Origin: an uncultured Candidatus Saccharibacteria bacterium
Lineage (GTDB): Bacteria; Patescibacteriota; UBA1384; DTJR01
Length of the DNA stretch: 64,000 bases
Reading direction: 5' to 3'
NCBI GenBank assembly: GCA_964487045.1
Contig: CAZAOT010000003.1
Coordinates: forward strand, 72,983 to 136,982
Shown here: positions 1 to 64,000 of the stretch, piece after piece
How the letters are laid out: each line of letters opens with the position of its first letter
How positions within the stretch are numbered: the stretch's first letter is position 1
Position numbers and translations under genes: made by a program
The notes under the pieces: model-generated
Told to the model about the DNA's origin: nothing
Database searches by the model: none
What the model saw: only the letters and a program-made list of their open reading frames with translations

Positions 1-1011
1 ATTCAATTCCCCAAAAAATTTAAGCTCGTAAGGTATTTCAATCACAAAAGCGAGGAATAATTTTGTAAGTAAAATGAAAAAGATACCCCTGACAACCCCG
101 CGAAGCACTTTCTTGCGAATATTATCATTTCTTCTTGTTATCTCAGAGCGGACAAGAGCATTAAATCCATCTTTAGAGTTTAAGTTGTGCTCAAAATTGC
201 TAGTTCCGCGATGAATCGACTCGTAGATTATATTAAAAGCAGGCGAGGTCTTCTTGATATATTTATTAATCGGGGACTTCTTGTTGTAAATGATTTGCTT
301 TTCTACTTGCTCAAAATAACTTGGAAAATTCACTATAAACTCTTGACCTTCATTTTTCGGAACTTTCGGCCAAGACTTATAGTATCTAGAGAGGAGTTTA
401 TAGCGAAGCTGTTCCCAATCTTCTTTTACAATTACTTTTCTAATAGATATTTCGATTTGTATATCAACCAAATCCTCGGGCAATTCTTCGGAAAGATTAA
501 TATTTTGCGAATATATCTGCTTGCAGAAGGTCATATATTCATCTCTCTCGTCTGAATTGGAGAGCAGCTCTTCGATTTCGCAAGCAGCGAAGCTAACAAA
601 AAGGTCGGTAGAGGCTGTTTTAGAAAGATTGAGTTTGGCGTTTTCTCTAAAATAAGTATATTTGCGCAAGATACTGTCGATTTCTTCTGCTAAAGAGATC
701 GGTATAGTTTCGTTTTCGAAATATTTTGCCCAGACTAGCTCCTTGAGAAGAGCCAAGCCATTGCCTTGAGCGCCTAGATAGGTGCGTCTTTTGAGAATTC
801 GCTTTATCGCGTTTTTCAAAAATAAGTGCTCGTCTTGATATTCAATAGCATTTCGAAGTTTTTCGTAGTAAAAGGCCGCTTGGCCGACTGATTCATTTAC
901 TTTAATCTTTGCTTCTTGAGAGTCTTTATACTTAAGTGTCTTTTTTCCCTTGATGGCAGCTATAGTTTTTTGTAGATGGGCGTTCACCCCGTTAGAGAAA
1001 ATATTATTCAT
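1..1011 (-). CDS. hypothetical protein, C-terminal part outside window (at least 337 codons)
   Basis: The minus-strand frame is stop-free from 1011 to the window edge (hand translation MNNIFSNGVNAHLQKTIAAIKGKK...). ATG is at 1011-1009. It is absent from the ORF track because no stop lies in the window. There is a hydrophobic segment near the edge, no SD, and no family recognised. Confidence 0.5.
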   Translation of the reverse strand, partial: MNNIFSNGVNAHLQKTIAAIKGKKTLKYKDSQEAKIKVNESVGQAAFYYEKLRNAIEYQDEHLFLKNAIKRILKRRTYLGAQGNGLALLKELVWAKYFENETIPISLAEEIDSILRKYTYFRENAKLNLSKTASTDLFVSFAACEIEELLSNSDERDEYMTFCKQIYSQNINLSEELPEDLVDIQIEISIRKVIVKEDWEQLRYKLLSRYYKSWPKVPKNEGQEFIVNFPSYFEQVEKQIIYNKKSPINKYIKKTSPAFNIIYESIHRGTSNFEHNLNSKDGFNALVRSEITRRNDNIRKKVLRGVVRGIFFILLTKLFLAFVIEIPYELKFFGELN

Positions 1012-1203
1012 AAGTTTTTTTGATTTATTTATTTTGTATTATATTTGCTGACTTCTCTAACGGGGTTCATTGTTCTATTATTCGCCCCGTTAGAGATTGC
1101 GCAATCATTTTTCCTAACCTTTTGCTATCTTTATAAGATAGGCTTTATAATATGACTATTGGTTTGGTTTTTACGAAAGCTATGCTTTCTATCTCTAACG
1201 GGG
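985..1203. repeat. four copies of CCCCGTTAGAGA arranged as two inverted-repeat pairs in a divergent intergenic region
   Basis: Copies lie at 987-998 (fwd), 1054-1065 (rc), 1085-1096 (fwd) and 1192-1203 (rc). Pair 1 shares ACCCCGTTAGAGAA and pair 2 shares CCCCGTTAGAGAT. Confidence 0.85.
1122..1151 (+). promoter_or_regulatory. candidate sigma70-type promoter for 1211 gene (TTGCTA-18-TATAAT) with CTATCT/AGATAG palindrome in the spacer
   Basis: TTGCTA at 1122-1127 and TATAAT at 1146-1151, with the palindrome CTATCTTTATAAGATAG between the boxes. Confidence 0.45.
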
Positions 1204-1210
1204 TTAAATT

Positions 1211-1747
1211 ATGCTTATTCTATTAATTATTTTAGATTTATTTTGGTCGGGGGCAGCTTGGGTATATGACATGAGCAAACTCATAACACTCTCGCCCTTA
1301 ATTTGGCCGTTTGTGGCAGTCTGCCCGGTCTTTCCGCTTCTACTAGCCCTTGTTCTCCTGCAATTGTATCGCAAAAAATCCCCAAATCAATTTTTACTAG
1401 CTTTTGCGGCAGTTGGGAGTGTCATTTATGGATTGATAGCAATCCTGTTTTATCCAGTTGCAATGATATATCAAGGATTTTCTTGGAATGGTCTTGGGCA
1501 AATATTTTGGGTACTGGTTTATGGCGTGCAAGGAGCTTGGCTGATAAAAAAATACAAAATTAAAAAATTGCCTCTGTACACCTCTACTATTTTTTTTGGA
1601 GTGCAGATAATAGTGATAGATCTCTGGCAGAAAAGCTTTGGTTATTTCGATTTTTCAAATATTCCCTTTTTGATCTTAATTCTTGTAGTAATCTTAAGTT
1701 TTCTATTTTTTTCTATACTCCTTGATGTTTTAATGAGAAAGTGCTAA
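1211..1747 (+). CDS. small polytopic membrane protein (possibly DUF1405-like)
   Basis: 178-aa ORF with several hydrophobic helices. The family assignment is from memory only. Confidence 0.6.
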   Translation: MLILLIILDLFWSGAAWVYDMSKLITLSPLIWPFVAVCPVFPLLLALVLLQLYRKKSPNQFLLAFAAVGSVIYGLIAILFYPVAMIYQGFSWNGLGQIFWVLVYGVQGAWLIKKYKIKKLPLYTSTIFFGVQIIVIDLWQKSFGYFDFSNIPFLILILVVILSFLFFSILLDVLMRKC

Positions 1748-1787
1748 AATTCCCACAGCGATATTATTCTGATTGCGGAGGCCTACT

Positions 1788-2111
1788 ATGTCCGACCTTT
1801 CTGCTGTCGCTAGTCGTGTTGTTGGGGGTGTTCTTCTGACTCGGACTCCAGGCAATATCTTGCGCTGGGGGGCATTCCGGGTCGTAAATGCTACGACCAA
1901 CCCGGTTGGGTCGTTGCAGTTGGAGATTGAAGCAGTAGAGCCCCCTTTCAAGCAGTTTGAAGGGCGCTCGGTGGCGAAGGGGGTTTACGGCATGGGGCGG
2001 ATGTTCCGAAACCGAGGCAATCCGCCCAAGTATGACGGGAAGATAATTCGGCTGGAGGATCCTCTGCTGATCGCTGGCTATGATCCGGCGCCGATGATCT
2101 TTCTGATCTAG
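1788..2111 (+). CDS. hypothetical protein, GC-rich cassette 1
   Basis: ATG at 1788 follows GGAG (1777-1780). The track start at 1773 is TTG. Composition is GC-rich against the AT-rich flanks and a terminator follows. No family recognised. Confidence 0.6.
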   Translation: MSDLSAVASRVVGGVLLTRTPGNILRWGAFRVVNATTNPVGSLQLEIEAVEPPFKQFEGRSVAKGVYGMGRMFRNRGNPPKYDGKIIRLEDPLLIAGYDPAPMIFLI

Positions 2112-2134
2112 GGCAGCACCCGCTGACCTACAAA

Positions 2135-2173
2135 GGGGCATCCGCACTCACGTGTGGATGCCCCTTTCTCTTT
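2135..2173. terminator. intrinsic terminator between convergent genes
   Basis: 13-bp stem GGGGCATCCGCAC / GTGTGGATGCCCC with loop TCAC, followed by TTTCTCTTT. AAA upstream allows use from the other strand. Confidence 0.75.
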
Positions 2174-2185
2174 ATCTTCTAGTAT

Positions 2186-2509
2186 TTACTTCTTTGCGGC
2201 TTTTTTGACTTTGTCGTAGCCTTCTTCTAGCTCTGCCTGAATCTCTTTAGCTTGTTTAATGGTAATTTTCTTACCTTTTTCGTATGTTCCTACTACTTTC
2301 TTGACCGCGTCCTTGTAAGTGTCCTTGGTAAAATCTCCAGCTTTTTCAAGCTCAGCAGCGATTTTATCTTTCATTTCCTCTAGATAGTTAGCGATATCAG
2401 CTCGAGTCTCTTTGCCCGACTTTGGAGCAAACAAAATACCGGCGACTGCTCCGGCCAATGCGCCAACTGCTAGTCCTACTCCTACACCCTTCATCGTTTT
2501 CTTGTCCAT
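2186..2509 (-). CDS. YtxH-domain protein
   Basis: N-terminal Gly/Ala-rich helix GVGVGLAVGALAGAVAGILFAPKSGKETR followed by a K/E-rich helical tail, which is the typical YtxH architecture. Confidence 0.8.
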   Translation of the reverse strand: MDKKTMKGVGVGLAVGALAGAVAGILFAPKSGKETRADIANYLEEMKDKIAAELEKAGDFTKDTYKDAVKKVVGTYEKGKKITIKQAKEIQAELEEGYDKVKKAAKK

Positions 2510-2550
2510 CGTTTCCTTTCGTTAATTGATTTGATTATAGCACAATAGTC

Positions 2551-2583
2551 AAAGGCCGCCTCGTTTATGAAAACTCGGCGGCC
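2551..2583 (-). terminator. hairpin abutting stop of HD-domain gene
   Basis: Arms GGCCGCC (2554-2560) and GGCGGCC (2577-2583). On the minus strand only a short TTT tract follows. Confidence 0.5.
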
Positions 2584-3657
2584 CTAGGATTTGCCCCAAT
2601 CGAGATCGGGGTCTTCGAGGTCGAATGATCGTCCGCGGATGAATGGATAGATGCGGGTGATCGAGAGGTTGAGGTGCTCAATGGTTTCACGGCTGAGGAT
2701 TGGCTTGGGCTTGTTGCGAAGTGCCCCGAACAACCGATGGACTTCATAGTCATTCATCTGCAGCAGCAGAAGCGTTGGATTGGCGTCTTGGAAATGCTCA
2801 GAAGACGAGATGAACTCATAACAGCGTTCAAGCTCGCTGGCAAACGGCTTGCGATTAGCGTTGAGCGGTACGTAACAGTTAGCGTACATCCAATCGCGTA
2901 GTCGCCAGAATTCCTTGGCTTCGTCGCTCTTAGAGAAACTGATCCGACCTACCGATGCCGATTCCCTTACCAGGGCATTTGCGAAGTTGAGCAGCCTCTC
3001 TTCCTTGGTTCGTCCGAAGCACATCGCTTGATGGTCGGCCTCTTCGAAGCCTGCTCCGATCCGCAAACCATCCTCGATGTCAGAGAACATGTAGATTTTG
3101 TCTACGATGTTCACCAGGCGAAACTCCTGAGGAAGCCATATGTACTTCTGCCGAGAAGTGCCTGAGTGGTGGTAGATTCCAAGCAGAGTTTCATAGGCCA
3201 GGTCGAGACCTTTGCCCGAGTGTTCAATTCTCTGTAGGTTCAGGCAGGCGATAATGCGGTGGTCGATCGTCAAACCACACAGCTTCGAGATTGTCTCCTC
3301 TCCAAAATGACCGAAGGGTGCGTGGCCGGTGTCATGCCCTAGCCCAACCGCTTCTGTCAAGTACTCATTTAGCTTGAGGAACCAGGCTATGAGCTTAGCG
3401 AGACTTGCAACCTCCATGATGTGAAGCAGTCGATCATTACTGGTCGATTCTTCTCTTCCGATGAAGACTTGGGTCGTTCCATGCTTGCGAAACAGGGACT
3501 CGCTATTGCCGACCCAGTAAGCATCCTCAATGAAGCCTCGCTTACCGGTTGGTCTCCTTCGCCCTCCCTCTTTCTTTGGTCGTCGTCCGCGACTCATCTC
3601 TTCTTGGAACCGTAGGTGCGCCAAGCACCCACGATATCTCTTGTCGAGGTTTAACAC
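2584..3657 (-). CDS. dGTP triphosphohydrolase-like HD-domain protein, GC-rich cassette 2
   Basis: Motifs TTQVF, HIMEV and GLGHDTGHAPFGH match the dGTPase/SAMHD1-type HD signature. GTG start at 3657 lies 7 nt after GGAGGTG. Composition is GC-rich. Confidence 0.75.
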   Translation of the reverse strand: MLNLDKRYRGCLAHLRFQEEMSRGRRPKKEGGRRRPTGKRGFIEDAYWVGNSESLFRKHGTTQVFIGREESTSNDRLLHIMEVASLAKLIAWFLKLNEYLTEAVGLGHDTGHAPFGHFGEETISKLCGLTIDHRIIACLNLQRIEHSGKGLDLAYETLLGIYHHSGTSRQKYIWLPQEFRLVNIVDKIYMFSDIEDGLRIGAGFEEADHQAMCFGRTKEERLLNFANALVRESASVGRISFSKSDEAKEFWRLRDWMYANCYVPLNANRKPFASELERCYEFISSSEHFQDANPTLLLLQMNDYEVHRLFGALRNKPKPILSRETIEHLNLSITRIYPFIRGRSFDLEDPDLDWGKS

Positions 3658-3690
3658 TAGGACGCACCTCCTTATCGTGGGCTGCCTAGG

Positions 3691-3719
3691 ATTGTAGAGA
3701 ACTTATATTCTTAATTCAA
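3691..3719 (-). promoter_or_regulatory. sigma70-type promoter TTGAAT-17-TACAAT for cassette 2
   Basis: On the minus strand, TTGAAT is at 3719-3714 and TACAAT at 3696-3691, with a 17-nt spacer. Confidence 0.6.
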
Positions 3720-3728
3720 GACCAAGTA

Positions 3729-4154
3729 TTATGAAGCGTCTTCTTTCGTTTCAACGTATCTGCCAAGATCATCACGATCTTCAGCCTTGGCGCCCTTTGG
3801 CAATAGTTTTACTGAAATTTTAAATTTTCGAGTCGAGCCGTCTTGATCGGTGATCATGTCAGTTTTCTTTTCATTATAAAAATCCATCAACTCGACCGAG
3901 AGAATATCTCTTAGGGTCTTTATCTCATCCAGGTTTTCCCTAATGTCTTCGGCGAGCTTGGCATTTCCTTCTTGATTAAAAATTGCATCTCTGACTTCTT
4001 TGCGTTTTTTTGCAGCCGATTTTGCCTCCTCGGCAATTTGAGTGTAGGAGGCATCATTTTCAAGGGCGGAGCGAAGTAGCTCTTTAGCTTTTTTATTTTC
4101 TTCTTCTAGTTTTTCAATAATTCCGATTCTTTCTTTGATGACCGATAAATCCAT
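3729..4154 (-). CDS. hypothetical coiled-coil protein
   Basis: ATG at 4154 lies 5 nt after GGAGCGGAGG. The track start at 4208 falls inside the structured leader. The sequence is K/E-rich and helical. Confidence 0.65.
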   Translation of the reverse strand: MDLSVIKERIGIIEKLEEENKKAKELLRSALENDASYTQIAEEAKSAAKKRKEVRDAIFNQEGNAKLAEDIRENLDEIKTLRDILSVELMDFYNEKKTDMITDQDGSTRKFKISVKLLPKGAKAEDRDDLGRYVETKEDAS

Positions 4155-4290
4155 AATTGCCTCCGCTCCTTGTCCAGCCCTTCGCGAAGGGCTGGACCGG
4201 AAGTCCACCTGGAGCGAAATCTATTTGCAGATTTCTTAAATTAAGAATACTGCAAGAGATTATGCGAAGGTGGACACGCTTATTTTTTAC
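4155..4290 (-). promoter_or_regulatory. structured GC-rich 5' leader (member L3 of GGACTTCCGG...GGAGCGGAGG family)
   Basis: Extended -10 TGTTACAAT lies near 4298-4290. A long-range stem GTCCACCT/AGGTGGAC is present. A 12-bp palindromic hairpin GTCCAGCCCTTC/GAAGGGCTGGAC sits directly before the SD. Confidence 0.5.
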
Positions 4291-4326
4291 CTTAAGATTG
4301 TAACACTATTTTCTTTACGCCAAAAA

Positions 4327-4932
4327 TTATTTTTCTTTTTCTGGCTTTTCGTGTTCCTGATAGTCGATTGGTCTTGAAAGGTCGATTTCTTTCTTGTCTT
4401 CTTCGATCAACTTAATTACTTTTTCAATTAATTTTTTGGGATCATCGTCATAGACAATTTTGGGGTTTGGCCGACCGCATTCCTGAACTATCTCATTGAT
4501 TTCTTCGGCAATTCCCCCGGTACCAGTGAGGATTCCAATCGGTTTATGATCTTCAAAAGCAATCGTAAATTCGTTTAGAGTTCCGATTCTTCCACAGACC
4601 GTTATAACCGCATCAGCTGATCTGATCAGAAGAAGGTTTCTTCCTGAATAGCCAAAGCCGGTGTAAATAATGATATCGAACTCTTCAGTCGGTAATTTAT
4701 ATTTTTTAACATGTTCAAGCTCACTTGAAGCAGGTGAGATCCCGATCGAAAAACCTTCCTTAAGCGACTTACATCCCTTGGCAGCCCAGAGCGGTGCTCC
4801 AATTGTAGCTCCAGTTACCAGCACTCCTTCTTGACGAACGATCTCGCGACCTAGTTCTGTAGTCATCTCTTCAGCTTCCGGCGAGCAAGTTCCGGTTACT
4901 GCTGAACCTGATACACAAATTTTATACTTCAT
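4327..4932 (-). CDS. LOG/TIGR00725-like Rossmann-fold protein
   Basis: Pattern VSGSA...LVTGATIGAPLWAAKG...GYSGRNLLLIRSADAVITVCGRIGTLNEF is typical of the LOG / lysine-decarboxylase-like family. Confidence 0.65.
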   Translation of the reverse strand: MKYKICVSGSAVTGTCSPEAEEMTTELGREIVRQEGVLVTGATIGAPLWAAKGCKSLKEGFSIGISPASSELEHVKKYKLPTEEFDIIIYTGFGYSGRNLLLIRSADAVITVCGRIGTLNEFTIAFEDHKPIGILTGTGGIAEEINEIVQECGRPNPKIVYDDDPKKLIEKVIKLIEEDKKEIDLSRPIDYQEHEKPEKEK

Positions 4933-6298
4933 TGTTCTCCTTTGATTCGCCCGAAAATTCGATCGATTCAGAATTCTTGGGGATATCTATTTCAATATTC
5001 ATCGTTTCTTTAATTTTGGCCATTAAAGCCTCTTTAGCTTCAGGCTCGCCGTGAACTAGAACGATTTTCTTAACATTTTTAATCTGCGAGACCCACTCGA
5101 CAAGTTTTGGTTGGTCAGCATGCGCGGAGTATGATTGTATCGGGATGATTTTTGCTTTGGAGAAAATTTCACTGCCTCTTATTTTAACTTCCTTATCTCC
5201 GTCAAGCAATCTTCGCCCAAGAGTGCCTTTTACCTGATAACCGACGATCAAAAGCGTTGTATTTTCCTTTGGCAAAAATGCTTTTTCGTGCCATTGAATT
5301 CTACCGCCATTCGACATTCCTGAGCCAGCAATGATGATTTTGGTCGATTCGTCCTTATCTAACTTCATTGAATCTTCGCTTTCTTCAATCATCTTTAGAC
5401 CTTTAAACTCGAAGAAGTCGTCGCCTGATTTTAAAAGGGCCGTAGCTTCGGCATTATAATACTGAGGATATTTAGCGTAAACTTCAGTCGCCTTAATCGC
5501 CAGCGGACTATCAAGATAAACAGGTATAAATGGAATGCTTCCGCCTTCAACTAGGCCGTTTAGTTCATATAGGATCTCTTGAGTTCTTTCCATTGCAAAT
5601 GATGGCATTAGAATAGTTCCATTTTCGCTAATCGAGTCTTTGATAATCTTCGTGAGCTGCTCTTTACGTTTTTCCATCGGTTCATGTTCTCGATCGCCAT
5701 AGGTCGATTCCATAATTACTAAGTCTGCTGATTCAATAAATTCAGTTTTCTTAAGCAGGGGAACTGGAGGATTGCCGAGATCACCCGAAAAAATAATTGT
5801 TTTTCCTTCTGCCTGGATTTTGACAATTGCTGATCCAAGAATATGACCCGCATCATAAAATTCGACTTCCACGCCTTCAATAGGTGAGAATTTCTCGTGA
5901 TAATTTTTTTCTTCAATTAAGGCAACTGTTTTAGCGACATCATCTAGATCATATAATGGTTGTTTATTAACGTACTCGGCTTCATTTTCCATTAAGTGGC
6001 ATGAGTCTTCGAGGAAAATTTTGGCAAATTCTTGAGTTGGCCCAGTAGCATAAATTTTTCCGCCAAATCCCATTTTTACCAGGTGTGGTGTTCGACCAAT
6101 GTGGTCAATGTGAGAGTGGGTCATGATCATCGCACCGACGTCTGCTGGGTTATAGGGGAACTCCTGCCAGTTTAAGACTGTTTCATCGTCCCCACCTTGA
6201 AACAGACCGCAGTCGATAATCAGTTTGCCAGCGCTAGTTTCAAGTAGATAATTTGATCCTGTCACACCTTCGGTAGCTCCACAGAATGTAATTTTCAT
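4922..6298 (-). CDS. MBL-fold beta-CASP ribonuclease-like hydrolase
   Basis: HSHIDHIG metallo-beta-lactamase motif, and a length and C-terminal region consistent with a beta-CASP RNA-metabolising enzyme. Confidence 0.8.
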   Translation of the reverse strand: MKITFCGATEGVTGSNYLLETSAGKLIIDCGLFQGGDDETVLNWQEFPYNPADVGAMIMTHSHIDHIGRTPHLVKMGFGGKIYATGPTQEFAKIFLEDSCHLMENEAEYVNKQPLYDLDDVAKTVALIEEKNYHEKFSPIEGVEVEFYDAGHILGSAIVKIQAEGKTIIFSGDLGNPPVPLLKKTEFIESADLVIMESTYGDREHEPMEKRKEQLTKIIKDSISENGTILMPSFAMERTQEILYELNGLVEGGSIPFIPVYLDSPLAIKATEVYAKYPQYYNAEATALLKSGDDFFEFKGLKMIEESEDSMKLDKDESTKIIIAGSGMSNGGRIQWHEKAFLPKENTTLLIVGYQVKGTLGRRLLDGDKEVKIRGSEIFSKAKIIPIQSYSAHADQPKLVEWVSQIKNVKKIVLVHGEPEAKEALMAKIKETMNIEIDIPKNSESIEFSGESKENNEV

Positions 6299-6990
6299 TC
6301 GTTGCTCCCTGCTTTATCTTTTTCTTCTTCCGTCTCAATCCCTATGATCTTGAGCGCCGAGCTTGTTCCAATTCGAGTGGCGCCTGCTTCAATCATACCC
6401 TTAGCCTCTTCGAATGTATGGATTCCGCCCGATGCTTTGACCTTTACCTCGTCCCCCACAGAAGCACGCATCGTCTTAATATCATCGATGGTCGATGGTC
6501 TTGGGCCGTAGCCAGTCGATGATTTCACAAATGCTGCTCCTGCTTTCTCGGCTCTCTTGCATGCTTCGGTTAGCTCTTCTTCTGTTAGAAAGCCAACTTC
6601 CATAATAACTTTGAGGCCAATTGGCTGAATCGCTGTTGCGATTTCCCTGATTTCTTCTTCGATAAAATCAAATTTCTTCTCTTTAATTGCTCCAATGTTA
6701 ACAACCATATCAATCTCGGTTGCGCCATCTTCTACAGCGAGCTTGGCTTCGGCTACTTTAATTTCGGTTTTTGAAATACCAAATGGAAAGCCAATTACAC
6801 TAATTACTTCAATATCGGCTCCTTCGAGATATTCTTTTGCGGCTGCTACGCGGTAGGTAGTGACGCAAACACTATGAAAACCATATTCCTTAGCTTCAGA
6901 GCAAAGCTTTTTGATGTCTTCATTTGTAGCATCTGCTTTGACACAAGTGTGGTCAATATAAGAAACGATATTTTCTTTTGTAATATTCAT
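6295..6990 (-). CDS. deoC: deoxyribose-phosphate aldolase
   Basis: YIDHTCVK, VIGFPFG, EIDMVVNIG and FVKSSTGYG are DeoC class I aldolase motifs. Confidence 0.9.
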   Translation of the reverse strand: MNITKENIVSYIDHTCVKADATNEDIKKLCSEAKEYGFHSVCVTTYRVAAAKEYLEGADIEVISVIGFPFGISKTEIKVAEAKLAVEDGATEIDMVVNIGAIKEKKFDFIEEEIREIATAIQPIGLKVIMEVGFLTEEELTEACKRAEKAGAAFVKSSTGYGPRPSTIDDIKTMRASVGDEVKVKASGGIHTFEEAKGMIEAGATRIGTSSALKIIGIETEEEKDKAGSNE

Positions 6991-7130
6991 TAAATCTCCT
7001 CAAGTTTAGGTCCTTCGATTCCTGCCCCTCTACCTGACGCACTGCAATAACAGGACGGAGTCAGTTTTGCAGTAAGGAATGGTGTGGGGTGGTCAATATA
7101 TTTTCTAATTGATTGTTGATCTAGTTCCAT
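6990..7130 (-). CDS. upstream mini-ORF (46 codons): DeoC-like N-terminus (..YIDH) fused to conserved tail PTPFLTAKLTPSCYCSASGRGA
   Basis: ATG at 7130 lies 4 nt after AAGGAGGG. The ORF is in frame through the 68-nt element. Its TAA overlaps the deoC ATG as TAATG at 6992-6988. Confidence 0.45.
   Translation of the reverse strand: MELDQQSIRKYIDHPTPFLTAKLTPSCYCSASGRGAGIEGPKLEEI
7021..7088 (-). repeat. 68-nt conserved hairpin element, copy 1 (inverted relative to copy at 13990-14057)
   Basis: CCCACACCATTCCTTACTGCAAAACTGACTCCGTCCTGTTATTGCAGTGCGTCAGGTAGAGGGGCAGG. I counted 59 of 66 positions identical to copy 2. The stem is CTGCAAAAC/GTTATTGCAG. Confidence 0.85.
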
Positions 7131-7157
7131 TTTCCCTCCTTATAACGATACAAATGC

Positions 7158-7184
7158 ATTATAACATAATAACTTAAGTGTAAA
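7158..7184 (-). promoter_or_regulatory. candidate promoter for mini-ORF/deoC (TTTACA-15-TGTTATAAT extended -10)
   Basis: Minus-strand TATAAT is at 7163-7158, preceded by TGT, and TTTACA is at 7184-7179. Confidence 0.5.
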
Positions 7185-7185
7185 T

Positions 7186-7226
7186 GAAAAGAGAAAGGGC
7201 CGCCGTGTCGAATGACATGGCGGCCC
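7186..7226 (-). terminator. intrinsic terminator of cassette 3
   Basis: Arms GGGCCGCC (7197-7204) and GGCGGCCC (7219-7226), extendable to about 13 bp. TTTCTCTTTT follows on the minus strand. Confidence 0.8.
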
Positions 7227-7245
7227 TGGTTGTGCAGTGAGAGCT

Positions 7246-7968
7246 CTAGCTTGGTAGCTGAAGCGGAGTTAGATACTCAGCAGCTCTGGGAGTCGCCTTG
7301 ATGTCAGCTTTGTATCCATAGGTTCTCGCTGTCTCCAGATCCCAAGCGTAACTACCAGCGGGCTGAGTGGGCCTTGCGATGATTCGCGGGTCAAACCCTA
7401 TCTCATTTCCGGTCGTTGCCCAGTCGATATATGGGTTGATGTCAACTTCATACCGGAAAGGATCGGTCCGATCGCCGGCAGCAAGTGTAGCCAGCTCATC
7501 TAGACGATCGTCTGGCCAGTAAACCTTGCTTGTTGTCTGGCGGTTTTCGATCTCGACCCATTCATCGCCAACTGAGATGACTTCCGCTTCGTCGAAATGG
7601 ACAAATGCCTCTTGCGGAATCTCAATCTCCGGAAACATCAACTCCTCGGGACAGAGCTGTTCGAAGAAGGTCGTGCCAAGTAGCGTTATGCTGTCATCCC
7701 CACGTGGGATGACAAAGTAGGGCTGGTTTTCGTATGCGCCCCACTTCTGGCCAGGCCAGAGATAGCCAAGCGCCCAATCACCGTCTTTTTGCTGATAGAC
7801 GAGCCATGCCGCGCCGCTTCGAACTTCCCACGCTACTGAGCAAAAGTTGTGAAAAGCTGGTTCGGCTGGCCGCTCCGGTGATATCCTTAGCAGGAAAGAG
7901 CAGCACATGTCGGCTTTGTACATGAACGAGTCGATGATCCTTGGCCTAAACTGAAGCCGGTTTGGCAT
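7246..7968 (-). CDS. hypothetical protein, GC-rich cassette 3
   Basis: ATG at 7968 lies 6 nt after AAAGGAGG. The track start at 7992 is less well placed. 240 aa, no motif recognised. Confidence 0.6.
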   Translation of the reverse strand: MPNRLQFRPRIIDSFMYKADMCCSFLLRISPERPAEPAFHNFCSVAWEVRSGAAWLVYQQKDGDWALGYLWPGQKWGAYENQPYFVIPRGDDSITLLGTTFFEQLCPEELMFPEIEIPQEAFVHFDEAEVISVGDEWVEIENRQTTSKVYWPDDRLDELATLAAGDRTDPFRYEVDINPYIDWATTGNEIGFDPRIIARPTQPAGSYAWDLETARTYGYKADIKATPRAAEYLTPLQLPS

Positions 7969-8028
7969 GTCTGCCTCCTTTTGTTCTTTCAAATGCTACA
8001 GGGTTGCATAAAGCTTGCCACTTTGCAG

Positions 8029-8057
8029 ATAGTAAACGGGTCTTCTTATCTAGTCAA
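8029..8057 (-). promoter_or_regulatory. sigma70-type promoter TTGACT-17-TACTAT for cassette 3
   Basis: Minus-strand TTGACT is at 8057-8052 and TACTAT at 8034-8029. Confidence 0.6.
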
Positions 8058-8059
8058 GA

Positions 8060-8581
8060 TTATTTATAAATATAGATCTTCGGAGAAGTATTCTTTTTTA
8101 ATGGTTTGCGCCCTGTGAAATTAAAGGTTAGGGACACAACGGAAGCATTTCGCTTTAAATTTTTAAAAATAATAGGTTCAATCTTAGCTAAGAGTTTTTC
8201 AAGTAGATAGACATAAATCAAATCAGCTTTGTTTATTAGGTTTTCGTATTTTAATATATTGCCGTAATAAATTTTAATATTTTTGGTTTGATGGTGAAGC
8301 GCAACATTTAATTTGGCGAGTATGAAATAGAAAGGGGAGATTTCGATGCCGATACCTTTTGCTCCAAACTCTTTGGCAGCAATAATCAAGCTTCGCGCAT
8401 TGCCACAGCCGAGATCGATGACCACTTGTCCAGATTTTAAGTAGGCCATCTCAAAAGCCTTTTTAATAATTTTTTCTTTAGCGTAAACCGTCGGTGCACC
8501 TGAAAAGGCGGAGATTAACAGAGAAATTTGCCAAATAAGTGCGATCAAAGCTAGAGTGATAAATAATATAGAAATAGTCAT
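8060..8581 (-). CDS. class I SAM-dependent methyltransferase with N-terminal membrane anchor
   Basis: VIDLGCGNARSLIIAA is the motif I glycine loop. An N-terminal hydrophobic helix is present. Confidence 0.75.
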   Translation of the reverse strand: MTISILFITLALIALIWQISLLISAFSGAPTVYAKEKIIKKAFEMAYLKSGQVVIDLGCGNARSLIIAAKEFGAKGIGIEISPFYFILAKLNVALHHQTKNIKIYYGNILKYENLINKADLIYVYLLEKLLAKIEPIIFKNLKRNASVVSLTFNFTGRKPLKKNTSPKIYIYK

Positions 8582-8611
8582 ATTTATCTAAGATTAACAT
8601 TTTGTTTCATA

Positions 8612-8656
8612 AATAAAAAAGAAAGCCCGGGCGCTCCACTGGGGAGGGCTCGGGCT
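8612..8656 (-). terminator. intrinsic terminator of cassette 4
   Basis: Arms AGCCCGGGC (8624-8632) and GCTCGGGCT (8648-8656). TTTCTTTTTT follows on the minus strand. Confidence 0.8.
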
Positions 8657-8678
8657 TGATGAGGCGTGGTAGCGGGTG

Positions 8679-8939
8679 CTACCGGAGGTTTCGGCGCTGA
8701 TCCGCGGTGGGGTTCTTGCCCACGTTTGAGTTGCCGACCGTCCGCTTTCGCACGATCCAGTCGGCAAGGAGCACGAAGGCGCTGATCGTGGCAGTGATGG
8801 CAGTCATGTAGAGCGTCGGCTTGCTCTTAAACATGATGCCAAAAGCGATGAAAAGCGGGGTAGTGGGGAAGAGGAAGAATTTGAACAATCTCCTCTTTCC
8901 CTTGGTGAGAAAAGACTTCGGCTTGAGTGACTTCATCAT
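8679..8939 (-). CDS. small membrane protein (2 predicted TM), GC-rich cassette 4
   Basis: 86 aa with two hydrophobic stretches and basic termini. GC-rich, last gene before the terminator. Confidence 0.55.
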   Translation of the reverse strand: MMKSLKPKSFLTKGKRRLFKFFLFPTTPLFIAFGIMFKSKPTLYMTAITATISAFVLLADWIVRKRTVGNSNVGKNPTADQRRNLR

Positions 8940-8953
8940 AGTCCTCCCTGTTT

Positions 8954-9523
8954 CTAGCCCTTGCAGTCAGGGCATACGATCGTGATTTGGTTTCCTACGC
9001 CGGACCCTGTGTCCGGAATGAAGGGATCTCCACAGCGGAAGCAGTATCTGGGTTCACCTGCAACCAGCTTCTTGTCTGCATCCGAGCAGACCTTGCACTT
9101 GCGGGGATTCCAGAGGTTGCGTCTGCTTGGGGTATAAGCACCGCAATGTGGGCAGTAGAAGTGTGTCATTAGGCGTTGCCCAGTGCTCTTGGCGACAGGC
9201 GGGATCCAGCGCTTGATCGTGAAGCGCTGCTCCAAACCAGGGTGCAACTCTACCGTAGCGCCGTGGCCGCTGGTAGCTCGGACAGCAAAGCCGTTTTCCA
9301 GAAAGAGGTTCGCTATCTGCGCGAGTTCGCCCAGAGGTTCCTGGTTGAGGGCAGTTGCCAACTCAACATAGCATAGTTCTTCTGGAATGCTAGCGGCAGG
9401 CTGGTTGATTTCGACAGCGATACGAGCTTGCTGCTCCTCGGGTAGATTTGCCAATAAGGCAGTAATCCGCCCCTTGAGCGCGTCTGCTTCTTGGCTTGTA
9501 CTGGTGACTCGGGCGCGGATCAT
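8954..9523 (-). CDS. double zinc-ribbon protein, GC-rich cassette 4
   Basis: The C-terminal 70 aa carry four CxxC pairs (CPHC, CKVC, CFRC, CPDC). The N-terminal about 110 aa are unassigned. SD AGGGAG is upstream. Confidence 0.65.
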   Translation of the reverse strand: MIRARVTSTSQEADALKGRITALLANLPEEQQARIAVEINQPAASIPEELCYVELATALNQEPLGELAQIANLFLENGFAVRATSGHGATVELHPGLEQRFTIKRWIPPVAKSTGQRLMTHFYCPHCGAYTPSRRNLWNPRKCKVCSDADKKLVAGEPRYCFRCGDPFIPDTGSGVGNQITIVCPDCKG

Positions 9524-9571
9524 GGTTGCTCCCTATCCTTTTTGGTATGTAAAGGTTCGAACGAACGTTTG

Positions 9572-9600
9572 ATTATATTTGAATTACGTCCGAATGTCAA
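9572..9600 (-). promoter_or_regulatory. perfect consensus promoter TTGACA-17-TATAAT
   Basis: Minus-strand TTGACA is at 9600-9595 and TATAAT at 9577-9572, with a 17-nt spacer, upstream of the zinc-ribbon gene. Confidence 0.7.
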
Positions 9601-9613
9601 TAATTAAGTACAA

Positions 9614-9634
9614 GGGACGCCGGAGGGGCGTCCC
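9614..9634 (-). terminator. hairpin after 9638..9919 gene
   Basis: Arms GGGACGCC and GGCGTCCC. The downstream T tract is weak. Confidence 0.5.
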
Positions 9635-9637
9635 TGA

Positions 9638-9919
9638 TCAGAGCCAGCAGTCGTGGCGAGTGATGATATTTCCGTCATCGCCAATACTGCCAACTTTGCA
9701 TGTTCTTCCGAGACGGCGAAAGCCTCTCATTGCAGGAGCAAATGCGGCTGCACCTAACAATATATAGAAGCTGGTACCAGATATGCCCGAGATGGTAGCG
9801 AAAAGCCAGAACATCTTGGGGTAGCAGATCGCTACAGTCGTTGAAGTGTACGCAACCCCTTTGAGAAGGGGAGCGAGAACGATCGGTCGTGAAACTAATG
9901 ACAGAATTCGACTGATCAT
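9638..9919 (-). CDS. small membrane protein, GC-rich cassette 4
   Basis: 93 aa with hydrophobic helices. SD GGAAGGAG lies 6 nt before the ATG. Confidence 0.55.
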   Translation of the reverse strand: MISRILSLVSRPIVLAPLLKGVAYTSTTVAICYPKMFWLFATISGISGTSFYILLGAAAFAPAMRGFRRLGRTCKVGSIGDDGNIITRHDCWL

Positions 9920-9984
9920 GCGCTTCTCCTTCCGAGGGATATGGTTAAATTATCCTAAAACAAGTTTGTTTTCAACCTGATAGA

Positions 9985-10013
9985 TTGATTTTTTGTCTCA
10001 TTTGGGCTATAAT
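9985..10013 (+). promoter_or_regulatory. promoter TTGATT-17-TATAAT for tRNA-Lys
   Basis: TTGATT at 9985-9990 and TATAAT at 10008-10013. Confidence 0.65.
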
Positions 10014-10021
10014 AATAAGTG

Positions 10022-10041
10022 CCTGCCTGCCGGTAGGCAGG
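10022..10041. repeat. GC-rich palindromic hairpin CCTGCCTGCCGGTAGGCAGG
   Basis: Its reverse complement matches 18 nt at 12387-12404. Confidence 0.7.
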
Positions 10042-10074
10042 GCTTTCCGCCTGTTCTTTTCTGTTATAAAGTTT

Positions 10075-10149
10075 GGGCCTGTAGCTCAGTGGTAGAGCAG
10101 TTGCCTTTTAAGCAACGTGTCGTGGGTTCGATACCCACCAGGCCCTCCA
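10075..10149 (+). tRNA. tRNA-Lys (anticodon UUU), CCA encoded
   Basis: Hand-folded cloverleaf. Acceptor stem GGGCCTG/CAGGCCC, D stem GCTC/GAGC, anticodon stem GTTGC/GCAAC with loop CTTTTAA, T arm GTGGG-TTCGATA-CCCAC. 75 nt in total. Confidence 0.92.
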
Positions 10150-10161
10150 ATGAAAAAAAAT

Positions 10162-10187
10162 ATCCACCCGTGCGGTGGATGTTTTTG
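10162..10187 (+). terminator. intrinsic terminator after tRNA
   Basis: ATCCACC/GGTGGAT stem followed by GTTTTTG. Confidence 0.8.
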
Positions 10188-10341
10188 TTATTTGGAGTCA
10201 CTTAAGAGCGCGAAAGGCGTAGGCCGAGCTAAGGTCGAGAAAAAAAATCAGCAAAAATTGTCCAACATCTTGATTTTTTGAAAAATAAGTGAATAATGTA
10301 TTATTAATTTGGAATACGTACATTGAAAGAGGTAGGTAGCG

Positions 10342-10761
10342 ATGAGTAAGCGCATCCTGGTGGTTGATGATGAGCGCCACATCGTCCGTCTGGTTAAGCT
10401 CAACCTGGAACGCGCCGGCGGCTATGACGTCCTGACAGCGTACGACGGGATCGAGGCTCTGGGCAAAGTCAAGACCGAGAGCCCCGATATGGTGGTGCTC
10501 GACATCATGATGCCCCGGATGGACGGTTACGAAGTACTGCGTAACTTGCAAGCAGATCCCAGCTGCCAGAACATACCCGTGATCATGCTGACCGGCAAGG
10601 ACCAGGACGCCGACTTCTTCAAGGCCTGGGCCAGTGGGTTGAGGGCATATATGACAAAGCCCTTTGATCCCCAAGAATTGCTGACATTCATCCAACGGAT
10701 CTTCGAGGCCGATCAAATCGGGTATGGGGATGATACAGATGATTCGTGCTTTGAAGTGTAA
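10342..10761 (+). CDS. stand-alone response-regulator receiver (CheY-like), GC-rich cassette 5
   Basis: The acidic pocket and phospho-acceptor pattern ILVVDDE...DMVVLDIMMPRMDG...MLTGK...KPF is present. No output domain and no kinase nearby. Confidence 0.9.
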   Translation: MSKRILVVDDERHIVRLVKLNLERAGGYDVLTAYDGIEALGKVKTESPDMVVLDIMMPRMDGYEVLRNLQADPSCQNIPVIMLTGKDQDADFFKAWASGLRAYMTKPFDPQELLTFIQRIFEADQIGYGDDTDDSCFEV

Positions 10762-10785
10762 TGTAGCTTGCCCCTCTCGATTCCC

Positions 10786-10827
10786 ATGCCCGCATCTGCT
10801 CCGGAGGCTTTGCGGGCATTCTTTTTC
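10786..10827 (+). terminator. intrinsic terminator of cassette 5
   Basis: ATGCCCGCA/TGCGGGCAT stem followed by TCTTTTTC. Confidence 0.85.
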
Positions 10828-11003
10828 TAAATAGTTAACACCCATTTTATAAAGTCCAAACACAAATTTTTCAAAATTAGTTCAATCTGAGCCACAGGTG
10901 AAATTTCGCGTTCCACCCGCGAAATCCCCAGAAATAAAATTGCCCCGTTAGGGGCTATTTTAATTATTTAGAGATGTTTCCAGTCGTGTGATATATTAGT
11001 CCT

Positions 11004-11453
11004 ATGGTCAAATCTCATCCAAAAGTAGGTGTTGGCATTATCGTCATCAAGAAAGAAAATGGCAAAGATTTTGTAATGCTCCATCAGCGCAAAGGAAGAA
11101 ATGGGCTAGGCAAGGACTATTGGGGCAGTGGTGGAGGACACCTGGAATTGGGTGAATCGCTGGAGGCCGGTGCGCTTCGGGAGCTCAAAGAGGAAGCAGG
11201 AGGCAAACTGAAGGTAAAAAATGTGAGATTCTTAGGTGTGATTAACTTTACCGAAATGAATCCAAAACACTATGTCGATGTCAGTTTTGTAGCCGATTGG
11301 GTGTCCGGGGAACCAATTAACAATGCTCCCGAGGAAACAACCGACTGGAAGTGGTTTGCGCTGGATGAGCTACCAAGCCCGCTCTTTCCGCCAGTAGAGC
11401 ATTATCTGGAAGCGCTCGAGACAGGGCAAAGTTTTTTTGATTCGTCGTTTTAG
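11004..11453 (+). CDS. NUDIX hydrolase
   Basis: Nudix box GGGHLELGESLEAGALRELKEEAG. Confidence 0.9.
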   Translation: MVKSHPKVGVGIIVIKKENGKDFVMLHQRKGRNGLGKDYWGSGGGHLELGESLEAGALRELKEEAGGKLKVKNVRFLGVINFTEMNPKHYVDVSFVADWVSGEPINNAPEETTDWKWFALDELPSPLFPPVEHYLEALETGQSFFDSSF

Positions 11454-11466
11454 TTAAAGGTGCAAC

Positions 11467-12216
11467 ATGAAAATGCTTGAGTCAATTACAATCCGTCTAC
11501 CTCGAAAAGATCGAGATTTTGAGAATAAATTTCTTAACTTTTTGGGTCAATTTGGAATAAAAAAGGGCGATAAAATCACTTTTCAGCGTTCCAGTGATAA
11601 ATATCTTCCAAGAACTGCCTTTGAATTTAGCGATTGCCAGACTGCTGAAGCGATATTTTGTAGTTCGACAGAGCATAAGGTTAAGATTGCCAATACTACC
11701 GGTCAGGAGAAAAAGAGCCCTCTTGCATATACTCCAATCAAGCTAGGAGAATTTTTAGAACGCGTGAAGAATCTGAATTTTGAATTTGTGGATCATATTG
11801 GTTTTGACATTTTTTGGCCTAGGGGTGCTCATCCGGCAATTCAACAAGCCAGAGAGGTTTTATCCAAGGAGTGTTTGTATTATCTTTATCCAACAGGAGA
11901 AGACTGGGATTTTATTATTCCCGCCACTCCAGAAGAGATTGTTTCAAAAGCGTTAGATTACAAAGCCATTCGCAGGCCAAAATTCGAAATAGTCTCGCTC
12001 GACTATACTTCAACCCCGATTATCCAATTTGATATATCGGTTAAAGAAAATTTTGATCAAATTAAAGGTTTATTTCCTGAAGGTTATCCGGATAATTATT
12101 TGAAAAATGTTTGGGTTTATATAGAGAACCCCTACGAATTATTTATTTGTGTGGTAATTGGTCATCGCAACAAAGGCGACTGGTACCGATTTCTTAAAAA
12201 AGGACTAATCAAGTAG
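11467..12216 (+). CDS. hypothetical protein
   Basis: 249-aa ORF with backbone composition. No motif recognised. Confidence 0.6.
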   Translation: MKMLESITIRLPRKDRDFENKFLNFLGQFGIKKGDKITFQRSSDKYLPRTAFEFSDCQTAEAIFCSSTEHKVKIANTTGQEKKSPLAYTPIKLGEFLERVKNLNFEFVDHIGFDIFWPRGAHPAIQQAREVLSKECLYYLYPTGEDWDFIIPATPEEIVSKALDYKAIRRPKFEIVSLDYTSTPIIQFDISVKENFDQIKGLFPEGYPDNYLKNVWVYIENPYELFICVVIGHRNKGDWYRFLKKGLIK

Positions 12217-12386
12217 GACGACTCTGTTTTAAAAGTGAAGATTACGGAACTTTTTTTATAATAATTAGGATTGACTTTTTTGTAATAAACACAAGAATTG
12301 GGATATCATTAAGTTATTAGTAATAATAAAATATCCCAGTCACATTTCACCCTCTCGCAATATTCTTAATCTAAGAAATTTGCGAA

Positions 12387-12404
12387 CCTGCCTACCGGCA
12401 GGCA
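12387..12404. repeat. GC-rich palindromic hairpin CCTGCCTACCGGCAGGCA (inverted copy of 10022-10041)
   Basis: 18-nt match to the reverse complement of 10022-10041. Confidence 0.7.
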
Positions 12405-12422
12405 AGTAGGGATCAAAGTGAC

Positions 12423-12477
12423 GGGACTTCCGGAATTGCTTCCTGCCTTGGAGCGCAATTCTCGGAGCGGAGGAAAT
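12423..12477 (+). promoter_or_regulatory. SD-sequestering 5' leader L1 (GGGACTTCCGGAATTGC...GCAATTCTCGGAGCGGAGG)
   Basis: CCGGAATTGC pairs with GCAATTC-N-CGG, and the stem runs into the first GGAG of the SD. About 85% identical to leader L2 at 21435-21490. Confidence 0.55.
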
Positions 12478-12975
12478 ATGGCAAAGCCAACTAAATACGC
12501 AACTCTAATCTGTTTTGTGCTCATGATAGTCGCTGCGATATGCGCCTATATTGGTTATCGCAATCAATCAGCGATTGTTATTGTCCTAGGTCTATTGCCA
12601 ACGGTTATTTATGAAGTCTATCGAACAGAAGGCGAATCAACCCGTGCTTCAAGTTGGCTGATGTTGTTTGTGCTGGTAGCCGAAGCAATCTTAATTTTGT
12701 TTAAGATCAATTTTGATCTCGGGCAATATCTTGGACAATCTGATGCAATAATTGGTGGATCAGTAGTGCCACTTGGCGATATAAAGATTTTGGCTCCAGC
12801 AATTATGGCTCTACTCTCAGTAATTTTATTTACCCGAACAGCCGGAATATATACAAAGTGGTTATCGGTGATAATTTTTGCAGTATCTTTCGTGCTTATT
12901 TATGTTATTTCTCCCGAAGGGTTTTCGGGACTTATAAAATCTGCCATTAATCAGGTTATTTATTGGGGATTCTAA
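12478..12975 (+). CDS. small polytopic membrane protein
   Basis: ATG at 12478 lies 4 nt after GGAGCGGAGG. The track start at 12418 lies inside the leader. Five hydrophobic helices. Confidence 0.65.
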   Translation: MAKPTKYATLICFVLMIVAAICAYIGYRNQSAIVIVLGLLPTVIYEVYRTEGESTRASSWLMLFVLVAEAILILFKINFDLGQYLGQSDAIIGGSVVPLGDIKILAPAIMALLSVILFTRTAGIYTKWLSVIIFAVSFVLIYVISPEGFSGLIKSAINQVIYWGF

Positions 12976-13773
12976 TTATCTTACAGCGAAATAGTAACCC
13001 TTGTAGGAAAAATAATTGCCTCGAGGGCTTTGGGCCGGCTTGGATAGGTCTAGTTTTCCGTAAATTTTAAATTTATTGGCAATGGCAAAATGATATTCGG
13101 TAAGTGAATCAACCGCTGAACCATTTTCAATGAAAGTTCCTCCAGTTAGGCCGAATAAAAACAATGCTTTGATTCCACTCTCAATGCAGATGTTGTCAGT
13201 GCTGATAAATTTATAGTCTTCGTCTAATAACATTTTATAAGTCTTTGAGTCAGTCTTTTGCGGGCCAAGTTTGCCGGGTCTGTCCCAGTAGGTAATTAAT
13301 TTTGTTGCATCTTCAACCTGCATTTTTATTTCTGGAGATTTTCCGAGATACTCAATTTTATCTTCAACAATTTTTATTCCATATTTGATCGCCGGATAAT
13401 AACAGAAAGTGTAAATAGGTTTTTTCTTGTCGTGGATAGTGACAACGACTGAAAACATTTTCTTTCCTTCGGCATACAACTTAGTTCCATCTATTGGGTC
13501 TAGAGTCAAAACATATTTAGACGTTTTTGCAAATAAATGGGCGCTTGGAGTTTCTTCCTCGCCAATAAGCTCACACTCCTTTAGATCGCTTTGAATTAGG
13601 CGACTGAGAATGAACTCCTGCACCGCAAGATCGGCGGAGGTAACTATATCAACTTCGCTAAAACCGGTATTATGTTTCTGATTGGAAGTAAAACTGCTAC
13701 GCATCTTTAATGCTAATTCTCCTGCCTTGATAAAGTCTTGTTCAAATTTTTGAACTTCTTCTATTATATTCAT
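12976..13773 (-). CDS. inositol monophosphatase/FBPase-family phosphatase
   Basis: GEEE and LDPIDGTKLY metal-binding motifs. Confidence 0.75.
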   Translation of the reverse strand: MNIIEEVQKFEQDFIKAGELALKMRSSFTSNQKHNTGFSEVDIVTSADLAVQEFILSRLIQSDLKECELIGEEETPSAHLFAKTSKYVLTLDPIDGTKLYAEGKKMFSVVVTIHDKKKPIYTFCYYPAIKYGIKIVEDKIEYLGKSPEIKMQVEDATKLITYWDRPGKLGPQKTDSKTYKMLLDEDYKFISTDNICIESGIKALFLFGLTGGTFIENGSAVDSLTEYHFAIANKFKIYGKLDLSKPAQSPRGNYFSYKGYYFAVR

Positions 13774-13816
13774 AAGCCAATCATATCTAATCTAGATTGA
13801 GAGTAAAGATTGAAGA

Positions 13817-13845
13817 TTGACTAATCGGCGAAAATAGTGTATATT
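13817..13845 (+). promoter_or_regulatory. promoter TTGACT-17-TATATT for the typA leader
   Basis: TTGACT at 13817-13822 and TATATT at 13840-13845. A leader of about 108 nt with two hairpins follows. Confidence 0.6.
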
Positions 13846-13953
13846 CTATTGGTTGTAAACAGCCAAAGAAGGCTTTTTGATCTATTTCGCATAGCGAAGA
13901 GATCAACCCTTCCATAGCTCTTTGAGCGAAGGAGGGTATTCTTTTTAAAAATT

Positions 13954-14070
13954 ATGATTCGAAACGTTGCGATTATTGCTCATGTAGACCCCACACCGCT
14001 CCTTACTGCAAAACGGATTCCATCCTGTTATTGCAGTGCGTCAGGTCGAGGGGCGAGAGATGACAAATAA
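13954..14070 (+). CDS. upstream mini-ORF (38 codons): TypA-like N-terminus (MIRNVAIIAHVD) fused to conserved tail PTPLLTAKRIPSCYCSASGRGA
   Basis: In frame through the 68-nt element, with TAA at 14068-14070. The nearest GGAGG is 17 nt upstream, so translation is uncertain. Confidence 0.35.
   Translation: MIRNVAIIAHVDPTPLLTAKRIPSCYCSASGRGARDDK
13990..14057 (+). repeat. 68-nt conserved hairpin element, copy 2
   Basis: CCCACACCGCTCCTTACTGCAAAACGGATTCCATCCTGTTATTGCAGTGCGTCAGGTCGAGGGGCGAG. The stem is 14006-14014 paired with 14027-14036. Confidence 0.85.
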
Positions 14071-14081
14071 AATTTTGCCAA

Positions 14082-15902
14082 ATGGATATGAATAAAATTA
14101 GAAATGTAGCTATCATAGCTCATGTAGACCACGGAAAGACCACGCTTGTCGATGGTCTATTAAAGCAGTCCCATACTTTTCGTGACAACCAAGCCGAGAT
14201 GAATCAGACGCTCATTATGGACTCAAACGATCAGGAGAGAGAGCGCGGAATTACAATTTTGGCTAAAAATACCGCAGTAAATTACAAAGATACTAAAATT
14301 AATATTATTGATACTCCTGGCCACGCCGATTTCGGTGGGGAGGTGGAGCGAACGCTCAATATGGCAGATGGCGCGATCCTTGTAGTTGATGCTCAAGAAG
14401 GACCAATGCCTCAAACAAAGTTTGTTTTGAAAAAAGCGCTTGATTTAGGGCTAAAGATTATTGTAGTAATAAACAAAATTGATAAGAAAAATGCGCAAGT
14501 TGAAAGTGTTATAGAAAGAACTTCAGATCTATTTCTTGATTTAGCTTCTGATGAGTCACAGCTCGAATTTCCAATTTTGTTTTCAATTGCCAAGCAAGGT
14601 AAGGCTTGGAGCGAAATGCCACAGAATTTTGAAGAAGACGGTGATCTTTCGAAAATTTTTGAAGCAATTTTGCAGTATATTCCTGCGCCAAAAGTCGAAG
14701 AGGGTCCATTTCAGATGCTTGTATCGGCCTTGGATTGGGATAGCTATCAGGGAAAATACGCAATCGGAAAAATTTCAAGAGGAAAAGCGATGGCTGGTCT
14801 TCAGGTGAGTTTGGTAAATGAAGATGGCGTAAAAGAAAATACTCGAATTGATAAGATTTTTGTTAGCAGCGGTTTGGTCAAACAAGAAGTTAAGGAAGCC
14901 GTGTGTGGCGACATTGTTTCAATTACCGGAATTAAGAACGCTGGAATTGGCGAAACAATCGCTGATCAGACGAGTCCCGAGGCTCTGCCGGGCATAAGTA
15001 TAGAAGAGCCGACCCTTTCGATGGCAATTTCAGCCAATACTTCGCCATTTGCTGGCAAGGAAGGTAAGTTTGTTACTGGCCGACAAATTTTAGACAGAAT
15101 TAAAAAAGAACTAGAGACAAACGTTTCGCTAAAATTTAAACAGGGCGAGGAAGGCGAATATATTCTCTCTGGCCGAGGCGAACTTCACTTGTCCGTCTTT
15201 ATTGAAACTCTTCGTAGAGAAGGTTTTGAGCTTCAAGTTGGTAAGCCACAGGTTATTATCAAAGAGATTGATGGCATTAAGAGCGAACCACTTGAAGAAT
15301 TAACGGTTGATGTCGAAGATCAGTATGTAAATAACGTGATCGCCGAGGTTATAAGACGAAAAGGTGTTTTGCATCATCAGAACCCACTTCTTGATGGCAC
15401 GACCAGGCTTATTTTTGAAATTACAACGCGTGGAATGCTCGGTCTTAGAAGCCAACTAATGACTCTTTCGCGCGGAACAGCTGTCGCTAACTCGATATTT
15501 TTAAGATTTGAAAAAGTTATGAGCGAAATTCCAAGACTTCGAAACGGAGTTTTGATCGCTTCTGAAGATGGCAAGGCTGTAACTTATGGGCTTGATATAG
15601 CTCAGGGCCGAGGAATCACATTTATCGAGCCACAACAGCAAGTCTATAAAGGTATGATTATCGGGCTTAATTCAAAAGAGTCTGATATCGAAATCAATGT
15701 AGCCAAAGAGAAGCATTTGACCAATATTCGAGCTGCTTCTTCTGATATGACCACGGTTTTGACCCCAGCAACAATTTTGTCACTTGAACAATGTATTGAC
15801 TTTTTGGAAGATGACGAGCTTCTTGAGGTTACTCCAACGTCACTTCGACTTCGAAAGAAGATACTCGATCCAACGCAGCGAAATAGAGCTAGAATTCGCT
15901 AA
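14082..15902 (+). CDS. typA: translational GTPase TypA/BipA
   Basis: G1 motif AHVDHGKTT, then DTPGHADF and NKID. Length and C-terminal domains are typical of BipA. The start could also be the ATG at 14088. Confidence 0.95.
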   Translation: MDMNKIRNVAIIAHVDHGKTTLVDGLLKQSHTFRDNQAEMNQTLIMDSNDQERERGITILAKNTAVNYKDTKINIIDTPGHADFGGEVERTLNMADGAILVVDAQEGPMPQTKFVLKKALDLGLKIIVVINKIDKKNAQVESVIERTSDLFLDLASDESQLEFPILFSIAKQGKAWSEMPQNFEEDGDLSKIFEAILQYIPAPKVEEGPFQMLVSALDWDSYQGKYAIGKISRGKAMAGLQVSLVNEDGVKENTRIDKIFVSSGLVKQEVKEAVCGDIVSITGIKNAGIGETIADQTSPEALPGISIEEPTLSMAISANTSPFAGKEGKFVTGRQILDRIKKELETNVSLKFKQGEEGEYILSGRGELHLSVFIETLRREGFELQVGKPQVIIKEIDGIKSEPLEELTVDVEDQYVNNVIAEVIRRKGVLHHQNPLLDGTTRLIFEITTRGMLGLRSQLMTLSRGTAVANSIFLRFEKVMSEIPRLRNGVLIASEDGKAVTYGLDIAQGRGITFIEPQQQVYKGMIIGLNSKESDIEINVAKEKHLTNIRAASSDMTTVLTPATILSLEQCIDFLEDDELLEVTPTSLRLRKKILDPTQRNRARIR

Positions 15903-15917
15903 AACGCACTATCTCGA

Positions 15918-15946
15918 TTGACCTTTTTTGAAAAAATAGGTATAAT
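15918..15946 (+). promoter_or_regulatory. promoter TTGACC-17-TATAAT for cassette 6 operon
   Basis: TTGACC at 15918-15923 and TATAAT at 15941-15946. Confidence 0.65.
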
Positions 15947-15988
15947 TTTCTATTGCTCTTTAACAAACAGGGAAAACGAAAGGAAGAC

Positions 15989-16219
15989 ATGCCGACGTCA
16001 ATCGAGACTAAGGCGAGGAATATCGATAGACACTTGCCGGAGATGATGTGCTTGGCGCACTCGTCCGGCTTGCCTTCGATCATCCTTCCGTTTGGCACTT
16101 TTGACCAGCCAACTCAGGAGAAGCTGCGTGACCTAGTGGCCGAGTACGCCAAAGGCAAGGGCCACAAGACGCGCAAGTTCTTGCATCAGACGCGCCTCTA
16201 TCTCGAGGTGAGTATCTAA
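15989..16219 (+). CDS. hypothetical protein (76 aa), GC-rich cassette 6 gene 1
   Basis: ATG at 15989 after AAAGGAAG. GC-rich. No family recognised. Confidence 0.55.
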   Translation: MPTSIETKARNIDRHLPEMMCLAHSSGLPSIILPFGTFDQPTQEKLRDLVAEYAKGKGHKTRKFLHQTRLYLEVSI

Positions 16220-16226
16220 GGAGGGC

Positions 16227-16448
16227 ATGATGCCCAGGATAACCAGAACTGATTCGGCCGGCAATGCTTTGGAGATCGACGGCGCCAAGGTCGTCGCCGG
16301 GCCTTACGGCTCTCGGGCTGAGGTTGTTGTTGCGCACGCAGAGGTTGGGATGGAGTTGGCTTGTCGTTCGGGACGAATTTCAAGCGGGGTCTTTATTGAG
16401 CTCAATGGAAAGCACTATGCTGTCGAGGTCGCGACACAATTGATGTAA
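16227..16448 (+). CDS. hypothetical protein (73 aa), cassette 6 gene 2
   Basis: AAGGAGGG lies 2 nt before the ATG. There is a 7-nt gap to gene 1. Confidence 0.55.
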   Translation: MMPRITRTDSAGNALEIDGAKVVAGPYGSRAEVVVAHAEVGMELACRSGRISSGVFIELNGKHYAVEVATQLM

Positions 16449-16473
16449 GTTGGCCAAAATAGGGAGGCAGATT

Positions 16474-17739
16474 GTGGACAAAGAAGCGATCCAAGGCGCC
16501 CGCAGGGCGCTTCTGCTCAAGAAGCTTGAAGTAGCATCAACGACCAAGGAATGCACCCTTGCGTTCCAGGGTCTCAAGCTCTACAGAGATGACCTTTCGA
16601 TTGTCGCCACTCGTAAGAGAGCGATTGAGCTCGCAGCTTCGGCAGGCGACATGGATGAGGTTCGTCGCTTTCCGTATGATGTGGGTATCTTCTCTCTGGG
16701 AGATCAGGCTTCCGAGTTCTTTCGTAAGGCCATGCTGCTTTGCAGGCCTGAAGAAGTATACGACTTCACAGGCAACTTCGGCTATTACGCCGATGAAGTT
16801 GTTAGCTTCCTTGTCGAGGGGCTTACCGATCCGCTCAAGCTGACTCGACTAGCGATGCGACTCGGAGCGGAGGGTCTGCTTGAGCGCGGACAGGAAGTGA
16901 TCGCTCGGGCTGCTGAACTGGCTGCAAGCTGGGAAGTGTGCGGTTATGTCGGGACGATACACTATGCGCCGCTTCCGACAGGGTTTCTGACCATGGCCGT
17001 CCTTCTCGCTGAGGGGCAGAAGGGTTACGATGCTCCTCTCGAAGTTTGTGGGTGGATGAAGGCTTCGCTCAACGACCCGCTCGAATTCAGACAAGCAGCG
17101 GCTGTTGCCGAGCTGCTTGATGCGCCAAACAAGCGTATCAGGCGGGTAGCCGGAGAGCGGATCAGGCAGGCTTACCAGGAGAAACTGAGCGGCCAAGATG
17201 GCGACTTCTATATCCAAAGCGCCTGGAACGTCGTTTGCGATGCCCGCGATGCGCTTCCGGAACTGGCTGCAGAGCTGACCGCTGATCTCGTGGTGCGTCT
17301 GACAGATGCGGTACCAGCCTGTCAGGACTTTTCGGAGGCAAAGTCGCATCTTGAAGTCGCTTCCGCAATGGAGGACTTCGGGATCGATGGAGTCTACTGG
17401 CCGGCAGCCATGCGTGCGATGGAGCTGGCAGAGGGCTGTGATGATATCCTGGCGTTGGTGCGCCTTGGCATTCATGTCCAGGAGCTCACCGAGGCTGTCC
17501 TGGTAATGGCTGCAACCGAAGATGATATCATTGCAGTCATACAGCGCAACCCGAACTTCTCTGGTGAGTGGACGTTGCCTCTTTGCGAGCGGATCTTCGA
17601 CTATCGGCGCCAGAGGGCGCAGACGATCGAGGACTTCATGATTCTGCATCACCTGACCAAGGACCCGGTCAAACTGGCCGAGGTCGAGGATCGCATCCAG
17701 GAGCTCATCGCTCCATACCATACCGAGCCTGAGGAGTAA
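16474..17739 (+). CDS. hypothetical all-alpha protein (about 421 aa), cassette 6 gene 3
   Basis: GTG at 16474 lies 6 nt after GGGAGG and is in frame with the track start at 16450. The sequence is acidic and Leu/Ala-rich. A terminator follows. Confidence 0.65.
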   Translation: MDKEAIQGARRALLLKKLEVASTTKECTLAFQGLKLYRDDLSIVATRKRAIELAASAGDMDEVRRFPYDVGIFSLGDQASEFFRKAMLLCRPEEVYDFTGNFGYYADEVVSFLVEGLTDPLKLTRLAMRLGAEGLLERGQEVIARAAELAASWEVCGYVGTIHYAPLPTGFLTMAVLLAEGQKGYDAPLEVCGWMKASLNDPLEFRQAAAVAELLDAPNKRIRRVAGERIRQAYQEKLSGQDGDFYIQSAWNVVCDARDALPELAAELTADLVVRLTDAVPACQDFSEAKSHLEVASAMEDFGIDGVYWPAAMRAMELAEGCDDILALVRLGIHVQELTEAVLVMAATEDDIIAVIQRNPNFSGEWTLPLCERIFDYRRQRAQTIEDFMILHHLTKDPVKLAEVEDRIQELIAPYHTEPEE

Positions 17740-17763
17740 CTTCCCCTGGTTCATGGCTCTACA

Positions 17764-17800
17764 ACGGCTCCCGGCCTAGTGCTTGGGAGCCGTTTTCTTT
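17764..17800 (+). terminator. intrinsic terminator of cassette 6
   Basis: ACGGCTCCC/GGGAGCCGT stem followed by TTTTCTTT. Confidence 0.85.
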
Positions 17801-17852
17801 ACCCTATTACCTTGACAAATGATTCTGATCAGCTAGAATCATACTCGTCTAT

Positions 17853-18962
17853 ATGGATAATATTCTCGAGCCTCCCAGTACGCATAGGCGAGGCCTAAAA
17901 ATAAATAGAATACGACAAAGCGCTCCAAGCGCTTTTGCCGGTTTTGGATTAAAAATCCTCAATAATTTGGAAAACTTGCGTCTATCGATCAGGAAACTGA
18001 TCTTTTTTATTAGGGGTCATATTATTTCGTTTAAAGAATTTGCTAAATTGCACGGTGTTAACCGCTCGCTTGCTTATAAATTTGCGATTGTAGCGGCCAT
18101 TGCACTTCTTCCAGTTCTCTCTAAAGTCACAGCTGAAGATCAGGCTTATGAAGATGTAATTCACTATAGTCAGACAATTGACCCGGTTGAGTCTGCTCGA
18201 TTCGCAGTTTATTTTTCCGGCTATACTCCTGGGCTTTATATTGATGCCGACCAAGTTGCCCTAAATGCAGTTACTAATAACGAGTCATATACTCTGGAGC
18301 AGCAGTTAGCGGTGAATCAAGGTAAGGATTACGCGGTTGAGGGTCGTCAGGAACCGACATATGTTCTAAAATCAGGCGAAACGATTGCTGACGTTGCTTC
18401 TAAGTTTGACTTACATGTCGGAACTCTAGTTGATGCCAACGGACTTGATCCGGTGAATTTGAAGAATGTGAGACCAGGTACAACCTTGATGATTCCTTCA
18501 TCGGATACCAATACTTCAAATGACTGGCTGATTGCAATCAACAAAGATGAAGCTGAGAAGAAGCAAAAAGCGGCTGAGGAAGCAGCCAAAAAGAAAGCGG
18601 AACAGGCCAAGAAGGTAGCTTCAGCGAGCAACAATGTAACAGCTACTGGAACGGTTGCCGGAGCAACGACAAGAAGGCAGGTCAGTTCTGAAGTGACCGT
18701 TATCGGAACTTCTTATTCACAGTGTGTTCCTTGGGCGAGAGAAAATTCCGGAATTGCAATTCAAGGATATGCGGGCAATATTTCTGCTACTCAATCAGAG
18801 CCGAGGGTTGGGGGAGTAGCTCTTGATCGATTTTATGGCCATGCCTCGGTGGTAGTAGAGGTTGGCTCTGATTATATAGTTGTACATGAAGCCAACTGGA
18901 TCCATGGCAAGATTACCAAAAGAAAAGTTTCTAAAGATGCTATCCGCGGATACGTGTATTAG
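17853..18962 (+). CDS. LysM + CHAP-domain peptidoglycan hydrolase, membrane anchored
   Basis: LysM segment YVLKSGETIADVASKFDLHVGTLVDANG...LMIP. C-terminal CHAP-like segment QCVPWARE...GHASVV...HEANW. TTGACA-16-TAGAAT lies upstream at 17811-17838. Confidence 0.75.
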   Translation: MDNILEPPSTHRRGLKINRIRQSAPSAFAGFGLKILNNLENLRLSIRKLIFFIRGHIISFKEFAKLHGVNRSLAYKFAIVAAIALLPVLSKVTAEDQAYEDVIHYSQTIDPVESARFAVYFSGYTPGLYIDADQVALNAVTNNESYTLEQQLAVNQGKDYAVEGRQEPTYVLKSGETIADVASKFDLHVGTLVDANGLDPVNLKNVRPGTTLMIPSSDTNTSNDWLIAINKDEAEKKQKAAEEAAKKKAEQAKKVASASNNVTATGTVAGATTRRQVSSEVTVIGTSYSQCVPWARENSGIAIQGYAGNISATQSEPRVGGVALDRFYGHASVVVEVGSDYIVVHEANWIHGKITKRKVSKDAIRGYVY

Positions 18963-19009
18963 TAAGTTTTCAGTAAAAATTAAGAAATTACCTGGTATAA
19001 TCAAGCTCG

Positions 19010-20209
19010 ATGAAAAAAATTGCTTTAAGTTTACTTGCGATATTTGTATTATTTTCTTTTGTTGCAATTAAGCCAGTTCTAGCCGAGGATAGCCAAAATA
19101 CGATAAAGATCTATGAATTTTGGAGTAAATATTGTCCTCACTGCAAGGCCGAAAATGAATTTTTAACTAAGATTTCTAAGGAGAGAGGGGACTTTGAAGT
19201 AATTTCTTATGAAGTTACCTCAGATCAAGGTAGCGCAGCTTTATTTAAAAAATTCTCCGATGCGTGTGGTAACAAGGGCTATGGTGTCCCAGCGCTCTAT
19301 ATTGGAGATCGATCGGTAATAGGATTTGAGAGTGCCGAAACAACGGGTAAGGAGATCGTTACGGTGCTTGATTCATTTAAAGGCAAAGATTATCCAGATC
19401 CACTGAAAATTGTCGAGAGTGGGGGAGGCTTCAAGTCGGGGAGTGAGCTCTGCAGCAAAGAATCTATTGAGACAAAAAGAAAAATTCCGCTACTTGGCGA
19501 GGTGGATTTAGCTAAATTTTCTGCACCGGCTTTAGCGGTGGTTCTTGGAACGGTCGATGGATTTAACCCATGCGCAATGTGGGCGCTAGTGGCTCTGCTT
19601 ACTCTGCTCGTCTCGCTTGGTAGCCGAAAAAGGTTATTACTGGTCGGAGGTACTTTCCTAATCACCTCTTGGCTGATCACCTTCTTCTTCTTGTCGGCCT
19701 TTATGAATGCATTTACATTTGTAAAATTTGATTTAGCGATGAGGATTGTGATTGGGGTTGTAGCGATCTATACCTCATATCAATTATTTAAAAGTTATCA
19801 GAAAGAAACCGAAGAGTGTAAAGTTAATTCAGGCAAGGGAAGAATTTATAAACAGATAGAAAAGCTCTCTAGCTCCAAGGTGATCCCCTTCTTGATCTTT
19901 GGTGCGATCGCTCTTGCGCTGATGGTCAATGTCGTAGAATTTATGTGCTCGATCAATCTTCCGGTTGTTTTCACTAAAGTTCTCTCAATGGTGAATGTTA
20001 GTCCTCTGGGACGATATCTGTATATCGCTCTGTACGACGTTTTTTATATGCTCGACGATATCATCGTATTCTTGATCGCTCTTTTCTCGATGAAGGCTTT
20101 TACTGGATTTAATCAAAAATACACCCGTTTTACGAAATTAGTGGGTGCTATCGTGATGTTTATTTTGGCTGTGATGTTACTGTTCTTTCCGAGGCTATTG
20201 GCGTTTTAG
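19010..20209 (+). CDS. thioredoxin-fold (CPHC) domain fused to DsbD/CcdA-like membrane domain
   Basis: Signal peptide, then WSKYCPHCKAE, then six hydrophobic helices including FNPCAMW. Confidence 0.6.
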   Translation: MKKIALSLLAIFVLFSFVAIKPVLAEDSQNTIKIYEFWSKYCPHCKAENEFLTKISKERGDFEVISYEVTSDQGSAALFKKFSDACGNKGYGVPALYIGDRSVIGFESAETTGKEIVTVLDSFKGKDYPDPLKIVESGGGFKSGSELCSKESIETKRKIPLLGEVDLAKFSAPALAVVLGTVDGFNPCAMWALVALLTLLVSLGSRKRLLLVGGTFLITSWLITFFFLSAFMNAFTFVKFDLAMRIVIGVVAIYTSYQLFKSYQKETEECKVNSGKGRIYKQIEKLSSSKVIPFLIFGAIALALMVNVVEFMCSINLPVVFTKVLSMVNVSPLGRYLYIALYDVFYMLDDIIVFLIALFSMKAFTGFNQKYTRFTKLVGAIVMFILAVMLLFFPRLLAF

Positions 20210-20336
20210 TACTATCTTAAAAATTTTTATTTATTATTTTCAATTTTTAATTGATTGGCCCATTTAGCTATTGAAATATTTAAAATAAGTCAATAACTCA
20301 ATCAATAACAAATATAAAATATTAAATCTTAAATAA

Positions 20337-20368
20337 AGAGAAGCGCATGATGTGCTTCTCTTCTTCCC
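20337..20368 (+). terminator. GC-rich hairpin upstream of cassette 7
   Basis: AGAGAAGCGCA/TGTGCTTCTCT stem followed by TCTTCCC. It lies 130 nt after the previous stop. Confidence 0.5.
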
Positions 20369-20389
20369 GAAGTTGTTATCGTTCTAACA

Positions 20390-20418
20390 TTGACTTGTCT
20401 GCTGATTTTGTCTAATAT
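20390..20418 (+). promoter_or_regulatory. promoter TTGACT-17-TAATAT for cassette 7
   Basis: TTGACT at 20390-20395 and TAATAT at 20413-20418. Confidence 0.6.
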
Positions 20419-20476
20419 CTGCTTATCGGAGGCTTTGATCCTTCGGTATTTCTTCAAATCGGCAGGAGGGAGCGTC

Positions 20477-20851
20477 ATGCCGAGGGATTCGATTCTCTAC
20501 GAAAAAGCCAGGGCGAGGTGGGAGTATGCTTCACATCTTCCATCTCGCAGTACAGTCAGGCAGTATTCGCTCAAGTGTTTCGCATTAGTATACCCGGTCG
20601 AAGTTTTGCGGGAATACTGGCGTGTAGACGCGTTGTCGCGCCAGAGTCTAATGGTATCGTCTCACAGCTTTGCCCCTTCTCCCGCTGAACTTGCAGCCAT
20701 GGCAGAAGGGCGTGACCGTAATGAACGGCGCGCAAATCAAGCCAGGGCGAGACTCGAAAGGATGGCGACGGAGCACGGGGTGGACCTAGATGCGATGGCT
20801 GATGATATCGCATTCGTTTGGCACAACTGGAGTCTGCTTGAGCTCGAGTAG
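20477..20851 (+). CDS. hypothetical protein (124 aa), GC-rich cassette 7
   Basis: ATG at 20477 lies 6 nt after GGAGGGAG. The C-terminal half is Arg/Ala-rich. Confidence 0.55.
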   Translation: MPRDSILYEKARARWEYASHLPSRSTVRQYSLKCFALVYPVEVLREYWRVDALSRQSLMVSSHSFAPSPAELAAMAEGRDRNERRANQARARLERMATEHGVDLDAMADDIAFVWHNWSLLELE

Positions 20852-20870
20852 CTCAAACCAGTTGCGTCTC

Positions 20871-20902
20871 AAGGCGAGCGCTATGCGTTCGCCTTCATTT
20901 TT
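20871..20902 (+). terminator. intrinsic terminator of cassette 7
   Basis: AAGGCGAGCG/GCGTTCGCCTT stem followed by CATTTTT. Confidence 0.7.
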
Positions 20903-20918
20903 AGTAGATGATAAAAAG

Positions 20919-21434
20919 TTATATTCTTCTTCTGGAGCTTAGAATAACAATTACGATAATCGGTGCGAGGAGCCAAAGGGTATAATAATCTTTTAGGAAA
21001 TGAACGAAGTGAGTTTGGGAGATAATTTGTGCTTGTGAGGCATCTGGCATGTATTTAAAGATTGTGGCAGAGATTAAAATGCCAGTAATGACTGAATAGA
21101 AGAAGGTCTCGAGCGGTGCCATTAAGGAGTGATCTCTTCCTACTGAGATATCAGCTTTAGAGGCTACCAAGGATACTACGAGCAGAAATAATACTATTTT
21201 GATTGTTGCTGGCGATGCGTCAGAAGTGATCCAGGTATTAGCAACGGTGAGCTTGCCTTCAAAAAACTGCTTGATCGGGTCCGCCCATACCGAAACGATC
21301 ACCATTCCCATATAACAGGCTAGAAGAGCGGACATAATCTTGTCCCGCTGCATCATAAAACCATATAAAACGGTGATAGCAACAAATATACCTAAAAACA
21401 AATCCCAAGTTGGTACGGTTGACGCTACTTGAAT
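20919..21434 (-). CDS. small polytopic membrane protein; start uncertain (ATT 21434 after GGAGCGGAGG, or TTG 21476 as in track)
   Basis: Five hydrophobic helices. There is no ATG/GTG/TTG at SD distance. An in-frame ATT lies 5 nt after GGAGG. Confidence 0.6.
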   Translation of the reverse strand: MQVASTVPTWDLFLGIFVAITVLYGFMMQRDKIMSALLACYMGMVIVSVWADPIKQFFEGKLTVANTWITSDASPATIKIVLFLLVVSLVASKADISVGRDHSLMAPLETFFYSVITGILISATIFKYMPDASQAQIISQTHFVHFLKDYYTLWLLAPIIVIVILSSRRRI

Positions 21435-21590
21435 ATTCCCCTCCGCTCCGTGAATTGCGCTCTTCGTCGGAAGCAATTCCGGAAGCCCCGCATCAATTCA
21501 CGAAGCGAAACACGAATGAATAATTCGAGTGGAGCATTCGAGAATTCGGTGCTGGGGCATTTCATTATTTTCCCTAACAAAAACATTATA
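21435..21590 (-). promoter_or_regulatory. long structured 5' leader (L2) with SD-sequestering stem; riboswitch/attenuator candidate
   Basis: Extended -10 TGGTATAAT near 21592-21584. GCCCC...GGGGC closing stem and CGAATG/CATTCG hairpin. CGCTTCGTGAATTG pairs with CAATTCACGGAGCG, which overlaps the SD. Confidence 0.5.
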
Positions 21591-21620
21591 CCAAATTCTT
21601 ATATAACTTTTACAATAGTG

Positions 21621-23942
21621 CTATTTAGATTCAATAAATATTGGTGATTGAGTGATGTTTATTGATTTTGAATTGGCTTCTTTTATGTTGCCTAGCTTGT
21701 CGGTTATTGTAACTAGTCCGCTTAAAACGCTGGATAGATCGATATCTGTAGAACAAGTTCGATCTTCATATCTCCATGCTTTGTTGATCTCGTTGTGAGC
21801 ATCGCTGTCTGTTGGGTTTTTAACATTCCAATACGGTTCACACCAAGCAGAGTATTTTTTCTTACCATCGTTGTCGGTAATTTTTATGATAAATAACGGG
21901 TTAACTTCCTCGTGGTTATTTGCAGGTTTCTGGATAAATTCAATTTTTGAAGCATATTTTATATTATTAGCTAAGATCCTATATGCATCAAATGATAACT
22001 TTTTCTGATAACCGTTATTTTGAATCGAATATATACCTTTTAGGAGGTGGTGGCATAATGAATTCTGATTGTTGATTTCGTAATATCCTTCGGAATTTGT
22101 TTGAGATGGGCACGTTCTTTCTTGTATTGTGTCAGCAGAACTATTGCGATATCCATTCCATGATAATCCGCTTATCCCAAGCGATGAAATTGTTAAAAAT
22201 CTTTTAATTAGATCATCTGATTGAAAATTTTGCGAAAATGTCATCGAAAAACCAGTTGCTACACCATTATTATCATCGATATATTTACTATCGCTTGGAG
22301 ACCCGATTTCTGTAGCGAATATTGGCTTATTGCAATTATTTCTTCCTGAGCAAAGGGTGTCGTAAATTTCCATATTTTTCTGCGTTCTATCCCAATATTG
22401 TGTATAGCCCATGAATCTATTTGGATGAAGGTTGATATGAAATTCATGAGCATCGACAAAGTTATTGTATGAATTTTGTTTTAATACTTCGAAATATGAA
22501 AGGTTATTCATACTAGTCTTGTCCGGGTTCATAAATCCGGCGCTTACCACCCGACAGTCACTGCACATTTTTTTGACAACTGAGCGCAGGCCCTGGCTGA
22601 GATCATAAGCTACTCCTTCATAAATGACTTGCTCTCCCTCCAGGCTAGCTAGTATATTTCCTTGAGTATCTTTGTATGAGCCTGTAGTGATAAGCGAAAG
22701 TGCTTCTGCCGGTATGCCAAAGGCGCTGTCGGAATTAAAGTTGCCATCGGGTTCGTTCCATATTTGCCAATACTTGATGCTATCTTTATATAAATTAAGT
22801 CTAGGTAAAACCATTCCCTTAAAATAATGCTCTCTTACTAATGCCTCTAACTTATTCCAGTCGGCGTTTGCTGGTCGAGTGTTGATATTCCCGTTTGGAG
22901 AATACCCACTATATAGCCTAATATCTTGCCTAACCTTGTCGTAATGTGTATATTTTTGTCCTGAACTGTCCAGAATATCGCTACCCCTATCGGTTTGAAT
23001 TGTAATTCGAGGGAGGAAGTTTCCCATCAAAATCCGTCCATCTCGTTTAAAATTTTGGGCGGCAGCTAGGTCATTATTTCTTTCTGATCTTTTTTCGTCA
23101 AAGTTGATATATCTTAAAAAATTTACTTGTAGCTCTGAAATGTCGCTAGTGAAATTTGTTCCTTGGGTGTCAGTATTGAGTACGGGGGAAGGGTTGAACC
23201 CAATTAAATATTTACGATTTAAGTATGATTCAGATGCATCTGATATTTCTGTTATTTTTACATTTGGCGTAAAGAAATAAACCCAAACATTAGATGCGCT
23301 AGTCAGTCTCTGAGCGTTATATTCGTTTGCAATTGTAATCTTTTTAAAAACAATTGACTTATTTTCGCTAACTGCGCTGTAAATATTTGAAGAAATTGCT
23401 TTTTGATCAATAAGGGCATCTGCTGAGAAGATATTTCCACTGGATAATTTAAAGCTGGTTTTTTTAAGGAAATCCTGTTTTGTTTCTGGCTTAGAGGGAG
23501 AAACTATATGCCAACCAGGTCGATAGTTACTCTGAATATTAGATAGAGTTGTTTTATTTATCTTTGGAAAAGTCCGACCAGAATTTTTATTATATGTTAG
23601 ATATGAGAGTTTAGGATTTAGGCCAATATCTGAGATACAGGGCATCTCCTGAACTACGGCATAACCCTGGCAGTTATTTGATAGATAAGTCCACCCGGTG
23701 TTGTTAGTATTTGGATCGTTGTAAGTGTATATTAAAACGCCTGAATCAAGAACCTCTCTTTGCGTAATAGAATTTAGATCCTGCCCGTTTATCACGCTCC
23801 ACCCAGGTGGAATAGATACAGAGTTGGAGTCTGAATCAGCAAAGATATTGTTTTTTAACAAGAAATGAATCCCGATTAAAAGAATTAGGACGACAGAAGC
23901 CAATAAAACCGATTTCCTAAAAATTTTCTTTTTAACTATCAC
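21621..23942 (-). CDS. signal-anchored protein with putative glycoside-hydrolase (TIM-barrel, NEP motif) domain
   Basis: N-terminal anchor. YWQIWNEPDG resembles the acid/base motif of clan GH-A enzymes. The rest is unassigned. Confidence 0.5.
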   Translation of the reverse strand: MIVKKKIFRKSVLLASVVLILLIGIHFLLKNNIFADSDSNSVSIPPGWSVINGQDLNSITQREVLDSGVLIYTYNDPNTNNTGWTYLSNNCQGYAVVQEMPCISDIGLNPKLSYLTYNKNSGRTFPKINKTTLSNIQSNYRPGWHIVSPSKPETKQDFLKKTSFKLSSGNIFSADALIDQKAISSNIYSAVSENKSIVFKKITIANEYNAQRLTSASNVWVYFFTPNVKITEISDASESYLNRKYLIGFNPSPVLNTDTQGTNFTSDISELQVNFLRYINFDEKRSERNNDLAAAQNFKRDGRILMGNFLPRITIQTDRGSDILDSSGQKYTHYDKVRQDIRLYSGYSPNGNINTRPANADWNKLEALVREHYFKGMVLPRLNLYKDSIKYWQIWNEPDGNFNSDSAFGIPAEALSLITTGSYKDTQGNILASLEGEQVIYEGVAYDLSQGLRSVVKKMCSDCRVVSAGFMNPDKTSMNNLSYFEVLKQNSYNNFVDAHEFHINLHPNRFMGYTQYWDRTQKNMEIYDTLCSGRNNCNKPIFATEIGSPSDSKYIDDNNGVATGFSMTFSQNFQSDDLIKRFLTISSLGISGLSWNGYRNSSADTIQERTCPSQTNSEGYYEINNQNSLCHHLLKGIYSIQNNGYQKKLSFDAYRILANNIKYASKIEFIQKPANNHEEVNPLFIIKITDNDGKKKYSAWCEPYWNVKNPTDSDAHNEINKAWRYEDRTCSTDIDLSSVLSGLVTITDKLGNIKEANSKSINITQSPIFIESK

Positions 23943-23966
23943 TTATCTAATAGTAACAGACTAGAT

Positions 23967-24599
23967 TTATCTCTGCCACCAAGATGATTTCTTTTGTTTA
24001 TCGAGATCTTTGAGCTTTTGCCATAAATCTTTTTGTTCTTTAGTAAGACGCTCTGGGAAACGGATTCTAATAATTATAATTAAATCACCTTTCTGACCAT
24101 TTCTGGTTGCTCGTCCTTTTTCTTTGATTCGGTATTGTGTTCCGTCTTGAGTCCCAGGATGTATCTGGAGGGTGATTTTCTCGTCCCCTACTTGAAGGTC
24201 GAATTCATCTCCAAGTACAGCTTGGGCAGGAGAGATTTCAACTTCTGCTTGTACGGTAGCGAAAGCATTTGAAAAAAAGTCTCCGAAAATGTCGCCTAAG
24301 CCACCCATATTGCCAAAATTGAATTCAAAACCTTCACCGCCAAAGTCATAACCACCAGATTGATAACCACTAAATCCGCCTTGGCCGCCGCTACCAGAGA
24401 AGCCACTTTGGCCAAAACGATCATATTGGGCTCTTTTTTGGGGATCGGAAAGAACCTGGTATGCTTCGTTAATTTTTTTAAATTCGGCCTCATCGCCTCC
24501 TTTATCCGGATGATGCTTCAAAGCAAGCTTTCGATAAGCTTTTTTTATCTCGTCTGCGGAGGCGTTTTTGTCTATGCCGAGTAGTTTGTAGTAATCCAT
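23967..24599 (-). CDS. J-domain co-chaperone (short DnaJ/CbpA-like, no zinc finger)
   Basis: YYKLLGI...[14 protein letters not shown] is followed by a G/F-rich region. The Cys-rich domain is absent. Confidence 0.88.
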
Positions 24600-24708
24600 T
24601 TTTATATTATTTTTGGGTGTTAAAATTAATTAATCCGCATCTGCGGATAACCTACTGCCAAAGCTAATTTTACCTATTTAGGAGCGGGATGTAAAGAGGG
24701 CTTTACTT

Positions 24709-25512
24709 TTAGAACATATCTTCTTGACGGGTAGGGGTCTCGCTTAGCAACGCCTGAGCAGTTGAAGTTGCAGTGGCCTGAGCATTGGCCGCTACTGATC
24801 CAGAAACTGATGGCTGAGTGTTTAGAATCTCATTAGCAGCGGTATTTCCGGCATTATCGATAACATTTATGCTCCAGCCAGTATCCATAGGATAAAGCTT
24901 AGTCTGAGCAATTATTCCAGGATCGATGAGTTTAAATTTCTCAGTCTGAGTAAATTGCTCATAAGCTGCTGAGAATAGATTTAAGCTACCCGTTTGGTTT
25001 GTCTGACACTTAAGATCGGATGCAATGTCACGTCTAGCGATAAAACTTCTAGTTTTTTTAACCGAACCATAGGAATTAAGTTCAACTAACCAATAATAAT
25101 CCTTAGAAAAATCGTCGTTATAGAATAGGAAACCCTGAATATTCTGGCTTGTTAATTGTGCGCCGTAGAATGTAATAATCGTTCCACAATATTTTGCTCC
25201 ACCCTTTAAAGCTCTCTGCGCGTCTTCTAGGGCTAATTGATAATTTGTCTTGTAAGTATCGTCAATTTGAGTCTTCTCTTCGACAAAACTATCAATTTGC
25301 TGATAGCTTTTAGGCTGACTAGAATTCTGATTGCTTGCATTAGAAACGGAGGAGCTTGTCGCCGTTGCCGCCAGGCTGCCGGCTGCAGCAGGCAGAGCTT
25401 CAGAAGCAATATTAGAACTATTAACCTTGGACGTCGTATCTGATTTTTTAGTGCAGGCGCTCAAAGAAAGCGATATCACTACTACAGCAAAAACAAACAC
25501 AAATTTTTTCAT
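24709..25512 (-). CDS. lipoprotein, unknown function
   Basis: Lipobox LSLSAC, followed by a Ser/Ala-rich linker. Confidence 0.65.
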   Translation of the reverse strand: MKKFVFVFAVVVISLSLSACTKKSDTTSKVNSSNIASEALPAAAGSLAATATSSSVSNASNQNSSQPKSYQQIDSFVEEKTQIDDTYKTNYQLALEDAQRALKGGAKYCGTIITFYGAQLTSQNIQGFLFYNDDFSKDYYWLVELNSYGSVKKTRSFIARRDIASDLKCQTNQTGSLNLFSAAYEQFTQTEKFKLIDPGIIAQTKLYPMDTGWSINVIDNAGNTAANEILNTQPSVSGSVAANAQATATSTAQALLSETPTRQEDMF

Positions 25513-25613
25513 TATTTATATTCTACCAAAAGACCCCGGAACCTGCACACGGCCTGGAAGCGGCTACAACCAGCTCGATAATGCAGGATTCCGGGGTCTT
25601 TCTTTTAAAGAAC

Positions 25614-27512
25614 TTACTTTTCTTCTTTGGTTTCCTCAGTCTTTTCTTCTGCTTTGTCAGATTTTTCCTCTGACTCTTCAGCCTTCTCCTCTGCTTTTTC
25701 TTCAGGAGCAGCGGCTGAGTAAAGCTCTTGCCCAACCTTCTGGATAGTTTCAGAAAGTGCATCTGTTGCCGACTTGATCTTGTCGGACTCTTCGCCCTTC
25801 AAAGCTTCTTTAACTGCTTCAACTTTCTCTTCAACTTCCTTCTTGGTTTCGGCTTTGACTTTATCGCCAGCGTCTTTTAGGGCTTTTTCACTAGAATAGA
25901 CAAGTGTCTCGGCAGTATTTCTAGTTTCTATCTCTTCCCTTTTCTTTTTATCTTCCTCGGCGTGGGTTTCAGCATCTTTGCGCATTTTTTCTACTTCTTC
26001 TTCTGAGAGACCACTTGAAGCGGTAATGGTAATTTTTTGTTCTTTTCCGGTTGCCTTATCCTTGGCCTTAACGTTTAGGATTCCATTTGCGTCTATATCG
26101 AAGCTGACCTCAATTTGTGGTACACCACGAGGTGCTGGGGGAATGCCATCGAGAGTGAATCTTCCTAGAGTCCTATTGTCAGCAGCCATCTCTCTTTCAC
26201 CTTGAAGGACATGGATTTCTACTTGTGGTTGATTGTCAGCTGCAGTAGAAAAGACCTGGCTTTTCGATGTTGGGATGGTTGTATTTCTCTCAATAAGCTT
26301 AGTCATAACTGATCCTAGAGTCTCAATTCCAAGCGATAGAGGAGTGACATCTAGTAGGAGGATATCTTTAACTTCTCCTGCTAAGACTCCACCCTGAATG
26401 GCAGCACCGAGGGCAACTGCTTCGTCTGGGTCAACGCCCTTAGATGGTTCTTTGCCGAATATTTCCTTAACCTTGTCTTGAACTGCTGGCATTCTAGTCA
26501 TACCTCCGACCAAGATTACCTCATCGATATCCTTGGCTTCGACACCGGCATCTTTCATTGCTTTCTGGCAAGGTTTGGTGGTTTTTTCAATGAGGTCGCC
26601 AACTAGAGAAAGAAGCTTGGCTCTATTGATAGTCATGACCAAATGTTTTGGTCCAGAAGCGTCAGCGGTGATAAATGGAAGGTTTATTTCGGCTTCTTGC
26701 TTGCTTGAAAGCTCAATCTTGGCTTTTTCGGCTGCTTCTCTGATTCTTTGAAGTGATGCGGCATCAGCTGTTAGGTCGACACCTTGATCTTTTTTGAACT
26801 CATCAACAATGAAGTCCATAATCTTTTGGTCAAAGTCATCTCCTCCTAAGTGAGTGTCTCCGTTAGTTGCTTTGACTTCTAGGACATCGCCGCCAACTTC
26901 TAGAATAGTGATATCGAAAGTTCCGCCTCCAAGGTCGAAGACAGCTACTTTACCTTCTTGTTTCTTATCAAGTCCATATGCAAGAGCTGCAGCAGTTGGT
27001 TCGTTTATAATTCTCTTTACATCAAAACCAGCAATTTTACCTGCATCTTTGGTAGCTTGACGCTGAGAGTCATTGAAATAGGCCGGTACGGTGATAACTG
27101 CTTCTGTTACCGCCTCACCCAAGTAGTCCTCTGCGTCCTTTTTAATTTTTTGCAAAATAAAGGCTGAGACCTCCTGAGGTGAATAGTCCTTACCAGCAAT
27201 TTTTACTTCAACCGAATTGTTCTTGCCTTCTACGATTTCATAAGGCATTAATTTTTTGTCTCTTGTCACCTCTTCGTCGTCAAAACGTCGTCCGATCAAA
27301 CGCTTGACCGAAGACACGGTGTTTTTTGGGTTGGTAACTGCTTGGCGCTTAGCTAGTTGGCCAACCAGTCTTTCTCCCGACTTAGTTTCCGCGACCATAG
27401 AAGGAACCAGCTTCCCGCCTTCTGCTGATGGCATGAGCTTGGGCTTTCCGCCTTCGATAACAGCGGCAGCCGAGTTGGTCGTTCCGAGGTCGATTCCGAT
27501 TATTTTACCCAT
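25614..27512 (-). CDS. dnaK: molecular chaperone DnaK (Hsp70)
   Basis: [17 protein letters not shown] and the other Hsp70 signatures. ATG at 27512 follows AAAGGAAG. The track start at 27560 adds 16 unlikely residues. Confidence 0.97.
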
Positions 27513-27639
27513 ATTGCTTCCTTTCTTCGCTTTAGGATTAGGTTTGCGCTGCTTATGCAACCCACCTATAAATTTTTATTAACTAAAATAATTGTAAAGT
27601 AGACTTTACATTTTGTCAAGAGTCAGTTACTTAATAGGT

Positions 27640-28551
27640 TTAAATTCTTTCGAGTTCAATTGAACTAGCACCAGCTTTGATGGTAAGTTCAATTTTTTTA
27701 CTAGATGAGTCAAAATTGTCAGAAGTATAATCGTCACCCGACTTCTTTAGTCCAACTTCAGTGAAATTATTAGAGCTGGCACCAGATTTTGAGTTTACTT
27801 TAAGCCCAGAGGACTTTGGCACTTTGATTTTAAGAGAGCTTGCTCCAATATCAAACTGACCAGAAAGCTTATCTAGCTTATCGCCAAGCCTAATATTGTA
27901 TGAAGATACTCCGCTTTTTACGATCAGATTTTCCAGATTTACTTCTTGAAGTTCAAGATTTCCGTCGACCGCTCCAGTGTTTAGCTCGAGGGAGGTTCGC
28001 AATGACTTATTAAGGCTTAGTTGCCAATCATTTTTAATTCGATTAAAGAAGCTAATTCTATTTGATGAAGTGCTAAGCTCAATATTTTCTTCGCCATCAC
28101 TAATACTTCGATTAACGTCAACAGGAAAATTTCCATCGATAGTTCCACTGATCAGTTGATCGGAATCTCCATCAATGTTTAATTTTGCCGCTCCTGTTTT
28201 GATGGTTACCTTGGCGCTTTTGGACTGATCGGAGGCACTTTCATCAATATATTGGGTAGCTGAAGCTTGGTTGTAAGTAGATGAATTCTTATCAAAGGAG
28301 TAATTGCCGGAAGTAATGACCCAAGCAAGTCCAGCGATAATCATAATTACTACAACAATATTTAAGATGATTTGACCAATAGTTGAGAGGGATTTAGAGA
28401 TTATTGAGAGTCCGGCAACAATTAAGATAAGTGGCCAAAGCTTCCAGATACTAGCCCAAATTGTTGGACTCAAAACGCCATAATTTATAAGCAGGAAGAT
28501 CAGTCCTATGAAGATGACTATTAGGCCCCAAATTAATTTGCCTATGTTCAT
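27640..28551 (-). CDS. membrane protein with beta-rich C-terminal domain (LiaF/DUF4097 toastrack-like)
   Basis: Three N-terminal TM helices, then a repetitive Ser/Asn/Gly beta-strand region. It overlaps the PspC gene by 4 nt. Confidence 0.55.
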   Translation of the reverse strand: MNIGKLIWGLIVIFIGLIFLLINYGVLSPTIWASIWKLWPLILIVAGLSIISKSLSTIGQIILNIVVVIMIIAGLAWVITSGNYSFDKNSSTYNQASATQYIDESASDQSKSAKVTIKTGAAKLNIDGDSDQLISGTIDGNFPVDVNRSISDGEENIELSTSSNRISFFNRIKNDWQLSLNKSLRTSLELNTGAVDGNLELQEVNLENLIVKSGVSSYNIRLGDKLDKLSGQFDIGASSLKIKVPKSSGLKVNSKSGASSNNFTEVGLKKSGDDYTSDNFDSSSKKIELTIKAGASSIELERI

Positions 28552-29015
28552 TTCTTCTCCTTTTTTGATTTTTCTTCTATTTTTTTATTAGGTGACTTTG
28601 ACAAGATTGCGATTCCTACGGCGATGATAATTAGAGGCCAGAGTTTATCAAACCCCACGTGCCAGAAAGGAAAGAATTCTTGAAGAAGAAACGAAACACC
28701 AAGCAAGATGATAATTAATCCGCCCACTAGCCTAAAATTGTTTGTTCCCGAAGCTTCTTTGAGCTCGGAAGCCATTTTGTCGGCACCTGATTTAATATTT
28801 TCACCGACTTCTTTGGATCTTTTTTCTCCTTTTTCAGGAATTAGGATCCACATAACTAGGTAGACGACGACTCCGCTAGCACCAAATACGGCAAGCAAAA
28901 TAAAAATTAATCTAAATACTATCGGGTCGATCTCAAAATATTCACCAAGTCCGCCACAAACACCTCCAATTACTCGGTCAGTGCTTGATCGATAAAGTTT
29001 TTTATCTTCCTGCAT
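28548..29015 (-). CDS. PspC-domain membrane protein
   Basis: RVIGGVCGGLGEYFEIDPIVFRLIFIL is the PspC signature. Confidence 0.88.
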   Translation of the reverse strand: MQEDKKLYRSSTDRVIGGVCGGLGEYFEIDPIVFRLIFILLAVFGASGVVVYLVMWILIPEKGEKRSKEVGENIKSGADKMASELKEASGTNNFRLVGGLIIILLGVSFLLQEFFPFWHVGFDKLWPLIIIAVGIAILSKSPNKKIEEKSKKEKK

Positions 29016-29023
29016 ATTGTTCC

Positions 29024-29485
29024 TTATTTTTTGCCCGAGGATGTTATCACCTGGGCTGCTCTTATAATTTTATCGCCAATTTTATAGCCTGGCTTTTGAA
29101 TTCTTACAATTGATTCTTCTGGTAAATCAGATGGTTCGACAGCAATTGCCTCGTGGTTATTTGGGTCAAAGGCAGAGCCAATCTCGGGTGCTATCTTTAC
29201 AATATTCTGGTCCGATAGAGTCGTTTCAATTTGACCCACTATGATATCGACACCTTTAACCCACCCGTTTTCTTTGAGCTCTTCAGGGGTATGGTGGGTC
29301 ATCAAGGTCAGATTGTCGAGAAGTGGAATAATCTGCGAAAGCAAATCGATCTTGGCTTGGTCGGTCCAGTTTTTTTTATCAGACTCGGTTCTTTTTTTGT
29401 AATTTTCAAAATCAGCAGAGACTCTTAAGTAAAGCTTCTGAAAATCATCTTGTTTAATATCTTGAGATTTTTTTGTTTTTTCCAT
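29024..29485 (-). CDS. grpE: nucleotide exchange factor GrpE
   Basis: DFENYKKRTE motif, with size and position next to dnaK. Confidence 0.88.
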   Translation of the reverse strand: MEKTKKSQDIKQDDFQKLYLRVSADFENYKKRTESDKKNWTDQAKIDLLSQIIPLLDNLTLMTHHTPEELKENGWVKGVDIIVGQIETTLSDQNIVKIAPEIGSAFDPNNHEAIAVEPSDLPEESIVRIQKPGYKIGDKIIRAAQVITSSGKK

Positions 29486-29540
29486 GCTTATTACCTCGAC
29501 AGAAATACTAGCATATTAACAAAAAAAAGAAAGTTTCGAA

Positions 29541-30113
29541 CTAGAGAATTTGAAGATCGCCAGGAGTTACAATTGTGCCAGTTTGAGTAGTATCAGCCGC
29601 AGGTGTTTGTGTGGTAGTAGGCGATTCATATACAATAGATTCTTCTGCAACAGGTGTAGTGTAGCTGTCAGCACTGTTACCTGGTTCTGTAGAAGGTTCG
29701 CCCAAGTTGAGTTCGAATTCGGCGGTTTCATTTACTTGATCGTTTATAAAATTAACTTCGACAGGAGAGCCAGAAAGTTCATTGTTGGCCGAATAAAGAG
29801 TTACCCTATACTGCCCTTGAGGAATTTTTCTGATATACCACTCTACTGTGTTTAGTCCAGCTGTTTCGAAGGTAAAACTACGATTTTTAAAATAATAATT
29901 AGCTCCTCCATTTACAGGAGTAAATCTAATCGCGAAGGGGATGCTTCTGGCGTCTGGAACGGTGACGTTTAGTCCGACATGAGCGGTAGCGTAGCCGGGT
30001 AAGATAGTATCTGCTTGAATTTTTGACTGATAGGCAAAATAGCCCAAGGCTAGCACTCCGATCGCAAGTAAGCCGGCAATTGAAAGATTAGATATTTTCT
30101 TAATATTTTTCAT
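29541..30113 (-). CDS. signal-anchored secreted protein, Thr/Pro-rich C-terminus
   Basis: N-terminal anchor, a beta-rich domain, and a TTPVAEE...TTTQTPAADTTQT tail. Confidence 0.55.
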   Translation of the reverse strand: MKNIKKISNLSIAGLLAIGVLALGYFAYQSKIQADTILPGYATAHVGLNVTVPDARSIPFAIRFTPVNGGANYYFKNRSFTFETAGLNTVEWYIRKIPQGQYRVTLYSANNELSGSPVEVNFINDQVNETAEFELNLGEPSTEPGNSADSYTTPVAEESIVYESPTTTQTPAADTTQTGTIVTPGDLQIL

Positions 30114-30137
30114 AAATACTGCTTATAATTATAGTAA

Positions 30138-31556
30138 ATGAAAAAAGGTTTAGCGTCAAAGCTTAATCTATTGGCGCACCCTACTTATTTGTTGATCTTT
30201 TTGACTCTAGGGTTGATTGTCAGTGTAAATTTACCCTTATGGCTAATTTATTTATCTTTTTACCTCACTTTTATTGGCATTTTGTTGGTTCTATTTAAAA
30301 TTAAAAGTGGTGCTTGTTTAGTTTTTCTTGGTTTTGGAATTTTGATCGGAAGCTATCATTTATATAGTGTCGATCATCCCCTTCCAAGCGGTTGTGATGA
30401 TGCGAAAGTTCTTTCAAGGGCAAAGAAATTTAAGACAGGGTTTGTATATAAAATCAAGGGTTCTAAAGAAGTTCTTCTCTACAGCCAAAGCGATGATTTC
30501 AAGATCGCTGATAAAGTGCGAGTATGTTTTGGTAAGCCACTTTTACTCGAGGCAAGGGATCGCAGATATCTTCTATCTCAACTACATAGCCAAAACCTGA
30601 TGGATGCAAGTGAAATAAAGTTACTTGAGCCGGGCAAGGGGGTGAAGAATTATTTAGAACTTCTTAGCGATAAATTTGCAGGCGATGCTGCAAAACTTTT
30701 CTCGGGAGATCAGGGCACTTTAGCTTATGGTGTGATTTTTGGCGGCGGTGATTTTTCAAAAGAGCTCAAGAATGACTTTAAGCGAAGTGGCACAACTCAC
30801 ATCGTTGCAGTCTCGGGTTACAACGTATCGATTATCACTGCTTGGATGTTTGATTTTCTGCGCCAAATAAGTAAGAATTTTTCGGGAATATTTTCTGTCT
30901 TGGCGCTAGTGGGGTTTTATTTTATTACTGGCGGATCGGCTTCGGTTCTTCGCGCTTCGGTCATGGGAGTGATTATTCTTCTTACTAAATTTATAGGTCG
31001 CAAGGTTTCGCCTCTTCATTTATTAATGCTAGCGGCGAGTTTGATTTTAGCTTTTAATCCTTTTGCTCTTTATGATTGGGGATTTCAACTTTCCTTCTTG
31101 GCAACAGCCGGATTATTTTTTCTTGCACCTGCGATTGAAAGCTTGCTCTCTAGAGTAAAATTCAATAAAAGTTTAATTAAGACTTTTAGCGAAACGATCG
31201 GTGCACAAATTTTTGTCCTGCCGATACTTGTGGCAAATTTTGGTTCATTTTCTATCATCTCGCCACTTACTAATCTTTTGATCCTGCCCCTTATTCCCCT
31301 TTTAATGAGCTTAGTCTTTATTTCACTTATAGGTTTTACCCTCTATCATCCGCTGGGAATATTTTTATCTGGAATAACAAAAATATTATTAGCTTATGTA
31401 ATTTGGATCGTAAAATTAAGTTCACTGCTGCCGTTTGCGAGTCTTAATTATAAACTTGATCCCTTGATCGCTATTCCTTTTGGATATGGCATAATCATAC
31501 TATTAACTTATTACTTAAGAAGAAGATATCTTGTTAAATCAAAACAAAATATTTGA
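30138..31556 (+). CDS. comEC: ComEC/Rec2 DNA-uptake channel, membrane (competence) domain only
   Basis: GTTHIVAVSGYNVSI motif and multiple TM helices. The MBL domain is missing. Confidence 0.82.
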   Translation: MKKGLASKLNLLAHPTYLLIFLTLGLIVSVNLPLWLIYLSFYLTFIGILLVLFKIKSGACLVFLGFGILIGSYHLYSVDHPLPSGCDDAKVLSRAKKFKTGFVYKIKGSKEVLLYSQSDDFKIADKVRVCFGKPLLLEARDRRYLLSQLHSQNLMDASEIKLLEPGKGVKNYLELLSDKFAGDAAKLFSGDQGTLAYGVIFGGGDFSKELKNDFKRSGTTHIVAVSGYNVSIITAWMFDFLRQISKNFSGIFSVLALVGFYFITGGSASVLRASVMGVIILLTKFIGRKVSPLHLLMLAASLILAFNPFALYDWGFQLSFLATAGLFFLAPAIESLLSRVKFNKSLIKTFSETIGAQIFVLPILVANFGSFSIISPLTNLLILPLIPLLMSLVFISLIGFTLYHPLGIFLSGITKILLAYVIWIVKLSSLLPFASLNYKLDPLIAIPFGYGIIILLTYYLRRRYLVKSKQNI

Positions 31557-32394
31557 CTACCTGCTGCTAGCAGTTGTTTTAGTTGGTCTTTTTCTGTATT
31601 CGACAATATATCAAAATGCTCAAGCCAACATTGACCCTGCCTCAGCCAAAATTAGTTTTTTGGATGTCGGCCAAGCGGATTGCGCATTAGTTAATTTGCC
31701 AAATAATAAGCAAATTCTGATCGATGCAGGCAAATCGTCAGACGTTGTCTCGAAAATAAGATCGAGGATGCCGGCCTTTGATTCGGAGATAGAAGCGGTT
31801 TTCTTGAGTCATCCAGATAGTGACCATGTTGGAGGGTTTGTCTCGGTTCTTAATTCTTACAAAGTCGACAAAGTTTATCTGAACACCGATCAATCTGACT
31901 CTAAGACTTTTGACGCGATTTTAGCTGAAATGGATAAGCAAAAAATTTCTCACGAAGTGATCGGCTCTGGACGAGACGTGTATATAGAAGATCTGCGAAT
32001 CAAAACGCTTTGGCCTTCGGAAAATAGTGGTTCCTTAAGTGAAAATAATCGCTCCTTGGTGCTAAAGCTAATGATCAAATCGGGAGTCGCTCTTTTTACG
32101 GGAGATCTCGAGATAGAAGGGCAGAATAAATTAATGAGTGAATATAAGGAAGAAGATCTTTTGGCAGATTTGTATAAAGTTCCACATCACGGAGCCTCTG
32201 GAGCGTGGAATGAAAGCTTTGCCCAGAAGGTTAAACCCAAAAATGCTGTGATTTCGGTAGGTAATAATTCATATGGTCATCCTGGGCAAAGTACAATTAC
32301 GGGACTTGAGAAGATAGGAAGTAAGGTTTATCGCACAGATCAGCTAGGTACGATTGATTTTGTCCTAAGTGAAGCGGGATTTGTGTCAAAATAA
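31531..32394 (+). CDS. ComEC C-terminal MBL-fold domain encoded as separate ORF
   Basis: FLDVGQADC, HPDSDHVGG and VPHHGA motifs. It overlaps the previous ORF by 26 nt in the +1 frame. The start is a TTG. Confidence 0.78.
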   Translation: MLNQNKIFDYLLLAVVLVGLFLYSTIYQNAQANIDPASAKISFLDVGQADCALVNLPNNKQILIDAGKSSDVVSKIRSRMPAFDSEIEAVFLSHPDSDHVGGFVSVLNSYKVDKVYLNTDQSDSKTFDAILAEMDKQKISHEVIGSGRDVYIEDLRIKTLWPSENSGSLSENNRSLVLKLMIKSGVALFTGDLEIEGQNKLMSEYKEEDLLADLYKVPHHGASGAWNESFAQKVKPKNAVISVGNNSYGHPGQSTITGLEKIGSKVYRTDQLGTIDFVLSEAGFVSK

Positions 32395-32398
32395 TACT

Positions 32399-32436
32399 TA
32401 AAAAAGAGGAAAGCCCCCCGCCATGCGGCAGGGGGC
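32399..32436 (-). terminator. intrinsic terminator of cassette 8 (probably bidirectional)
   Basis: GCCCCCCGCC/GGCAGGGGGC stem. TTTCCTCTTTTTT follows on the minus strand. Confidence 0.8.
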
Positions 32437-32461
32437 CTTGTTTCCCGGTGCGATGAAAGTC

Positions 32462-32911
32462 TCACCAGCGTCCCCCCGGGTAGGGGTTGTTGGCGCGCTC
32501 GAAGTTCCGCTGAGCGCGCTCCAGGTCTCGGTAGCCGCTCGACAGGTAGCCGAGCCGCCGCCGCTCCGCTTCGATGGCGGAGATTTGGTTGTTGTACCCA
32601 CCCTGAGGCAGGTACCCGCCTTGGTAGCTGTAGCCACCCTGGGCGACGTAGCCGTTGCCGCAGCCATAGTTGCGCTGCTGGCAACCGCAGATAGTGCCGA
32701 TCGGCCTGATTTGGAAGCAGGCCGAACAGCGGACGAGCTGCGCCTGCGGGGCGAAGTAACCGCCACCGCAGGTGGGCATCGGCATCGGGCGATAGCCCGG
32801 GCCGCACCCACCACCGCTGCCACCGACCGAGAGGATCACGGTGATCCTGGGGCCGGCGCTCGCCGTCGAAACGGCGGCGATTACGACGAGAACGATTGGC
32901 ATCGTCCTCAT
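32462..32911 (-). CDS. secreted Gly/Cys/Tyr-rich low-complexity protein, GC-rich cassette 8
   Basis: ATG at 32911 yields the signal peptide MRTMPIVLVVIAAVSTASA. GGY repeats and 10 Cys. It was chosen over three overlapping ORFs because it has an SD, a promoter and a terminator. Confidence 0.55.
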   Translation of the reverse strand: MRTMPIVLVVIAAVSTASAGPRITVILSVGGSGGGCGPGYRPMPMPTCGGGYFAPQAQLVRCSACFQIRPIGTICGCQQRNYGCGNGYVAQGGYSYQGGYLPQGGYNNQISAIEAERRRLGYLSSGYRDLERAQRNFERANNPYPGGRW

Positions 32912-32956
32912 TTTGGACACCTCTTTCAAAGGTGCTGGAATTGACTGATTCGGGTA

Positions 32957-32985
32957 ACTATACCACAATTACCCGAGAAAGTCAA
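32957..32985 (-). promoter_or_regulatory. promoter TTGACT-17-TATAGT with CGGGTAA/TTACCCG inverted repeat spanning the -10
   Basis: Minus-strand TTGACT is at 32985-32980 and TATAGT at 32962-32957. The inverted repeat is CGGGTAATTGTGGTATAGTTACCCG. Confidence 0.6.
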
Positions 32986-32988
32986 GGT

Positions 32989-33348
32989 TCAGACCCTCAG
33001 CATCGCTCCCACGCTCAGCTCCATCTGAGTCTCGAGCCTATCAAGTGAGCAATATGCCCTCTGGATCGAAACCTCCCGAAGATCTCTCGGCTTTGCCAGG
33101 GAGATGACGTGTATCTCGCCGAGTTCATGCTCCTCAAGTGTATCAACAGCAGTTGTGTGACCTTCATTGCAGATAATCAGGTAAGGTCCTTCGCACTTGA
33201 GAGCGAAGATCTCCCGAATATCTCTTCCGTGGAATTCGTGAAGCAGGTATGTCAGCTCGAGGCGTTCAAGTACCGCCTTTACTTTTGAGCCGATCATCCG
33301 CTGATCCTCGACTGCCACGGCCGATACAACACAGATTTGCCTTTTCAA
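32989..33348 (-). CDS. hypothetical protein (119 aa), GC-rich cassette 8
   Basis: TTG at 33348 lies 7 nt after AAGGAGG. No motif recognised. Confidence 0.5.
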   Translation of the reverse strand: MKRQICVVSAVAVEDQRMIGSKVKAVLERLELTYLLHEFHGRDIREIFALKCEGPYLIICNEGHTTAVDTLEEHELGEIHVISLAKPRDLREVSIQRAYCSLDRLETQMELSVGAMLRV

Positions 33349-33362
33349 ACCCTTCGCCTCCT

Positions 33363-33391
33363 TTGCGAAAGATGTGGTTCTAAGATATAAT
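33363..33391 (+). promoter_or_regulatory. promoter TTGCGA-17-TATAAT for yebC-ruvC
   Basis: TTGCGA at 33363-33368 and TATAAT at 33386-33391. Confidence 0.55.
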
Positions 33392-33425
33392 CTAGTCCGA
33401 AATTAAGGAAAAGCAAGAGGTTTAT

Positions 33426-34139
33426 ATGTCGGGACATTCTAAATGGGCTTCAATCAAACACCAAAAGGCAGCCACTGATAAAAAACGAAGCAATGTTTTT
33501 ACAAAACTTGCCAATAACATTTCGGTTGCCGCCAGGGGTGGTGGCGATCCAGCAATGAACTATTCATTAAGGTTAGCTATCGAGAAGGCCAAAGGGGCTA
33601 ATATGCCCAAGGACAATATCGAGAGGGCAATCAAGAGAGGTACCGGTGAACTCGGTGGGGCTTCTATCAGTGAAGACTTATTTGAAATTTATGGCCCAGC
33701 GCAAACAGCAATCTTGGTTGAAACAATTACTGATAATAAAAATAGAACTTCGGCCGAAATAAAAGCAGTCATCAATAAAATGGGTGGTAAGCTAGCTAGT
33801 GCAAATGCAGTCTCATATATGTTTGATCGAAAGGGTGAAATAAAAGTAAGCATTGATGGTCAAGGTGAGGAAGATTTAGAGCTAAAAATTATTGAATCAG
33901 GCGCTGAAGATTATCAGCTCATCGATGACGGGTATTTGATCTATTGCAAACCAAACGAACTCAAGCAGGTTGCGGATATTCTGCTTGATCAAGGACTAAA
34001 AGTTGAATCATCAGAGTTGGTTTGGTTACCCAAAGAAACTATTTCTGTTCCAGAAGAAGATTCGGCTAAAGTAATTAGGTTGCTTGAGGCACTGGATGAT
34101 CTCGACGATGTTGCAAATGTAAGCTCGAATTTAGGTTAA
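33426..34139 (+). CDS. yebC: YebC/PmpR-family transcriptional regulator
   Basis: MSGHSKWASIKHQKAATDKKR is the hallmark N-terminus. Confidence 0.95.
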   Translation: MSGHSKWASIKHQKAATDKKRSNVFTKLANNISVAARGGGDPAMNYSLRLAIEKAKGANMPKDNIERAIKRGTGELGGASISEDLFEIYGPAQTAILVETITDNKNRTSAEIKAVINKMGGKLASANAVSYMFDRKGEIKVSIDGQGEEDLELKIIESGAEDYQLIDDGYLIYCKPNELKQVADILLDQGLKVESSELVWLPKETISVPEEDSAKVIRLLEALDDLDDVANVSSNLG

Positions 34140-34141
34140 TA

Positions 34142-34618
34142 ATGAAAATTATTGGTATTGATCCGGGTACGGGTCGGCTTGGCTGGGCGGTTGTAGAAAA
34201 AAATAATTCTAAAATTGAACTTTTAGATTGCAGTCTTGTCGAAACTAAAGCAAACACTCCGCTTGCAGATCGGCTGGAAAAAATTTATTTAGTTTTAAAC
34301 GAAGTTATCAAGAAATTCAAACCAGAAGAAATGGCTATCGAAGAACTATTCTTTGTTAAAAATGTAAAAACCGGTATATCTGTGGCACATGCCCGAGGGG
34401 TGGCGATGCTTGTGGCGCGTCTAGCCAAGATGGAAATTTTTGAATACAAACCAAATGAAATAAAACTCGGTATTTGTGGATACGGGCATGCCGACAAGAA
34501 ACAGATGTCAAAGATGGTTGAACTTCATATTAGAGGATGTAAGATAGAACAAGACGACACTGCCGATGCTGTTGCAATTGCTCTTTACCATTTGCAGTGC
34601 CAAAGATATAAAAAATAA
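34142..34618 (+). CDS. ruvC: crossover junction endodeoxyribonuclease RuvC
   Basis: IIGIDPGT...GWAV, EELFF and DTADAVAIAL catalytic-acid motifs. Confidence 0.9.
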   Translation: MKIIGIDPGTGRLGWAVVEKNNSKIELLDCSLVETKANTPLADRLEKIYLVLNEVIKKFKPEEMAIEELFFVKNVKTGISVAHARGVAMLVARLAKMEIFEYKPNEIKLGICGYGHADKKQMSKMVELHIRGCKIEQDDTADAVAIALYHLQCQRYKK

Positions 34619-34626
34619 GGAGGGGT

Positions 34627-35628
34627 ATGCCTCAGCTTAGACAAAATATCATTACTGGTGAATGGGTCGTTTTTGCTCCAGAGCGAGCTAAAAGACCGAC
34701 TGACTATGTTTCTATAAACAAGGAGAGGAAGCAGAAGAAAGAAGATTGCCCGTTTTGTATTGATTCAAAAAATAGTGAATACTCAAAGCAAAAAAAAGAG
34801 TTTGAGACAGATAATACCTATGTAATCACTAATAAATATCCTGTGTTTATTGAACAGCCTGAAGAGAAATCGGCTAAACTTTTCAGACTCGAGGATGAAT
34901 TCTACAAAATGAAAATTGCTCTTGGCGGTCATGATGTTGTGGTAGTTAAGAACCATGACGTTGATCTATGTGATTTTTCCAAGGATACTTTCGCCGATTT
35001 GCTTAGCACCTTTAAACACAGGGCTGAATATTTTAAGAAAAATGAGAACATTGAGTATGTAATGCCGATCTACAACCATGGCCCGGCTGCTGCTGCTTCA
35101 ATAGAGCATCCACACGCTCAAATTGTCGCTTCAGCAGTTGTACCGAACCAAGTTTTAAGGGAAATCCAGTATACTCAAAAGCATTTTGACGAACATAGCA
35201 AATGCGCATTTTGCGAGCTAGTCGCACACGAAATTGAGCAAAATACCCGGGTAGTGGTAGAAAATGAAGATTTCATCGCTTTTAACTTCTATGCTGCACG
35301 ATTCCCATTTGAGACTTGGATTTTACCGAAAAATCATCAGTGTAAATATGAAGACATAACTAAAGAGCAAATATCTTCTCTCGCCTCCTTATGCAAGGAT
35401 TTATTTGGCAAGATGGGTGTGGTACTAAATGATCCAGATCTTAACTTCTTTATTCACTCCGGTCCTCTTAAAGAAGAGAGTTTGAAATCATATCATTGGC
35501 ATATTGAGATTACTCCTCGACTTTCGACTTATGGTGGGTATGAGCTTGGCTCGGGAATGGTTATCGACATCATAACTCCAGAGCAATCAGCCGAGTTTTT
35601 ACGTCAGGGTAAGATAGAGAAAAACTGA
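34627..35628 (+). CDS. GalT-type (HIT superfamily) hexose-1-phosphate nucleotidyltransferase
   Basis: CPFC zinc motif and the active-site sequence HPHAQIVA. Confidence 0.78.
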   Translation: MPQLRQNIITGEWVVFAPERAKRPTDYVSINKERKQKKEDCPFCIDSKNSEYSKQKKEFETDNTYVITNKYPVFIEQPEEKSAKLFRLEDEFYKMKIALGGHDVVVVKNHDVDLCDFSKDTFADLLSTFKHRAEYFKKNENIEYVMPIYNHGPAAAASIEHPHAQIVASAVVPNQVLREIQYTQKHFDEHSKCAFCELVAHEIEQNTRVVVENEDFIAFNFYAARFPFETWILPKNHQCKYEDITKEQISSLASLCKDLFGKMGVVLNDPDLNFFIHSGPLKEESLKSYHWHIEITPRLSTYGGYELGSGMVIDIITPEQSAEFLRQGKIEKN

Positions 35629-35640
35629 ACTATTAAAACC

Positions 35641-35669
35641 TTGAATTTTTATTCTAGTTAGGGTATATT
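35641..35669 (+). promoter_or_regulatory. promoter TTGAAT-17-TATATT for glycosylation cluster
   Basis: TTGAAT at 35641-35646 and TATATT at 35664-35669. Confidence 0.55.
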
Positions 35670-35730
35670 AACAATCAATCAGGTTAAAGTATCAATTAAG
35701 AGACCTTCAGGTTGATTGTTGGGGTGTAAA

Positions 35731-36993
35731 ATGAAAGTGATGATTCTTCTTAAATTTCCTCTATATGGAGGCGGAAGCGGAACGTACACTAGGAAGCTCG
35801 CTGAGCTTCTGGCTAAAGAGAAGGGGTATCAAGTTGCGGTTGTTTCTCCTGATACTAGAACTATAAAAGGTTGCAAGCACTATCAGATTAAACCTGCTTT
35901 CAAAGCGGTATTCGAGGCTCACCCCGAGATGAAGCGAGCCAAAAAATATTCTCGGCTTTCTGGCAGTGAATTTTCGAGACAATATTCGGCCTACTTACGT
36001 GACATTACTAATGCGGTTGCTGATTTTAAACCAGATGTTATTCATGTTAATCACGCTTCATTTTTAACATGGATAGCTTCATTTATTCGCTCAATGTTTG
36101 GAATAGCGTTTGTAACCACTATACATGGGACTGGTGTGTATAATGCAACTATCGATCAAAGATATAGGCTCTTAACAAAACAAGCTCTTGAGAGATCTGA
36201 AAGCTTGATTGCTGTTTCTCCTCATACCAAAAAATGGTTCTTAAAAGTTTTTGGTAAGAGCTTGATCAAAAAAACAAGAATAGTTCCAAATAGTATTGTT
36301 TTGGATGAGTATATTAAGAAACCATCAGTCGTTAAAATTGAGAAAGAATATAATCTAAAGGGTAAAAAAGTGGTTCTCTTTGCGGGAAGGTTGACCTGGG
36401 AAAAAGGTGTCGAATACTTAATTCGAGCAGCAAAGACAATTAAAGGAAATGTTTATATAGTTGGTGGTGGACCCCATGAGAAAGCCCTGAAGAATCTAGT
36501 AAAGCTAACTGGTGTTAAGAACGTTCATTTTCTTGGGTATATCGGCAAAGACAAGTCAGATGTTTTAAAAGCTCTCTTCTATCGTGCCAATGTTTTAGTA
36601 TTACCTTCAGTGGTAGATGAATCTACTGGTTTGGTTTTGCTTGAGGCAATGGCTTGTAAAACACCCGTAGTTGCATCGGACAAAGGTGGAATTCCTATAG
36701 TTATCAAAAATGGACATAATGGTTTTTTGGTCAGAGCTAGAAGCTCAAAGGCAATATCTCAAGCCGTGAATAATATCCTAACCGATGACATACTGGAGCA
36801 GCGGTTAGGTGAAAATGCTCGCATCACTATCGAAAACAAATTTAGATGGAAGGTTATCTTGCCTCAATTTACTGCGATATACGAAAAAGCTGCTGATGTT
36901 ACACACAAACTACAGAATCAGAAATATAGAGCACTATTCGATAAAGAAGATATTATAAGAGAAAAGGAAGAATTGCAGAAGAAAATTGTTTAG
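35731..36993 (+). CDS. GT4-family glycosyltransferase
   Basis: GGSGTY N-terminus and the C-terminal motif ESTGLVLLEAMACKTPVVASDKGG (E-x7-E type). Confidence 0.85.
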   Translation: MKVMILLKFPLYGGGSGTYTRKLAELLAKEKGYQVAVVSPDTRTIKGCKHYQIKPAFKAVFEAHPEMKRAKKYSRLSGSEFSRQYSAYLRDITNAVADFKPDVIHVNHASFLTWIASFIRSMFGIAFVTTIHGTGVYNATIDQRYRLLTKQALERSESLIAVSPHTKKWFLKVFGKSLIKKTRIVPNSIVLDEYIKKPSVVKIEKEYNLKGKKVVLFAGRLTWEKGVEYLIRAAKTIKGNVYIVGGGPHEKALKNLVKLTGVKNVHFLGYIGKDKSDVLKALFYRANVLVLPSVVDESTGLVLLEAMACKTPVVASDKGGIPIVIKNGHNGFLVRARSSKAISQAVNNILTDDILEQRLGENARITIENKFRWKVILPQFTAIYEKAADVTHKLQNQKYRALFDKEDIIREKEELQKKIV

Positions 36994-37009
36994 GATATAG
37001 TTTTGATTG

Positions 37010-37681
37010 ATGAATAAATCACTCAAGCTTAATGGTATCGAAGATATTAATCTACTGGCGGTTTTGGGGCATTCGAATAAGTCGGCAAAAATTGACGATC
37101 CGATGACTTTTGATGCGAGAGTAAGGTGCCGCGCGGCTGGAGTTTTGTATAAAGAAAAGAAGGTTAAGCAAATTGCACTCCTTGGCGGGGGTAACGATAA
37201 GGTTATGAAAGTGGCCGAAGGAGAAAGAATGCGCAATTATCTTAAGGATTCTTTCGACATTCCCGATGATTTGATGACAACCGAAAGTGAAGGCGTTAAC
37301 ACCATTACGGATATTGTTTCAATCCTTTTGAATATAAAAAAAGAGAAGATCGATCCAGAAAAAGTTGTATTTGTAACCTCTGACTACAATTCAGTTAGGG
37401 TCAAAATGGTGCTCGAAATATTAGGCGCTGCTAAGATGGCCGTATTTTCCTCTGAGAGAATATTGCTCGAGTCAGGAGATTATTATTCTCATCAAGCCGG
37501 GGAATATATGGAAAGTAAAGAATATCAAAAACGTCTTTTATATGAATCATACTGGATTGCCAAGACTGTCTTTGATGCAAAATACACCGAACAGGCCAGG
37601 GAAATTCTTGAAATTAAAAAAAATCCGTTAGAACTATACAAAGATTTGCCACGACGAGAGATGGATAACATTGATACTTAG
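37010..37681 (+). CDS. DUF218 (YdcF/ElyC-like) domain protein
   Basis: The pattern RVRCRAAGVLYKEKKVKQIALLGGG is typical of DUF218. A TTG at 37007 is also possible. Confidence 0.5.
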   Translation: MNKSLKLNGIEDINLLAVLGHSNKSAKIDDPMTFDARVRCRAAGVLYKEKKVKQIALLGGGNDKVMKVAEGERMRNYLKDSFDIPDDLMTTESEGVNTITDIVSILLNIKKEKIDPEKVVFVTSDYNSVRVKMVLEILGAAKMAVFSSERILLESGDYYSHQAGEYMESKEYQKRLLYESYWIAKTVFDAKYTEQAREILEIKKNPLELYKDLPRREMDNIDT

Positions 37682-37689
37682 GAGGAATC

Positions 37690-39642
37690 TTGAACAAAGA
37701 ATATGAGGGTATTTCTCCTGAAATTGAAGAAGATGAAAGACGGGAGAGCCAAGCAGATGCACTCATTGTGTTTGGATTTGGAATTAAAGATCCAAACTGG
37801 ATGCAGAAACGCAAAGAAGCTGAAGAAGCCGGTGTTGATCCTGAAACAATTTCAGATCAGTCGGAGGGTTGGATGCTTTCTCTGGGCGCAAAAATGCGAG
37901 TGCAAGCAGCGGCAGAATTATATTTAAAGGGTGCGACTCGAGAAGTTATTTTTACAGGTGGAGCTACTAGAACTAAAGATGGTTTGCAGCAAACGGAAGC
38001 CCAGGTTATGGAAGATTATTTTCTGCATATCCTTCGAAAGCGAAAATTTGAACAATTAAAGGGCGATAGAGTGCAGCTTTCCGAAACGGAAAGACGTGAT
38101 ATTGATGTTGTCTCTACTGCTTATATTCAGGAAGCTAAAACCCATATTATTAAAGAGGATAAAGCCAGCAATACAATCGAAAATTTTTCCAGAACACTTG
38201 CGATGTTTGATAATAATCCTAATAAATATAAAAAAATCGCACTTCTTTCCAGTAAATTTCATATTGACCGGATTGGACAGCTTTCAGAACAATTTTTATT
38301 ACCTGCTGATGAAGAGTATGGTGCCGAAGAGGTAATGGCAGAATCGAGAAAAGGAAAGAGGCATGAAGCTTTATATACTGATGTGTTAAATGATTATCTC
38401 GAATCCGAGGAATATTATAATTTTACTCTGCGAGAGAACCAATGGAGGGGAGGTTTGAGGAAGGTACCTGAATATTTTCTTCCTCAAACTATTTTTGTAG
38501 ATATAGATCGATTTCGAGAAATACTTAGAAGCATGGCATTGCAGGATGAAGTATATGCAAATAAACTTTCTGAGCTTGGTATAAATCCGGATTCTCTAGA
38601 TGATCTTAGCGAAGAGCAGTTAAATGATATCAAGAATAAGATAGAGTCTATTGAAAGAATCCTACCTCCGCAGAGTTGGGCCGAAGTTAATCCCGAGCAA
38701 ATATTTGCTACACCGCCAGCTAGGTTTGAAAAGAGATCCGAGTATACTGATCCTCTTGAAAGAGCAAGGCATTTAGAAACATTGATTTTTAGTGATGTAG
38801 ATGGCACTTTGCGCGGCGAGGGAGCAAATGATCGCCTGGTAGGTGAATACATTAGGCTCGCCGAACGTTGTTCGGGTGAAATAATTTTAACTTCTAGTCG
38901 CTCGAGAGGAGATCTGGAGACGCTTAAGGATCTATACAGGATGAATGAACTTGCCCCGGTTATTTTTGAAAATGGCGCCGGTGTAGCTTTCGATAATAGG
39001 CTAGTTGATATTGGCATGCTAAAACAAATTGCATCTGAAGAGGGTTTTTCTCATGTTAATTTTGTATCAAGCGCAAATACGACAATAGTGGAATTTTCAC
39101 CGAGTCGGCAGAGTTTGAGGCCTGTTTTTGACGAAGTCGCTAAGGAGACGGGGTTGAAATATCATTATGTATTGGATTTACCTGCTCAGGATATAGCTGA
39201 GCTATATAATATCAGTCTCGAGCAAGCTGAGGATATTAAACAGCAAGTTCCTCGCGAGGAAAAATTATTCATGGAAAATATCGTTTTCGAGGAGTCTGCT
39301 TCGGAAGATGAGATCCAGGAATTTGCGCTAAAAGCAAAAGATAGAGGTCTTCACCTAACCAGGGCAAGGATAACTTGGCATTTGATGAGTTCTAATGTCA
39401 ATAAAGGCGAGGCAGTTAGATTTGTACAAAAGGTTTATAAGCATTTGAGTCAAAATTATCGCTTATCGGTAGCGGTTGGAGATGCTCCTAATGATTTTGA
39501 AATGTTTAAACAATGTGATGAGGCGTATTATGTCGGTGATGATAAGTACGTGGTAGAGGGGAGCCATGAGACAGAAAAGAAGAGGTCTGAAGGTGTAATA
39601 GAGTTAATTAGAAATAAATTTCTTAATATGAGGGAACAATGA
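37690..39642 (+). CDS. DUF218 domain fused to HAD-IIB sugar-phosphate phosphatase-like domain
   Basis: N-terminal part ALIVFGFG...RVQAAAELYLKG...IFTGG. C-terminal part FSDVDGTL...TSSR...VGDAPNDFEMF. TTG start lies 4 nt after GGAGG. Confidence 0.62.
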   Translation: MNKEYEGISPEIEEDERRESQADALIVFGFGIKDPNWMQKRKEAEEAGVDPETISDQSEGWMLSLGAKMRVQAAAELYLKGATREVIFTGGATRTKDGLQQTEAQVMEDYFLHILRKRKFEQLKGDRVQLSETERRDIDVVSTAYIQEAKTHIIKEDKASNTIENFSRTLAMFDNNPNKYKKIALLSSKFHIDRIGQLSEQFLLPADEEYGAEEVMAESRKGKRHEALYTDVLNDYLESEEYYNFTLRENQWRGGLRKVPEYFLPQTIFVDIDRFREILRSMALQDEVYANKLSELGINPDSLDDLSEEQLNDIKNKIESIERILPPQSWAEVNPEQIFATPPARFEKRSEYTDPLERARHLETLIFSDVDGTLRGEGANDRLVGEYIRLAERCSGEIILTSSRSRGDLETLKDLYRMNELAPVIFENGAGVAFDNRLVDIGMLKQIASEEGFSHVNFVSSANTTIVEFSPSRQSLRPVFDEVAKETGLKYHYVLDLPAQDIAELYNISLEQAEDIKQQVPREEKLFMENIVFEESASEDEIQEFALKAKDRGLHLTRARITWHLMSSNVNKGEAVRFVQKVYKHLSQNYRLSVAVGDAPNDFEMFKQCDEAYYVGDDKYVVEGSHETEKKRSEGVIELIRNKFLNMREQ

Positions 39643-40727
39643 AGATATTGATGGTAGCACCACTTCGTCGACCAATTGACCCAGATATAACTGCCTCGAG
39701 GCCGAGAGTTATATTGGATTTAATTGAGGGTCTGATAAAAGAGGGTCATGAGGTTTCAGTTCTTGGAACAGGCGACTCCGAAATTCCAAATGCTAAGTTG
39801 ATTCCATTAATTGATAAAGCGATTAATTTTATGCCCGCTTTTGAAAATCCTTTTTATGCAGAAACAGGCTTTTTGGTCAGATGTGCAAAAAAACTTGAGG
39901 AATTATCTGGTGAGTTCGATATTATCCACAATCATCAATTTCCGGAATTTATTAATTTATTAATTGAAGACAAATTAAAATGTCCAATGATAACAACGGT
40001 ACATGCTCAGATGACTCCGGAGATGGATGAAGCACTTGCCTGTTTTCCGGATTCTAATCTTGTAGCAATATCCGAATCTGCAAGTAGCTTGGCTAAAAAA
40101 GCGAAAATGTTAAAAGTCGTTTATAACGGAGTTGACACCAATCTTTATTCTTTTACTGAAGATAAAGAGGACTATCTACTTTGGATTGGAAGGCTTGCAA
40201 AATCAAAGGATGACAATGGTGAGTTTATTGATCCAAAAGGTGTTAAGTGGGCAATAAAATTGGCTGAGGCGACAGGTAGTCGACTAAAATTAGGCGGAAA
40301 TGTAGAAGATCAAGATTTCTATGATCAGGAAGTTAAGCCTCATCTGAACGATAAAATTGAATGGATCGGACCGATTTCCGCAGAGCAACCGCTATCAAAA
40401 GCTGAAGTAGCAGGCCTGATGCAAAAAGCTAAAGCATTTCTAATGACGATAAATTGGGAAGAGCCATTTGGATTAGTTATGGCAGAGTCGATGAGTTGTG
40501 GAACTCCTATTATTGCATTTAGGCGCGGGTCAGTACCTGAGATTATTGAAGATAGGAAAACGGGATTTATTGTGGAGCCTGAAAAAGGAGTTGATGGTCT
40601 AGTCGAAGCTTATGAAAAGATCAAGCAAATAAATCCAACTGATTGCAGAGATCTAGTGCTTAATAAATTCTCAATTCAAAAAATGGTTGAAAATTACGAG
40701 AAGGCATATATTGAACTTGTAAAATAA
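39639..40727 (+). CDS. GT4-family glycosyltransferase
   Basis: EEPFGLVMAESMSCGTPIIAFRRGSVPEII. Confidence 0.85.
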   Translation: MKILMVAPLRRPIDPDITASRPRVILDLIEGLIKEGHEVSVLGTGDSEIPNAKLIPLIDKAINFMPAFENPFYAETGFLVRCAKKLEELSGEFDIIHNHQFPEFINLLIEDKLKCPMITTVHAQMTPEMDEALACFPDSNLVAISESASSLAKKAKMLKVVYNGVDTNLYSFTEDKEDYLLWIGRLAKSKDDNGEFIDPKGVKWAIKLAEATGSRLKLGGNVEDQDFYDQEVKPHLNDKIEWIGPISAEQPLSKAEVAGLMQKAKAFLMTINWEEPFGLVMAESMSCGTPIIAFRRGSVPEIIEDRKTGFIVEPEKGVDGLVEAYEKIKQINPTDCRDLVLNKFSIQKMVENYEKAYIELVK

Positions 40728-40736
40728 AGAAAAAAT

Positions 40737-41807
40737 ATGAAAAAACCAAAAATAGTTTATTATACGACACCGTATGGATACGGGCATGTTGTAAGAGCGA
40801 ACGCAATTATACAGGCGATTGGAGGTCGTGCTGACGTACATTTGATAGCGGCGATTGATATTATTTTTGATCTAGCTAAAAATATTCATTTTCATAAAAT
40901 TGATGAAATTCCTGGCTCGGTAAGGTTTGATTGTCCAATATATTATGAAGATAAAGAGGGGAAAACTCCAAGTACAAGTTCGGGAAAGCATATTGAAGAA
41001 TTTCGAACTCATACGCGAAAATTCGTTGATCTTCTTTGTGATATTAATCCCGATCTAGTCATTATTGATGTAACTCCGGAATTTGCGATTTTTGCGAAGA
41101 TATTGGGTTTTGAAAGCGCCCAGGTTTTAATCACCGGCAAAAGAGATGATTTACGAAATAAAGTGTCTTTGTGCAGCGTTGATCATGTGATAGTTCCATA
41201 CCCGGAAAATTTTGTTGATTTGTCTTACTTACCTGCTGAAGCTCGAAAAAATATATTTTATAGTGGCGCTTTCTCTAGGTTTGATGGCAAGCGAATTATT
41301 TCAAAAGATGATGCAAAAAAGAAACTTGGAATTCCAAGTGATAAGAAATTAGTTGTTTGTGCTTTTGGCCGAGGCGATTTAGGGGGCAAGGTAGTCAAAA
41401 AGGTTGAAGAAATCGCAAAATCTAAAGAATTTGCCGACTGCCAGTTTAAAATATTCGGCAATATTCCGAACGTTGATGAATATCTTAATGCAGCTGATTT
41501 TGCGATTTCAGGTGCTGGAGATAATACAGTGATGGAAAATTGTTATTATCGGGTTCCGATGATAATGATTCCGCTTAAAAGGCGTTATGATGAGCAGGTT
41601 CTCAAAGCTGAAGCGCTAGAGAAAATAGGAGCGGGAAAAATTATTTTAGAGGATGAAATAGATAGCAAGTTACAAGATGAATTACGTCGACTGATATCAG
41701 ACGAGGGGTATCGTGAAGAAGCTGCCAAAGCTGAAGGAAAGTTTGTTGACGGCCATGGAGCTGAGAGACTTGCTGATGAAATAATACGGTGGACTAAGCT
41801 TAGCTAA
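40737..41807 (+). CDS. GT28/MurG-like (GT-B) glycosyltransferase
   Basis: The C-terminal sequence ADFAISGAGDNTVMENCYYRVPMIMIPL resembles the Glyco_tran_28_C motif. Confidence 0.55.
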   Translation: MKKPKIVYYTTPYGYGHVVRANAIIQAIGGRADVHLIAAIDIIFDLAKNIHFHKIDEIPGSVRFDCPIYYEDKEGKTPSTSSGKHIEEFRTHTRKFVDLLCDINPDLVIIDVTPEFAIFAKILGFESAQVLITGKRDDLRNKVSLCSVDHVIVPYPENFVDLSYLPAEARKNIFYSGAFSRFDGKRIISKDDAKKKLGIPSDKKLVVCAFGRGDLGGKVVKKVEEIAKSKEFADCQFKIFGNIPNVDEYLNAADFAISGAGDNTVMENCYYRVPMIMIPLKRRYDEQVLKAEALEKIGAGKIILEDEIDSKLQDELRRLISDEGYREEAAKAEGKFVDGHGAERLADEIIRWTKLS

Positions 41808-41810
41808 TAG

Positions 41811-41839
41811 TTGACTCTTGATTCAATTTGATGTATAGT
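41811..41839 (+). promoter_or_regulatory. internal promoter TTGACT-17-TATAGT before manC-like gene, followed by SD-sequestering hairpin
   Basis: TTGACT at 41811-41816 and TATAGT at 41834-41839. CCTCGGTTAAA pairs with TTTAACC..GAGG. Confidence 0.55.
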
Positions 41840-41901
41840 AATTGCCTCGGTTAAAGTATATGATATTATCATAAATAGTTATTTTAACCTTCGGAGGAAG
41901 T

Positions 41902-42996
41902 ATGAATTATGCCGTTATAATGGCTGGTGGATCTGGTACAAGACTTTGGCCCATGAGCCGAAAACAGAAGCCTAAACAGCTTCATAATTTAGTTTCTGAT
42001 AAAACCCTTATTCAAGAAACATATAATAGATTGCTTAAGGCGTTACCCGAGGAAAATATCTATGTTTCTACGACTAGTTCATATGTAGATGAGATTAGAA
42101 AGCAGCTTCCTAAAATTCCGCGAGAAAATTTTATTATTGAGCCTTCTTCTCGCAATACTGGACCAGCGCTCGCCTATTTGGCAAAAGTTATTGCGATGAA
42201 GGACCCGGAGGCTATTATTGCCACTATTGCTTCTGATCATATAGTTAAAAATATTGATGTTTTCGCCAATACTGTCAAAACGGCTTTTGAAGCAGCTAAA
42301 AAATTTCCTGATCATTTGATTGCGGTTGGGATTAATCCTACTAAACCAGATACCGGACTGGGTTATATCAAAATGGGCTCGATGAAGGTAGAGATTAACG
42401 ATGAGAAGGTTTTTGAAGTCGATACGTTTGTAGAAAAACCAGATCACAAAACAGCGGAAAAGTATTTACAGAGCTGGGAATATTTATGGAATGGTGCTTA
42501 TTATTTCTTCTCGGCCAAATCGATGCTCGGATGGATAAAGAAGTATCGTCCAGAGATGCTCAAGACAATCGAAGAGATCGGCGAGCTTATAGCGCAGGGT
42601 GCTAATGGTACTACGCAAACTAAGATTAAGTCCCTTTATGAGTCACTCGAAAATGAACAATTCGAGAACGCAATTATCGAGCAGGAAGATTTCACTAAAG
42701 TCTTAGTTATTCCTGCAGATCTTGGCTGGTCCGATATTGGCAACTGGGGAACTCTTCACGATGTATTAACTGAAACATATGGAAGTGAGATGATTTCGAG
42801 GGGTTATCATATAGATGTTGATTCGAAAGGTTGCTTGATTTATGGTGGTGAAAAAATGGTTGCTACCCTTGGACTAGAGAATATTATTGTTATTGATACT
42901 CCTGATGTAATGCTGATTGCAGACAAGAGAAGGGCTCAGGACGTTAAAAAGTTACTAGAAAAACTTAAAGACGAAGGTAAGCACTTATATTTGTAA
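41902..42996 (+). CDS. manC: mannose-1-phosphate guanylyltransferase-like sugar nucleotidyltransferase
   Basis: MAGGSGTRLWPMSR nucleotide-binding motif and ManC-like length, without the isomerase domain. Confidence 0.85.
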   Translation: MNYAVIMAGGSGTRLWPMSRKQKPKQLHNLVSDKTLIQETYNRLLKALPEENIYVSTTSSYVDEIRKQLPKIPRENFIIEPSSRNTGPALAYLAKVIAMKDPEAIIATIASDHIVKNIDVFANTVKTAFEAAKKFPDHLIAVGINPTKPDTGLGYIKMGSMKVEINDEKVFEVDTFVEKPDHKTAEKYLQSWEYLWNGAYYFFSAKSMLGWIKKYRPEMLKTIEEIGELIAQGANGTTQTKIKSLYESLENEQFENAIIEQEDFTKVLVIPADLGWSDIGNWGTLHDVLTETYGSEMISRGYHIDVDSKGCLIYGGEKMVATLGLENIIVIDTPDVMLIADKRRAQDVKKLLEKLKDEGKHLYL

Positions 42997-42997
42997 G

Positions 42998-43864
42998 ATG
43001 AAGATTCTTGTTCACCGAGTCCCGCTATGCGTAAAAAATGACAAGTTAGTTGAAAGCGGTGAATTGAACTCTCCAGAGTTTGATTTTAAGGGTCATTTTG
43101 CGAAAGAGACGATTGTCACTCTTGGTAGGTTTATGGTTTGCTACAAAGCCAAACCTTGGATGATTAATGATCTCATGATTATCGATGGTGACAAGGAGTA
43201 TGTAAAAAGTCCATCCGAGCTTGATGAGGAAGACTCAAATATTTTGAATTCTATTATTAATATTGCTATTGCGGAATTATCTAGTAATTCACAGATTAGC
43301 AAGATCGTCGTCGGAGCCAATATTAATCCCCTTCCTGAGAAAGAAGATCATGAATCGATCTGGCGTCTTCATGTGCATGTTTGTGGTTTGACAAAGGGTG
43401 AAGTCGAAAAAATGGAGATTTTAGACGAAGAAACAAATATTTATGAAGATGAAATAATCGAGCAATTTAAAAAAGAAATCGCCCAGCTCGATGGTTTTGA
43501 AGAATATGCCTATGGGGCAAGAAAAGATTTGGAAAATATAAAAGATGGTAATTTTATGGATGAAATTAAGTACATAGATATCAAGGTTAAAGAAATACTT
43601 TCTAAATTTGTAAGTAAATTTTCAGTAATTTCTTATTCTTTTTCTATAATAATAGAAGACGACCGGGCAAGTATGTACGTTTCCCCTAAGTCCAGAGATG
43701 GACGAGGGGTGCTTGAAGCAGTTGGAATTATACTTGATCGAGAAGAAAATCTTGAAATTGATAAAGATTTTATTGATGGAAGGAATAAATTTTTGAAAAG
43801 AGTGCAGGACAAACTAATTCAAATAGATGGCGCCAAAATTGGAAAGCTAAAATTGGAGGAATAA
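42998..43864 (+). CDS. hypothetical protein (possible HIT-like motif LHVHVCG)
   Basis: 288-aa ORF tightly packed in the cluster. The only cue is an H-phi-H-phi motif. Confidence 0.5.
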   Translation: MKILVHRVPLCVKNDKLVESGELNSPEFDFKGHFAKETIVTLGRFMVCYKAKPWMINDLMIIDGDKEYVKSPSELDEEDSNILNSIINIAIAELSSNSQISKIVVGANINPLPEKEDHESIWRLHVHVCGLTKGEVEKMEILDEETNIYEDEIIEQFKKEIAQLDGFEEYAYGARKDLENIKDGNFMDEIKYIDIKVKEILSKFVSKFSVISYSFSIIIEDDRASMYVSPKSRDGRGVLEAVGIILDREENLEIDKDFIDGRNKFLKRVQDKLIQIDGAKIGKLKLEE

Positions 43865-45756
43865 TGAAAAGCAGTGAAAATCTTATAAATATTGTTAAGA
43901 AACTTGGCCGAAGAGGAGAAGAAGTAATTCCAGTTGGCGAGGATCTTACTGACGTTTTTGGTAGGAGACTGAAATTCGAAGGGCAGGCAATTGATCTTGA
44001 GAAGAACCAGTTGAACAAGGCGGCGCAAGATTTGCTCAAAGAGCTTCAAACTGAGGGCTCGGAGATAGAGAAAGTTCTTAGAGGACAAGTAATGTGGTAT
44101 GACGTTCGGTCTTCGGTTTGGAAAGAGCATCCTGAACTTTCTGCTCTTATGGCACTTGCCTACGCTAAAGTCTTGATTGAAAGAACTGGAAAAACTACTG
44201 GTCATACGCTTAATATCGCGGTTGATTGTTACAAGAAGCATTATGAGTCAATGTCGGTGTTTGCGGATACAATTATTAGAACTGGAATCGTACGAGATGG
44301 TGGTGGCGTGATTTATTGGGGCGTTCAAAATGGAGGGTCTATTAGAAATGTTGCTCAGGCAGAGCGAGCATTTACTGGTGAAAATGGAAACTGGATTTTT
44401 GGAACAATGAGTCATAGAGCCGAGGATTATGTCGGTGCTAAATTTGGAATGCAGGGCAAGGTTTTTTGCGGTCCTGATCTAATGAATGATTTATATGGAA
44501 AAATAATTTCTGGAGACTTTCCTGAATTAATTGAGATAGCATCTCCTGAAGAATATGCTGTTACGGTTGGTGATTTAACTGCAAATAATATTGATATTGT
44601 TGAGGACTTGGTCAGAGCTAGAACTGGTACGAAAAAGCCGAAAGAAGAAATTCTTGCTGGTATGAAGGTTGGTATGAATATGTGCGGTAGCCCAGTTGGC
44701 AAAAACCTACTTGATATTCTCAAGGCGTTTGGAGCGGATGTAGTAGCTATGAATGATGTTTTGAATGAGAATTATTCAACTGCTAATATTGTTGACCCAA
44801 ATGAACATGAATCTGAAGCGATGGAGGATATGAAAGAAAAAGCTAAAGAAAATGGAAGAATCTATCTAGCGCTTGACCCAGACGGAGATAGGGGGACTGT
44901 GATTGCGCTTGATTCAAATGGTAAGCCAGAGTCGTTGACAGGTACTGAGCTACTTCTTCTGGCGACTGAGAATCTTGCTACTTATAATCCAAATAAACTA
45001 CAGGCGGACGTTATCTACGACATGAGAACTGGTATTTCAATCTCTATGCTCCAAGAAGCACTCACTAAAGCTGGATTTCCGATAAAGACTCTCGCGGCCG
45101 AACCTGGATATCCATTCTTTATGGAAATGATGGGAAATAACGAAGGGGCAGTTATAGCTGTTGAGAATACTAGCCATCAATTTCTTACGCCGATGACCAA
45201 TCCAATCTGGGGTGCACCAAAATATTATCCTGGGGTTCAAGGTGGAGACGATGGTGCAATCTTCTTGGTTTATATTCTCTCGCTTTGTCATGAAAAGTGG
45301 GAAGGAAGAAATCCGATTGAACAACTTGAGTTCTTGAGAGAGAAGTATAAAATGCCGAAAACTTTGATCCGGGAGTTCAAACCGACAGTGGATAAAAAAG
45401 ATGCTATGAGAAAATATGATCTTGCTGAGGCGATGTGCAACATTGTAAATGATGAGATCGATGGTAGTAAATATCAGATCGATACTATGAATAGTGGAGT
45501 AAGGTTAACCGATCATAGCAAGCAAGCGATGGTTCTTATCAGATACTCTAACACCGGTCCATCGTTTACCGCTTCAGGAGAAGCGGTGAGCAAGGAGGAT
45601 AGTGATTTCATGTTCTCTTTAGGTGGGGCGATTATGGCCAAAGCTGTCGCAAAAGTAAAAAAAGAAAAAGGTGACTTTGAATTTGACTTTGCTAACTATA
45701 GCGAATTCGGTAATATCGATGAAGCTAAGTACAATAAAATAATTAGCGAGGTATAA
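43864..45756 (+). CDS. alpha-D-phosphohexomutase family (PMM/PGM-like), long form
   Basis: GTMSHRAED (catalytic Ser-His) and the metal loop ALDPDGDRG. Confidence 0.78.
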   Translation: MKSSENLINIVKKLGRRGEEVIPVGEDLTDVFGRRLKFEGQAIDLEKNQLNKAAQDLLKELQTEGSEIEKVLRGQVMWYDVRSSVWKEHPELSALMALAYAKVLIERTGKTTGHTLNIAVDCYKKHYESMSVFADTIIRTGIVRDGGGVIYWGVQNGGSIRNVAQAERAFTGENGNWIFGTMSHRAEDYVGAKFGMQGKVFCGPDLMNDLYGKIISGDFPELIEIASPEEYAVTVGDLTANNIDIVEDLVRARTGTKKPKEEILAGMKVGMNMCGSPVGKNLLDILKAFGADVVAMNDVLNENYSTANIVDPNEHESEAMEDMKEKAKENGRIYLALDPDGDRGTVIALDSNGKPESLTGTELLLLATENLATYNPNKLQADVIYDMRTGISISMLQEALTKAGFPIKTLAAEPGYPFFMEMMGNNEGAVIAVENTSHQFLTPMTNPIWGAPKYYPGVQGGDDGAIFLVYILSLCHEKWEGRNPIEQLEFLREKYKMPKTLIREFKPTVDKKDAMRKYDLAEAMCNIVNDEIDGSKYQIDTMNSGVRLTDHSKQAMVLIRYSNTGPSFTASGEAVSKEDSDFMFSLGGAIMAKAVAKVKKEKGDFEFDFANYSEFGNIDEAKYNKIISEV

Positions 45757-45758
45757 CT

Positions 45759-46394
45759 GTGGGTAAGACGAAAGTATTTATAGATCTTGACGATACGTTG
45801 ATTGACACCGCTCAGATCAAGCATGATATTTTTGGCAAAATCGCTCTTATGGGTGTGCCTATGGCAGAAATAGCGTCAAGCTACAGCGAAGCGCGCAAAC
45901 AATTCGGCGCTGACTATCTTAAGCCTTTTGCTGAGTCATTTCAGGAATTTGGGATTGATGGCGAGATTTTGTACAATGGTCTGCAGCAAATGATTCTGCA
46001 ACATATGGATAAATATTTACTAGAAGATCGTCTTGTGTGGCTAGATCGGTTTCAGAGTGATCAATATGAAATGTACTTGCTCACTCACGGTAACCCTGAT
46101 ATTCAGGAGAGAAAGGTTCAGGGCCTTCATTTAGAAAATCTCTTTGAAGATAGAGTGATTTATGTGCAAGACAATAAGGCCGACTACATAAAGAAACTTC
46201 TAGGGCCTGGTGAGAAATTTATTTTGGTTGATGATAAAAAGGAAGTACTGGATGAAATTATCAATGAATACCCAGAACAAGCCGAAGTTTGGGAAGCAAC
46301 CAAAAGCGTAGACGATCAAGGCGAAATTACATACAATGATCCAGAAGGGTATTATAGTCCGCTTGATATTGCCCGAGAAGGAAAAAATTATTAA
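45759..46394 (+). CDS. HAD-superfamily hydrolase
   Basis: FIDLDDTLIDT motif I. GTG start. Confidence 0.75.
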   Translation: MGKTKVFIDLDDTLIDTAQIKHDIFGKIALMGVPMAEIASSYSEARKQFGADYLKPFAESFQEFGIDGEILYNGLQQMILQHMDKYLLEDRLVWLDRFQSDQYEMYLLTHGNPDIQERKVQGLHLENLFEDRVIYVQDNKADYIKKLLGPGEKFILVDDKKEVLDEIINEYPEQAEVWEATKSVDDQGEITYNDPEGYYSPLDIAREGKNY

Positions 46395-46406
46395 TAAGGA
46401 GTCTTT

Positions 46407-47330
46407 ATGGCAAAAATTTTAGTTACCGGTGGAGCTGGCTTTATTGGTTCGAACTTTTCCAATCTAATGAGTCAAAAAGGGCATGAAGTTGTTGCTTTTG
46501 ATAACCTTTCTCTTGGAAAAAAGGACAATCTTTCCGAAAAAGTAAAATTTGTTGAAGGTGACGTTAATAAAGAAGAAGATCTGCTTAGTGCTGGAGAAGA
46601 TTTTGATTATATTATTCATTTAGCTGCTTCCTCCTCTGCTCCAATGTTCGCCGAAAATATGTACTGGGCTTATCAGAATAATGTTTCGGGTCATGTCAGG
46701 GTCATGCAATATGCGAAAAAAATTGGTGTTAAGAAAATGTTGTTTGCCTCTACTTCTTCAATTTACGGCAACAATCCGACACCACTTACCGAAGACCAAG
46801 AAGTGATTCCTCCGAACCATTATTCGGTGACAAAGTTTGCTCAAGAAGGTGCTTCCCGTGTTTTTTCTAAAGCGGAGGGCTTAGAGATAATTGCTTTCAG
46901 ATTTATGTCGATTTACGGGTTAAACGAAGGTCACAAAACATATTTCGCTAATCTAGTTTCGCAATTTATTTGGTCAATGGCTAAAGACGAAGAGCCGGTT
47001 CTGTATGGTGATGGTACGCAGGAGAGGGATTTTACTAACGTAAAAGACGTTTGCCAGGGTATTGAAAAGGCGATGGAAACAGAAAAAAAATACGGATTTA
47101 CAATCTTCAATATCGGTACGCACAAGGCGATTAATCTATTGGAATTAGTTGAAATGATCAATAAGGCGCTTGGCAAAAATATTAAGCCGAAACTTATCCC
47201 GAATCCAGTTAAGGAAGGTTATGTGAAAAGCCAACTTGCCAGTATTGATAAGATATCAAGTGAACTTGGGTATGAACCGACGGTAGAACTCGAGGACGGA
47301 ATTAAAGAAATTGTTGATAACCTAAAGTAA
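46407..47330 (+). CDS. NAD-dependent sugar epimerase/dehydratase (SDR)
   Basis: VTGGAGFIGSN and YSVTK catalytic motif. Confidence 0.9.
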   Translation: MAKILVTGGAGFIGSNFSNLMSQKGHEVVAFDNLSLGKKDNLSEKVKFVEGDVNKEEDLLSAGEDFDYIIHLAASSSAPMFAENMYWAYQNNVSGHVRVMQYAKKIGVKKMLFASTSSIYGNNPTPLTEDQEVIPPNHYSVTKFAQEGASRVFSKAEGLEIIAFRFMSIYGLNEGHKTYFANLVSQFIWSMAKDEEPVLYGDGTQERDFTNVKDVCQGIEKAMETEKKYGFTIFNIGTHKAINLLELVEMINKALGKNIKPKLIPNPVKEGYVKSQLASIDKISSELGYEPTVELEDGIKEIVDNLK

Positions 47331-47387
47331 ACTTGTTTCGCACTAATAATTAGGTTAGAATTTAACTGAACAATAACAGGAGGGTTT

Positions 47388-48710
47388 TTGCGTAAAGGCA
47401 AAACAAGAGTTCTCTTTCTAGCTTTGGTTGGGGTTGTTGTTTTAGTAAGTCTTTTTGCAATTTTTAGGAAGCAGATCTTTGCTGACACCATCACGATGCC
47501 AAGCTGGATTGATAGCGCCACGGTAACTAAATATAATACCTGGACTGCAGGCCAGAAACTTTCTTTTGACAGATGTGCGTCGAATGGTGTTAATACTAAA
47601 TCCACCCTTACTCCTCAGGAGATCAATCAGTTCGGTTCGAGTTCGGTAGCTTTTAATATTAGACCAATCGTAAATGTATCTTCGAGTAGTCCTTACTGGC
47701 CATGGTATCAGAGTAGCTATAGGTTAATTGTCACACCTCTAAAATACGATCTTCAAGCCGATGGATCACGAACTCTGAAAATGAGGCTAACGCTTGGTAA
47801 TCCTGGCACTAGTCCTGTGATTGTTGCTAATCCAGAAGCTCGCTATTATTTCTGGTCTTTTAGCAACTCAGTTCCAAAAGTTGGCAATGTAATATTTACA
47901 AGGGGAGTTGATTATACCTATACATTGTTGCCTGGCGAATATGTGAGTCAAGATACGCTTGAACTCAGCGGAGTAAAGGATCCGGCTTACTGGGGAATCG
48001 AGTTCTCGAATATGAAATATACCTTATCTGGAACGACGCCAAATTTTGAGCAGCCAATTTGGGATCCAGTGGCGCAAAAAACTGATGCTACGCTTAGTTG
48101 TATAATCAATCCTCTTCCCTTAGCAGGGTTGGTTCCAGGCTCAATTCCGTCAGTAACTCCTTCGACAGAAGTTCCTGGTAGTAGAGCGGTTACCTTTAGA
48201 AGAGGATTTTCGACTTTTGGTAATAGTGGAATGACGAACGGCACAATGTTTAAAGACGCTGGATTATTTCTCTATGCTTTTGATGGACCAACTAATTCTT
48301 GGAAAATTTATCCTGGGGGACCGGAGATAAATACTGATTTAAAAAAAGGCTATTACGTTTATAATCCTAGTGCTGAGAAAACTATTAGGTTCGGTTTCGG
48401 TAATCCTACAGTGACTACTTTTGAGCTCACCAAGGGTTGGAATATGCTTTGGACTGCGATGGACAAAAGATTAAGCGATTTAAATTTATTTTATAACGGT
48501 CAGACTTTGTCCGCTCAAGATATGATTAATCTAAGGACGATTAGCAATAACATATTTATCATTCAGGATGATACTGCCACTACGGCTTGTACCTACTTTA
48601 AACTTCTGTCTAATACCGATACTCAAGCGACATGCTCTGGTGGATCTGCAGGACTCGGAAGTTCTAGCAAGATTCCAGGTGGTAAAGCATTCTGGATTTA
48701 TGTCAATTAA
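47388..48710 (+). CDS. signal-anchored secreted protein, unknown family, paralog A
   Basis: TTG lies 3 nt after GGAGGG. It shares the N-terminal PSWIDSATVTKYN block and a C-terminal module (LTKGWNMLW...CTYFKLL...KAFWIYV) of about 120 aa with the next gene. Confidence 0.7.
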   Translation: MRKGKTRVLFLALVGVVVLVSLFAIFRKQIFADTITMPSWIDSATVTKYNTWTAGQKLSFDRCASNGVNTKSTLTPQEINQFGSSSVAFNIRPIVNVSSSSPYWPWYQSSYRLIVTPLKYDLQADGSRTLKMRLTLGNPGTSPVIVANPEARYYFWSFSNSVPKVGNVIFTRGVDYTYTLLPGEYVSQDTLELSGVKDPAYWGIEFSNMKYTLSGTTPNFEQPIWDPVAQKTDATLSCIINPLPLAGLVPGSIPSVTPSTEVPGSRAVTFRRGFSTFGNSGMTNGTMFKDAGLFLYAFDGPTNSWKIYPGGPEINTDLKKGYYVYNPSAEKTIRFGFGNPTVTTFELTKGWNMLWTAMDKRLSDLNLFYNGQTLSAQDMINLRTISNNIFIIQDDTATTACTYFKLLSNTDTQATCSGGSAGLGSSSKIPGGKAFWIYVN

Positions 48711-48786
48711 TTTTTTTAAATTGTTTTTGATTGTTAAAAAAGTAAAATTGTAATAGTAGTTTGATTACTTATCATTAGGAGGATGT

Positions 48787-50217
48787 GTGAAGACAAAAAA
48801 TAACCAAAAGCTTAAATTAATAGTATTTTTGGTGCTAGTTATTGGTCTTGCAGCACTTGCAGGTTTCTATATATATAAAAGGACGGTATCTGCTGATACT
48901 ACTCTTCCTTCTTGGATAGATTCGGCTACAGCTACTAAATATAATAGCGTTTGGTCGACTGCTCAGAAACAGCAGTTTCTTGGTTGTATGTCGAATGGTT
49001 ATACTACCAAAAGCACTTTGACTGCCGCCGAACAGTCGCAGTTTGGTGCAAATTCGGTAGTATTTGAGGGTCAGGCAGCTCCTCCAAATGACCCTGCTTA
49101 TCAGATACCATTCTATCAAAGTAAATATCGAATAGTTGTAACTCCCCAAATGTATACAACTAATAATGGATCTACGAGTGCTAAATTTAAATTTAATGTT
49201 TCTAATCCTACTTCAAGCACCTACCCAATGAGAAAGACTTCGATCAGGTTAAGCTTTTGGCATGTCGAGCAATTCGACTATTATGTCGATGGAGTCACTC
49301 CGCATTATTGGGCTGCCGATCAGGTATTATATTTCCCGAATCAGGACAATCAATCATCGCTTGCGCCTGGCCAACAGATGACAATTGAATCAAACGTCTT
49401 AAATATGACTAATGAAAGTTTTTATACCGTTAGCTTTGCTACAGAGATGTATGGTGTTAATACCTCAACCGGGGCAATTACATGGACCGGAGGGGGAACG
49501 GCAAGCTCGGTAAATTGTATAGTAAACCCAATTCCTATTGCATCGCTTAGGACTATGGCTTTTGCCTCTGTCACGCCGACTCAAACTACAACAAGCACCG
49601 CCACTTCCACGGTGACAGCAAGTGCAACTAGGACGGTTGCGCCTCCAACTGTAACGCCAACTCCTTCGGTCACATCAACTACCGCGGGACCGGGAGACTC
49701 TACTTATAATTTTCCTCGTGGTTTTAGTGTATTTGGAGCTACAGCTAATTTCCCATCAAGTCGGTTTGCTGATAATGGGTTATATGTCTACAAGTTTGAT
49801 GGTGTCTCGAACAGCTGGGTATATTGGCCGGGTATGACTCAATTTAATTTAGAAACAGGCAAGGGTTATTATGCCTATGCTGCTTCAGCGAAGTCCGCAA
49901 GCCTTCCTCTAGCCGCTGTTCCTACGGGTACGTATTCGCTGACAAAGGGTTGGAATATGCTTTATAACATTGGGGATAAATCGCTTAGTTCATTGCAGCT
50001 TAGCTATAACGGGGTAACCAAGTCAGCCCAGGAGATGATAAATAGTGGCACGATCCATTCAAGAGTTTTTATTATTGATAACGATCAAGCTACTCAGGCT
50101 TGCAGCTACTTTAAGCTACTTGGGTCAACTAACTCTGTTGCTAATTGTAGCTCAAACACTTTAGCGGTAACGGCTACTTTAAATTCCGCCAAGGCCTTCT
50201 GGGTTTACGTATTCTGA
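48787..50217 (+). CDS. signal-anchored secreted protein, unknown family, paralog B with Thr/Ser/Pro linker
   Basis: GTG lies 4 nt after GGAGG. The linker is TPTQTTTSTATSTVTASATRTVAPPTVTPTPSVTSTT. Confidence 0.7.
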   Translation: MKTKNNQKLKLIVFLVLVIGLAALAGFYIYKRTVSADTTLPSWIDSATATKYNSVWSTAQKQQFLGCMSNGYTTKSTLTAAEQSQFGANSVVFEGQAAPPNDPAYQIPFYQSKYRIVVTPQMYTTNNGSTSAKFKFNVSNPTSSTYPMRKTSIRLSFWHVEQFDYYVDGVTPHYWAADQVLYFPNQDNQSSLAPGQQMTIESNVLNMTNESFYTVSFATEMYGVNTSTGAITWTGGGTASSVNCIVNPIPIASLRTMAFASVTPTQTTTSTATSTVTASATRTVAPPTVTPTPSVTSTTAGPGDSTYNFPRGFSVFGATANFPSSRFADNGLYVYKFDGVSNSWVYWPGMTQFNLETGKGYYAYAASAKSASLPLAAVPTGTYSLTKGWNMLYNIGDKSLSSLQLSYNGVTKSAQEMINSGTIHSRVFIIDNDQATQACSYFKLLGSTNSVANCSSNTLAVTATLNSAKAFWVYVF

Positions 50218-50259
50218 TCTATAGGTTGATAATTGTCAGTTTTGAGCTAAAATCTTTTC

Positions 50260-52026
50260 GTGGCTAAGAAAAAGAAGAAAACTACAAGGCAGCGCTCACC
50301 CTTATTGACACCAAGGGTTCGGCTATTGGTTATCTATGCGGTAATTGGTGTAATTTTTTTATCTTTAGCTGTCTGGCTAACCTGGCCTCTTAGTAAGTTC
50401 ATTAATTCTGCTATCATCTCCCAACCCGACTTTACTGACGGACCGTTTTTTATTTGGAATCTGTGGTGGGTGAAAAAAGCGATTTTGAATCTATCAAATC
50501 CATTCTTTAGTGATTTTGTATATTTTCCCTCGCGATCTAATCTTGCTCTTCATACCCTTACATTTACTTCAGGGATAATCTATTTGCCACTTAGTCTTTT
50601 TTTCAGGCCTCTTACTTCGTTGAATATAATTCAGCTCTTGTCTTTTATAGCGAGTGGGCTAGGGATTGTTTTATTTTCGAGTTATCTAACTAAACCAAAA
50701 TCAATATTGGAATATTTAAGCCTAGTGCCAGGGGCCATTATTTTCGCTTTCTCCCCTTTCGTTTTTTCTCACCTTCTGGCGGGACACTATAACTTAAGTA
50801 TGATTTGGCCGATTCCATTTGTCGCATATTTCTTGATAAGGACACTAGATGAGAAAAAATATACGCCGGCAATAGGCTTAGGGATATTTGCTTCAGCTCT
50901 CGCCTATCTTGACTTGCAACTGATATTCTTTGCTGGCATTGTATGTCTGCCGATTTTTTTCTCACACATGATTTTTAAGTGGAGAGAATTTTTTACCAAG
51001 CAATCGGTGCTCAGTTTGGCTCTAGCTGTTTTAGTTTTTGCAATTATTTTTGCTCTTCCATATGGATATCTGATGAGCGAATTCTGGGGGACGAAAGATG
51101 CATTTTCTACATATAATAATGGCGATATAAAGATTTTATTTGGTTTTAATCCACTAAATCCACTATTTAAATATCAAAATTACAAACTTCTTCTTTCATT
51201 GATTGGATCATATCGCGAAAACACAATTTCAATCGGTTTTACTGGTCTATTTGTAACTTTAGGAGGGTTTGCGTTGTTTGCGCGGCAACATTGGAAACAG
51301 AAATTTATTTATTTTTTCGTTCTTATCGTTGGAATAGCTTTATCGCTTGGCCCCAACCTTCAATATAACAATCATGTTTATGAGCATATTAGATTGCCCT
51401 ATTATTATCTTCAAAATCTACCATTCTTTAATCTAGGTTTAGTGCCGAGCCGATTTATTTTAATCGCTTATTTTGCTCTAGCTGTGCTTGTGAGTTTGAG
51501 CATGTTCTCTGTCGTAAGATTTTTTCAAAACAAAAAATTGTTTATTCCGGCCATCTGCTTACTTGTGATTGTTCCAATGTTTATTTTAGTCGAAAATTAT
51601 TCTGGCAAAATGATGATTGATCCACTTTATGATATCAAGCAGGTTCAAGAAATTGCACGAGAGGAAGGCGATTTTACTATCTTGCCTTATGAAGCCGGTC
51701 AAAGAGACGCGTATATTCAGGTTCTGCATCAAAAGAAAGTAGTGACGGGATTCTTGGGTAGGAGGATACATGATTATTATATGTCCAAGTATGGTAGCGT
51801 TTATCCAATAAACAAATTTTCTAGAGGACTCGCAGATGAGCTTAATCAATCTGACACTAAGCAATCAGTTGTTTCGGTATTCAGCGAATACAAGATAAGG
51901 TATATAGTTATTGAGAAAAATTTTAAGGATGATCAAGAGCTTGCGAAATTGAGGAGCTATTTAAAAAATATTCAGGCAGATTTGACTTATGAATCTAGCC
52001 AAGTGATGATTTACAAGGTTAATTAA
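50260..52026 (+). CDS. GT-C-fold-like polytopic membrane protein (PMT/ArnT/YfhO-type glycosyltransferase candidate)
   Basis: At least 10 hydrophobic helices followed by a soluble C-terminal domain of about 130 aa. Placement is by architecture only. Confidence 0.5.
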   Translation: MAKKKKKTTRQRSPLLTPRVRLLVIYAVIGVIFLSLAVWLTWPLSKFINSAIISQPDFTDGPFFIWNLWWVKKAILNLSNPFFSDFVYFPSRSNLALHTLTFTSGIIYLPLSLFFRPLTSLNIIQLLSFIASGLGIVLFSSYLTKPKSILEYLSLVPGAIIFAFSPFVFSHLLAGHYNLSMIWPIPFVAYFLIRTLDEKKYTPAIGLGIFASALAYLDLQLIFFAGIVCLPIFFSHMIFKWREFFTKQSVLSLALAVLVFAIIFALPYGYLMSEFWGTKDAFSTYNNGDIKILFGFNPLNPLFKYQNYKLLLSLIGSYRENTISIGFTGLFVTLGGFALFARQHWKQKFIYFFVLIVGIALSLGPNLQYNNHVYEHIRLPYYYLQNLPFFNLGLVPSRFILIAYFALAVLVSLSMFSVVRFFQNKKLFIPAICLLVIVPMFILVENYSGKMMIDPLYDIKQVQEIAREEGDFTILPYEAGQRDAYIQVLHQKKVVTGFLGRRIHDYYMSKYGSVYPINKFSRGLADELNQSDTKQSVVSVFSEYKIRYIVIEKNFKDDQELAKLRSYLKNIQADLTYESSQVMIYKVN

Positions 52027-52064
52027 AATTTGTAAATTGTAAATTAAGAGAATATATTGAATCA

Positions 52065-52928
52065 ATGAGCCATAAGTATTTGATTGGAGCTAGTTTAGGA
52101 TACTCTGGAATTGAAGCGATCACTTCCGATCAAAATTTTAATATACTGGAAAAGAAGTCCAATCCTTTCCCGGGCAAGTTAGGCAAGGATACAATAGTCG
52201 CAAAATTATCTAAAACCATTACTTCGCTTGCTGAATATCACAACTCTTTTGCGGTAGGGATAAGTTTGCCTGCGGTTTTCGATCAAAGTAATAAAAAAAT
52301 CATTTCTTCTCAAATCGAAGGACTTGAAGGTGTGGATATTTATAGTCTGCTCTCGCGAAAAATTGATAAGCCAATTTTTTTCTTCCGAAGAAACTTCTCG
52401 ATTATGCTTTCTGAGCAAGCTTTTGGCGCGGCTAAAGATCTTAAAAACGCAGTATTGGTTGAAATTGGTAGAGATATCTCATGCGCGCTTCTCATCGGCG
52501 GGAAGATCTACAAAGGATCAAATAACGCCGCTGGACTAATTGACGAAACAATAGTCGATATTACTAGGGAAAAGAGGAATGAAGGAGGGACATTCTCAAG
52601 TTTAATTTCCGGTGAGGGTATTGAATCATTAACCGGAAAATCTGTGTATGAAATTCTAAAAGATTCCAAGGACTCAAACTTAGTTAGCAAACAGATAATC
52701 AGAGACCTCAAAGAAACATTACTTACTGGTTTTATTAATGCTAAGCTTTTGCTGGACCCCGAAGCTTTTATAGTAAGTGGGGAAATATTACAAAATTACG
52801 CTTTATTTGAAGCCGCTTTTAAAGACCTTGGAGTAGAGGTAAAAAAAGGAGAAATTGGCTCATCGGCCCCGGCACTTGGTGGGGCAATTGCCCTGTATAA
52901 TAAAGTAAATAAGAAGGACGTTAAATGA
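52065..52928 (+). CDS. ROK-family/sugar-kinase-like protein
   Basis: ASKHA-fold-like pattern and size. The glycine motifs are degenerate. Confidence 0.5.
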   Translation: MSHKYLIGASLGYSGIEAITSDQNFNILEKKSNPFPGKLGKDTIVAKLSKTITSLAEYHNSFAVGISLPAVFDQSNKKIISSQIEGLEGVDIYSLLSRKIDKPIFFFRRNFSIMLSEQAFGAAKDLKNAVLVEIGRDISCALLIGGKIYKGSNNAAGLIDETIVDITREKRNEGGTFSSLISGEGIESLTGKSVYEILKDSKDSNLVSKQIIRDLKETLLTGFINAKLLLDPEAFIVSGEILQNYALFEAAFKDLGVEVKKGEIGSSAPALGGAIALYNKVNKKDVK

Positions 52929-53485
52929 TTGGATACGTTAAAGGAAAGATCATAGCTAAAAGCAGCAACTCATTAATACTAGAGAACCAGGGATTGGGTT
53001 ATAAAATAAACACTGGCAATTTTCCCAAGGGCGAGATCGGTCAAGAGGCGGAATTTTATTGTTATCACTATGTCAGAGAAGACATAAATGATTTATTCGG
53101 TTTTCAAAATTATGAATCGCTCGAATTCTTTGAGCTTTTACTAAGTGTTTCAGGAGTTGGGCCAAAGGTTGCACAAACGATACTTAATAATTTATCTAAA
53201 CAGAAAATAATTCAGGCAATCGATACTAATGATCTGAATTTATTTAAAAGTATTCCCGGAATTGGCACTAAAGTAGCCGCTAAAATCATAGTCGAACTCA
53301 AAAGTAAGCTTAGTAAGAATGATATAGATCTCAATTCGATTGAAAATGACGAGACGGTTGATGCTCTTTTGGCTCTTGGACTTAAAAAAGCAGAAATTCT
53401 TCCCGCTCTTAAAAATATACCACCAGATATGGATAGCGTTCAGGAAAAAGTTAAATTCGTTCTCAAGAATGTCTCCAAATCCTGA
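52925..53485 (+). CDS. ruvA: Holliday junction DNA helicase subunit RuvA
   Basis: MIGYVKGKI N-terminus and two HhH motifs (VSGVGPKVAQ, IPGIGTKVAAKI). Confidence 0.9.
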   Translation: MIGYVKGKIIAKSSNSLILENQGLGYKINTGNFPKGEIGQEAEFYCYHYVREDINDLFGFQNYESLEFFELLLSVSGVGPKVAQTILNNLSKQKIIQAIDTNDLNLFKSIPGIGTKVAAKIIVELKSKLSKNDIDLNSIENDETVDALLALGLKKAEILPALKNIPPDMDSVQEKVKFVLKNVSKS

Positions 53486-55463
53486 AATAGAGTTAAAAAA
53501 TATTTCTGGAATTGGACCTAAGTATCAACTAGCCTTAAATAAACTCGGTATTTTTAGCGTGCATGATTTGATCTATTTTTTGCCAAAAAGAATAATTGAT
53601 CTTACGAATATAACCCCAATTGATAAAGTTAAATCTTTAGTTGACAAAGAAGTGGTGATCGAGGCTAGGGTTAGAAGTGTTAACGTCGTTAGAACTAAAA
53701 TTAAAAAGATGTGGGTTGTCGAAGCGATTCTGGAAGATGAATCCTCGGCGATCCAGGCGATTTGGTTTAATCAGCCATATCTTTTTAAATTCCTCAAGCA
53801 AAATAAAGACTTAAAGATCTATAAAGCAACTGTTAATCTCTCTAGCAAGAAAATATTTTTAAATAATCCGGAAATTTATCCTAAAAAAGGTCTCTATCCA
53901 ATATATAGACAGACTAAGAATTTATCTTCCAGGATTATTAGCAGAATAATCAATAAAATTTTAATCGAAAGTCTTTTGAAAAAAGATCTCTTGCCAGCAC
54001 CTGTTCGCAAAAAAAATAATTTGCCAATATTGTTTGATGCTGCGAAACTCGTACACTTTCCTGGCAGTATTGCTGATTATAAATTAGGAAAATATCGTTT
54101 TTTGTTTGAAGAATTATTTCTGTTTATGTTAGTTAATCTAAAAATTAAGACAGAATTTGATAGCCAAAAGTCCCCAGTAATTAAAAGCTCTGGAGAGCTA
54201 AAAAAACTTTCTGAAAAACTTCCATTTAAACTTACTCAAGATCAAAATGAAACACTAGCAGATATTCTGGAAGATTTTAAGAAGAAACGTCCAATGAATA
54301 GAATAATTCAGGGAGATGTGGGCTCTGGGAAAACGGTGGTTGCGTTTTTGGCGGCGCTAGAGGCTGTATTGTCTGGTTTTCAAGTTGCGGTTCTGGCTCC
54401 TACTGAAATATTGGCGATGCAACACTTTGAAACGTTTCAATCTTTGGCTACAGGTCTTAATTTCAAAATTAATCTAAGTCTAGTTACATCCAAAACAAAA
54501 AAGATAGCCAGTAATGAAAATATAATTATAGGTACTCACTCGCTTTTTAATTATAAATTCAAAAATCTTGGTCTAATCATTATTGACGAACAGCAGCGAT
54601 TTGGGGTCGAGCAGCGTTCCCTATTGCTCGAGTCACATGGTTATATGCCACATTATTTAAGTTTGTCCGCTACGCCAATTCCAAGAACACTTGCCCACGT
54701 AGTTTTTGCTAATTGTGATTTGTCGGTAATTAAGGAAAAACCTAAGGGCCGCCAGAAAGTAGATAGTTTCTTGATTCCGGAAAACAAGAGGCAATCAGCG
54801 TACGAATTTGTAGATAAATTGTTAGCAAGGGGCCAACAAGCTTTTGTTATCTGTCCTTTAATTGTCGCTGACGGTCTATACGACGATAAGAAATCTGTGG
54901 AGTCAGAGATGCGTAATATTAAGAAGTCTATTCTCGGAAAAAGAAGGATCGCTTCGCTGCACGGCAAGATGAAAATAAAAGACAAGGAAAAAGTTATCCT
55001 AGACTTTAGACGAGGAGAAATAGATATATTGGTTTCCACGAGTGTAGTTGAGGTTGGAGTAGATATTCCAAAGGCTACTGCAATGATAATCGAAGATGCT
55101 CAAATGTTTGGACTTTCTCAACTCCATCAATTTAGAGGGAGGGTGGGTAGGTCGGATTTGAAGTCATATTGTTTTTTATTTGCAAAAATTGAAAATGAAA
55201 TTACCAAAAAACGCTTAAAAGCTTTTATCCAAAATGATGATGGATTCGAGCTATCAAGCTATGATTTAAAGCTAAGGGGTCCTGGATCAATGTTTGATAT
55301 AAGTCAATCAGGATTTTCAAATATTAATCCTTTATGGTTTGAGAATTCTAAATTACTTGATGAGTGCTCTAGGTCAGCCAAGGAAGTTTTAGATGAACTT
55401 GATAAATATCCTAATCTTAAAGAAGAAATTAATTCTAAAATATCAGTTACGCATCTTGACTAA
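53469..55463 (+). CDS. recG: ATP-dependent DNA helicase RecG
   Basis: Helicase motifs GDVGSGKT, DEQQRFGV and SATPIPRT, plus the wedge region. The ATG at 53469 is preferred to the track start at 53340, which lies inside ruvA. Confidence 0.9.
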   Translation: MSPNPEIELKNISGIGPKYQLALNKLGIFSVHDLIYFLPKRIIDLTNITPIDKVKSLVDKEVVIEARVRSVNVVRTKIKKMWVVEAILEDESSAIQAIWFNQPYLFKFLKQNKDLKIYKATVNLSSKKIFLNNPEIYPKKGLYPIYRQTKNLSSRIISRIINKILIESLLKKDLLPAPVRKKNNLPILFDAAKLVHFPGSIADYKLGKYRFLFEELFLFMLVNLKIKTEFDSQKSPVIKSSGELKKLSEKLPFKLTQDQNETLADILEDFKKKRPMNRIIQGDVGSGKTVVAFLAALEAVLSGFQVAVLAPTEILAMQHFETFQSLATGLNFKINLSLVTSKTKKIASNENIIIGTHSLFNYKFKNLGLIIIDEQQRFGVEQRSLLLESHGYMPHYLSLSATPIPRTLAHVVFANCDLSVIKEKPKGRQKVDSFLIPENKRQSAYEFVDKLLARGQQAFVICPLIVADGLYDDKKSVESEMRNIKKSILGKRRIASLHGKMKIKDKEKVILDFRRGEIDILVSTSVVEVGVDIPKATAMIIEDAQMFGLSQLHQFRGRVGRSDLKSYCFLFAKIENEITKKRLKAFIQNDDGFELSSYDLKLRGPGSMFDISQSGFSNINPLWFENSKLLDECSRSAKEVLDELDKYPNLKEEINSKISVTHLD

Positions 55464-55501
55464 CTTGAAACTAAGTAAGATTAGGCACATAATTTTAATA
55501 A

Positions 55502-55996
55502 ATGAGGTCTTCAAAAAAAGTAGGATCTGAGTTATCGAGAGTAAAACTTTATCTTTTAATTTTTCTTGGTCTAGCCATTATGTTTGGTAGTGGAATATTA
55601 TTTTGGCAGATTCAGAAACAGAACTCAGCTTCTTCGAATACCGAGAATTTAGCGTTAAAAAATCAAATAGATGATCTAAATAAAAGGATCGACGAGTTAA
55701 ATAAAACCATTTTAGAAGCAAAAAATGCTTCACCGATAGTGGAGACTCGCTCTTACACAAAATCTTCTGGTCAGGTAGCTGGCGAACAATCGAGTAGGGT
55801 TAATGGAAAAATAAATATAAATTCTGCCAGTAGCTCTGAGCTTGACTCCCTGCCTGGAATAGGCGCTTCTTATGCTGCGCGAATTATCGAATATCGTGAA
55901 TCAAATGGCGGATTTAAGTCAATTGATGAGATAAAAAATATTAAAGGTATCGGGGATAAGACTTTTGATAAATTAAAAGATCTAATTAGCGTTTGA
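55502..55996 (+). CDS. comEA: ComEA-type HhH DNA-binding competence protein
   Basis: N-terminal anchor and a C-terminal tandem HhH (LPGIGASYAARII...IKGIGDKTFDKL). Confidence 0.88.
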   Translation: MRSSKKVGSELSRVKLYLLIFLGLAIMFGSGILFWQIQKQNSASSNTENLALKNQIDDLNKRIDELNKTILEAKNASPIVETRSYTKSSGQVAGEQSSRVNGKININSASSSELDSLPGIGASYAARIIEYRESNGGFKSIDEIKNIKGIGDKTFDKLKDLISV

Positions 55997-56067
55997 TAGT
56001 GCCTTGGGGCTATAGCTAGAATGCCTTCTTTGATTTATAATGTGATAGTGATAAGTAAGGAGGGAAA

Positions 56068-59000
56068 ATTAGAAATAATTTTCTAGTTATTGTATTAGGT
56101 CTATCTTTTGTGGCATTTACTTCTTGTATTTCTGTTTCTCAAGCCGCAGCCGATGAAGATATAACAATTTCTTCAAATACTACCTGGGTTGCTGGGACAT
56201 ATACTTATAGAGATATCACTGTCACCAACAATGCAACATTAACTCTAGGTGGAACTTATACAACCGATACCAACGGTACGGGTGTAATTATTAATGCTAG
56301 GAGCGTTACTGTAAATTCAGGCTCTACAATCTCCGCTACCGGTCAGGGTTATGCTGCTAATGCTGGAATTGGTAAGGGAACGAATGTTAGTGCTTATGGC
56401 GGCGGCGGCAGCCACGCTAACAATGGTGGAAATCATGCTATTGGCTCTGGTGGTGGTACTACTTTATACGGCTCAACAACTGCTCCGACAACACTCGGCT
56501 CTGGCGGCGGAAATGGAGGAGCAGGTGGAGGGGCGATTCAGCTTAATTTATCTGGAAATTTATCTCTTGCTGGGAATATATACGCAAAAGGAAATAATGG
56601 TGGCACTAATACTGGTTCAGGTGCTGGCGGTTCAATTTATATAAGCGCTGTCGATTTATCTGGCGCTGGAAATATTAGTGTTAATGGGGGTAGCTCAGGA
56701 TCAGGTGGCGGCGGCGGTAGCGGCGGAAGAATTATGATTTATCACACAGGAACAAATTCTTTAACTGATGGTAACATTACAGCCGCTGGCGGAACTGGTT
56801 ACGCATCTGGCGGAGTTGGTTCTAAGCTGATCTATAACAAGACAACTAAAGACGTAACAATTGCTTCTGATATTACAATCGATTCGACAATGGGAATTGA
56901 TGAAAATGGAGACCCATCAACAGACGGAATATTTCACTTTAATGATTTAACTATTAATAATAATGCAAACCTATATTCAAAAGCTTATTACACTACTGAC
57001 ACAAACGGAACAGGTATTGAGCTAAGTTTGACTGGCGACTTGAATGTTGCCTCTGGGGCAAAAATTAATGGTATCGGTAAGGGTTATGCCTATCAGGCAG
57101 GGGACGGAAAGCCTACTGGAGTAAGCAATACTTATGGCGGAGGTGGAGCTCACGGGGGTAATGGTGGACGTGGCGATCCTGCTGGAAGCGGCGGAACAAA
57201 ATACGATTCAACCCTTTTTCCTGTAAAACCTGGGAGTGGAGGTTACACTACTCGTGGAGGTGCAGGAGGAAGTGCAGTTAAGATCACGGCAAGTGCGATA
57301 ACGGTAGATGGCTCGATCGACCAATCTGGCGCGGTTGTTGTGGCGAATGCTTCAAATAACGGTGGTGGTGGTGCTGGTGGATCGGTATATGTTGTTGCTG
57401 ACTCGCTTTCTGGTGCTGGTACGATCAAAGCTGATGGGACAAATGGTTATGGATATAGTGGCGGTGGCGGTGGAGGAAGGATTGCGATTTATGCTGACAC
57501 TTCCGGATTTAATACTAACAATATAACTGCAGCCAAGGGTATCAAGGGTGGATCTGGTCTTTCTGCTGATGGAGATGTCGGGACTATCTTTTTATACGAT
57601 ACTGCATCCGGAAATGTTTCAGCTTCAAGCGATGTAACTTTTAATGCGGATCAAGGTGTGAGTCGTGATGGTTCAGCTAGAACTGACGGAGTTTTTTATT
57701 TTAATAATTTGACTGTTACGAATAATGCTACTGTGACAATTGGTGGTTACTATACCGATGACACTAATGGTCGCGGAGTAACTATAAATCTCGATGGAAG
57801 CTTAACGATAGATTCTGGATCAACTGTAACAGCAAGCGGACAGGGATACACGGCTGGAGCTGGTCCGGGCAAGGGTTCGGGAGGTTCTTCTACTTCTGGA
57901 TCAGGTGGTAGCTATGGAGGTGTCGGCGGCCAGTCGTACAACAACAACTTAGCCCCAGCGGTTTACGGTACCACCGAAGCTAATTTTCCTTATAAACTTG
58001 GTTCAAGTGGCGGCGCTGGTGATCAGGTCACGGGCCCTGCAGGCGGAGGGGCGGTGACATTCCGTGTTCTGGGAAATATTGTAAATAACGGAACTATTTC
58101 TGCTGACGGCTCAGTTGCTAAGGCCAGTCCAATTCCGGGTTGGTACACTGGGGGTGGATCTGGAGGAAGCGTCTTTCTTGTTTGTAACACCCTATCTGGC
58201 AGTGGAACGATAACCGCTAAAGGTGGCAATGGTGCAGGAACTGATTATGGATCTGGTGGCGGTGGAGGAGGAAGAATATCAGTTGTTTATTCAACTAGTC
58301 AAAATATCGCACTAGGAAACTTCTCAGCATCAGGCGGCACTGGCGGTGGCGGAGTATCTAACCGAAATGGAGCAGAAGGATCTGTTAACATTACGCAGAA
58401 AGTGTTGCCTGCCGCTGAATTTACTTTAAAAAATCCTAATAATGATTCAACCCAATTCACTAACACAGAGAACGTAGAAATTGTGCCGACTGATGAGACT
58501 GTCGAAAAATATAAGGAAGCCGCGTCAGTAAATGAATTAGTCCCTGCGTTTTACGCCGACGGTTGGGCAAATATCACGGATGGTAAGGATGTTGGAGCTT
58601 CAGAGGGGGCAAAAACTGTTAGAGCATGGTTTAAAGATTCAAATGAATTAATCTCGAGCTCTGTGGGAAGCGCTACAATTACGCTTGATAAAACTCAACC
58701 AGATATTACGATCTCAAATAATAATCAGTCAGTTTCAAATGCTTCAACTACAGTTCAGCTTGATTTATCCGATAATACTTCCGGAATAGATTACCTATTG
58801 ATCAATGGTCAAAGAGTTGAGGTTAGTGCTCTATCCATTGTTTCCAGGGTTCAACCCTCAAGTATAAAAGCCTATGCTGATAATATTACTTACGAGGCAA
58901 CCGTCTCTCTTGCTGAAGGAGAAAATTCAATTCCAATTGTTGTATATGATAAAGCTGGCAATTCTACTCAAACTACATTTATCGCGACAAGGACGACCCC

Positions 59001-59367
59001 AGTTGTCCCTTCGCCTACGCCAACTCCAGTTAACTCCAGCTTGCCTTCTAGCTCGGCTACCTCGACAGCATCTTCATCCGGTGAATCTTCATCAAGCGTA
59101 ACTGCCAGTGGCTCATCTACAGATTCGTCTGAAACCACAGAAGCTGAAGCTGGTGAAGGACTTATGTCATCTTTAGCCGAAAACATACAATCAGCGACAG
59201 AAAAAATTGCTGATGCCCTCAACCCATTTTCAAATAAATCTAGCATTGATGAGTCTGAAAATTCTGGATTGGAAAAATCTCCTTATTCTTCTCTAAAAAT
59301 CATTATTCTCATCATTCTTATGTTAACTGTTATCTTTAGCTACTTTGTCTTGAAGAATAAAAAGTAG
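56068..59367 (+). CDS. giant Gly-rich beta-helix-like surface protein with C-terminal TM anchor; probable ATT start
   Basis: The frame is open from 56059. An ATT at 56068 lies 4 nt after AAGGAGGG and restores the signal peptide (I/M)RNNFLVIVLGLSFVAFTSCISVSQA. The GTG at 56110 (track) would truncate it. Three internal repeats, a Ser/Thr linker and a terminal TM helix are present. Confidence 0.75.
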   Translation: MRNNFLVIVLGLSFVAFTSCISVSQAAADEDITISSNTTWVAGTYTYRDITVTNNATLTLGGTYTTDTNGTGVIINARSVTVNSGSTISATGQGYAANAGIGKGTNVSAYGGGGSHANNGGNHAIGSGGGTTLYGSTTAPTTLGSGGGNGGAGGGAIQLNLSGNLSLAGNIYAKGNNGGTNTGSGAGGSIYISAVDLSGAGNISVNGGSSGSGGGGGSGGRIMIYHTGTNSLTDGNITAAGGTGYASGGVGSKLIYNKTTKDVTIASDITIDSTMGIDENGDPSTDGIFHFNDLTINNNANLYSKAYYTTDTNGTGIELSLTGDLNVASGAKINGIGKGYAYQAGDGKPTGVSNTYGGGGAHGGNGGRGDPAGSGGTKYDSTLFPVKPGSGGYTTRGGAGGSAVKITASAITVDGSIDQSGAVVVANASNNGGGGAGGSVYVVADSLSGAGTIKADGTNGYGYSGGGGGGRIAIYADTSGFNTNNITAAKGIKGGSGLSADGDVGTIFLYDTASGNVSASSDVTFNADQGVSRDGSARTDGVFYFNNLTVTNNATVTIGGYYTDDTNGRGVTINLDGSLTIDSGSTVTASGQGYTAGAGPGKGSGGSSTSGSGGSYGGVGGQSYNNNLAPAVYGTTEANFPYKLGSSGGAGDQVTGPAGGGAVTFRVLGNIVNNGTISADGSVAKASPIPGWYTGGGSGGSVFLVCNTLSGSGTITAKGGNGAGTDYGSGGGGGGRISVVYSTSQNIALGNFSASGGTGGGGVSNRNGAEGSVNITQKVLPAAEFTLKNPNNDSTQFTNTENVEIVPTDETVEKYKEAASVNELVPAFYADGWANITDGKDVGASEGAKTVRAWFKDSNELISSSVGSATITLDKTQPDITISNNNQSVSNASTTVQLDLSDNTSGIDYLLINGQRVEVSALSIVSRVQPSSIKAYADNITYEATVSLAEGENSIPIVVYDKAGNSTQTTFIATRTTPVVPSPTPTPVNSSLPSSSATSTASSSGESSSSVTASGSSTDSSETTEAEAGEGLMSSLAENIQSATEKIADALNPFSNKSSIDESENSGLEKSPYSSLKIIILIILMLTVIFSYFVLKNKK
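56152..58400 (+). repeat. three tandem coding repeats (about 230-260 codons each) inside the surface protein
   Basis: Units begin near 56152, 56851 and 57611. Each has the order ...NN(A)T(L/V)T..GG.YTTDTNG.GV...SG(S)T(I/V).A.GQGY...G.GKG...GGGG..., ending in runs of GGGG. Confidence 0.75.
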
Positions 59368-59431
59368 TTTTTCTTATTTATTTTACGCAATAATCTGCTA
59401 AAATTATATTTCTAATTGTTTAGGAGAATAT

Positions 59432-60631
59432 ATGGAAATATTAAGAAACATGTGGCGAAGAAAATTCAGAACACTTTTGACGATTTTCGGGATTGTTATA
59501 GGAATTTTTGCTTTTACGGTGATGGGATCGATGGCGCTCAAGCTAAACAAAATGATAGATGGTGGAAAAAAATACGTAACCGGGCAGATTACCATTTCTC
59601 CTAAGGGTTCCGCTGGATATGGCGCTGCAACAGGAACACTGCCAATAGATACTATTAACAAAATTTCTCAAATAGATGGTGTGGATAAAATTGCTCCAAT
59701 GGCTTCCCTGTTGGTAGAAGAGCCAGACTTAGACAATCCGTCGATGAATTTTGGTGAGCCACCAACTATTTATGGTGAGGATCTTGAGTCTGGGTTTAAA
59801 AATCGCAACTGGGCGAATATGTCAATGAAATCTGGAAAGATGCTTGATAATAGTTCATCTGACAATGAGATTGCGATTGGGATAACTATCGCAACTGACA
59901 AAAAGCTTAATGTGGGTGATTCATATACAATCAGAGGCCGTGAATTTAAAGTAATCGGAATTGTGGATAAGACCATGACGGGTCCAGATAGTTATGTATT
60001 TATGAATATAACTCCTGCCAGGGAAATGCTGATTGAGTCAAGCCCATTTATGAAATCTCTTTACCAGGGCGGAAGGCTAAAGATGGAAGATGTTAACTCG
60101 ATGGCGGGTGTTTCTTGGAAGGACGGTTATGACTCCGAAAAGGTAGCCAATGACATAAAGGATCAGTTTGGTAAGGACGTAAGTGTTATGTCGCCGGTTA
60201 AAATGGGTGAAATGATAGATAAAGCATCTAGCACAATGAATGCAATTATACTTGGGTCAGCAATGCTGGCACTTATAGTTGGGCTTTTCTCGATCGTCAA
60301 CACGATGGTAATGAGTATTTCAGAAAGAACTAAGGAAATTGGTATCAAGAAAGCGATGGGTGCTTCACCTGCTTCGATTGCCTGGGAATATACGATGGAG
60401 GCCGGAGTTATAGGTTTAGTTGGAGGAGCGATCGGCATGGGCTTCGGAGTACTGGCTGCGACACTAGTTAATAATAAAATGGCTGAAAAAGGCGCAGAGA
60501 TATTTCTACTCGAGTCAAACTTTCTAATCGCTGTTGTAGCATTTTCGTTCGTGATAGGAATAATCGCAGGTGTGATTCCAGCAATAAGAGCTTCTCGGTT
60601 AAAGGTTGTAGAAGCAATTAGAGAACTCTAA
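59432..60631 (+). CDS. ABC transporter permease, FtsX/MacB-type
   Basis: N-terminal TM helix, a large periplasmic domain, and the C-terminal FtsX 3-TM bundle with EIGIKKAMGA. Confidence 0.88.
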   Translation: MEILRNMWRRKFRTLLTIFGIVIGIFAFTVMGSMALKLNKMIDGGKKYVTGQITISPKGSAGYGAATGTLPIDTINKISQIDGVDKIAPMASLLVEEPDLDNPSMNFGEPPTIYGEDLESGFKNRNWANMSMKSGKMLDNSSSDNEIAIGITIATDKKLNVGDSYTIRGREFKVIGIVDKTMTGPDSYVFMNITPAREMLIESSPFMKSLYQGGRLKMEDVNSMAGVSWKDGYDSEKVANDIKDQFGKDVSVMSPVKMGEMIDKASSTMNAIILGSAMLALIVGLFSIVNTMVMSISERTKEIGIKKAMGASPASIAWEYTMEAGVIGLVGGAIGMGFGVLAATLVNNKMAEKGAEIFLLESNFLIAVVAFSFVIGIIAGVIPAIRASRLKVVEAIREL

Positions 60632-60643
60632 ATAAGGAATATT

Positions 60644-61327
60644 ATGAATAAAATAATTGTTCAAGCAAAAAAGATTGAAAAGACCTACAAGATGTCTAAA
60701 AAGAATATCGTTAAGGCCCTTGATGGGGTTGACCTGGAAGTTTTAGAAGGAGATTTTTCGGCAATAATTGGTCCTTCTGGCTGTGGCAAGTCAACATTGA
60801 TGCATATCCTAGGACTCCTCGATCGACCCGACTCTGGTTCTCTGATTATCGACGGAGTTGATATGACTAAGCTACCAGAGAAAAAAGCTTATAAAATGAG
60901 AGCTAAAAAAATAGGATTTATTTTTCAAGGATTTAATCTTATCCCTACTCTGACAGCTCTTGAAAATGTTGTCTTGGCCGGAAGATATGGTGGTCTGAGA
61001 AAACGAGAAAGAACTAGCCGAGCCAAGGAGCTTTTAAAGATGCTGGGCTTAGAAGGTAGAATGAACCATAAGCCCAATGAGCTTTCAGGTGGGCAGCAAC
61101 AGAGAGTAGCTATTGCTAGGGCGCTTATGAATGACCCTGCTATTATTCTGGCTGATGAGCCTACAGGCGAACTTGATACCAAGACGTCGTTAGAGATTAT
61201 GGATATTCTAAAAAAATTAAATAAAGAAAAAAATAAGACATTCGTGATTGTTACTCACAATATGGAAGTAGCTGAATCTTGCAAAAAAATCATACGCTTG
61301 AGGGACGGCAAGAACGTCAGCAAATAA
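60644..61327 (+). CDS. ABC transporter ATP-binding protein (MacB/LolD-like)
   Basis: Walker A GPSGCGKST, signature LSGGQQQRVAIARAL, Walker B ILADEPTG. Confidence 0.95.
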   Translation: MNKIIVQAKKIEKTYKMSKKNIVKALDGVDLEVLEGDFSAIIGPSGCGKSTLMHILGLLDRPDSGSLIIDGVDMTKLPEKKAYKMRAKKIGFIFQGFNLIPTLTALENVVLAGRYGGLRKRERTSRAKELLKMLGLEGRMNHKPNELSGGQQQRVAIARALMNDPAIILADEPTGELDTKTSLEIMDILKKLNKEKNKTFVIVTHNMEVAESCKKIIRLRDGKNVSK

Positions 61328-61338
61328 GGAAGAATAAT

Positions 61339-61686
61339 ATGATCGACCTACATAGTGCGATCCTCTACTCAAAAGATATAAAAAAGATAGTAGATTTCTA
61401 TCAAAATAAACTAGGTCTAGAGTTAGAATATAACGAAAATGATTATTTCGTGTCATTTATTTTTCCATCAGGCGGAAGGTTGGGCATTAGGCAGGAAAAG
61501 GGCGAGCGAGAAAAGGCTGGACACCAAACGGTCTTTTTGAGAGTTGAAAATATCGATGATTACTATAAAAAGATATCCCAAAGTGGGGAATACAATATCT
61601 ATCGTAAATTAGAAAAACATTCTTGGGGCAAAGCTTTCGCAATCCTTGATCCAGATCATAACAAAGTCGAATTTATCGAAAAATGA
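61339..61686 (+). CDS. VOC/glyoxalase-family protein
   Basis: ATG at 61339 after AAGGAAG. The beta-alpha-beta-beta-beta module pattern is present. The track start at 61279 overlaps the ABC gene. Confidence 0.7.
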   Translation: MIDLHSAILYSKDIKKIVDFYQNKLGLELEYNENDYFVSFIFPSGGRLGIRQEKGEREKAGHQTVFLRVENIDDYYKKISQSGEYNIYRKLEKHSWGKAFAILDPDHNKVEFIEK

Positions 61687-62501
61687 GAAAAATTTATAAT
61701 AAGCTCATTAGAGATAATATTCCTGAGATTATTGCATCAAATGGCTCTACCCCAAAAATCCACAAGCTCAAGAAGTCGGAGTTTATCAGTGCACTCAAAC
61801 TAAAGCTTAGAGAAGAAGTGGATGAGCTTTTAGAGGCTAAGGGTGCTAATGAGATTATGAATGAGCTTACTGATATTTCAGAGGTTCTTGATACTATCCT
61901 AAAACTTAACAACATTTCTAAAAATAAATTGTACGGCGAGCAAAAACGAAAGAATGCGAAGCGGGGTGCTTTTGGCAAGCGTTTATTTTTAGAGTATGTA
62001 GATGAAGAAGAGGATATAGAAATTATCGATGTTATTGATAAAAACGACGAAGTTATTAAGAGTGTGCCTACAAATGAAATATATAAAAATAAATTATCTC
62101 ATCGGATCGTGCATGTGTTGATTTTTGATGAAAAGGATAGGCTAGCCTGCCAGGTCAGGTCTAAAGATAAGAGTTTCTGCCCAGGATGTATTTCTACATC
62201 AGTTGGTGGACACGTCCAGTCAGGAGAGTTACCCGAAGACGCCGCAAAAAGAGAAATGAAAGAAGAAATTGGTAAGTCGGGGAAACTTGAATTTATGTTT
62301 TCCGAGTGGTTCGAAGGAAGGGGCATAAAAAAGCTTCTTTATGTTTTTAGATCGAAAGTGAAGCCGCCCTTCAAATTAAATCCTAGAGAGGTTGAGTCGA
62401 TGAAACATCTATCTTATGATGAGATAGGCAAATTTAAAAATACAAAGATTCACCCGGAATTAAAATTTATTATTAATTTTTTAAAAGATGCCAAAAGTTA
62501 G
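61683..62501 (+). CDS. MazG-like NTP pyrophosphohydrolase domain fused to NUDIX domain
   Basis: N-terminal KLIRDNIPEII...EEVDELLEA (MazG/PRA-PH-like). C-terminal Nudix box GGHVQSGELPEDAAKREMKEEIG. Confidence 0.72.
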   Translation: MRKIYNKLIRDNIPEIIASNGSTPKIHKLKKSEFISALKLKLREEVDELLEAKGANEIMNELTDISEVLDTILKLNNISKNKLYGEQKRKNAKRGAFGKRLFLEYVDEEEDIEIIDVIDKNDEVIKSVPTNEIYKNKLSHRIVHVLIFDEKDRLACQVRSKDKSFCPGCISTSVGGHVQSGELPEDAAKREMKEEIGKSGKLEFMFSEWFEGRGIKKLLYVFRSKVKPPFKLNPREVESMKHLSYDEIGKFKNTKIHPELKFIINFLKDAKS

Positions 62502-62910
62502 AATATGCTCAGCTTGTCTGCTTGGCGTGAATTGCCGATATAATGGTAAGTGCAAGCCTTGCGAAAAAGTGATTGGTCTGGCAAAAAAAGAAATCTTGAT
62601 TCCTGTCTGTCCGGAAATACTAGGAGGTCAACCAACTCCCAGGCCTAATGCTGAGATTAAGGACGGGAAAGATAAAGTGTTTGAGCCAGATGGAACTGAT
62701 GTAACTGAGTTTTTTGAAAAAGGAGCTGAGGAAGTTTTGAAGATAGCAAAGCTGTATAATCGCTGTGAAGCAATCTTAAAACAACGCAGCCCTTCGTGCG
62801 GATCGGGCCAATTGAAGCAGATGGATGGTTCGATAATTAAAGGAGATGGAATTACTACGAGACTGCTTAAAAAGAATGGGATAAAAGTAATTTCCGAGGA
62901 AGATTTATGA
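62488..62910 (+). CDS. DUF523 family protein
   Basis: SACLLGVNCRYNG and SPSCGS motifs. Confidence 0.75.
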   Translation: MPKVRICSACLLGVNCRYNGKCKPCEKVIGLAKKEILIPVCPEILGGQPTPRPNAEIKDGKDKVFEPDGTDVTEFFEKGAEEVLKIAKLYNRCEAILKQRSPSCGSGQLKQMDGSIIKGDGITTRLLKKNGIKVISEEDL

Positions 62911-63425
62911 AATTAATTTGCGAAATAACCAATAAGGAGGTTGGTGAGGTGAGTGAAGTTTCAAATAAACCTTGTCTTGATCGTCACGCGGCTAGGGCGA
63001 TACTTATAGATGAAGATAAGAAAGTTGCGATAATCGAAGCTAAAAATATTAAAATTCATAAAATTTTAGGCGGTGGAATAGAAGAGGGTGAGGACATTGA
63101 GCTAGCTTTAGAGCGTGAAATTATGGAAGAGTCAGGTTGTAAGGGCGAAGTTTTCGAAGAGGTGGGAACGATAATTGAGCATCGCACAAACAGAAACTTC
63201 AAACAAACCAATTATTGTTATCTTGCAAAATTAGTTGGTGAAAAAGGAACCCCGACATTCACCGATAAAGAAATTGAAGAAGGTTTTAAATTAGTTTGGA
63301 TTGATTTAGATGATGCCATTAAGCGTTTTGAGATGGATGATCCCGACCAGTATTCGGCTAAATTTCAGGGTTACCGCGACCGTATTTTTTTGCAGACAGC
63401 TAAGGAAATATTGGAAAAGCAATAA
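62907..63425 (+). CDS. NUDIX hydrolase
   Basis: Nudix box GGGIEEGEDIELALEREIMEESG. Confidence 0.85.
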   Translation: MKLICEITNKEVGEVSEVSNKPCLDRHAARAILIDEDKKVAIIEAKNIKIHKILGGGIEEGEDIELALEREIMEESGCKGEVFEEVGTIIEHRTNRNFKQTNYCYLAKLVGEKGTPTFTDKEIEEGFKLVWIDLDDAIKRFEMDDPDQYSAKFQGYRDRIFLQTAKEILEKQ

Positions 63426-64000
63426 TGAAGCTGATTATCGTTCGTCATGGTGAGACGCCGGATAATATAAATGATATTTCTCAAGGTCAAAGAGATACTA
63501 TTTTGACCGAAGAGGGGAGAAGACAGGCTGTAAAGCTTGGCGAAAGACTAAAAAATGAAAAAATTGATTTCATCTATTCGAGTGATCTTACTAGGACAAA
63601 ACAGACTCTTCAGGAAATTTTAAAATATCACGACTCCCCTGTTGTTTATGATCAGCTTCTTAGGGAGAGAGCAAATGGTCATTACGAAGGAGGGTCGCGA
63701 AAAATTTTTATTAAAGAAAGAGAAAATAGCGGAATGTCTAAACTCGAGTTTAAATCCCCTTCTGGTGAAAGTGTAAATGACATGCTTGAGAGGATAAAAA
63801 TATTTTGGCAGAGATTAGAAAAAGATCATAAGCAAGGAGAGTCGATACTTATCTGCTCGCATGCGCTTTGGATTAATACTTTTCTAGCTTTTATATTTGA
63901 TAAGGTTAGCGAAGAAGAGATTTTCAAACCCATTTCAAATTGTTCAGTTTCTATTGTAGAAGTATCGGGAAGTCCAAAATCGATTCTTTCTAATTGCGTA
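63425..64000 (+). CDS. histidine phosphatase (phosphoglycerate mutase-like) family protein, 3' end outside window
   Basis: The ATG overlaps the previous stop (TAATG). The catalytic motif is LIIVRHGETPDN. The frame is open to the window edge. Confidence 0.8.
   Translation, partial: MKLIIVRHGETPDNINDISQGQRDTILTEEGRRQAVKLGERLKNEKIDFIYSSDLTRTKQTLQEILKYHDSPVVYDQLLRERANGHYEGGSRKIFIKERENSGMSKLEFKSPSGESVNDMLERIKIFWQRLEKDHKQGESILICSHALWINTFLAFIFDKVSEEEIFKPISNCSVSIVEVSGSPKSILSNCV

Follow-up and report, generated by a model that had tools for sequence, protein, structure and literature searches.

Between typA and a gene for a LysM-containing protein, the window (the whole stretch of 64,000 nucleotides that was analyzed) carries a three-gene operon, g1-g2-g3, which encodes proteins of 76, 73, and 421 amino acids and forms a single unit that has a promoter and a terminator of its own. 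The features of the operon and its surroundings are as follows:

14082-15902, plus strand: typA/bipA, the left backbone flank (41% GC; GTP_EFTU 1e-58, BipA_C 8e-42)
15918-15946, plus strand: sigma-70-type promoter, TTGACC-17-TATAAT, near-consensus (11/12)
15947-15988, plus strand: short, AT-rich leader with a weak Shine-Dalgarno (SD) site, AAGGAAG, before g1
15989-16219, plus strand: g1, 76 aa
16227-16448, plus strand: g2, 73 aa, GGAGG SD
16474-17739, plus strand: g3, 421 aa, GTG start, GGAGG SD
17763-17802, plus strand: intrinsic terminator, a 12-bp stem (AACGGCTCCC.../...GGGAGCCGTT) and a T tract
17812-18962, plus strand: right neighbor, gene for a LysM/weak-CHAP protein, with its own promoter at 17812-17839 and the open reading frame (ORF) at 17853-18962 (44% GC)
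19010-20209, plus strand: right anchor (trx), a thioredoxin-like N-terminus on a multi-pass membrane protein (sub-threshold Pfam matches)

Most of this architecture agrees with the original prediction. The promoter scores highest of all promoter-like sites within 13.7-21 kb, and it is kept alongside the operon in lineages A (that of the window), B, and C (ATTGAYYTT...TATAATTTGCT); the beginning of the leader also aligns with lineages B and C. The three genes are as tightly packed as had been claimed, with gaps of 7 nt between g1 and g2 and 25 nt between g2 and g3, and the expected strong terminator is present, its stem (17763-17794) containing 7 GC pairs and being followed by TTTTCTTT. An equivalent GC-rich hairpin with a T tract lies 3' of g3 in lineages B and C, and these hairpins resemble plain terminators. 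A GGAGG-type SD site had been proposed for each gene; g2 and g3 have one, but g1 has only the weaker AAGGAAG. The short gaps and strong SD sites suggest that expression may be coupled and stoichiometric. Gene callers take the second ATG of g2, which yields 72 aa, and an in-frame TTG at 16450 would give g3 a length of 429 aa; alignment of homologues and public gene calls support 421 aa as the probable length.

The three genes are more than chance ORFs. The g3 product aligns over its full length with two homologues without a single frame break (37-41% identity, E values of 1e-70 to 3e-80), pN (0.40-0.44) is far below pS (0.70-0.78) in the operon genes, and identical operon DNA was assembled independently out of four sequencing runs. 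A 301-aa antisense ORF (16849-17754) overlaps g3 and has a similar GC profile, which raises the question of whether the genes were mis-called, either because the antisense ORF is the true gene or because the region is non-coding GC-rich DNA. However, it is the plus-strand proteins that match homologues end to end, the AlphaFold (AF2) model of g3 has a mean pLDDT of 78.6, and the SD sites, promoter, and terminator all lie on the plus strand. The antisense ORF is of the kind that usually arises as a by-product where coding DNA is rich in GC, and the mis-call reading is effectively refuted already.

The operon is accessory and occupies a variable slot between typA and trx. Both anchors are well conserved: lineages C and E have a typA with 87-92% identity (87% in E), and trx is 75% identical in C and 82% in E. 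In lineage E, a close relative, the interval lacks the operon and holds an unrelated 87-aa GC-rich gene, whose homology to g1 or g2 was rejected by hhalign; in lineage C the interval contains an additional 117-aa gene, and in lineage B the product of a divergent upstream gene is large and has a hydrophobic anchor at its N-terminus. The operon had been described as wedged between typA and a peptidoglycan hydrolase gene. The typA side of this description stands, whereas the right-hand gene has a LysM match (1.5e-6) and only a sub-threshold CHAP match (0.0096). This gene lies 3' of the operon in A and B and is absent from C and E; it is a low-GC member of the backbone, yet itself variable. No integrase, transposase, or known defense gene was seen adjoining the operon, and no terminal repeats surround it. 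Diversification of the DGR type or driven by repeats was considered and rejected: the window contains no template/variable repeat pair. The window does contain comEC, a DNA-uptake gene, and the closest relatives of a backbone gene come mostly from CPR/DPANN-type MAGs.

The composition of the operon sets it apart from its surroundings. Its GC content is 55-57% versus 41% for the window, and positions 16001-17900 form the window's longest patch with at least 48% GC (mean of 56% versus 40.9% overall). GC3 is 0.59-0.75 in the operon versus 0.35-0.36 in typA and lysM, and across all lineages it is 0.5-0.8 in the operon versus 0.32-0.49 in the backbone. The length of this patch, the variable slot, and the lack of the operon in lineage E bear out its description as the largest foreign-looking unit. 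On the other hand, it is not a one-off recent island, as the promoter-operon unit is also found in lineages with saturated synonymous sites. The window holds further GC-rich cassettes, one of which, containing a response regulator, sits at another locus in L097. Such cassettes are scattered singly between backbone genes rather than arrayed as integron gene cassettes are, and no paralogues or shared sequences were found among the GC-rich patches of the window. These single-unit cassettes differ between close relatives and remain GC-rich despite saturated divergence.

The g1 protein is basic (pI 9.3) and has a 74-aa homologue in lineage B with 35% identity and a conserved C-terminal QTRxYLEV. 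The g2 protein consists of a small domain in which the motif V(I/V)(A/C)GP ... G(K/E)xY(A/G/C)V(E/Q) is conserved; its predicted fold is beta3-alpha-beta2, for which the model gave no fold match. In lineages B and D this domain is fused behind a 100-aa N-terminal extension, whereas g2 of the window is without any N-terminal region. Homology between g1 and g2 was rejected by hhalign. In agreement with its earlier description as an acidic helical-repeat protein, g3 has a pI of 4.7, 13% Ala, and 12% Leu, and its predicted structure (mean pLDDT 78.6) is an all-helical alpha-solenoid of 24 helices. Conservation of g3 peaks in the C-terminal ~60 residues (FSGEWTxPLC ... EDFxxLHHLTKDP ... LIAP[FY]). 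Both ends are conserved, and the middle is variable and modeled with lower confidence, a pattern as expected of a putative binding scaffold. A Foldseek search with the g3 model, the check that had been suggested, returned generic solenoid matches including OGT-TPR and IFIT; at TM-scores of no more than 0.32 and 9-16% identity, this TPR/HEAT-like likeness is one of fold class only.

Membership of any known family is not supported, which agrees with the initial impression that the products have no assignable motif. Searches of Pfam, NCBIfam, PHROGs, and PADLOC with the three proteins and every homologue gave nothing above threshold, toxin, antitoxin, immunity, and defense models included; PHROGs matches appeared only at E values of 0.2 or higher, and PADLOC-DB v2 had 0 matches at E ≤ 1 for g1, g2, g3, and the homologues from lineages B, C, and D. 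Three g3 homologues had no Pfam match at E ≤ 1, repeat families included, and profiles of g1, g2, and g3 matched nothing among PDB sequences. No RHH/HTH signature or family match was found for g1 or g2 in the Pfam, NCBIfam, PHROGs, PADLOC, and PDB profile searches, every g3 lacks a Walker A motif, and no metal motif was found in it. No homology to housekeeping families was found either. The sole toxin-like match, to GH-E, is sub-threshold (E value of 0.0047) and falls inside the conserved rather than the variable part. No signal peptide or membrane segment was detected in g1, g2, or g3 (maximal KD19 of 1.15, 0.74, and 1.44, respectively).

The distribution of the operon is lineage-restricted. 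An exhaustive search of 1.8 billion representatives identified only two true relatives of g3 (37-41% identity), and the fourth lineage came from g2 searches. A word-indexed search of 5.8 billion proteins with g3 and with a 3-sequence profile returned only the protein itself and the known relatives, and a scan of JGI metagenomes with the g3 profile returned nothing. GTDB species genomes contain no g3 relative. The 80 nearest GTDB trx loci are only 31-38% identical and are without g1, g2, and g3; thus, the clade is unrepresented in GTDB species genomes. Elsewhere the genes do occur together, so that neither refuting outcome that had been named (housekeeping homology or a lack of co-occurrence) was observed: g2 lies next to g3 in each of the four lineages, and g1 occurs in two of the three lineages that can be judged (A and B; it was lost in C, and the contig of lineage D is cut upstream). 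The suggested link to defense is not supported, with no PADLOC match in the three families and no relative of g1, g2, or g3 among IMG/VR viral contigs, GenBank phages, or PLSDB plasmids.

The operon proteins diverge much faster than those of the backbone: pN is 0.40-0.44 for g3 and 0.42 for g1 versus 0.08-0.09 for typA, 0.14 for trx, and 0.22 for the response regulator from a GC-rich cassette. When within-lineage microdiversity was examined for dN/dS, all contigs of one lineage proved 100% identical; an apparent variant in L094 turned out to be a scaffold gap of Ns. With four lineages, each clonal in our data, the co-variation of g2 and g3 is read from one pair, B versus D. Between these two, nucleotide identity is 80-85% in the N-terminal extension of g2 and ~80% over the g2-g3 junction and the first 12 codons of g3, and these conserved segments have a dS of 0.70-0.73 and a dN of 0.09-0.12. 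In contrast, the C-domain of g2 and the body of g3 are less than 50% identical, with dN of 0.6-0.8 and saturated pS of 0.73-0.79 (alignment error under 40% identity inflates pS). Saturated segments next to segments with a dS of ~0.7 imply that the C-domain of g2 and the body of g3 have a deeper coalescence; the two would have been replaced together. The B-D mosaic therefore indicates probable allele replacement of a putatively cognate g2-g3 pair.

Our preferred reading, to which we give a probability of about 0.35, is that g2 and g3 form a cytoplasmic partner module swapped by recombination and putatively of a conflict type, either toxin-antitoxin or defense-like. Matched-pair replacement is typical of partner-specific conflict modules, and the probable replacement of g3 along with the C-domain of g2 may lend indirect support to the conflict-system idea, which we infer from the sequences. 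The operon would then be an accessory cassette, restricted by lineage, in a Patescibacteria-like bacterium, and one strong, putatively constitutive promoter would drive the production of three proteins, all soluble and cytoplasmic. The beta3-alpha-beta2 protein g2 and the acidic solenoid g3 would most likely bind each other as a cognate pair, with g3 as a scaffold that may sequester or sense through its variable middle, and the basic 76-aa g1 may be a dispensable accessory or regulator. We propose that the pair remains matched through recombination that exchanges the C-domain of g2 along with the body of g3, probably after DNA uptake, with conserved backbone genes and intra-operon segments likely serving as homology arms. 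Putative roles include toxin-antitoxin/addiction, toxin-immunity, and abortive-infection-type defense. An acidic 421-aa solenoid is, however, atypical for a toxin or an antitoxin.

Known conflict systems offer partial parallels. Tripartite type II toxin-antitoxin systems (omega-epsilon-zeta and the paaR-paaA-parE type) share with the operon the small-small-large order, a single promoter, tight spacing, an accessory and patchy distribution, a dispensable first small gene (g1 is lost in lineage C), and a (here putative) cognate pair that needs to stay matched. However, the operon proteins have no sequence or fold similarity to them: zeta toxin is a P-loop UNAG kinase, whereas g3 is an acidic 421-aa solenoid without a P-loop, kinase, or nuclease motif, and the family searches found no RHH/HTH signature in g1 or g2. 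Polymorphic toxin/immunity systems (CdiA-CT/CdiI, Rhs-CT/RhsI) and co-diversifying colicin E-immunity pairs resemble the g2 of lineages B and D in combining a conserved N-terminal part with a highly divergent C-domain, next to a co-divergent downstream gene (g3) that is swapped along by recombination, as seen in B versus D only. Unlike the polymorphic systems, g1, g2, and g3 have no secretion/trafficking domain, pre-toxin motif, signal peptide, or recognized toxin domain; homology between alleles extends to the variable parts of the operon, the partner encoded downstream is large, at 421 aa, and g2 of the window lineage is without the N-terminal part. As for fold, the 24 helices of the g3 model are arranged in hairpin repeats as in TPR/HEAT/PPR-like alpha-solenoids, but g3 has no Pfam repeat match at E ≤ 1, which distinguishes it from the TPR/HEAT/Sel1/PPR families. 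Finally, like the genomic islands that Patescibacteria acquired horizontally (PMC12455944), the operon deviates in composition from the streamlined, low-GC genome around it and is exchanged probably mostly among Patescibacteria, and horizontal gene transfer (HGT) between Patescibacteria is documented (PMC12455944). Unlike those islands, it is only 1.9 kb long, has no integrase, occupies an intergenic slot flanked by conserved genes, and exceeds the backbone in GC content in all lineages even though divergence is saturated.

Other explanations would account for parts of these observations. The proteins could be host-interaction factors with the partner cell of a presumably epibiotic bacterium as their target or site of action; host-specific arms races would then be the cause of diversification and would also explain the wall-binding LysM/CHAP-like neighbor. 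The narrow clade, fast protein divergence, and allele replacement fit this explanation, as do the LysM/CHAP-like gene adjoining the operon in A and B, the anchored large protein encoded upstream in B, and the CPR/DPANN-type relatives of the backbone gene. We still consider it unlikely: the three proteins lack signal peptides and membrane segments, no secretion-system gene adjoins the operon, and the LysM gene does not stay with the operon, which occurs without it in C, whereas E lacks both. The operon could also encode an ordinary accessory complex, a cellular scaffold or regulator confined to its lineage, such as an adaptor serving a backbone process. Weak constraint would then account for its fast evolution, and ordinary homologous recombination for the mosaic. 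Retention of the promoter-operon unit across lineages with saturated synonymous divergence, pN below pS throughout, the strongly conserved C-terminal 60 residues of g3, and a solenoid fold typical of scaffolds all speak for such a role; it is made quite unlikely by the absence of the operon from an equally close relative, the joint replacement of two variable segments around a junction left conserved, and the foreign composition in every lineage.

In a further alternative, the operon would be transient passenger DNA without a role in the cell, a remnant or cargo of an unsampled GC-richer mobile element or virus. The persistence of a GC3 of 0.5-0.8 in all lineages against a backbone at 0.32-0.49, the other GC-rich cassettes in the window, and the different location of the response regulator in L097 are consistent with it, and HGT islands are common in Patescibacteria (PMC12455944). 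However, IMG/VR, GenBank phages, and PLSDB hold no relative, there is no PHROG match, and no integrase or transposase was found adjoining. Moreover, none of the ORFs is disrupted, pN stays below pS, and three deeply diverged lineages have kept a promoter of host type. We therefore regard passenger DNA as very unlikely.

The partner-module reading can be taken further. In its fullest form, g2 and g3 would be an unrecognized two-partner conflict system (putatively toxin-antitoxin- or abortive-infection-like) of a Patescibacteria clade, built from a new beta3-alpha-beta2 domain and a new alpha-solenoid, with alleles swapped by transformation-driven recombination at intergenic slots, and the operon would be one member of a wider pool of GC-rich cassettes circulating among low-GC genomes without ameliorating. 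As a whole, this proposal is speculative, and we think it doubtful that all of it holds. If the operon were instead an ordinary scaffold, its value would be limited to the annotation of three ORFan families.

The genomes of Patescibacteria/CPR bacteria are small, and roughly half of the genes in them cannot be assigned; to our knowledge, very little is known about how these bacteria handle phages, mobile DNA, and hosts. Against this background, the locus is compact and experimentally tractable (1.9 kb with a promoter of its own, encoding three soluble proteins), it offers three new protein families together with natural allelic variants for the study of specificity, and it makes a clear prediction, namely that g2 binds g3 and that alleles are matched. 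Beyond this operon, the pattern of GC-rich cassettes could show how streamlined, naturally competent bacteria maintain a flexible gene pool.

The stretch from promoter to terminator forms one unit, with three genes (g1, g2, and g3) read in the same direction:

15918-15946, + strand: near-consensus sigma-70-type promoter, TTGACC-17-TATAAT (11/12 positions), followed by a 42-nt leader to g1
15989-16219, + strand: g1, 76 aa, weaker Shine-Dalgarno sequence (AAGGAAG)
16227-16448, + strand: g2, 73 aa, GGAGG Shine-Dalgarno sequence
16474-17739, + strand: g3, 421 aa, GTG start, GGAGG Shine-Dalgarno sequence
17763-17802, + strand: terminator, a hairpin with a 12-bp stem and then a T tract

The promoter is the top-scoring site within 7.3 kb, and the intergenic gaps are 7 nt (g1-g2) and 25 nt (g2-g3). 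The original prediction described the promoter, the tight packing, gene sizes, gaps, and terminator almost to the base; its GGAGG-type Shine-Dalgarno sequence before every gene holds for g2 and g3 but not for g1. Of the two neighbors that it named, typA/bipA is clear (GTP_EFTU, 1e-58; BipA_C, 8e-42), whereas the peptidoglycan hydrolase side shows a LysM match (1.5e-6) with CHAP below threshold (0.0096). The start of g3 was placed at the GTG rather than at the in-frame TTG at 16450, because public gene calls and homologue N-termini agree on it.

The three genes are real, and it is exceedingly improbable that they were mis-called: the operon DNA is 100% identical in independent assemblies from four sequencing runs; g3 can be aligned over its full length, in an unbroken frame, with two distant homologues (E values of 3e-80 and 1e-70; identity of 37-41% by BLAST and 39-42% by phmmer); its nonsynonymous divergence (pN 0.40-0.44) is far under the synonymous one (pS 0.70-0.78); and an AlphaFold2 model built from just three sequences reaches a mean pLDDT of 78.6. 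A 301-aa antisense ORF was rejected as a gene, being an expected by-product of GC-rich coding DNA.

All three proteins are soluble. As predicted, they lack an assignable motif: neither they nor their homologues match Pfam, NCBIfam, PHROGs, PADLOC, or PDB sequences, and judged by these searches they are three uncatalogued protein families. Operons made up of ORFans are frequent in genomes of this kind. The description of the large protein as an acidic, Leu/Ala-rich, scaffold-like helical-repeat protein agrees with its pI (4.7), its composition, and its predicted fold, a 24-helix solenoid in the AlphaFold2 model. It has no membrane segment, and neither a Walker A nor a metal motif was found in it. 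Conservation in g3 peaks in the C-terminal ~60 residues (FSGEWTxPLC...EDFxxLHHLTKDP...LIAP[F/Y]), and its middle, roughly residues 200-345, combines the greatest variability with the lowest model confidence. The g2 product is a domain of ~65 residues in which the motif V(I/V)(A/C)GP ... G(K/E)xY(A/G/C)V(E/Q) is conserved, and g1 is basic (pI 9.3), with a single known homologue (35% identity) that has the C-terminal motif QTRxYLEV in common with it.

A word-indexed search of 5.8 billion proteins with g3 returned only itself; HMMER, run exhaustively over 1.84 billion representatives, brought up two true relatives and no more, and a g2 profile search added a fourth lineage; GTDB species genomes, IMG/VR, GenBank phages, and PLSDB plasmids yielded nothing. 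Gene order in the four lineages is as follows (lysM, the LysM gene; trx, a backbone gene for a thioredoxin-like membrane protein that bounds the variable slot on the right):

Lineage A (the window): typA, promoter, g1, g2, g3, lysM, trx
Lineage B (ENA contigs, one of them 264 kb long): inositol phosphatase (- strand), 792-aa surface-type protein (- strand), promoter, g1, g2 with a 100-aa N-terminal extension, g3, lysM, trx ... dnaJ
Lineage C (JGI; one of the samples came from iron plaque on rice roots): typA, promoter, g2, g3, additional 117-aa gene (GC-rich), trx; g1 and lysM both missing
Lineage D (a single 1.1-kb contig): g2 with the N-terminal extension, then g3 (cut)

The expected co-occurrence of the trio is borne out for g2 and g3, which are adjacent in 4/4 lineages, and for g1 in A and B; g1 is missing from C and is therefore dispensable, and the lineage D contig breaks off immediately before g2. 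The promoter (ATTGAYYTT...TATAATTTGCT) can be aligned across A, B, and C despite the different upstream gene in B, and the terminator type is conserved too. The 117-aa ORF of lineage C (L009 2103-2456) takes the place of lysM between g3 and trx; it matches no family, and none of the fetched loci contains a relative. The N-terminal extension of g2 (L092 1390-1700 and L091 34-350; homologues P0012 and P0014) is ~83% identical between B and D, models poorly (pLDDT < 50), and its matches all stay under threshold (Pfam GH-E nuclease, E 0.0047; NCBIfam IS66 TnpA, E 0.0033).

Between A, B, C, and E (a close relative without the operon), every gene has reached saturation at its synonymous sites (pS 0.70-0.79), and pN rises from typA (0.08-0.09) through trx (0.14) and a response-regulator cassette (0.22) to g3 (0.40-0.44) and g1 (0.42). 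The one informative pair of lineages is B and D, which are closer to each other.

Segments of the B and D operons compared (pS is inflated by alignment error at low identity)
g2 N-terminal extension: nucleotide identity 80-85%, dS 0.73, dN 0.12
g2 C-domain: nucleotide identity below 50%, pS 0.73 (saturated), dN 0.60
g2-g3 junction and first 12 g3 codons: about 80%, dS 0.70, dN 0.09
g3 body: nucleotide identity below 50%, pS 0.79 (saturated), dN 0.82

Faster amino-acid change alone would leave dS near 0.7 in the variable segments; it is saturated there instead, which points to an older ancestry for the g2 C-domain and g3 body than for the neighboring segments. In this one lineage pair, the substitution pattern thus indicates that both were imported by recombination and replaced jointly. 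Such replacement is how a cognate pair whose specificities need to match would behave.

Among known systems, the operon appears to behave most like tripartite type II TA operons, with their small-small-large order, dispensable first gene, and matched pair, or like polymorphic toxin-immunity and colicin-immunity loci, with their conserved N-terminal part, variable C-domain, and co-varying downstream gene. However, membership fails wherever it can be tested: the operon proteins contain no toxin, antitoxin, or immunity domain and no P-loop, and the operon has no secretion or trafficking module. The modeled g3 fold is of the same class as TPR/HEAT-type solenoids, without a sequence match to any repeat family. 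The operon thus stands outside any known family.

Our preferred reading, which we hold tentatively (probability of roughly 0.35), is a g2-g3 partner module under intracellular conflict and exchanged by recombination. The g2 product would bind g3, probably via the variable middle of g3, and g1 may be an accessory factor or regulator. Alleles would be exchanged through homologous recombination following DNA uptake; the window carries comEC (30138-32394). This gene is split into two overlapping ORFs, 30138-31556 (Competence domain, 1.3e-54) and 31531-32394 (metallo-beta-lactamase domain, 2.1e-12). The selective driver might be TA or addiction, toxin-immunity, or abortive-infection-like defense. 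Of the conflict or defense system originally proposed, conflict gains, though only indirectly, from the joint replacement of g2 and g3, whereas nothing directly supports defense, for which PADLOC gave no match. That the operon encodes a host-interaction factor is unlikely, since none of the three proteins has an export signal and linkage to LysM is inconsistent across lineages. The absence of the operon from lineage E and the replacement of g3 along with the g2 C-domain make a lineage-specific scaffold under weak constraint rather improbable, and we regard functionless mobile cargo as less probable again, given intact ORFs, a conserved promoter, and no viral or plasmid relatives.

At 40.9% GC overall, the window includes eight main patches in which GC reaches 52-58%; the operon lies in the longest of these (16001-17900, 56% GC), in keeping with its description as the largest foreign-looking unit. 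The seven others lie at 1801-2200, 2401-3700, 7201-8000, 8601-9900, 10301-10800, 20401-20900, and 32301-33400; most look like single transcription units among low-GC backbone genes, and no paralogy was found among the patches. Their ORFs include:

2584-3657, - strand: HD-domain ORF
7246-7992, - strand: ORF without assignment
8954-9523, - strand: Cys-rich zinc-ribbon-like ORF
9638-9919, - strand: ORF without assignment
10342-10761, + strand: response-regulator receiver
20478-20851, + strand: ORF between a promoter (20390) and a terminator (20871-20895) of its own
32462-32968, - strand: ORF whose product resembles a secreted protein rich in Gly, Tyr, and Cys
32989-33348, - strand: ORF

A 67-nt inverted repeat (7024-7090/13988-14054, 91% complementary) encloses 6.9 kb with three GC-rich patches. 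Its right arm lies directly 3' of a 34-nt, 82%-identical duplicate (13957-13990) of the typA 5' coding end (14097-14130), and a short pseudo-start ORF arises upstream of the real typA; together these may have been left behind by an inversion or insertion.

In the lineage E contig (L097), a metagenome sequence from an equally close relative, the backbone genes run inositol phosphatase, typA, trx, 185-aa gene, dnaJ, with typA 87% and trx 82% identical to those of the window. Its typA-trx spacing is only about 480 bp (9462-9940) and holds an unrelated 87-aa GC-rich ORF (9569-9832) with its own terminator, which hhalign does not relate to g1 or g2; g1, g2, g3, lysM, and a counterpart of the 20478-20851 cassette are all absent from this region. 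By this comparison, the typA-trx interval is a slot whose GC-rich cargo differs between A, C, and E, which upholds the predicted foreign island context. In every lineage (window, L005, L009, L091, L097), GC3 is 0.50-0.79 in cassette genes versus 0.32-0.49 in the backbone, although inter-lineage synonymous sites are saturated. Vertical descent under the backbone mutation bias should have erased this gap. Either the cassettes keep arriving anew from a pool richer in GC, or their high GC is held by selection; neither explanation is easily reconciled with the AT-rich promoter, which is conserved and moves together with the operon. A copy of the response-regulator gene, 71.5% identical, sits at another locus of L097 (11947-12402), between dnaJ and the homologue of the 185-aa gene; alignment is confined to the ORF and does not extend into the flanks, which suggests that cassettes relocate or are acquired independently. 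Horizontal gene transfer is documented in Patescibacteria (PMC12455944), and as a general source of the patches it fits with this relocated copy and with a 66% GC L-fucose-isomerase-like gene (Fucose_iso_N1, 4e-30; L097 3850-5568) within ~41% GC backbone. The latter shows ordinary metabolic genes to be part of the GC-rich cargo.

Follow-up and report, generated by a model that had tools for sequence, protein, structure and literature searches.

Architecture of the Locus

The window, meaning the whole stretch of 64,000 nt that was analyzed, carries on its minus strand a gene for a conserved CPR membrane protein, and the leader flagged in the earlier note is the 5' untranslated region of the mRNA of this gene. 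The features of the locus, with the basis on which each was delimited, are as follows:

21585..21593, minus strand: extended -10 promoter TGGTATAAT (sequence)
21559..21578, minus strand: A-rich unstructured 5' segment GUUAGGGAAAAUAAUGAAAU of the leader (alignment with relatives)
21485..21558, minus strand: type A core, a 74-nt irregular hairpin (four distinct sequences, RNAalifold, MFE)
21447..21483, minus strand: P4 hairpin UUCCGGAAUUGC...GCAAUUCACGGA (local MFE and compensatory change)
21438..21444, minus strand: Shine-Dalgarno (SD) sequence GGAGGGG (GGAGG conserved 4-5 nt 5' of the AUH codon)
21432..21434, minus strand: probable start codon AUU (codon conservation and protein N-terminus)
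20919..21434, minus strand: membrane protein conserved in CPR bacteria, 171 aa when read from AUU, with approximately five predicted helices (homologues)

Both TGGTATAAT and GGAGGGG were located on the minus strand, in agreement with the earlier note, which had placed a leader between an extended -10 and the coding start. Nearly all of the 44 distinct orthologous upstream regions have a TGNTATAAT box at the corresponding position; the extended -10 at 21593-21585 was absent from the output of a generic -35/-10 scan. Transcription probably starts at about 21578, and the leader would then comprise approximately 145 nt from this position through the SD and the AUU. Upstream of it lies a gene of 773 aa, the stop codon of which is at 21621-21623. 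The stretch GTTAGGNAAAAT of the A-rich 5' segment is conserved in the alignment with the related loci L054 and L051, both of which are devoid of the structured block. The leader had also been described as richer in GC than its surroundings, and GC values of 0.49-0.52 across 21400-21550, as against 0.26-0.40 in the flanks, bear this out. Folding of the whole leader yielded -49.1 to -53.3 kcal/mol, with a z score of about -2.4 to -2.5. Shuffled controls, which had been proposed as a check, rarely folded as well: 2 of 200 shuffles equaled the whole leader, and none of 200 equaled the 74-nt core.

According to a coding or attenuation reading of the locus, the flagged stretch would be a 53-aa ORF (21586-21425) acting as a leader peptide, or else a terminator-based attenuator. 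One frame is indeed open across the whole leader in the window. However, the homologues differ by single-nucleotide indels that change the frame, they share no start codon, and the ORF has no words in common with any of 5.8 billion proteins. As for attenuation, which the earlier note had considered a candidate role, a search of the minus strand from 20850 to 21750 found no G+C hairpin followed by a U-tract, and the sequence 3' of P4 is ACGGAGCGGAGG. Since no terminator is present in the leader, it is not a transcription attenuator, and we consider this whole reading hardly tenable.

The Downstream Gene and Its Start Codon

The codon at the start position is ATT in 24, ATA in 11 and ATC in nine of the 44 distinct orthologous regions, and never ATG. 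This AUH codon is found 4-5 nt 3' of a strong GGAGG (5 nt in the window), and in most of the 44 regions no in-frame canonical start occurs between the promoter and the AUH codon. The alignment of 22 homologues revealed that the protein is conserved from I-Q-V-A-S-T-V-P-T-W-D onward. Judging from these sequence comparisons, coding most likely starts at AUU 21434-21432. The TTG at 21476, the start of the listed ORF, was ruled out by the conserved N-terminus and the AUH codon. Only two orthologous regions were found to have an ATG directly upstream of the AUH codon. Gene callers place the starts of the homologues at assorted internal codons, presumably because the genuine start is AUH. As this start is present with or without a leader, it would be a property of the gene and not of the RNA.

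AUU, AUA and AUC are codons of the kind discriminated against by IF3 (PMC9723500; PMC5499595). The situation is reminiscent of infC-type AUU initiation under IF3 (PMC9723500; PMC5499595) in that a start of this kind seems to be found across the whole membrane-protein family, but the gene in question codes for a membrane protein and not for a translation factor. A family-wide AUU, AUA or AUC start would be a rare case outside infC.

Homologues of the membrane protein number 81, with identities of 59-88%, and their sources call them Berkelbacteria, WS2 or 'Saccharibacteria'. The earlier note had hoped to guess a ligand from the transporter family of the protein; no Pfam or NCBIfam match was obtained, and the AlphaFold2 model is poor (pLDDT 58.8). 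The gene usually follows dnaK-grpE-dnaJ. In most genomes the order is dnaK, a grpE-sized gene, dnaJ and the membrane-protein gene (window 21621-27560, minus strand; L091, L093, L096, and L100); in the window and L054 a gene of 773 aa, and in L051 one of 761 aa, is inserted between the last two.

A Conserved RNA Fold

Approximately 70 homologous loci, designated here by L numbers, were compared. The type A core could be followed in four distinct sequences, namely those of the window, L009, L006 (identical to L047) and L002b (identical to L017b). It consists of P1, GCCCC(A)GCA / UGCGGGGC; P3, AAUUC(U)CGAA(U)GC / GCUUCG(U)GAAUU; two AC/GU pairs between P3 and P2; and P2, which reads CGAAU-UAUUC-AUUCG in the window and CGRAU-UAUUC-AUYCG across the four sequences. 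The terminal loop UAUUC is invariant in all four, and the internal loops are nearly so. In the 24 pairs of the core, 98.9% of the cells are paired and four pairs are changed on both sides, statistics that are thin with four distinct sequences and to which the invariant P1 contributes no information; slid controls were 30-42% paired. The same fold was returned by RNAalifold without guidance. Taken alone, the core adopts the conserved fold as its MFE structure (-28.1 kcal/mol, z -3.85), as do the full leaders of L009, L006, and L002b; for the full leader of the window, this fold lies 0.1 kcal/mol above the MFE. The minus strand should be the functional one, because on the opposite strand A-C mismatches would take the place of the G-U pairs. 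The core is 80-91% identical among the four sequences, compared to 67-74% for the adjacent CDS, the third positions of which (~0.43) are near saturation.

P4 begins one base 3' of the type A core and ends 2 nt before the SD. In its lower stem, CUUCC-like bases are paired with the first GGAG. The local MFE is -15.3 kcal/mol (z -3.25), and a compensatory change was observed in L009, where GAAUUGC/GCAAUUC is replaced by GAAUCGC/GCGAUUC. A different second hairpin is found in the place of P4 in L006 and L002b. The SD lies outside both conserved hairpins and is a member of no conserved helix. Its mean unpaired probability is 0.39-0.62 when P1 is formed and 0.09 in the MFE fold specific to the window.

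On the evidence of these alignments, the structure of the leader is genuine and under selection as RNA. The earlier description of a multi-helix leader was right as to a structured, non-random leader; the helices drawn there give way to a rod-like hairpin followed by a second hairpin.

Two further contacts were inspected by eye and discarded: a third helix joining the single-stranded 5' segment to the region around the start codon, which is good in L001 and L053 and weak or absent in the window and the others, and a kissing contact of the UAUUC loop with GAAUA at the start, found in the window only. It was also observed that the P2 hairpin at 21527-21513 (minus strand) holds AUUAUUCA, the very sequence (GGG-AUU-AUU-CAA) with which many orthologues of the downstream gene begin their start region. 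This match may be a coincidence, as it is also present in the type A copy before an unrelated gene of L002.

Alternative Pairings and the Switch Model

The earlier note had proposed three helices and, from their overlap, the logic of a translational riboswitch. The first, GCCCC (21558-21554) with GGGGC (21489-21485), is paired in all four homologues. The second, CGAATG/CATTCG, is 83% paired across homologues, which is not above column shuffles. The third, in which the 14-nt segment CGCTTCGTGAATTG (21507-21494) pairs with CAATTCACGGAGCG (21457-21444), does exist in the window; it is not conserved, being 68% paired and again not above column shuffles. The bases of the second and third helices are used by P3, P2, and P4, which are 98-100% paired and show compensatory changes. 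In the window, the MFE fold (-52.5 kcal/mol) uses the 14-nt helix and pairs CCCC with the GGGG of the SD, and only there is it isoenergetic with the conserved fold. In L009 the 14-nt helix has three broken pairs, and in L006 and L002b there is no equivalent 3' arm. Mutually exclusive pairings are thus real for the window sequence but are not a conserved property, and the switch model drawn from them is not supported, given an alternative fold peculiar to the window and an SD outside the conserved helices. Neither a conserved SD-hiding pairing nor a terminator was found that could serve as an expression platform.

When the whole window was scanned with Rfam 15 (4227 models), only a tRNA at 10075-10146 passed the gathering threshold. 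A permissive scan of 21300-21750 gave four chance-level matches (E 1.7-5), far below gathering. That the earlier note could match the leader to no known class is in line with these scans.

Rod-like aptamers with internal loops occur among known riboswitch classes, and NMT1/xanthine, folE/THF-II and nhaA-I/Li+ are translational riboswitches of this kind. With them the type A leader shares a single irregular hairpin of 50-80 nt, conserved internal loops, covarying stems and a position directly 5' of the ribosome-binding site, sometimes of membrane proteins. It differs from them in that there is no Rfam 15 match, the SD is outside the conserved structure, no alternative pairing is conserved, no coherent set of regulated genes is apparent, and the element is dispensable in the nearest relatives. 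In a translational riboswitch, the 74-nt hairpin would be the aptamer for a small molecule or an ion, and the ligand would stabilize P1 and leave the SD free, which would otherwise be hidden by CCCC and the 14-nt helix. The conserved fold with covariation and conserved loops in four sequences (P1 being invariant), the location directly upstream of the SD of small membrane proteins, and the two window folds that differ by 0.1 kcal/mol and by an SD accessibility of 0.09 versus 0.39 would all suit such a device. Against it stand, besides the differences already listed, the loss of the alternative fold in the homologues and the distribution described below: the hairpin is missing from most orthologues and replaced by another cassette in further close relatives, and the genes downstream have no known or shared function. 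No association with one pathway or transport function emerged from the three of 44 orthologous regions and the one unrelated 71-aa gene that carry it, and no family could be assigned to the proteins concerned. Ligand sensing as such is still conceivable because the hairpin loops are strictly conserved, but the odds appear to be well against a riboswitch of this design.

Distribution among Relatives

Type A (GCCCCAGCAYC...UGCGGGGC) precedes the orthologue in the window, L009, and L006 (=L047), i.e., in three of the 44 distinct upstream regions, and was found once before an unrelated gene, in L002 (=L017), where it lies on the other strand before a gene that is located downstream of bipA and codes for a 71-aa single-pass membrane protein. 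The four type A sequences were made into a covariance model (R1), which revealed no further copies in the window or in approximately 340 kb of related loci, and nine further orthologue contigs contained no new type A. Exact-pattern matches in IMG/VR (33) were rejected as chance occurrences in GC-rich phage DNA, with R1 scores of at most 20 bits.

Conservation upstream of orthologues, on which the earlier note had staked its proposal, largely fails, since type A is missing before most of them, the closest syntenic relatives included. The latter (L051/L052 and L054/L055), with proteins 83-88% identical, exhibit a clean gap of approximately 120 nt at the structured block, even though L051 and L054 have the promoter, the start region and the large gene upstream (761-773 aa) in common with the window. 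No target duplication was seen at the borders of this indel in the alignment against L054 and L051. In about half of the 44 orthologous regions, only 18-43 nt separate the -10 box from the start.

Leaders of another form, type B, occupy exactly the same site in relatives of 81-86% protein identity (L053, L010, L001, L012, and L013). They consist of GUCCC-A-CUYCG, a variable hairpin and CGAGGGAC, followed by a UUUCGRGUC hairpin and AGCGGAGG, and thus form a two-hairpin block in which eight of the 21 predicted pairs are compensatory. In L048, a type A P1 (GCCCC/GGGGC) was found joined to the body of a type B leader. The type B model (R2) matches the type A leaders weakly, with E values of 6e-4 for the window and of 1.7e-6 and 9e-5 for others; the grouping of types A and B in one family draws on short shared motifs and weak model scores.

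Some further observations concern these regions. Inspection by eye did not support a K-turn in the internal loop of type B, where tandem G-A pairs are missing. Most type B leaders would allow CUYCGC in P1 to pair with GCGGAG at the SD, at positions that hardly vary. Upstream of the orthologues of L004, L005, L026, L034, and L040, a hairpin (GAACAUU...AUGUUC) coincides with the predicted transcription start, and in L011 and L089 the promoter region is tandemly duplicated (tgctataat...tgctataat). An R2 match in L004 (4013-4086) adjoins a tRNA-like sequence.

Related Leaders in the Window

Two other leaders in the window were found to be related to the flagged one:

12334..12480, plus strand: related leader before the gene of an unrelated 165-aa membrane protein (ATG 12478) (sequence match and fold)
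4152..4277, minus strand: related leader before the gene of a 141-aa soluble coiled-coil protein (ATG 4154) (architecture and fold)

In the first, P1 is UCCC(A)GUCAC/GUGACGGGA and encloses a branched domain, and its P4 with the AGCGGAGG tail (12422-12473) matches 21490-21440 at 95-96% identity, the loop excluded. The fold of 12334-12480 has -58.6 kcal/mol (z -5.73). The orthologues of the 165-aa gene in L101 and L104 are not preceded by this leader. The second, at 4152-4277, consists of a P1 rod (GUCCACCU/AGGUGGAC), a UUCC junction, a P4 hairpin and the AGCGGAGG tail, and folds with -57.3 kcal/mol (z -7.14); R2 matches it weakly (4152-4280, E 1.3e-3). The leaders have in common a P1 base of the form G(C/U)CCC-A...GGG(G/A)C, a UUYC junction, a variable P4 and, often, the AGCGGAGG tail with the ribosome-binding site. 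The A after the P1 base is unpaired in type A, type B and the leader at 12334, and base-paired in the one at 4277. Both leaders also hold an inner hairpin, GCARUAUUCUUAAUYUAAGAAAUYUGC.

To judge from these shared elements, the flagged leader belongs to a group of related leader cassettes that are GC-rich and modular. The genes that follow them are unrelated, coding for multi-pass membrane, 71-aa single-pass, 165-aa membrane and soluble coiled-coil proteins. All four independent cassette sites are sense-oriented and abut the SD, with 64 kb of this genome covered.

An RNA thermometer tied to dnaK-dnaJ would mask the ribosome-binding site in the cold and melt on heat shock. Thermometers of this kind carry the SD and the start codon inside the last, imperfect hairpin. 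The leader resembles ROSE and fourU elements as a multi-hairpin 5' UTR beside heat-shock genes, with dnaK-grpE-dnaJ preceding the gene in most genomes, and the MFE fold of the window does pair the SD. However, the conserved helices include neither the SD nor the start, the long stems are rich in G-C, the same architecture precedes non-stress genes, and about half of the orthologues are without it. Moreover, SD accessibility computed from 10 to 55 C is flat for the window, falls for L009 and rises for L006 and L002b, so that no consistent melting is predicted in silico. We therefore regard a thermometer as very unlikely. No match to a CIRCE-like HrcA operator was seen by eye.

Mobile Repeat or Tuning Cassette

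The presence and absence of the cassettes and their exchange among close relatives raise the question of whether they are selfish interspersed repeats of the MITE or BOX kind, i.e., non-autonomous cassettes that move or recombine near gene starts and whose RNA structure is a by-product without function for the host. Related modular copies are certainly at hand, with three leaders in 64 kb, a near-identical P4 (95-96%) in two leaders of one genome, a clean indel and swapping. The copy most similar to the type A core (91%) stands beside the protein that is most distant (62%), a pattern at odds with vertical descent, and the cassettes are GC-rich elements in an AT-rich genome. The same genome also harbors a second family of elements (7024-7090 and 13988-14054), the copies of which interrupt duplicated fragments of the 5' coding ends of deoC and bipA.

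Short, modular, strongly folding intergenic elements that are co-transcribed with adjacent genes and variably present between close relatives are known from Neisseria, in the form of the Correia elements. The pneumococcal BOX, RUP and SPRITE repeats have these traits and behave similarly, and are thought to alter expression via their secondary structure (PMC3049150). Unlike both, every copy observed here runs in the sense direction and either ends at the SD or provides it, the copy number is apparently low, and the stems are compensatory. Compensatory changes and G-U pairs imply selection on the fold of the sense-strand RNA, which speaks against a mere by-product. So does the ending of all four independent sites exactly at the SD, in a test of orientation that is weak with 64 kb of genome, as well as the finding of a single type A copy in 64 kb and of none elsewhere in the ~340 kb of related loci. 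Neither terminal inverted repeats beyond the hairpin nor target-site duplications were seen. A selfish repeat is a serious rival, though on balance an improbable explanation.

We tentatively favor, with a probability of roughly 45%, the reading that the flagged leader is a modular 5'-UTR cassette of no established class, acting in cis to tune the initiation of translation and/or the stability of the mRNA. It is built from two independently folding modules, the sequence-constrained 74-nt rod-like hairpin and P4, with the SD and AUU kept outside the conserved helices. In this lineage, such cassettes lie in sense orientation directly upstream of the start codons of unrelated genes, and are swapped, or gained and lost, among close relatives. 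Acting in cis, the leader may set the efficiency of 30S loading at the weak AUU and/or shield the 5' end of the mRNA, and its conserved loops may be read by a common trans-acting factor; a metabolite-specific switch or a transcription attenuator is not the mode proposed. This reading is preferred because the cassette is dispensable and interchangeable, stands before unrelated genes, leaves the SD free and has no conserved switch partner or terminator. Two points weigh against it: the strict conservation of loops and sequence would better suit a specific ligand or protein partner than a generic stabilizer, and the isoenergetic SD-hiding fold makes a switch physically possible in the window.

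Stabilizing or processing hairpins in 5' UTRs are exemplified by the ompA 5' stem-loops and by RNase III-processed leaders. Stable hairpins between the transcription start and a free SD are common to these and to the cassette, and its stacked helix of approximately 26 bp is within the size range of RNase III substrates. Known stabilizers depend on a hairpin placed at the extreme 5' terminus, and their sequences are little conserved. In contrast, approximately 20 unstructured nt precede P1 here, and the loops are strictly conserved.

A more specific variant would treat the type A hairpin as the sensor domain of a hitherto undescribed, CPR-specific class of translational regulator, in which a shared platform (P1 base, P4, and SD tail) would receive interchangeable inserts (type A, type B, and others), with a small ligand or a dedicated RNA-binding protein for each, the regulon being one of small membrane and stress-linked proteins that includes the one with the AUH start. 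We consider this variant unlikely.

No description of the motif was found in the literature searched. The motif is new and belongs to a known kind, that of structured 5'-UTR cis elements or repeats; it is not demonstrably a new mechanism. Very little is known about gene regulation in CPR/Patescibacteria, organisms with tiny genomes that cannot be cultivated on their own, and a covarying leader RNA outside the Rfam families would offer a concrete, testable regulatory element for this group. The swappable architecture, together with clean presence and absence at near-identical loci, provides a natural experiment on the gain, exchange and loss of 5' UTRs. If the element were merely a selfish repeat, its relevance would be confined to CPR genome dynamics.

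Other Elements in the Window

The second family of GC-rich elements mentioned above comprises two copies of 67 nt that are 91% identical, at 7024-7090 (minus strand) and 13988-14054 (plus strand), and may form an H-type pseudoknot (ACUGCAA/UUGCAGU stem and CUGAC/GUCAG). Each copy was found inside a short uORF, the first 12-13 codons of which duplicate the N-terminus of the gene that follows. At the bipA site the uORF reads MIRNVAIIAHVD, continuing with PTP..., and the gene ...IRNVAIIAHVDHGK; at the deoC site ...SIRKYIDH in the uORF, again followed by PTP..., corresponds to ...NIVSYIDHT in the gene. The junction of the element is at GAC|CAC. The bipA orthologues of L101 and L104 are free of it, and the element resembles an insertion into the 5' coding end with target duplication.

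The segment 20390-20905 (plus strand; GC 50-62%) was considered as a large ncRNA and rejected, as it is occupied by a protein-coding gene that has a promoter, an SD and a terminator of its own. This gene codes for 124 aa from an ATG near 20477, with GGAGGGAGCGTC as the SD and the terminator at 20871-20895, and the protein belongs to no Pfam family; at this position relatives carry a gene of 227-235 aa. Finally, 8582-8953 and 15903-19000 have a GC content of approximately 52%, compared to approximately 37% for the genome, and contain small ORFs; these segments may be foreign islands.

What the first reader, a model, noticed from the sequence alone, without database searches (positions are those of the whole stretch)
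32399..33370. GC-rich pair: secreted Gly/Cys/Tyr-rich low-complexity protein and a 119-aa unknown, with an operator-like palindrome over the -10 box
The region 32400-32970 is so GC-rich and low in complexity that four long ORFs overlap on both strands. Only one, 32462-32911 on the minus strand, has a signal peptide (MRTMPIVLVVIAAVSTASA), an SD, a TTGACT-17-TATAGT promoter and a terminator.

Its mature part has GGY/QGGY repeats and 10 cysteines. This composition resembles secreted structural or antimicrobial-type peptides.

The inverted repeat CGGGTAA-N11-TTACCCG straddles the -10 hexamer, suggesting repressor control. The upstream 119-aa gene is a possible regulator, but it has no helix-turn-helix that I can see.
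Basis: partly seen in the sequence, partly recalled or inferred. Interest (0 to 1): 0.5.

Follow-up and report, generated by a model that had tools for sequence, protein, structure and literature searches.

The report
Orphan secreted Gly/Tyr/Cys protein, hairpin-tiled mRNA
A real but wrongly annotated gene for a small secreted glycine/tyrosine/cysteine-rich protein, found in only two related uncultivated bacteria, whose GC-rich mRNA folds into a chain of about 13 hairpins; the neighbouring 119-aa gene is a lineage-specific add-on and shows no sign of being a regulator.

Summary
32400-32950 is 64-70% GC in a ~40% GC genome and carries four overlapping long ORFs. Only the minus-strand ORF 32462-32911 (149 aa) behaves as a gene:
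- GC3 is 0.83.
- It has an SD, a TTGACT-17-TATAGT promoter and a terminator.
- One orthologue exists (156 aa, E 2e-20) in the same comEC-MBL / yebC-ruvC slot of a relative with about 80% identical housekeeping proteins.
- That orthologue keeps the signal peptide (ASA|GPR), six cysteines, the promoter and the terminator.
- dN/dS is about 0.2, with third codon positions least conserved.

Public gene calls mostly pick the antisense 173-aa ORF.

Corrections: there are 7 cysteines, not 10. The palindrome has 17-nt arms (32941-32985).

New finding: synonymous sites are saturated between the orthologues, yet GC3 stays at 0.84 and 0.66 against about 0.35 expected. Both mRNAs fold far better than synonymous-codon shuffles (z -6.2 and -4.6). 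The coding sequence is tiled by about 13 hairpins, including a conserved hairpin over the start codon.

The 119-aa gene and the palindrome are both absent from the relative. The 119-aa protein has no homologues and no DNA-binding motif, so a repressor role is unsupported. The function of the secreted protein is inferred only.

The parts
32400..32439 (-). Intrinsic terminator of the secreted-protein gene: 13-pair GC-rich hairpin plus T run
   Evidence: Found by the terminator scan. The RNA fold is -32.7 kcal/mol for 32395-32465, z -4.0. It aligns with a hairpin plus T run in L086, with one compensatory C-G to U-A change.
32462..32911 (-). CDS of the 149-aa precursor (signal peptide 32855-32911, mature 130 aa at 32465-32854, stop 32462-32464). 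The mature protein is basic (pI 9.4): 20% Gly, 10% Arg, 8.5% Tyr, 7 Cys.
   Evidence: GC by codon position is 0.60/0.57/0.83. Orthologue P0004 has E 2e-20 in conserved synteny. Nucleotide identity by codon position is 0.59/0.62/0.40. pN is 0.34 and pS 0.70.
32681..32737 (-). Conserved cysteine core LVRCSACFQIRPIGTICGC (C-x2-C-x9-C-x-C), modelled as a beta-hairpin
   Evidence: This is the longest invariant block of the two-sequence alignment. AF2 places strands at residues 59-68 and 72-80, at low confidence.
32886..32911 (-). Start-codon hairpin: codons 1-4 pair with codons 6-9, 11 bp, 4-nt loop
   Evidence: The fold is -14.3 kcal/mol, z -5.0. The L086 counterpart is -16.6 kcal/mol, z -4.1, in the same register with one A-U to G.U change and no disrupted pair.
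32917..32935 (-). 5'UTR hairpin pairing CACCUUU with the SD (AGAGGUG)
   Evidence: The fold is -8.4 kcal/mol, z -2.8. GCACCT is invariant in the alignment with L086. The L086 version is weaker (-5.8 kcal/mol, z -0.9), so this part is tentative.
32957..32985 (-). Sigma-70-type promoter TTGACT-17-(TGg)TATAGT
   Evidence: Found by the promoter scan. L086 has TTGACT-17-(TGa)TATACT at the aligned position.
32941..32985 (.). 45-bp imperfect palindrome (17-nt arms, 11-nt spacer) centred on the upstream edge of the -10 box, starting 3 nt after the stop codon of the 119-aa gene
   Evidence: Found and rare by chance. As minus-strand RNA it folds at -20.9 kcal/mol, z -6.05; as plus-strand RNA at -17.5 kcal/mol, z -3.85. 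The homologous L086 region has no structure, z 0.03.
32989..33348 (-). 119-aa orphan ORF (TTG start), acidic (pI 5.7), 51% GC, GC3 0.57
   Evidence: ORF. Only self hits were found. It is absent from the orthologous locus. GC3 is 0.58 against 0.34 +/- 0.04 expected from host codon usage. The AF2 single-sequence model has pLDDT 51 with beta-alpha-beta topology.
33357..33363 (-). Shine-Dalgarno AAGGAGG of the 119-aa ORF
   Evidence: Read from the sequence; 8-nt spacer to the TTG at 33348.
32423..32944 (+). Antisense 'shadow' ORF of 173 aa; this is what public gene calls annotate, and it is not a gene
   Evidence: It is called in 4 Logan contigs and is held by NCBI. GC by codon position is 0.79/0.56/0.60. 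There is no homologue beyond itself. The corresponding strand of L086 has only 46-60 aa ORFs.

Best explanation
**The gene (shown).** 32462-32911 (-) is a genuine gene with its own promoter and terminator. It encodes a roughly 14-kDa basic protein exported by the Sec pathway, with cleavage after ASA. The layout is:
- a short N-terminal strand;
- a Gly/Pro-rich YRP segment;
- a conserved four-cysteine beta-hairpin core (CSAC-x9-CxC);
- QGGY/GGY low-complexity repeats;
- a charged C-terminal helix.

It is an old resident of this lineage, not a recent import. A relative with about 80% identical housekeeping proteins carries the orthologue in the same slot between comEC-MBL and yebC-ruvC. It evolves about three times faster than its neighbours but is under purifying selection.

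**The mRNA (shown).** The GC-richness is kept up at synonymous sites, and the arrangement of synonymous codons makes the mRNA a chain of about 13 local hairpins. The first hairpin buries the start codon.

**Inferred from these facts.**
- The hairpin-rich mRNA is selected for, most likely to give a long-lived message whose translation initiation is throttled or conditional.
- The protein acts outside the cell as a self-associating, adhesive or cross-linkable surface or matrix component. The grounds are its many Tyr and Arg 'stickers', its disorder and its odd number of cysteines.
- The 119-aa gene is a later, lineage-specific insertion just upstream.
- The 45-bp palindrome that appeared with it is most simply the 3' stem-loop of that gene's transcript. 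Alternatively it is an operator for an unidentified factor. It is not part of the conserved unit.
For: **Frame and strand**
- GC3 is 0.83 in this frame only.
- Third codon positions are least conserved.
- pN is 0.34 and pS 0.70.
- L086 keeps one long ORF only.

**Orthologue and synteny**
- YebC, RuvC and GalT are 83%, 79% and 77% identical.

**Conserved signals**
- Promoter.
- Terminator with a compensatory change.
- Signal peptide with ASA|GPR.

**GC3 maintained**
- Observed 0.84 against expected 0.34 +/- 0.04 in the window.
- Observed 0.66 against expected 0.38 +/- 0.04 in L086.
- Synonymous sites are saturated meanwhile: pS is 0.77-0.90 in the neighbours and 0.70 in this gene.

**mRNA structure**
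- Dinucleotide-shuffle z is -7.6 and -6.8. Nine control genes range from -2.7 to +1.9.
- Synonymous-codon-shuffle z is -6.2 and -4.6, with 0 of 150 shuffles as stable. Controls are -0.7 to -1.6.
- Thirteen hairpins tile the CDS in both genes.
- The pairing-direction profiles correlate at r = 0.40, with 0 of 387 circular shifts as high. The YebC control gives r = 0.17.
- The sense strand gains more than the antisense strand.
- The start-codon hairpin is conserved.

**119-aa gene and palindrome**
- Both are absent in L086.
Against: - There are only two family members, so covariation is thin. Projecting one global MFE structure onto the other sequence keeps no more pairs than random (34 of 84 against 32.6 expected). 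What is conserved is hairpin position or propensity plus the first two hairpins, not a full structure.
- Part of the fold excess could come from the low-complexity Gly (GGN) / Pro (CCN) / Ala (GCN) coding. The codon-shuffle control argues against this as the whole cause.
- There are no expression, proteomic or secretion data.
- AF2 models are of low confidence (pLDDT 41 and 51).
- The extracellular adhesive or matrix role rests on composition only.
- Pre-split acquisition with only partial GC3 decay is not rigorously excluded; it was rejected with a simple decay estimate, and a separate entry into each lineage at the same slot was judged unlikely.
Confidence: 0.55

Rival explanations
1. The secreted protein is an antimicrobial (bacteriocin-like) peptide. 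Its promoter is repressed by the 119-aa protein binding the palindrome, or the 119-aa protein is its immunity factor.
For: - The mature product is small, cationic (pI 9.4), Gly-rich and Cys-containing, and it evolves fast.
- It has its own promoter and terminator.
- The palindrome overlaps the -10 and -35 boxes and is unlikely by chance.
- The palindrome and the 119-aa gene are present together in one genome and absent together in the other.
Against: - The orthologue lacks any adjacent partner gene, so neither immunity nor this regulator is needed.
- There is no double-glycine leader and no transporter or immunity genes nearby.
- The 119-aa protein has no DNA-binding motif, no transmembrane segment and no homologues. 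The model is a generic alpha/beta fold.
- The half-sites lie 19 bp apart centre to centre, which is long for a simple dimeric operator.
- No second operator copy lies in an intergenic region of the window.
Confidence: 0.15
2. The GC-rich segment is mainly a structured RNA, either non-coding or dual-function. The ORF is incidental or secondary, and the protein's Gly/Pro/Ala/Arg/Tyr bias is a by-product of palindromic GC-rich DNA.
For: - The fold z-scores are extreme in both orthologues and stronger on the sense strand.
- Hairpins tile the whole transcript.
- L086's extra 9 residues correspond to an extra hairpin module.
- Palindromic DNA explains why both strands stay open.
Against: - The substitution pattern is clearly protein-like, with position 3 least conserved and dN/dS of about 0.2.
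- The SD, ATG, signal peptide with cleavage site and the Cys motif are conserved.
- Only one frame is conserved.
- There is no Rfam family.
- Exact pairs are not conserved beyond the first hairpins.
Confidence: 0.12
3. The pair is a recently acquired foreign island from a high-GC donor that has not yet taken on the host's composition. The RNA structure is not selected.
For: - GC is 67% and 51% against 40% in the host, and the codon usage is atypical.
- Several other GC-elevated orphan ORFs lie in the same window.
- The 119-aa gene is indeed present in only one lineage.
Against: - The secreted-protein gene sits in the same slot in a relative whose synonymous sites are saturated against this genome. 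It therefore predates the split.
- With at least 1 synonymous substitution per site per lineage, a simple decay model would leave GC3 at or below about 0.5. The observed values are 0.84 and 0.66 (inference).
- No homologue was found in any high-GC organism among 1.8 billion representatives.
- The codon-shuffle test shows an ordering of synonymous codons that composition alone does not give.
Confidence: 0.1
4. The public annotation is right: the gene is the 173-aa ORF on the plus strand (32423-32944).
For: - It is the longest ORF and starts with ATG.
- Gene callers chose it in 4 of 5 Logan contigs, and the sequence is held by NCBI.
Against: - GC is highest at codon position 1, not 3.
- It has no homologue.
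- The equivalent strand of L086 is broken into ORFs of 46-60 aa.
- It would run head-on into the promoter and start inside the terminator of the opposite gene.
- The SD-like AAGAGGA lies 12 nt from its ATG and belongs to the terminator's T/A run.
Confidence: 0.02

Closest known systems
Plant glycine-rich proteins of classes I and II (signal peptide, GGX-type repeats, cysteine-rich domain; PMC5852109)
   Same: It has an N-terminal signal peptide, Gly-rich repeats with Tyr (GGY), a separate Cys-containing module and an extracellular destination.
   Different: - There is no sequence homology (Pfam gives 0 hits).
- It is bacterial.
- The Cys motif is central rather than C-terminal.
- The repeats are few.
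- It has an added charged C-terminal helix.
- The resemblance is in composition only.
Sec-dependent, cationic, disulfide-containing bacteriocins and Gly/Tyr-rich antimicrobial peptides (own knowledge, not tested)
   Same: The product is small, basic, Gly-rich, Cys-containing and fast-evolving, and the gene stands alone.
   Different: - At 130 residues the mature protein is large for this class.
- There is no immunity or transport gene in either genome.
- There is no double-glycine leader.
- No activity is known.
Coding sequences under selection for extreme mRNA secondary structure (Gebert et al. 2019, PMC6544989)
   Same: The arrangement of synonymous codons gives far more structure than codon shuffles. 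This is the signature that paper describes as widespread.
   Different: - This case is extreme, with z of -6.2 and -4.6.
- It is coupled to a GC3 about 0.3-0.5 above the genome.
- It is seen in both orthologues despite saturated synonymous divergence.
- It includes the start codon, where structure is normally avoided.
Dual-function RNAs such as Staphylococcus aureus RNAIII (514 nt, 14 stem-loops, encodes delta-hemolysin; PMC12612679)
   Same: It is a transcript of about 540 nt made of about 13-14 stem-loops, and it also encodes a secreted product.
   Different: - The ORF here fills nearly the whole transcript (149 aa) and is under protein-level selection.
- No base-pairing target is known.
- There is no Rfam match.
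Translation-initiation-region hairpins such as RNA thermometers (own knowledge)
   Same: The SD and the AUG each sit in a hairpin.
   Different: - An 11-12 bp GC-containing AUG stem of -14 to -17 kcal/mol is much more stable than typical thermometers.
- There is no Rfam family.
- Temperature response is untested.
Response-regulator receiver domain (PF00072), considered for the 119-aa protein
   Different: - Pfam gives no hit at E <= 1.
- The hhalign probability is 1.7%.
- In the only alignment, the phospho-acceptor Asp is Asn.

Membership tests
Sec (signal peptidase I) secreted proteins | Positively charged n-region, hydrophobic h-region of about 10-15 residues, and small residues at -3 and -1 (AXA) | tested here: met
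   The leader is MR-TMPIVLVVIAAVS-TASA|GPR. The 11-residue hydropathy reaches 2.9 at the N-terminus only. The same layout and ASA|GPR occur in the orthologue. SignalP itself was not available.
Bacterial lipoproteins (signal peptidase II) | Lipobox L-[AS]-[GA]-C with Cys at +1 | tested here: not met
   There is no Cys within or right after the leader in the window protein. The first Cys is residue 36.
Class II bacteriocins | Double-glycine or Sec leader plus an adjacent immunity gene, usually with a dedicated transporter | tested here: not met
   A Sec-type leader is present. In L086 the neighbours are only yebC and comEC-MBL. PADLOC, Pfam and NCBIfam give no hits.
Any curated protein family (Pfam, NCBIfam, PHROGs, PADLOC, PDB sequences), for both proteins | Significant profile or sequence match | tested here: not met
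   There are 0 families at E <= 1, apart from chance-level rows.
Helix-turn-helix or other DNA-binding transcription regulators (119-aa protein) | A recognisable DNA-binding domain | tested here: not met
Response regulator receiver domain (119-aa protein) | Match to PF00072, an acidic pocket and a phospho-acceptor Asp at the end of beta3 | tested here: not met
   Pfam gives no hit. The hhalign probability is 1.7%. Asn61 aligns with the acceptor Asp.
Repressor-operator pair (119-aa protein plus palindrome) | Protein binds the dyad; the dyad is conserved with the regulator | not testable with these tools
   There is only one genome with both and one with neither. An EMSA is needed.
Sigma-70-type promoter | -35 and -10 hexamers at 17 +/- 1 nt, upstream of the gene | tested here: met
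   The match is 10 of 12 with a TG extension. The promoter is conserved at the aligned position in L086. The transcription start is not mapped.
Intrinsic (Rho-independent) terminator | GC-rich hairpin followed by a U run, after the stop codon | tested here: met
   The L086 counterpart has a compensatory pair.
Known RNA families (Rfam 15) | Covariance-model score at or above the gathering threshold | tested here: not met
   The only hit in the window at gathering threshold is a tRNA at 10075. In 32350-33450, only sub-threshold hits on the terminator appear.
Structured RNA with a conserved fold | Base pairs kept through compensatory changes across homologues | tested here: inconclusive
   - Hairpins 1 and 2 and the terminator keep their register, with 2 compensatory and 3 wobble-compatible changes and no disruption.
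- The global MFE projection is no better than random.
- The profile correlation is significant.
- Only two sequences are available.
Horizontally acquired island | Atypical composition plus absence from close relatives | tested here: not met
   - The secreted-protein gene has atypical composition but is present in the relative, so the test is not met.
- The 119-aa gene has GC3 of 0.58 against 0.34 expected and is absent from L086, so both criteria are met for it.

The most novel reading that the evidence does not exclude
The nucleic-acid hairpin array is the primary selected feature. In this reading the transcript is a dual-function structured RNA. Alternatively, the protein arose from a GC-rich array of hairpins and is still shaped by it. 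Either way, the Gly/Pro/Ala/Arg/Tyr low-complexity composition, the indels that come as hairpin-sized modules, and the open frames on both strands would all follow from selection on RNA or DNA folding rather than on the protein alone.
Probability: 0.13. Interest if true: 0.75.

Novelty: new variant of a known kind. Interest (0 to 1): 0.42.

Why it matters
**Annotation.** A real secreted-protein gene is annotated on the wrong strand in public records, because its GC-rich, self-complementary sequence leaves a longer antisense ORF open. The same trap probably affects other GC-rich islands in low-GC genomes; one likely case is at 16450-17754 in this window.

**Evolution.** The gene keeps a GC3 0.3-0.5 above its genome across saturated synonymous divergence. 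Its synonymous codons are ordered so that the whole message folds into hairpins. That makes it a clean natural case for testing selection on mRNA structure against mutation bias and amelioration.

**Biology.** Small, fast-evolving secreted proteins of uncultivated bacteria are candidates for cell-surface or cell-cell interaction functions. This one has a compact conserved cysteine motif that could be tested directly.

Tried and rejected
**Homologue searches**
- The word-indexed protein search returned only self hits for the 149-aa, 119-aa and 173-aa ORFs.
- The full phmmer search gave one true orthologue. It also gave one low-complexity hit, P0005 (1007 aa, E 2e-4, five repeats of a Gly/Ala/Thr motif), rejected as compositional.
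- Pfam, PHROGs, NCBIfam, PADLOC and PDB sequences gave nothing.
- tblastn against phage and plasmid collections gave nothing.
- Viral-contig scans gave nothing.
- Two metagenome scans gave nothing: one with the family alignment and one with the MBL C-terminus, for which the tool chose uninformative patterns.

**Population variation**
- All five other contigs carrying the locus are 100% identical to the window, so there is no population variation to use.

**Structure prediction**
- The 149-aa AF2 model is too poor for fold search (pLDDT 41).
- The afdb50 library was unavailable.

**119-aa protein as a receiver domain**
- Rejected on an hhalign probability of 1.7%.

**Conservation of the mRNA fold**
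- Pair-by-pair conservation of the global mRNA fold is not better than random.

**Other ideas for the palindrome**
- It was considered as an integron attC-like site or a terminal repeat. There are no R'/R'' core sites, no integrase, and most of it aligns with the pre-existing promoter of L086.
- Extra operator copies were sought. The three other TCGGGTAA sites all lie inside ORFs.

**Literature**
- A search for the SRA run accessions found nothing.
Full report
**1. The observation**

The window averages about 40% GC, but 32400-32950 reaches 64-70%. Four long ORFs overlap there. Three are on the minus strand (155, 141 and 168/149 aa) and one is on the plus strand (173 aa).

- a minus-strand promoter TTGACT-17-TATAGT at 32985..32957, with a TG extension;
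- a 13-pair terminator at 32439..32410, followed by a T run.

An SD (GAGGTG) lies 6 nt before the ATG at 32911.

Two details need correction. The protein has 7 cysteines, not 10. The inverted repeat over the -10 box is larger than described. It has an 8-bp perfect core (TCGGGTAA-N11-TTACCCGA) inside 17-nt arms that are 14/17 complementary, at 32941-32985. Repeats of that quality are expected 0.24 times per 64 kb in local shuffles.

**2. Which frame is real**

GC by codon position is 0.60/0.57/0.83 for the 149-aa minus-strand ORF. That is the pattern of a true GC-rich gene. The 173-aa plus-strand ORF has its GC peak at position 1 (0.79/0.56/0.60), as expected for an antisense shadow.

The word-indexed protein searches found only self hits for all three candidate products. 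An exhaustive phmmer search of 1.8 billion representatives found one homologue, P0004. It is 156 aa, with E 2e-20 and 59% identity over residues 1-113.

P0004's contig (L086) comes from one of the samples that also holds the window genome. It has the same gene order:
- ruvC-yebC on one side;
- the C-terminus of the comEC metallo-beta-lactamase gene on the other;
- the homologue in between, in the same orientation.

YebC, RuvC and GalT are 83%, 79% and 77% identical between the two genomes. In L086 only the signal-peptide frame is open. All other frames are broken into ORFs of 107 aa or less.

Across the codon alignment, nucleotide identity is 0.59/0.62/0.40 by codon position. Nei-Gojobori counts give pN 0.34 and pS 0.70, so dN/dS is roughly 0.2. 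Neighbouring genes have dN of 0.13-0.15 with saturated pS of 0.77-0.90.

The gene is therefore real, on the minus strand, vertically inherited since before the two lineages split, and fast-evolving.

Public gene calls chose the antisense 173-aa ORF in four of five Logan contigs. That sequence, not the 149-aa one, is the one held by NCBI.

**3. What is conserved**

The alignment keeps these features:
- the leader and cleavage site (…ASA|GPR);
- GGC, PxC, and the block QL[VI]RCSACFQ[IV]RP[IV]GTICxC;
- QGGYLPQG;
- a charged C-terminal segment ending in Y-x-G-R.

The mature window protein is 130 aa with pI 9.4. It is 20% Gly, 10% Arg, 8.5% Tyr, 7.7% Pro and 7.7% Gln. Each orthologue has seven mature cysteines, six at conserved positions.

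AF2 on the two-sequence alignment is of low confidence (pLDDT 41). It places a beta-hairpin on the cysteine block and a helix at residues 107-141, and leaves the rest unstructured.

Upstream, L086 has TTGACT-17-(TGa)TATACT at the aligned position. Downstream, it has a terminator hairpin with one compensatory change.

**4. An unexpected property of the mRNA**

GC3 of this gene is far from what host codon usage predicts for the same amino acids:

| Gene | Observed GC3 | Expected GC3 |
|---|---|---|
| Window | 0.84 | 0.34 +/- 0.04 |
| L086 | 0.66 | 0.38 +/- 0.04 |

Synonymous sites are saturated between the two genomes. A simple decay towards host composition should therefore have removed most of any donor signal. 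This is an inference from a simple relaxation argument. GC3 appears to be maintained.

The transcript also folds much better than expected:

| Test | Window | L086 | Controls |
|---|---|---|---|
| Dinucleotide shuffles (z) | -7.6 | -6.8 | -2.7 to +1.9 (nine control segments) |
| Synonymous-codon shuffles, protein and codon usage fixed (z) | -6.2 | -4.6 | -0.7 to -1.6 |

In the codon-shuffle test, 0 of 150 shuffles were as stable as the native sequence. The result is unchanged when the first 51 nt are removed.

Local folding shows 13 consecutive hairpins tiling the coding sequence in both genes, at similar positions. The downstream-minus-upstream pairing profiles correlate at r = 0.40 across the alignment, and 0 of 387 circular shifts reach that value. 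YebC is more similar in sequence but gives only r = 0.17.

The sense strand gains more stability than the antisense strand, beyond what the shuffles give.

Individual hairpins:
- **Hairpin 1** pairs codons 1-4 with codons 6-9 and buries the AUG. It is -14.3 kcal/mol (z -5.0) in the window and -16.6 kcal/mol (z -4.1) in L086. The register is the same, with one A-U to G.U change. This explains the 14 identical nucleotides ATCGTTCTCGTCGT, third positions included.
- **Hairpin 2**, with a UUCG loop, keeps its register with one compensatory and two wobble-compatible changes.
- **A 5'UTR hairpin** pairing CACCU with the SD is significant in the window only.

Against a fully conserved fold, projecting either global MFE structure onto the other sequence retains no more pairs than random. 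With two sequences I can claim only three things: a conserved propensity, conserved positions, and two conserved 5' hairpins.

Selection for extreme structure in coding sequences is a described phenomenon (PMC6544989). This case is extreme, and unusual in that it includes the start codon. No Rfam family matches.

**5. The 119-aa gene and the palindrome**

The 119-aa ORF has a strong SD (AAGGAGG, 8 nt before TTG). It is 51% GC, with GC3 of 0.58 against 0.34 expected. It has no homologue anywhere searched and no family match.

In L086 the whole gene is missing. About 75 bp of unrelated sequence lie between the yebC promoter and the TTGACT of the secreted-protein promoter. The 119-aa gene is therefore not part of the conserved unit. 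Its composition suggests it was gained in the window's lineage.

The palindrome is also lineage-specific:
- The -35 box, the extended -10 box and the right arm are largely alignable with L086.
- The spacer and several arm positions differ, leaving 5 of 17 complementary positions by my count on the alignment.
- The homologous L086 region has no predicted structure (z 0.03).

In the window the palindrome begins 3 nt after the 119-aa stop codon. As minus-strand RNA it folds at -20.9 kcal/mol (z -6.05), better than the plus-strand version at -17.5 kcal/mol. No U run follows it.

Two readings remain open. It may be a 3' stem-loop of the inserted gene's transcript, which I favour slightly. It may instead be an operator. 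The 119-aa protein as its binder is not supported, but it is not excluded.

**6. Most likely mechanism**

*Shown:*
- a monocistronic gene for a Sec-type exported, basic, largely disordered Gly/Tyr/Arg/Pro/Gln-rich protein with a conserved four-cysteine hairpin;
- restriction, as far as 15 billion proteins show, to two related uncultivated bacteria;
- a message that is exceptionally structured, with the initiation region sequestered.

*Inferred:*
- The structure is selected for message stability and throttled or conditional translation.
- The protein self-associates or adheres outside the cell. The grounds are many Tyr and Arg residues, disorder, and an odd cysteine count that could give intermolecular links.

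An antimicrobial role is the main alternative. It is weakened by the absence of any immunity or transport partner in either genome.

**7. Novelty and score**

By sequence this belongs to no known family. By kind it is a small secreted low-complexity protein gene, which is ordinary in uncultivated bacteria. The unusual part is the nucleic-acid signature: persistent high GC3 and a hairpin-tiled mRNA.

I rate it a new variant of a known kind, with interest 0.42. The organism is not identified. The best YebC matches in the genome collection are only 49% identical and come from Parcubacteria, Patescibacteria and Chloroflexota MAGs.

Noticed in passing
window 32423-32944 (+): Public gene calls (NCBI and 4 of 5 Logan assemblies) annotate the antisense 173-aa shadow ORF. 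The real 149-aa gene was called only once, on a 951-bp contig.
   Followed up: yes
window 30138-31556 and 31531-32394 (+): ComEC is split into two ORFs that overlap by 26 nt, a 'Competence' domain ORF and a metallo-beta-lactamase ORF. This is either a natural split or a frameshift. The same calls appear in the Logan contig L002.
   Followed up: no
window 16450-17739 (+) / 16849-17754 (-); also 10198-10863 (-) over 10342-10761 (+): Other GC-elevated stretches (55-58% GC) have long ORFs open on both strands and no Pfam hits. The exception is the stand-alone receiver domain at 10342-10761, with GC3 of 0.71. The same wrong-strand annotation risk applies here.
   Followed up: partly
window 1764-2147, 2584-3657, 7246-7992, 8954-9523, 20390-20851: Several further ORFs have GC of 52-57% and GC3 of 0.57-0.62 in a genome with GC3 of about 0.35. 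Most have no Pfam domain; 2584-3657 has an HD domain. ORFs 7246-7992 and 8954-9523 also fold somewhat better than shuffles (z -2.7 and -2.1).
   Followed up: partly
window 4166-4203 and 36034-36080: These are the only two other inverted repeats in the window of the same quality as the promoter palindrome (8-bp perfect core, at least 14 of 17 complementary).
   Followed up: no
L086 2347-2384: In the relative, the start-codon hairpin is followed by GTTTGTTTCG and was flagged as terminator-like by the scan. The window copy lacks the T-rich tail.
   Followed up: no
L086 2478-2497 (nt 131-150 of the gene): The relative's extra 9 residues (PVYRPPCPP) roughly coincide with one additional self-contained hairpin (-15.2 kcal/mol; nt 131-150, encoding PPVYRPA). 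This suggests that indels in this gene come as hairpin-sized modules. The insertion also creates a PPP motif next to yebC. From my own knowledge, the YebC family has recently been linked to relief of polyproline stalling; this was not checked here.
   Followed up: no
window 32986-32990 and 33376-33380: The pentamer GGTTC occurs at both edges of the segment that is missing in L086 (the 119-aa gene). It is too short to distinguish a target-site duplication from chance.
   Followed up: no
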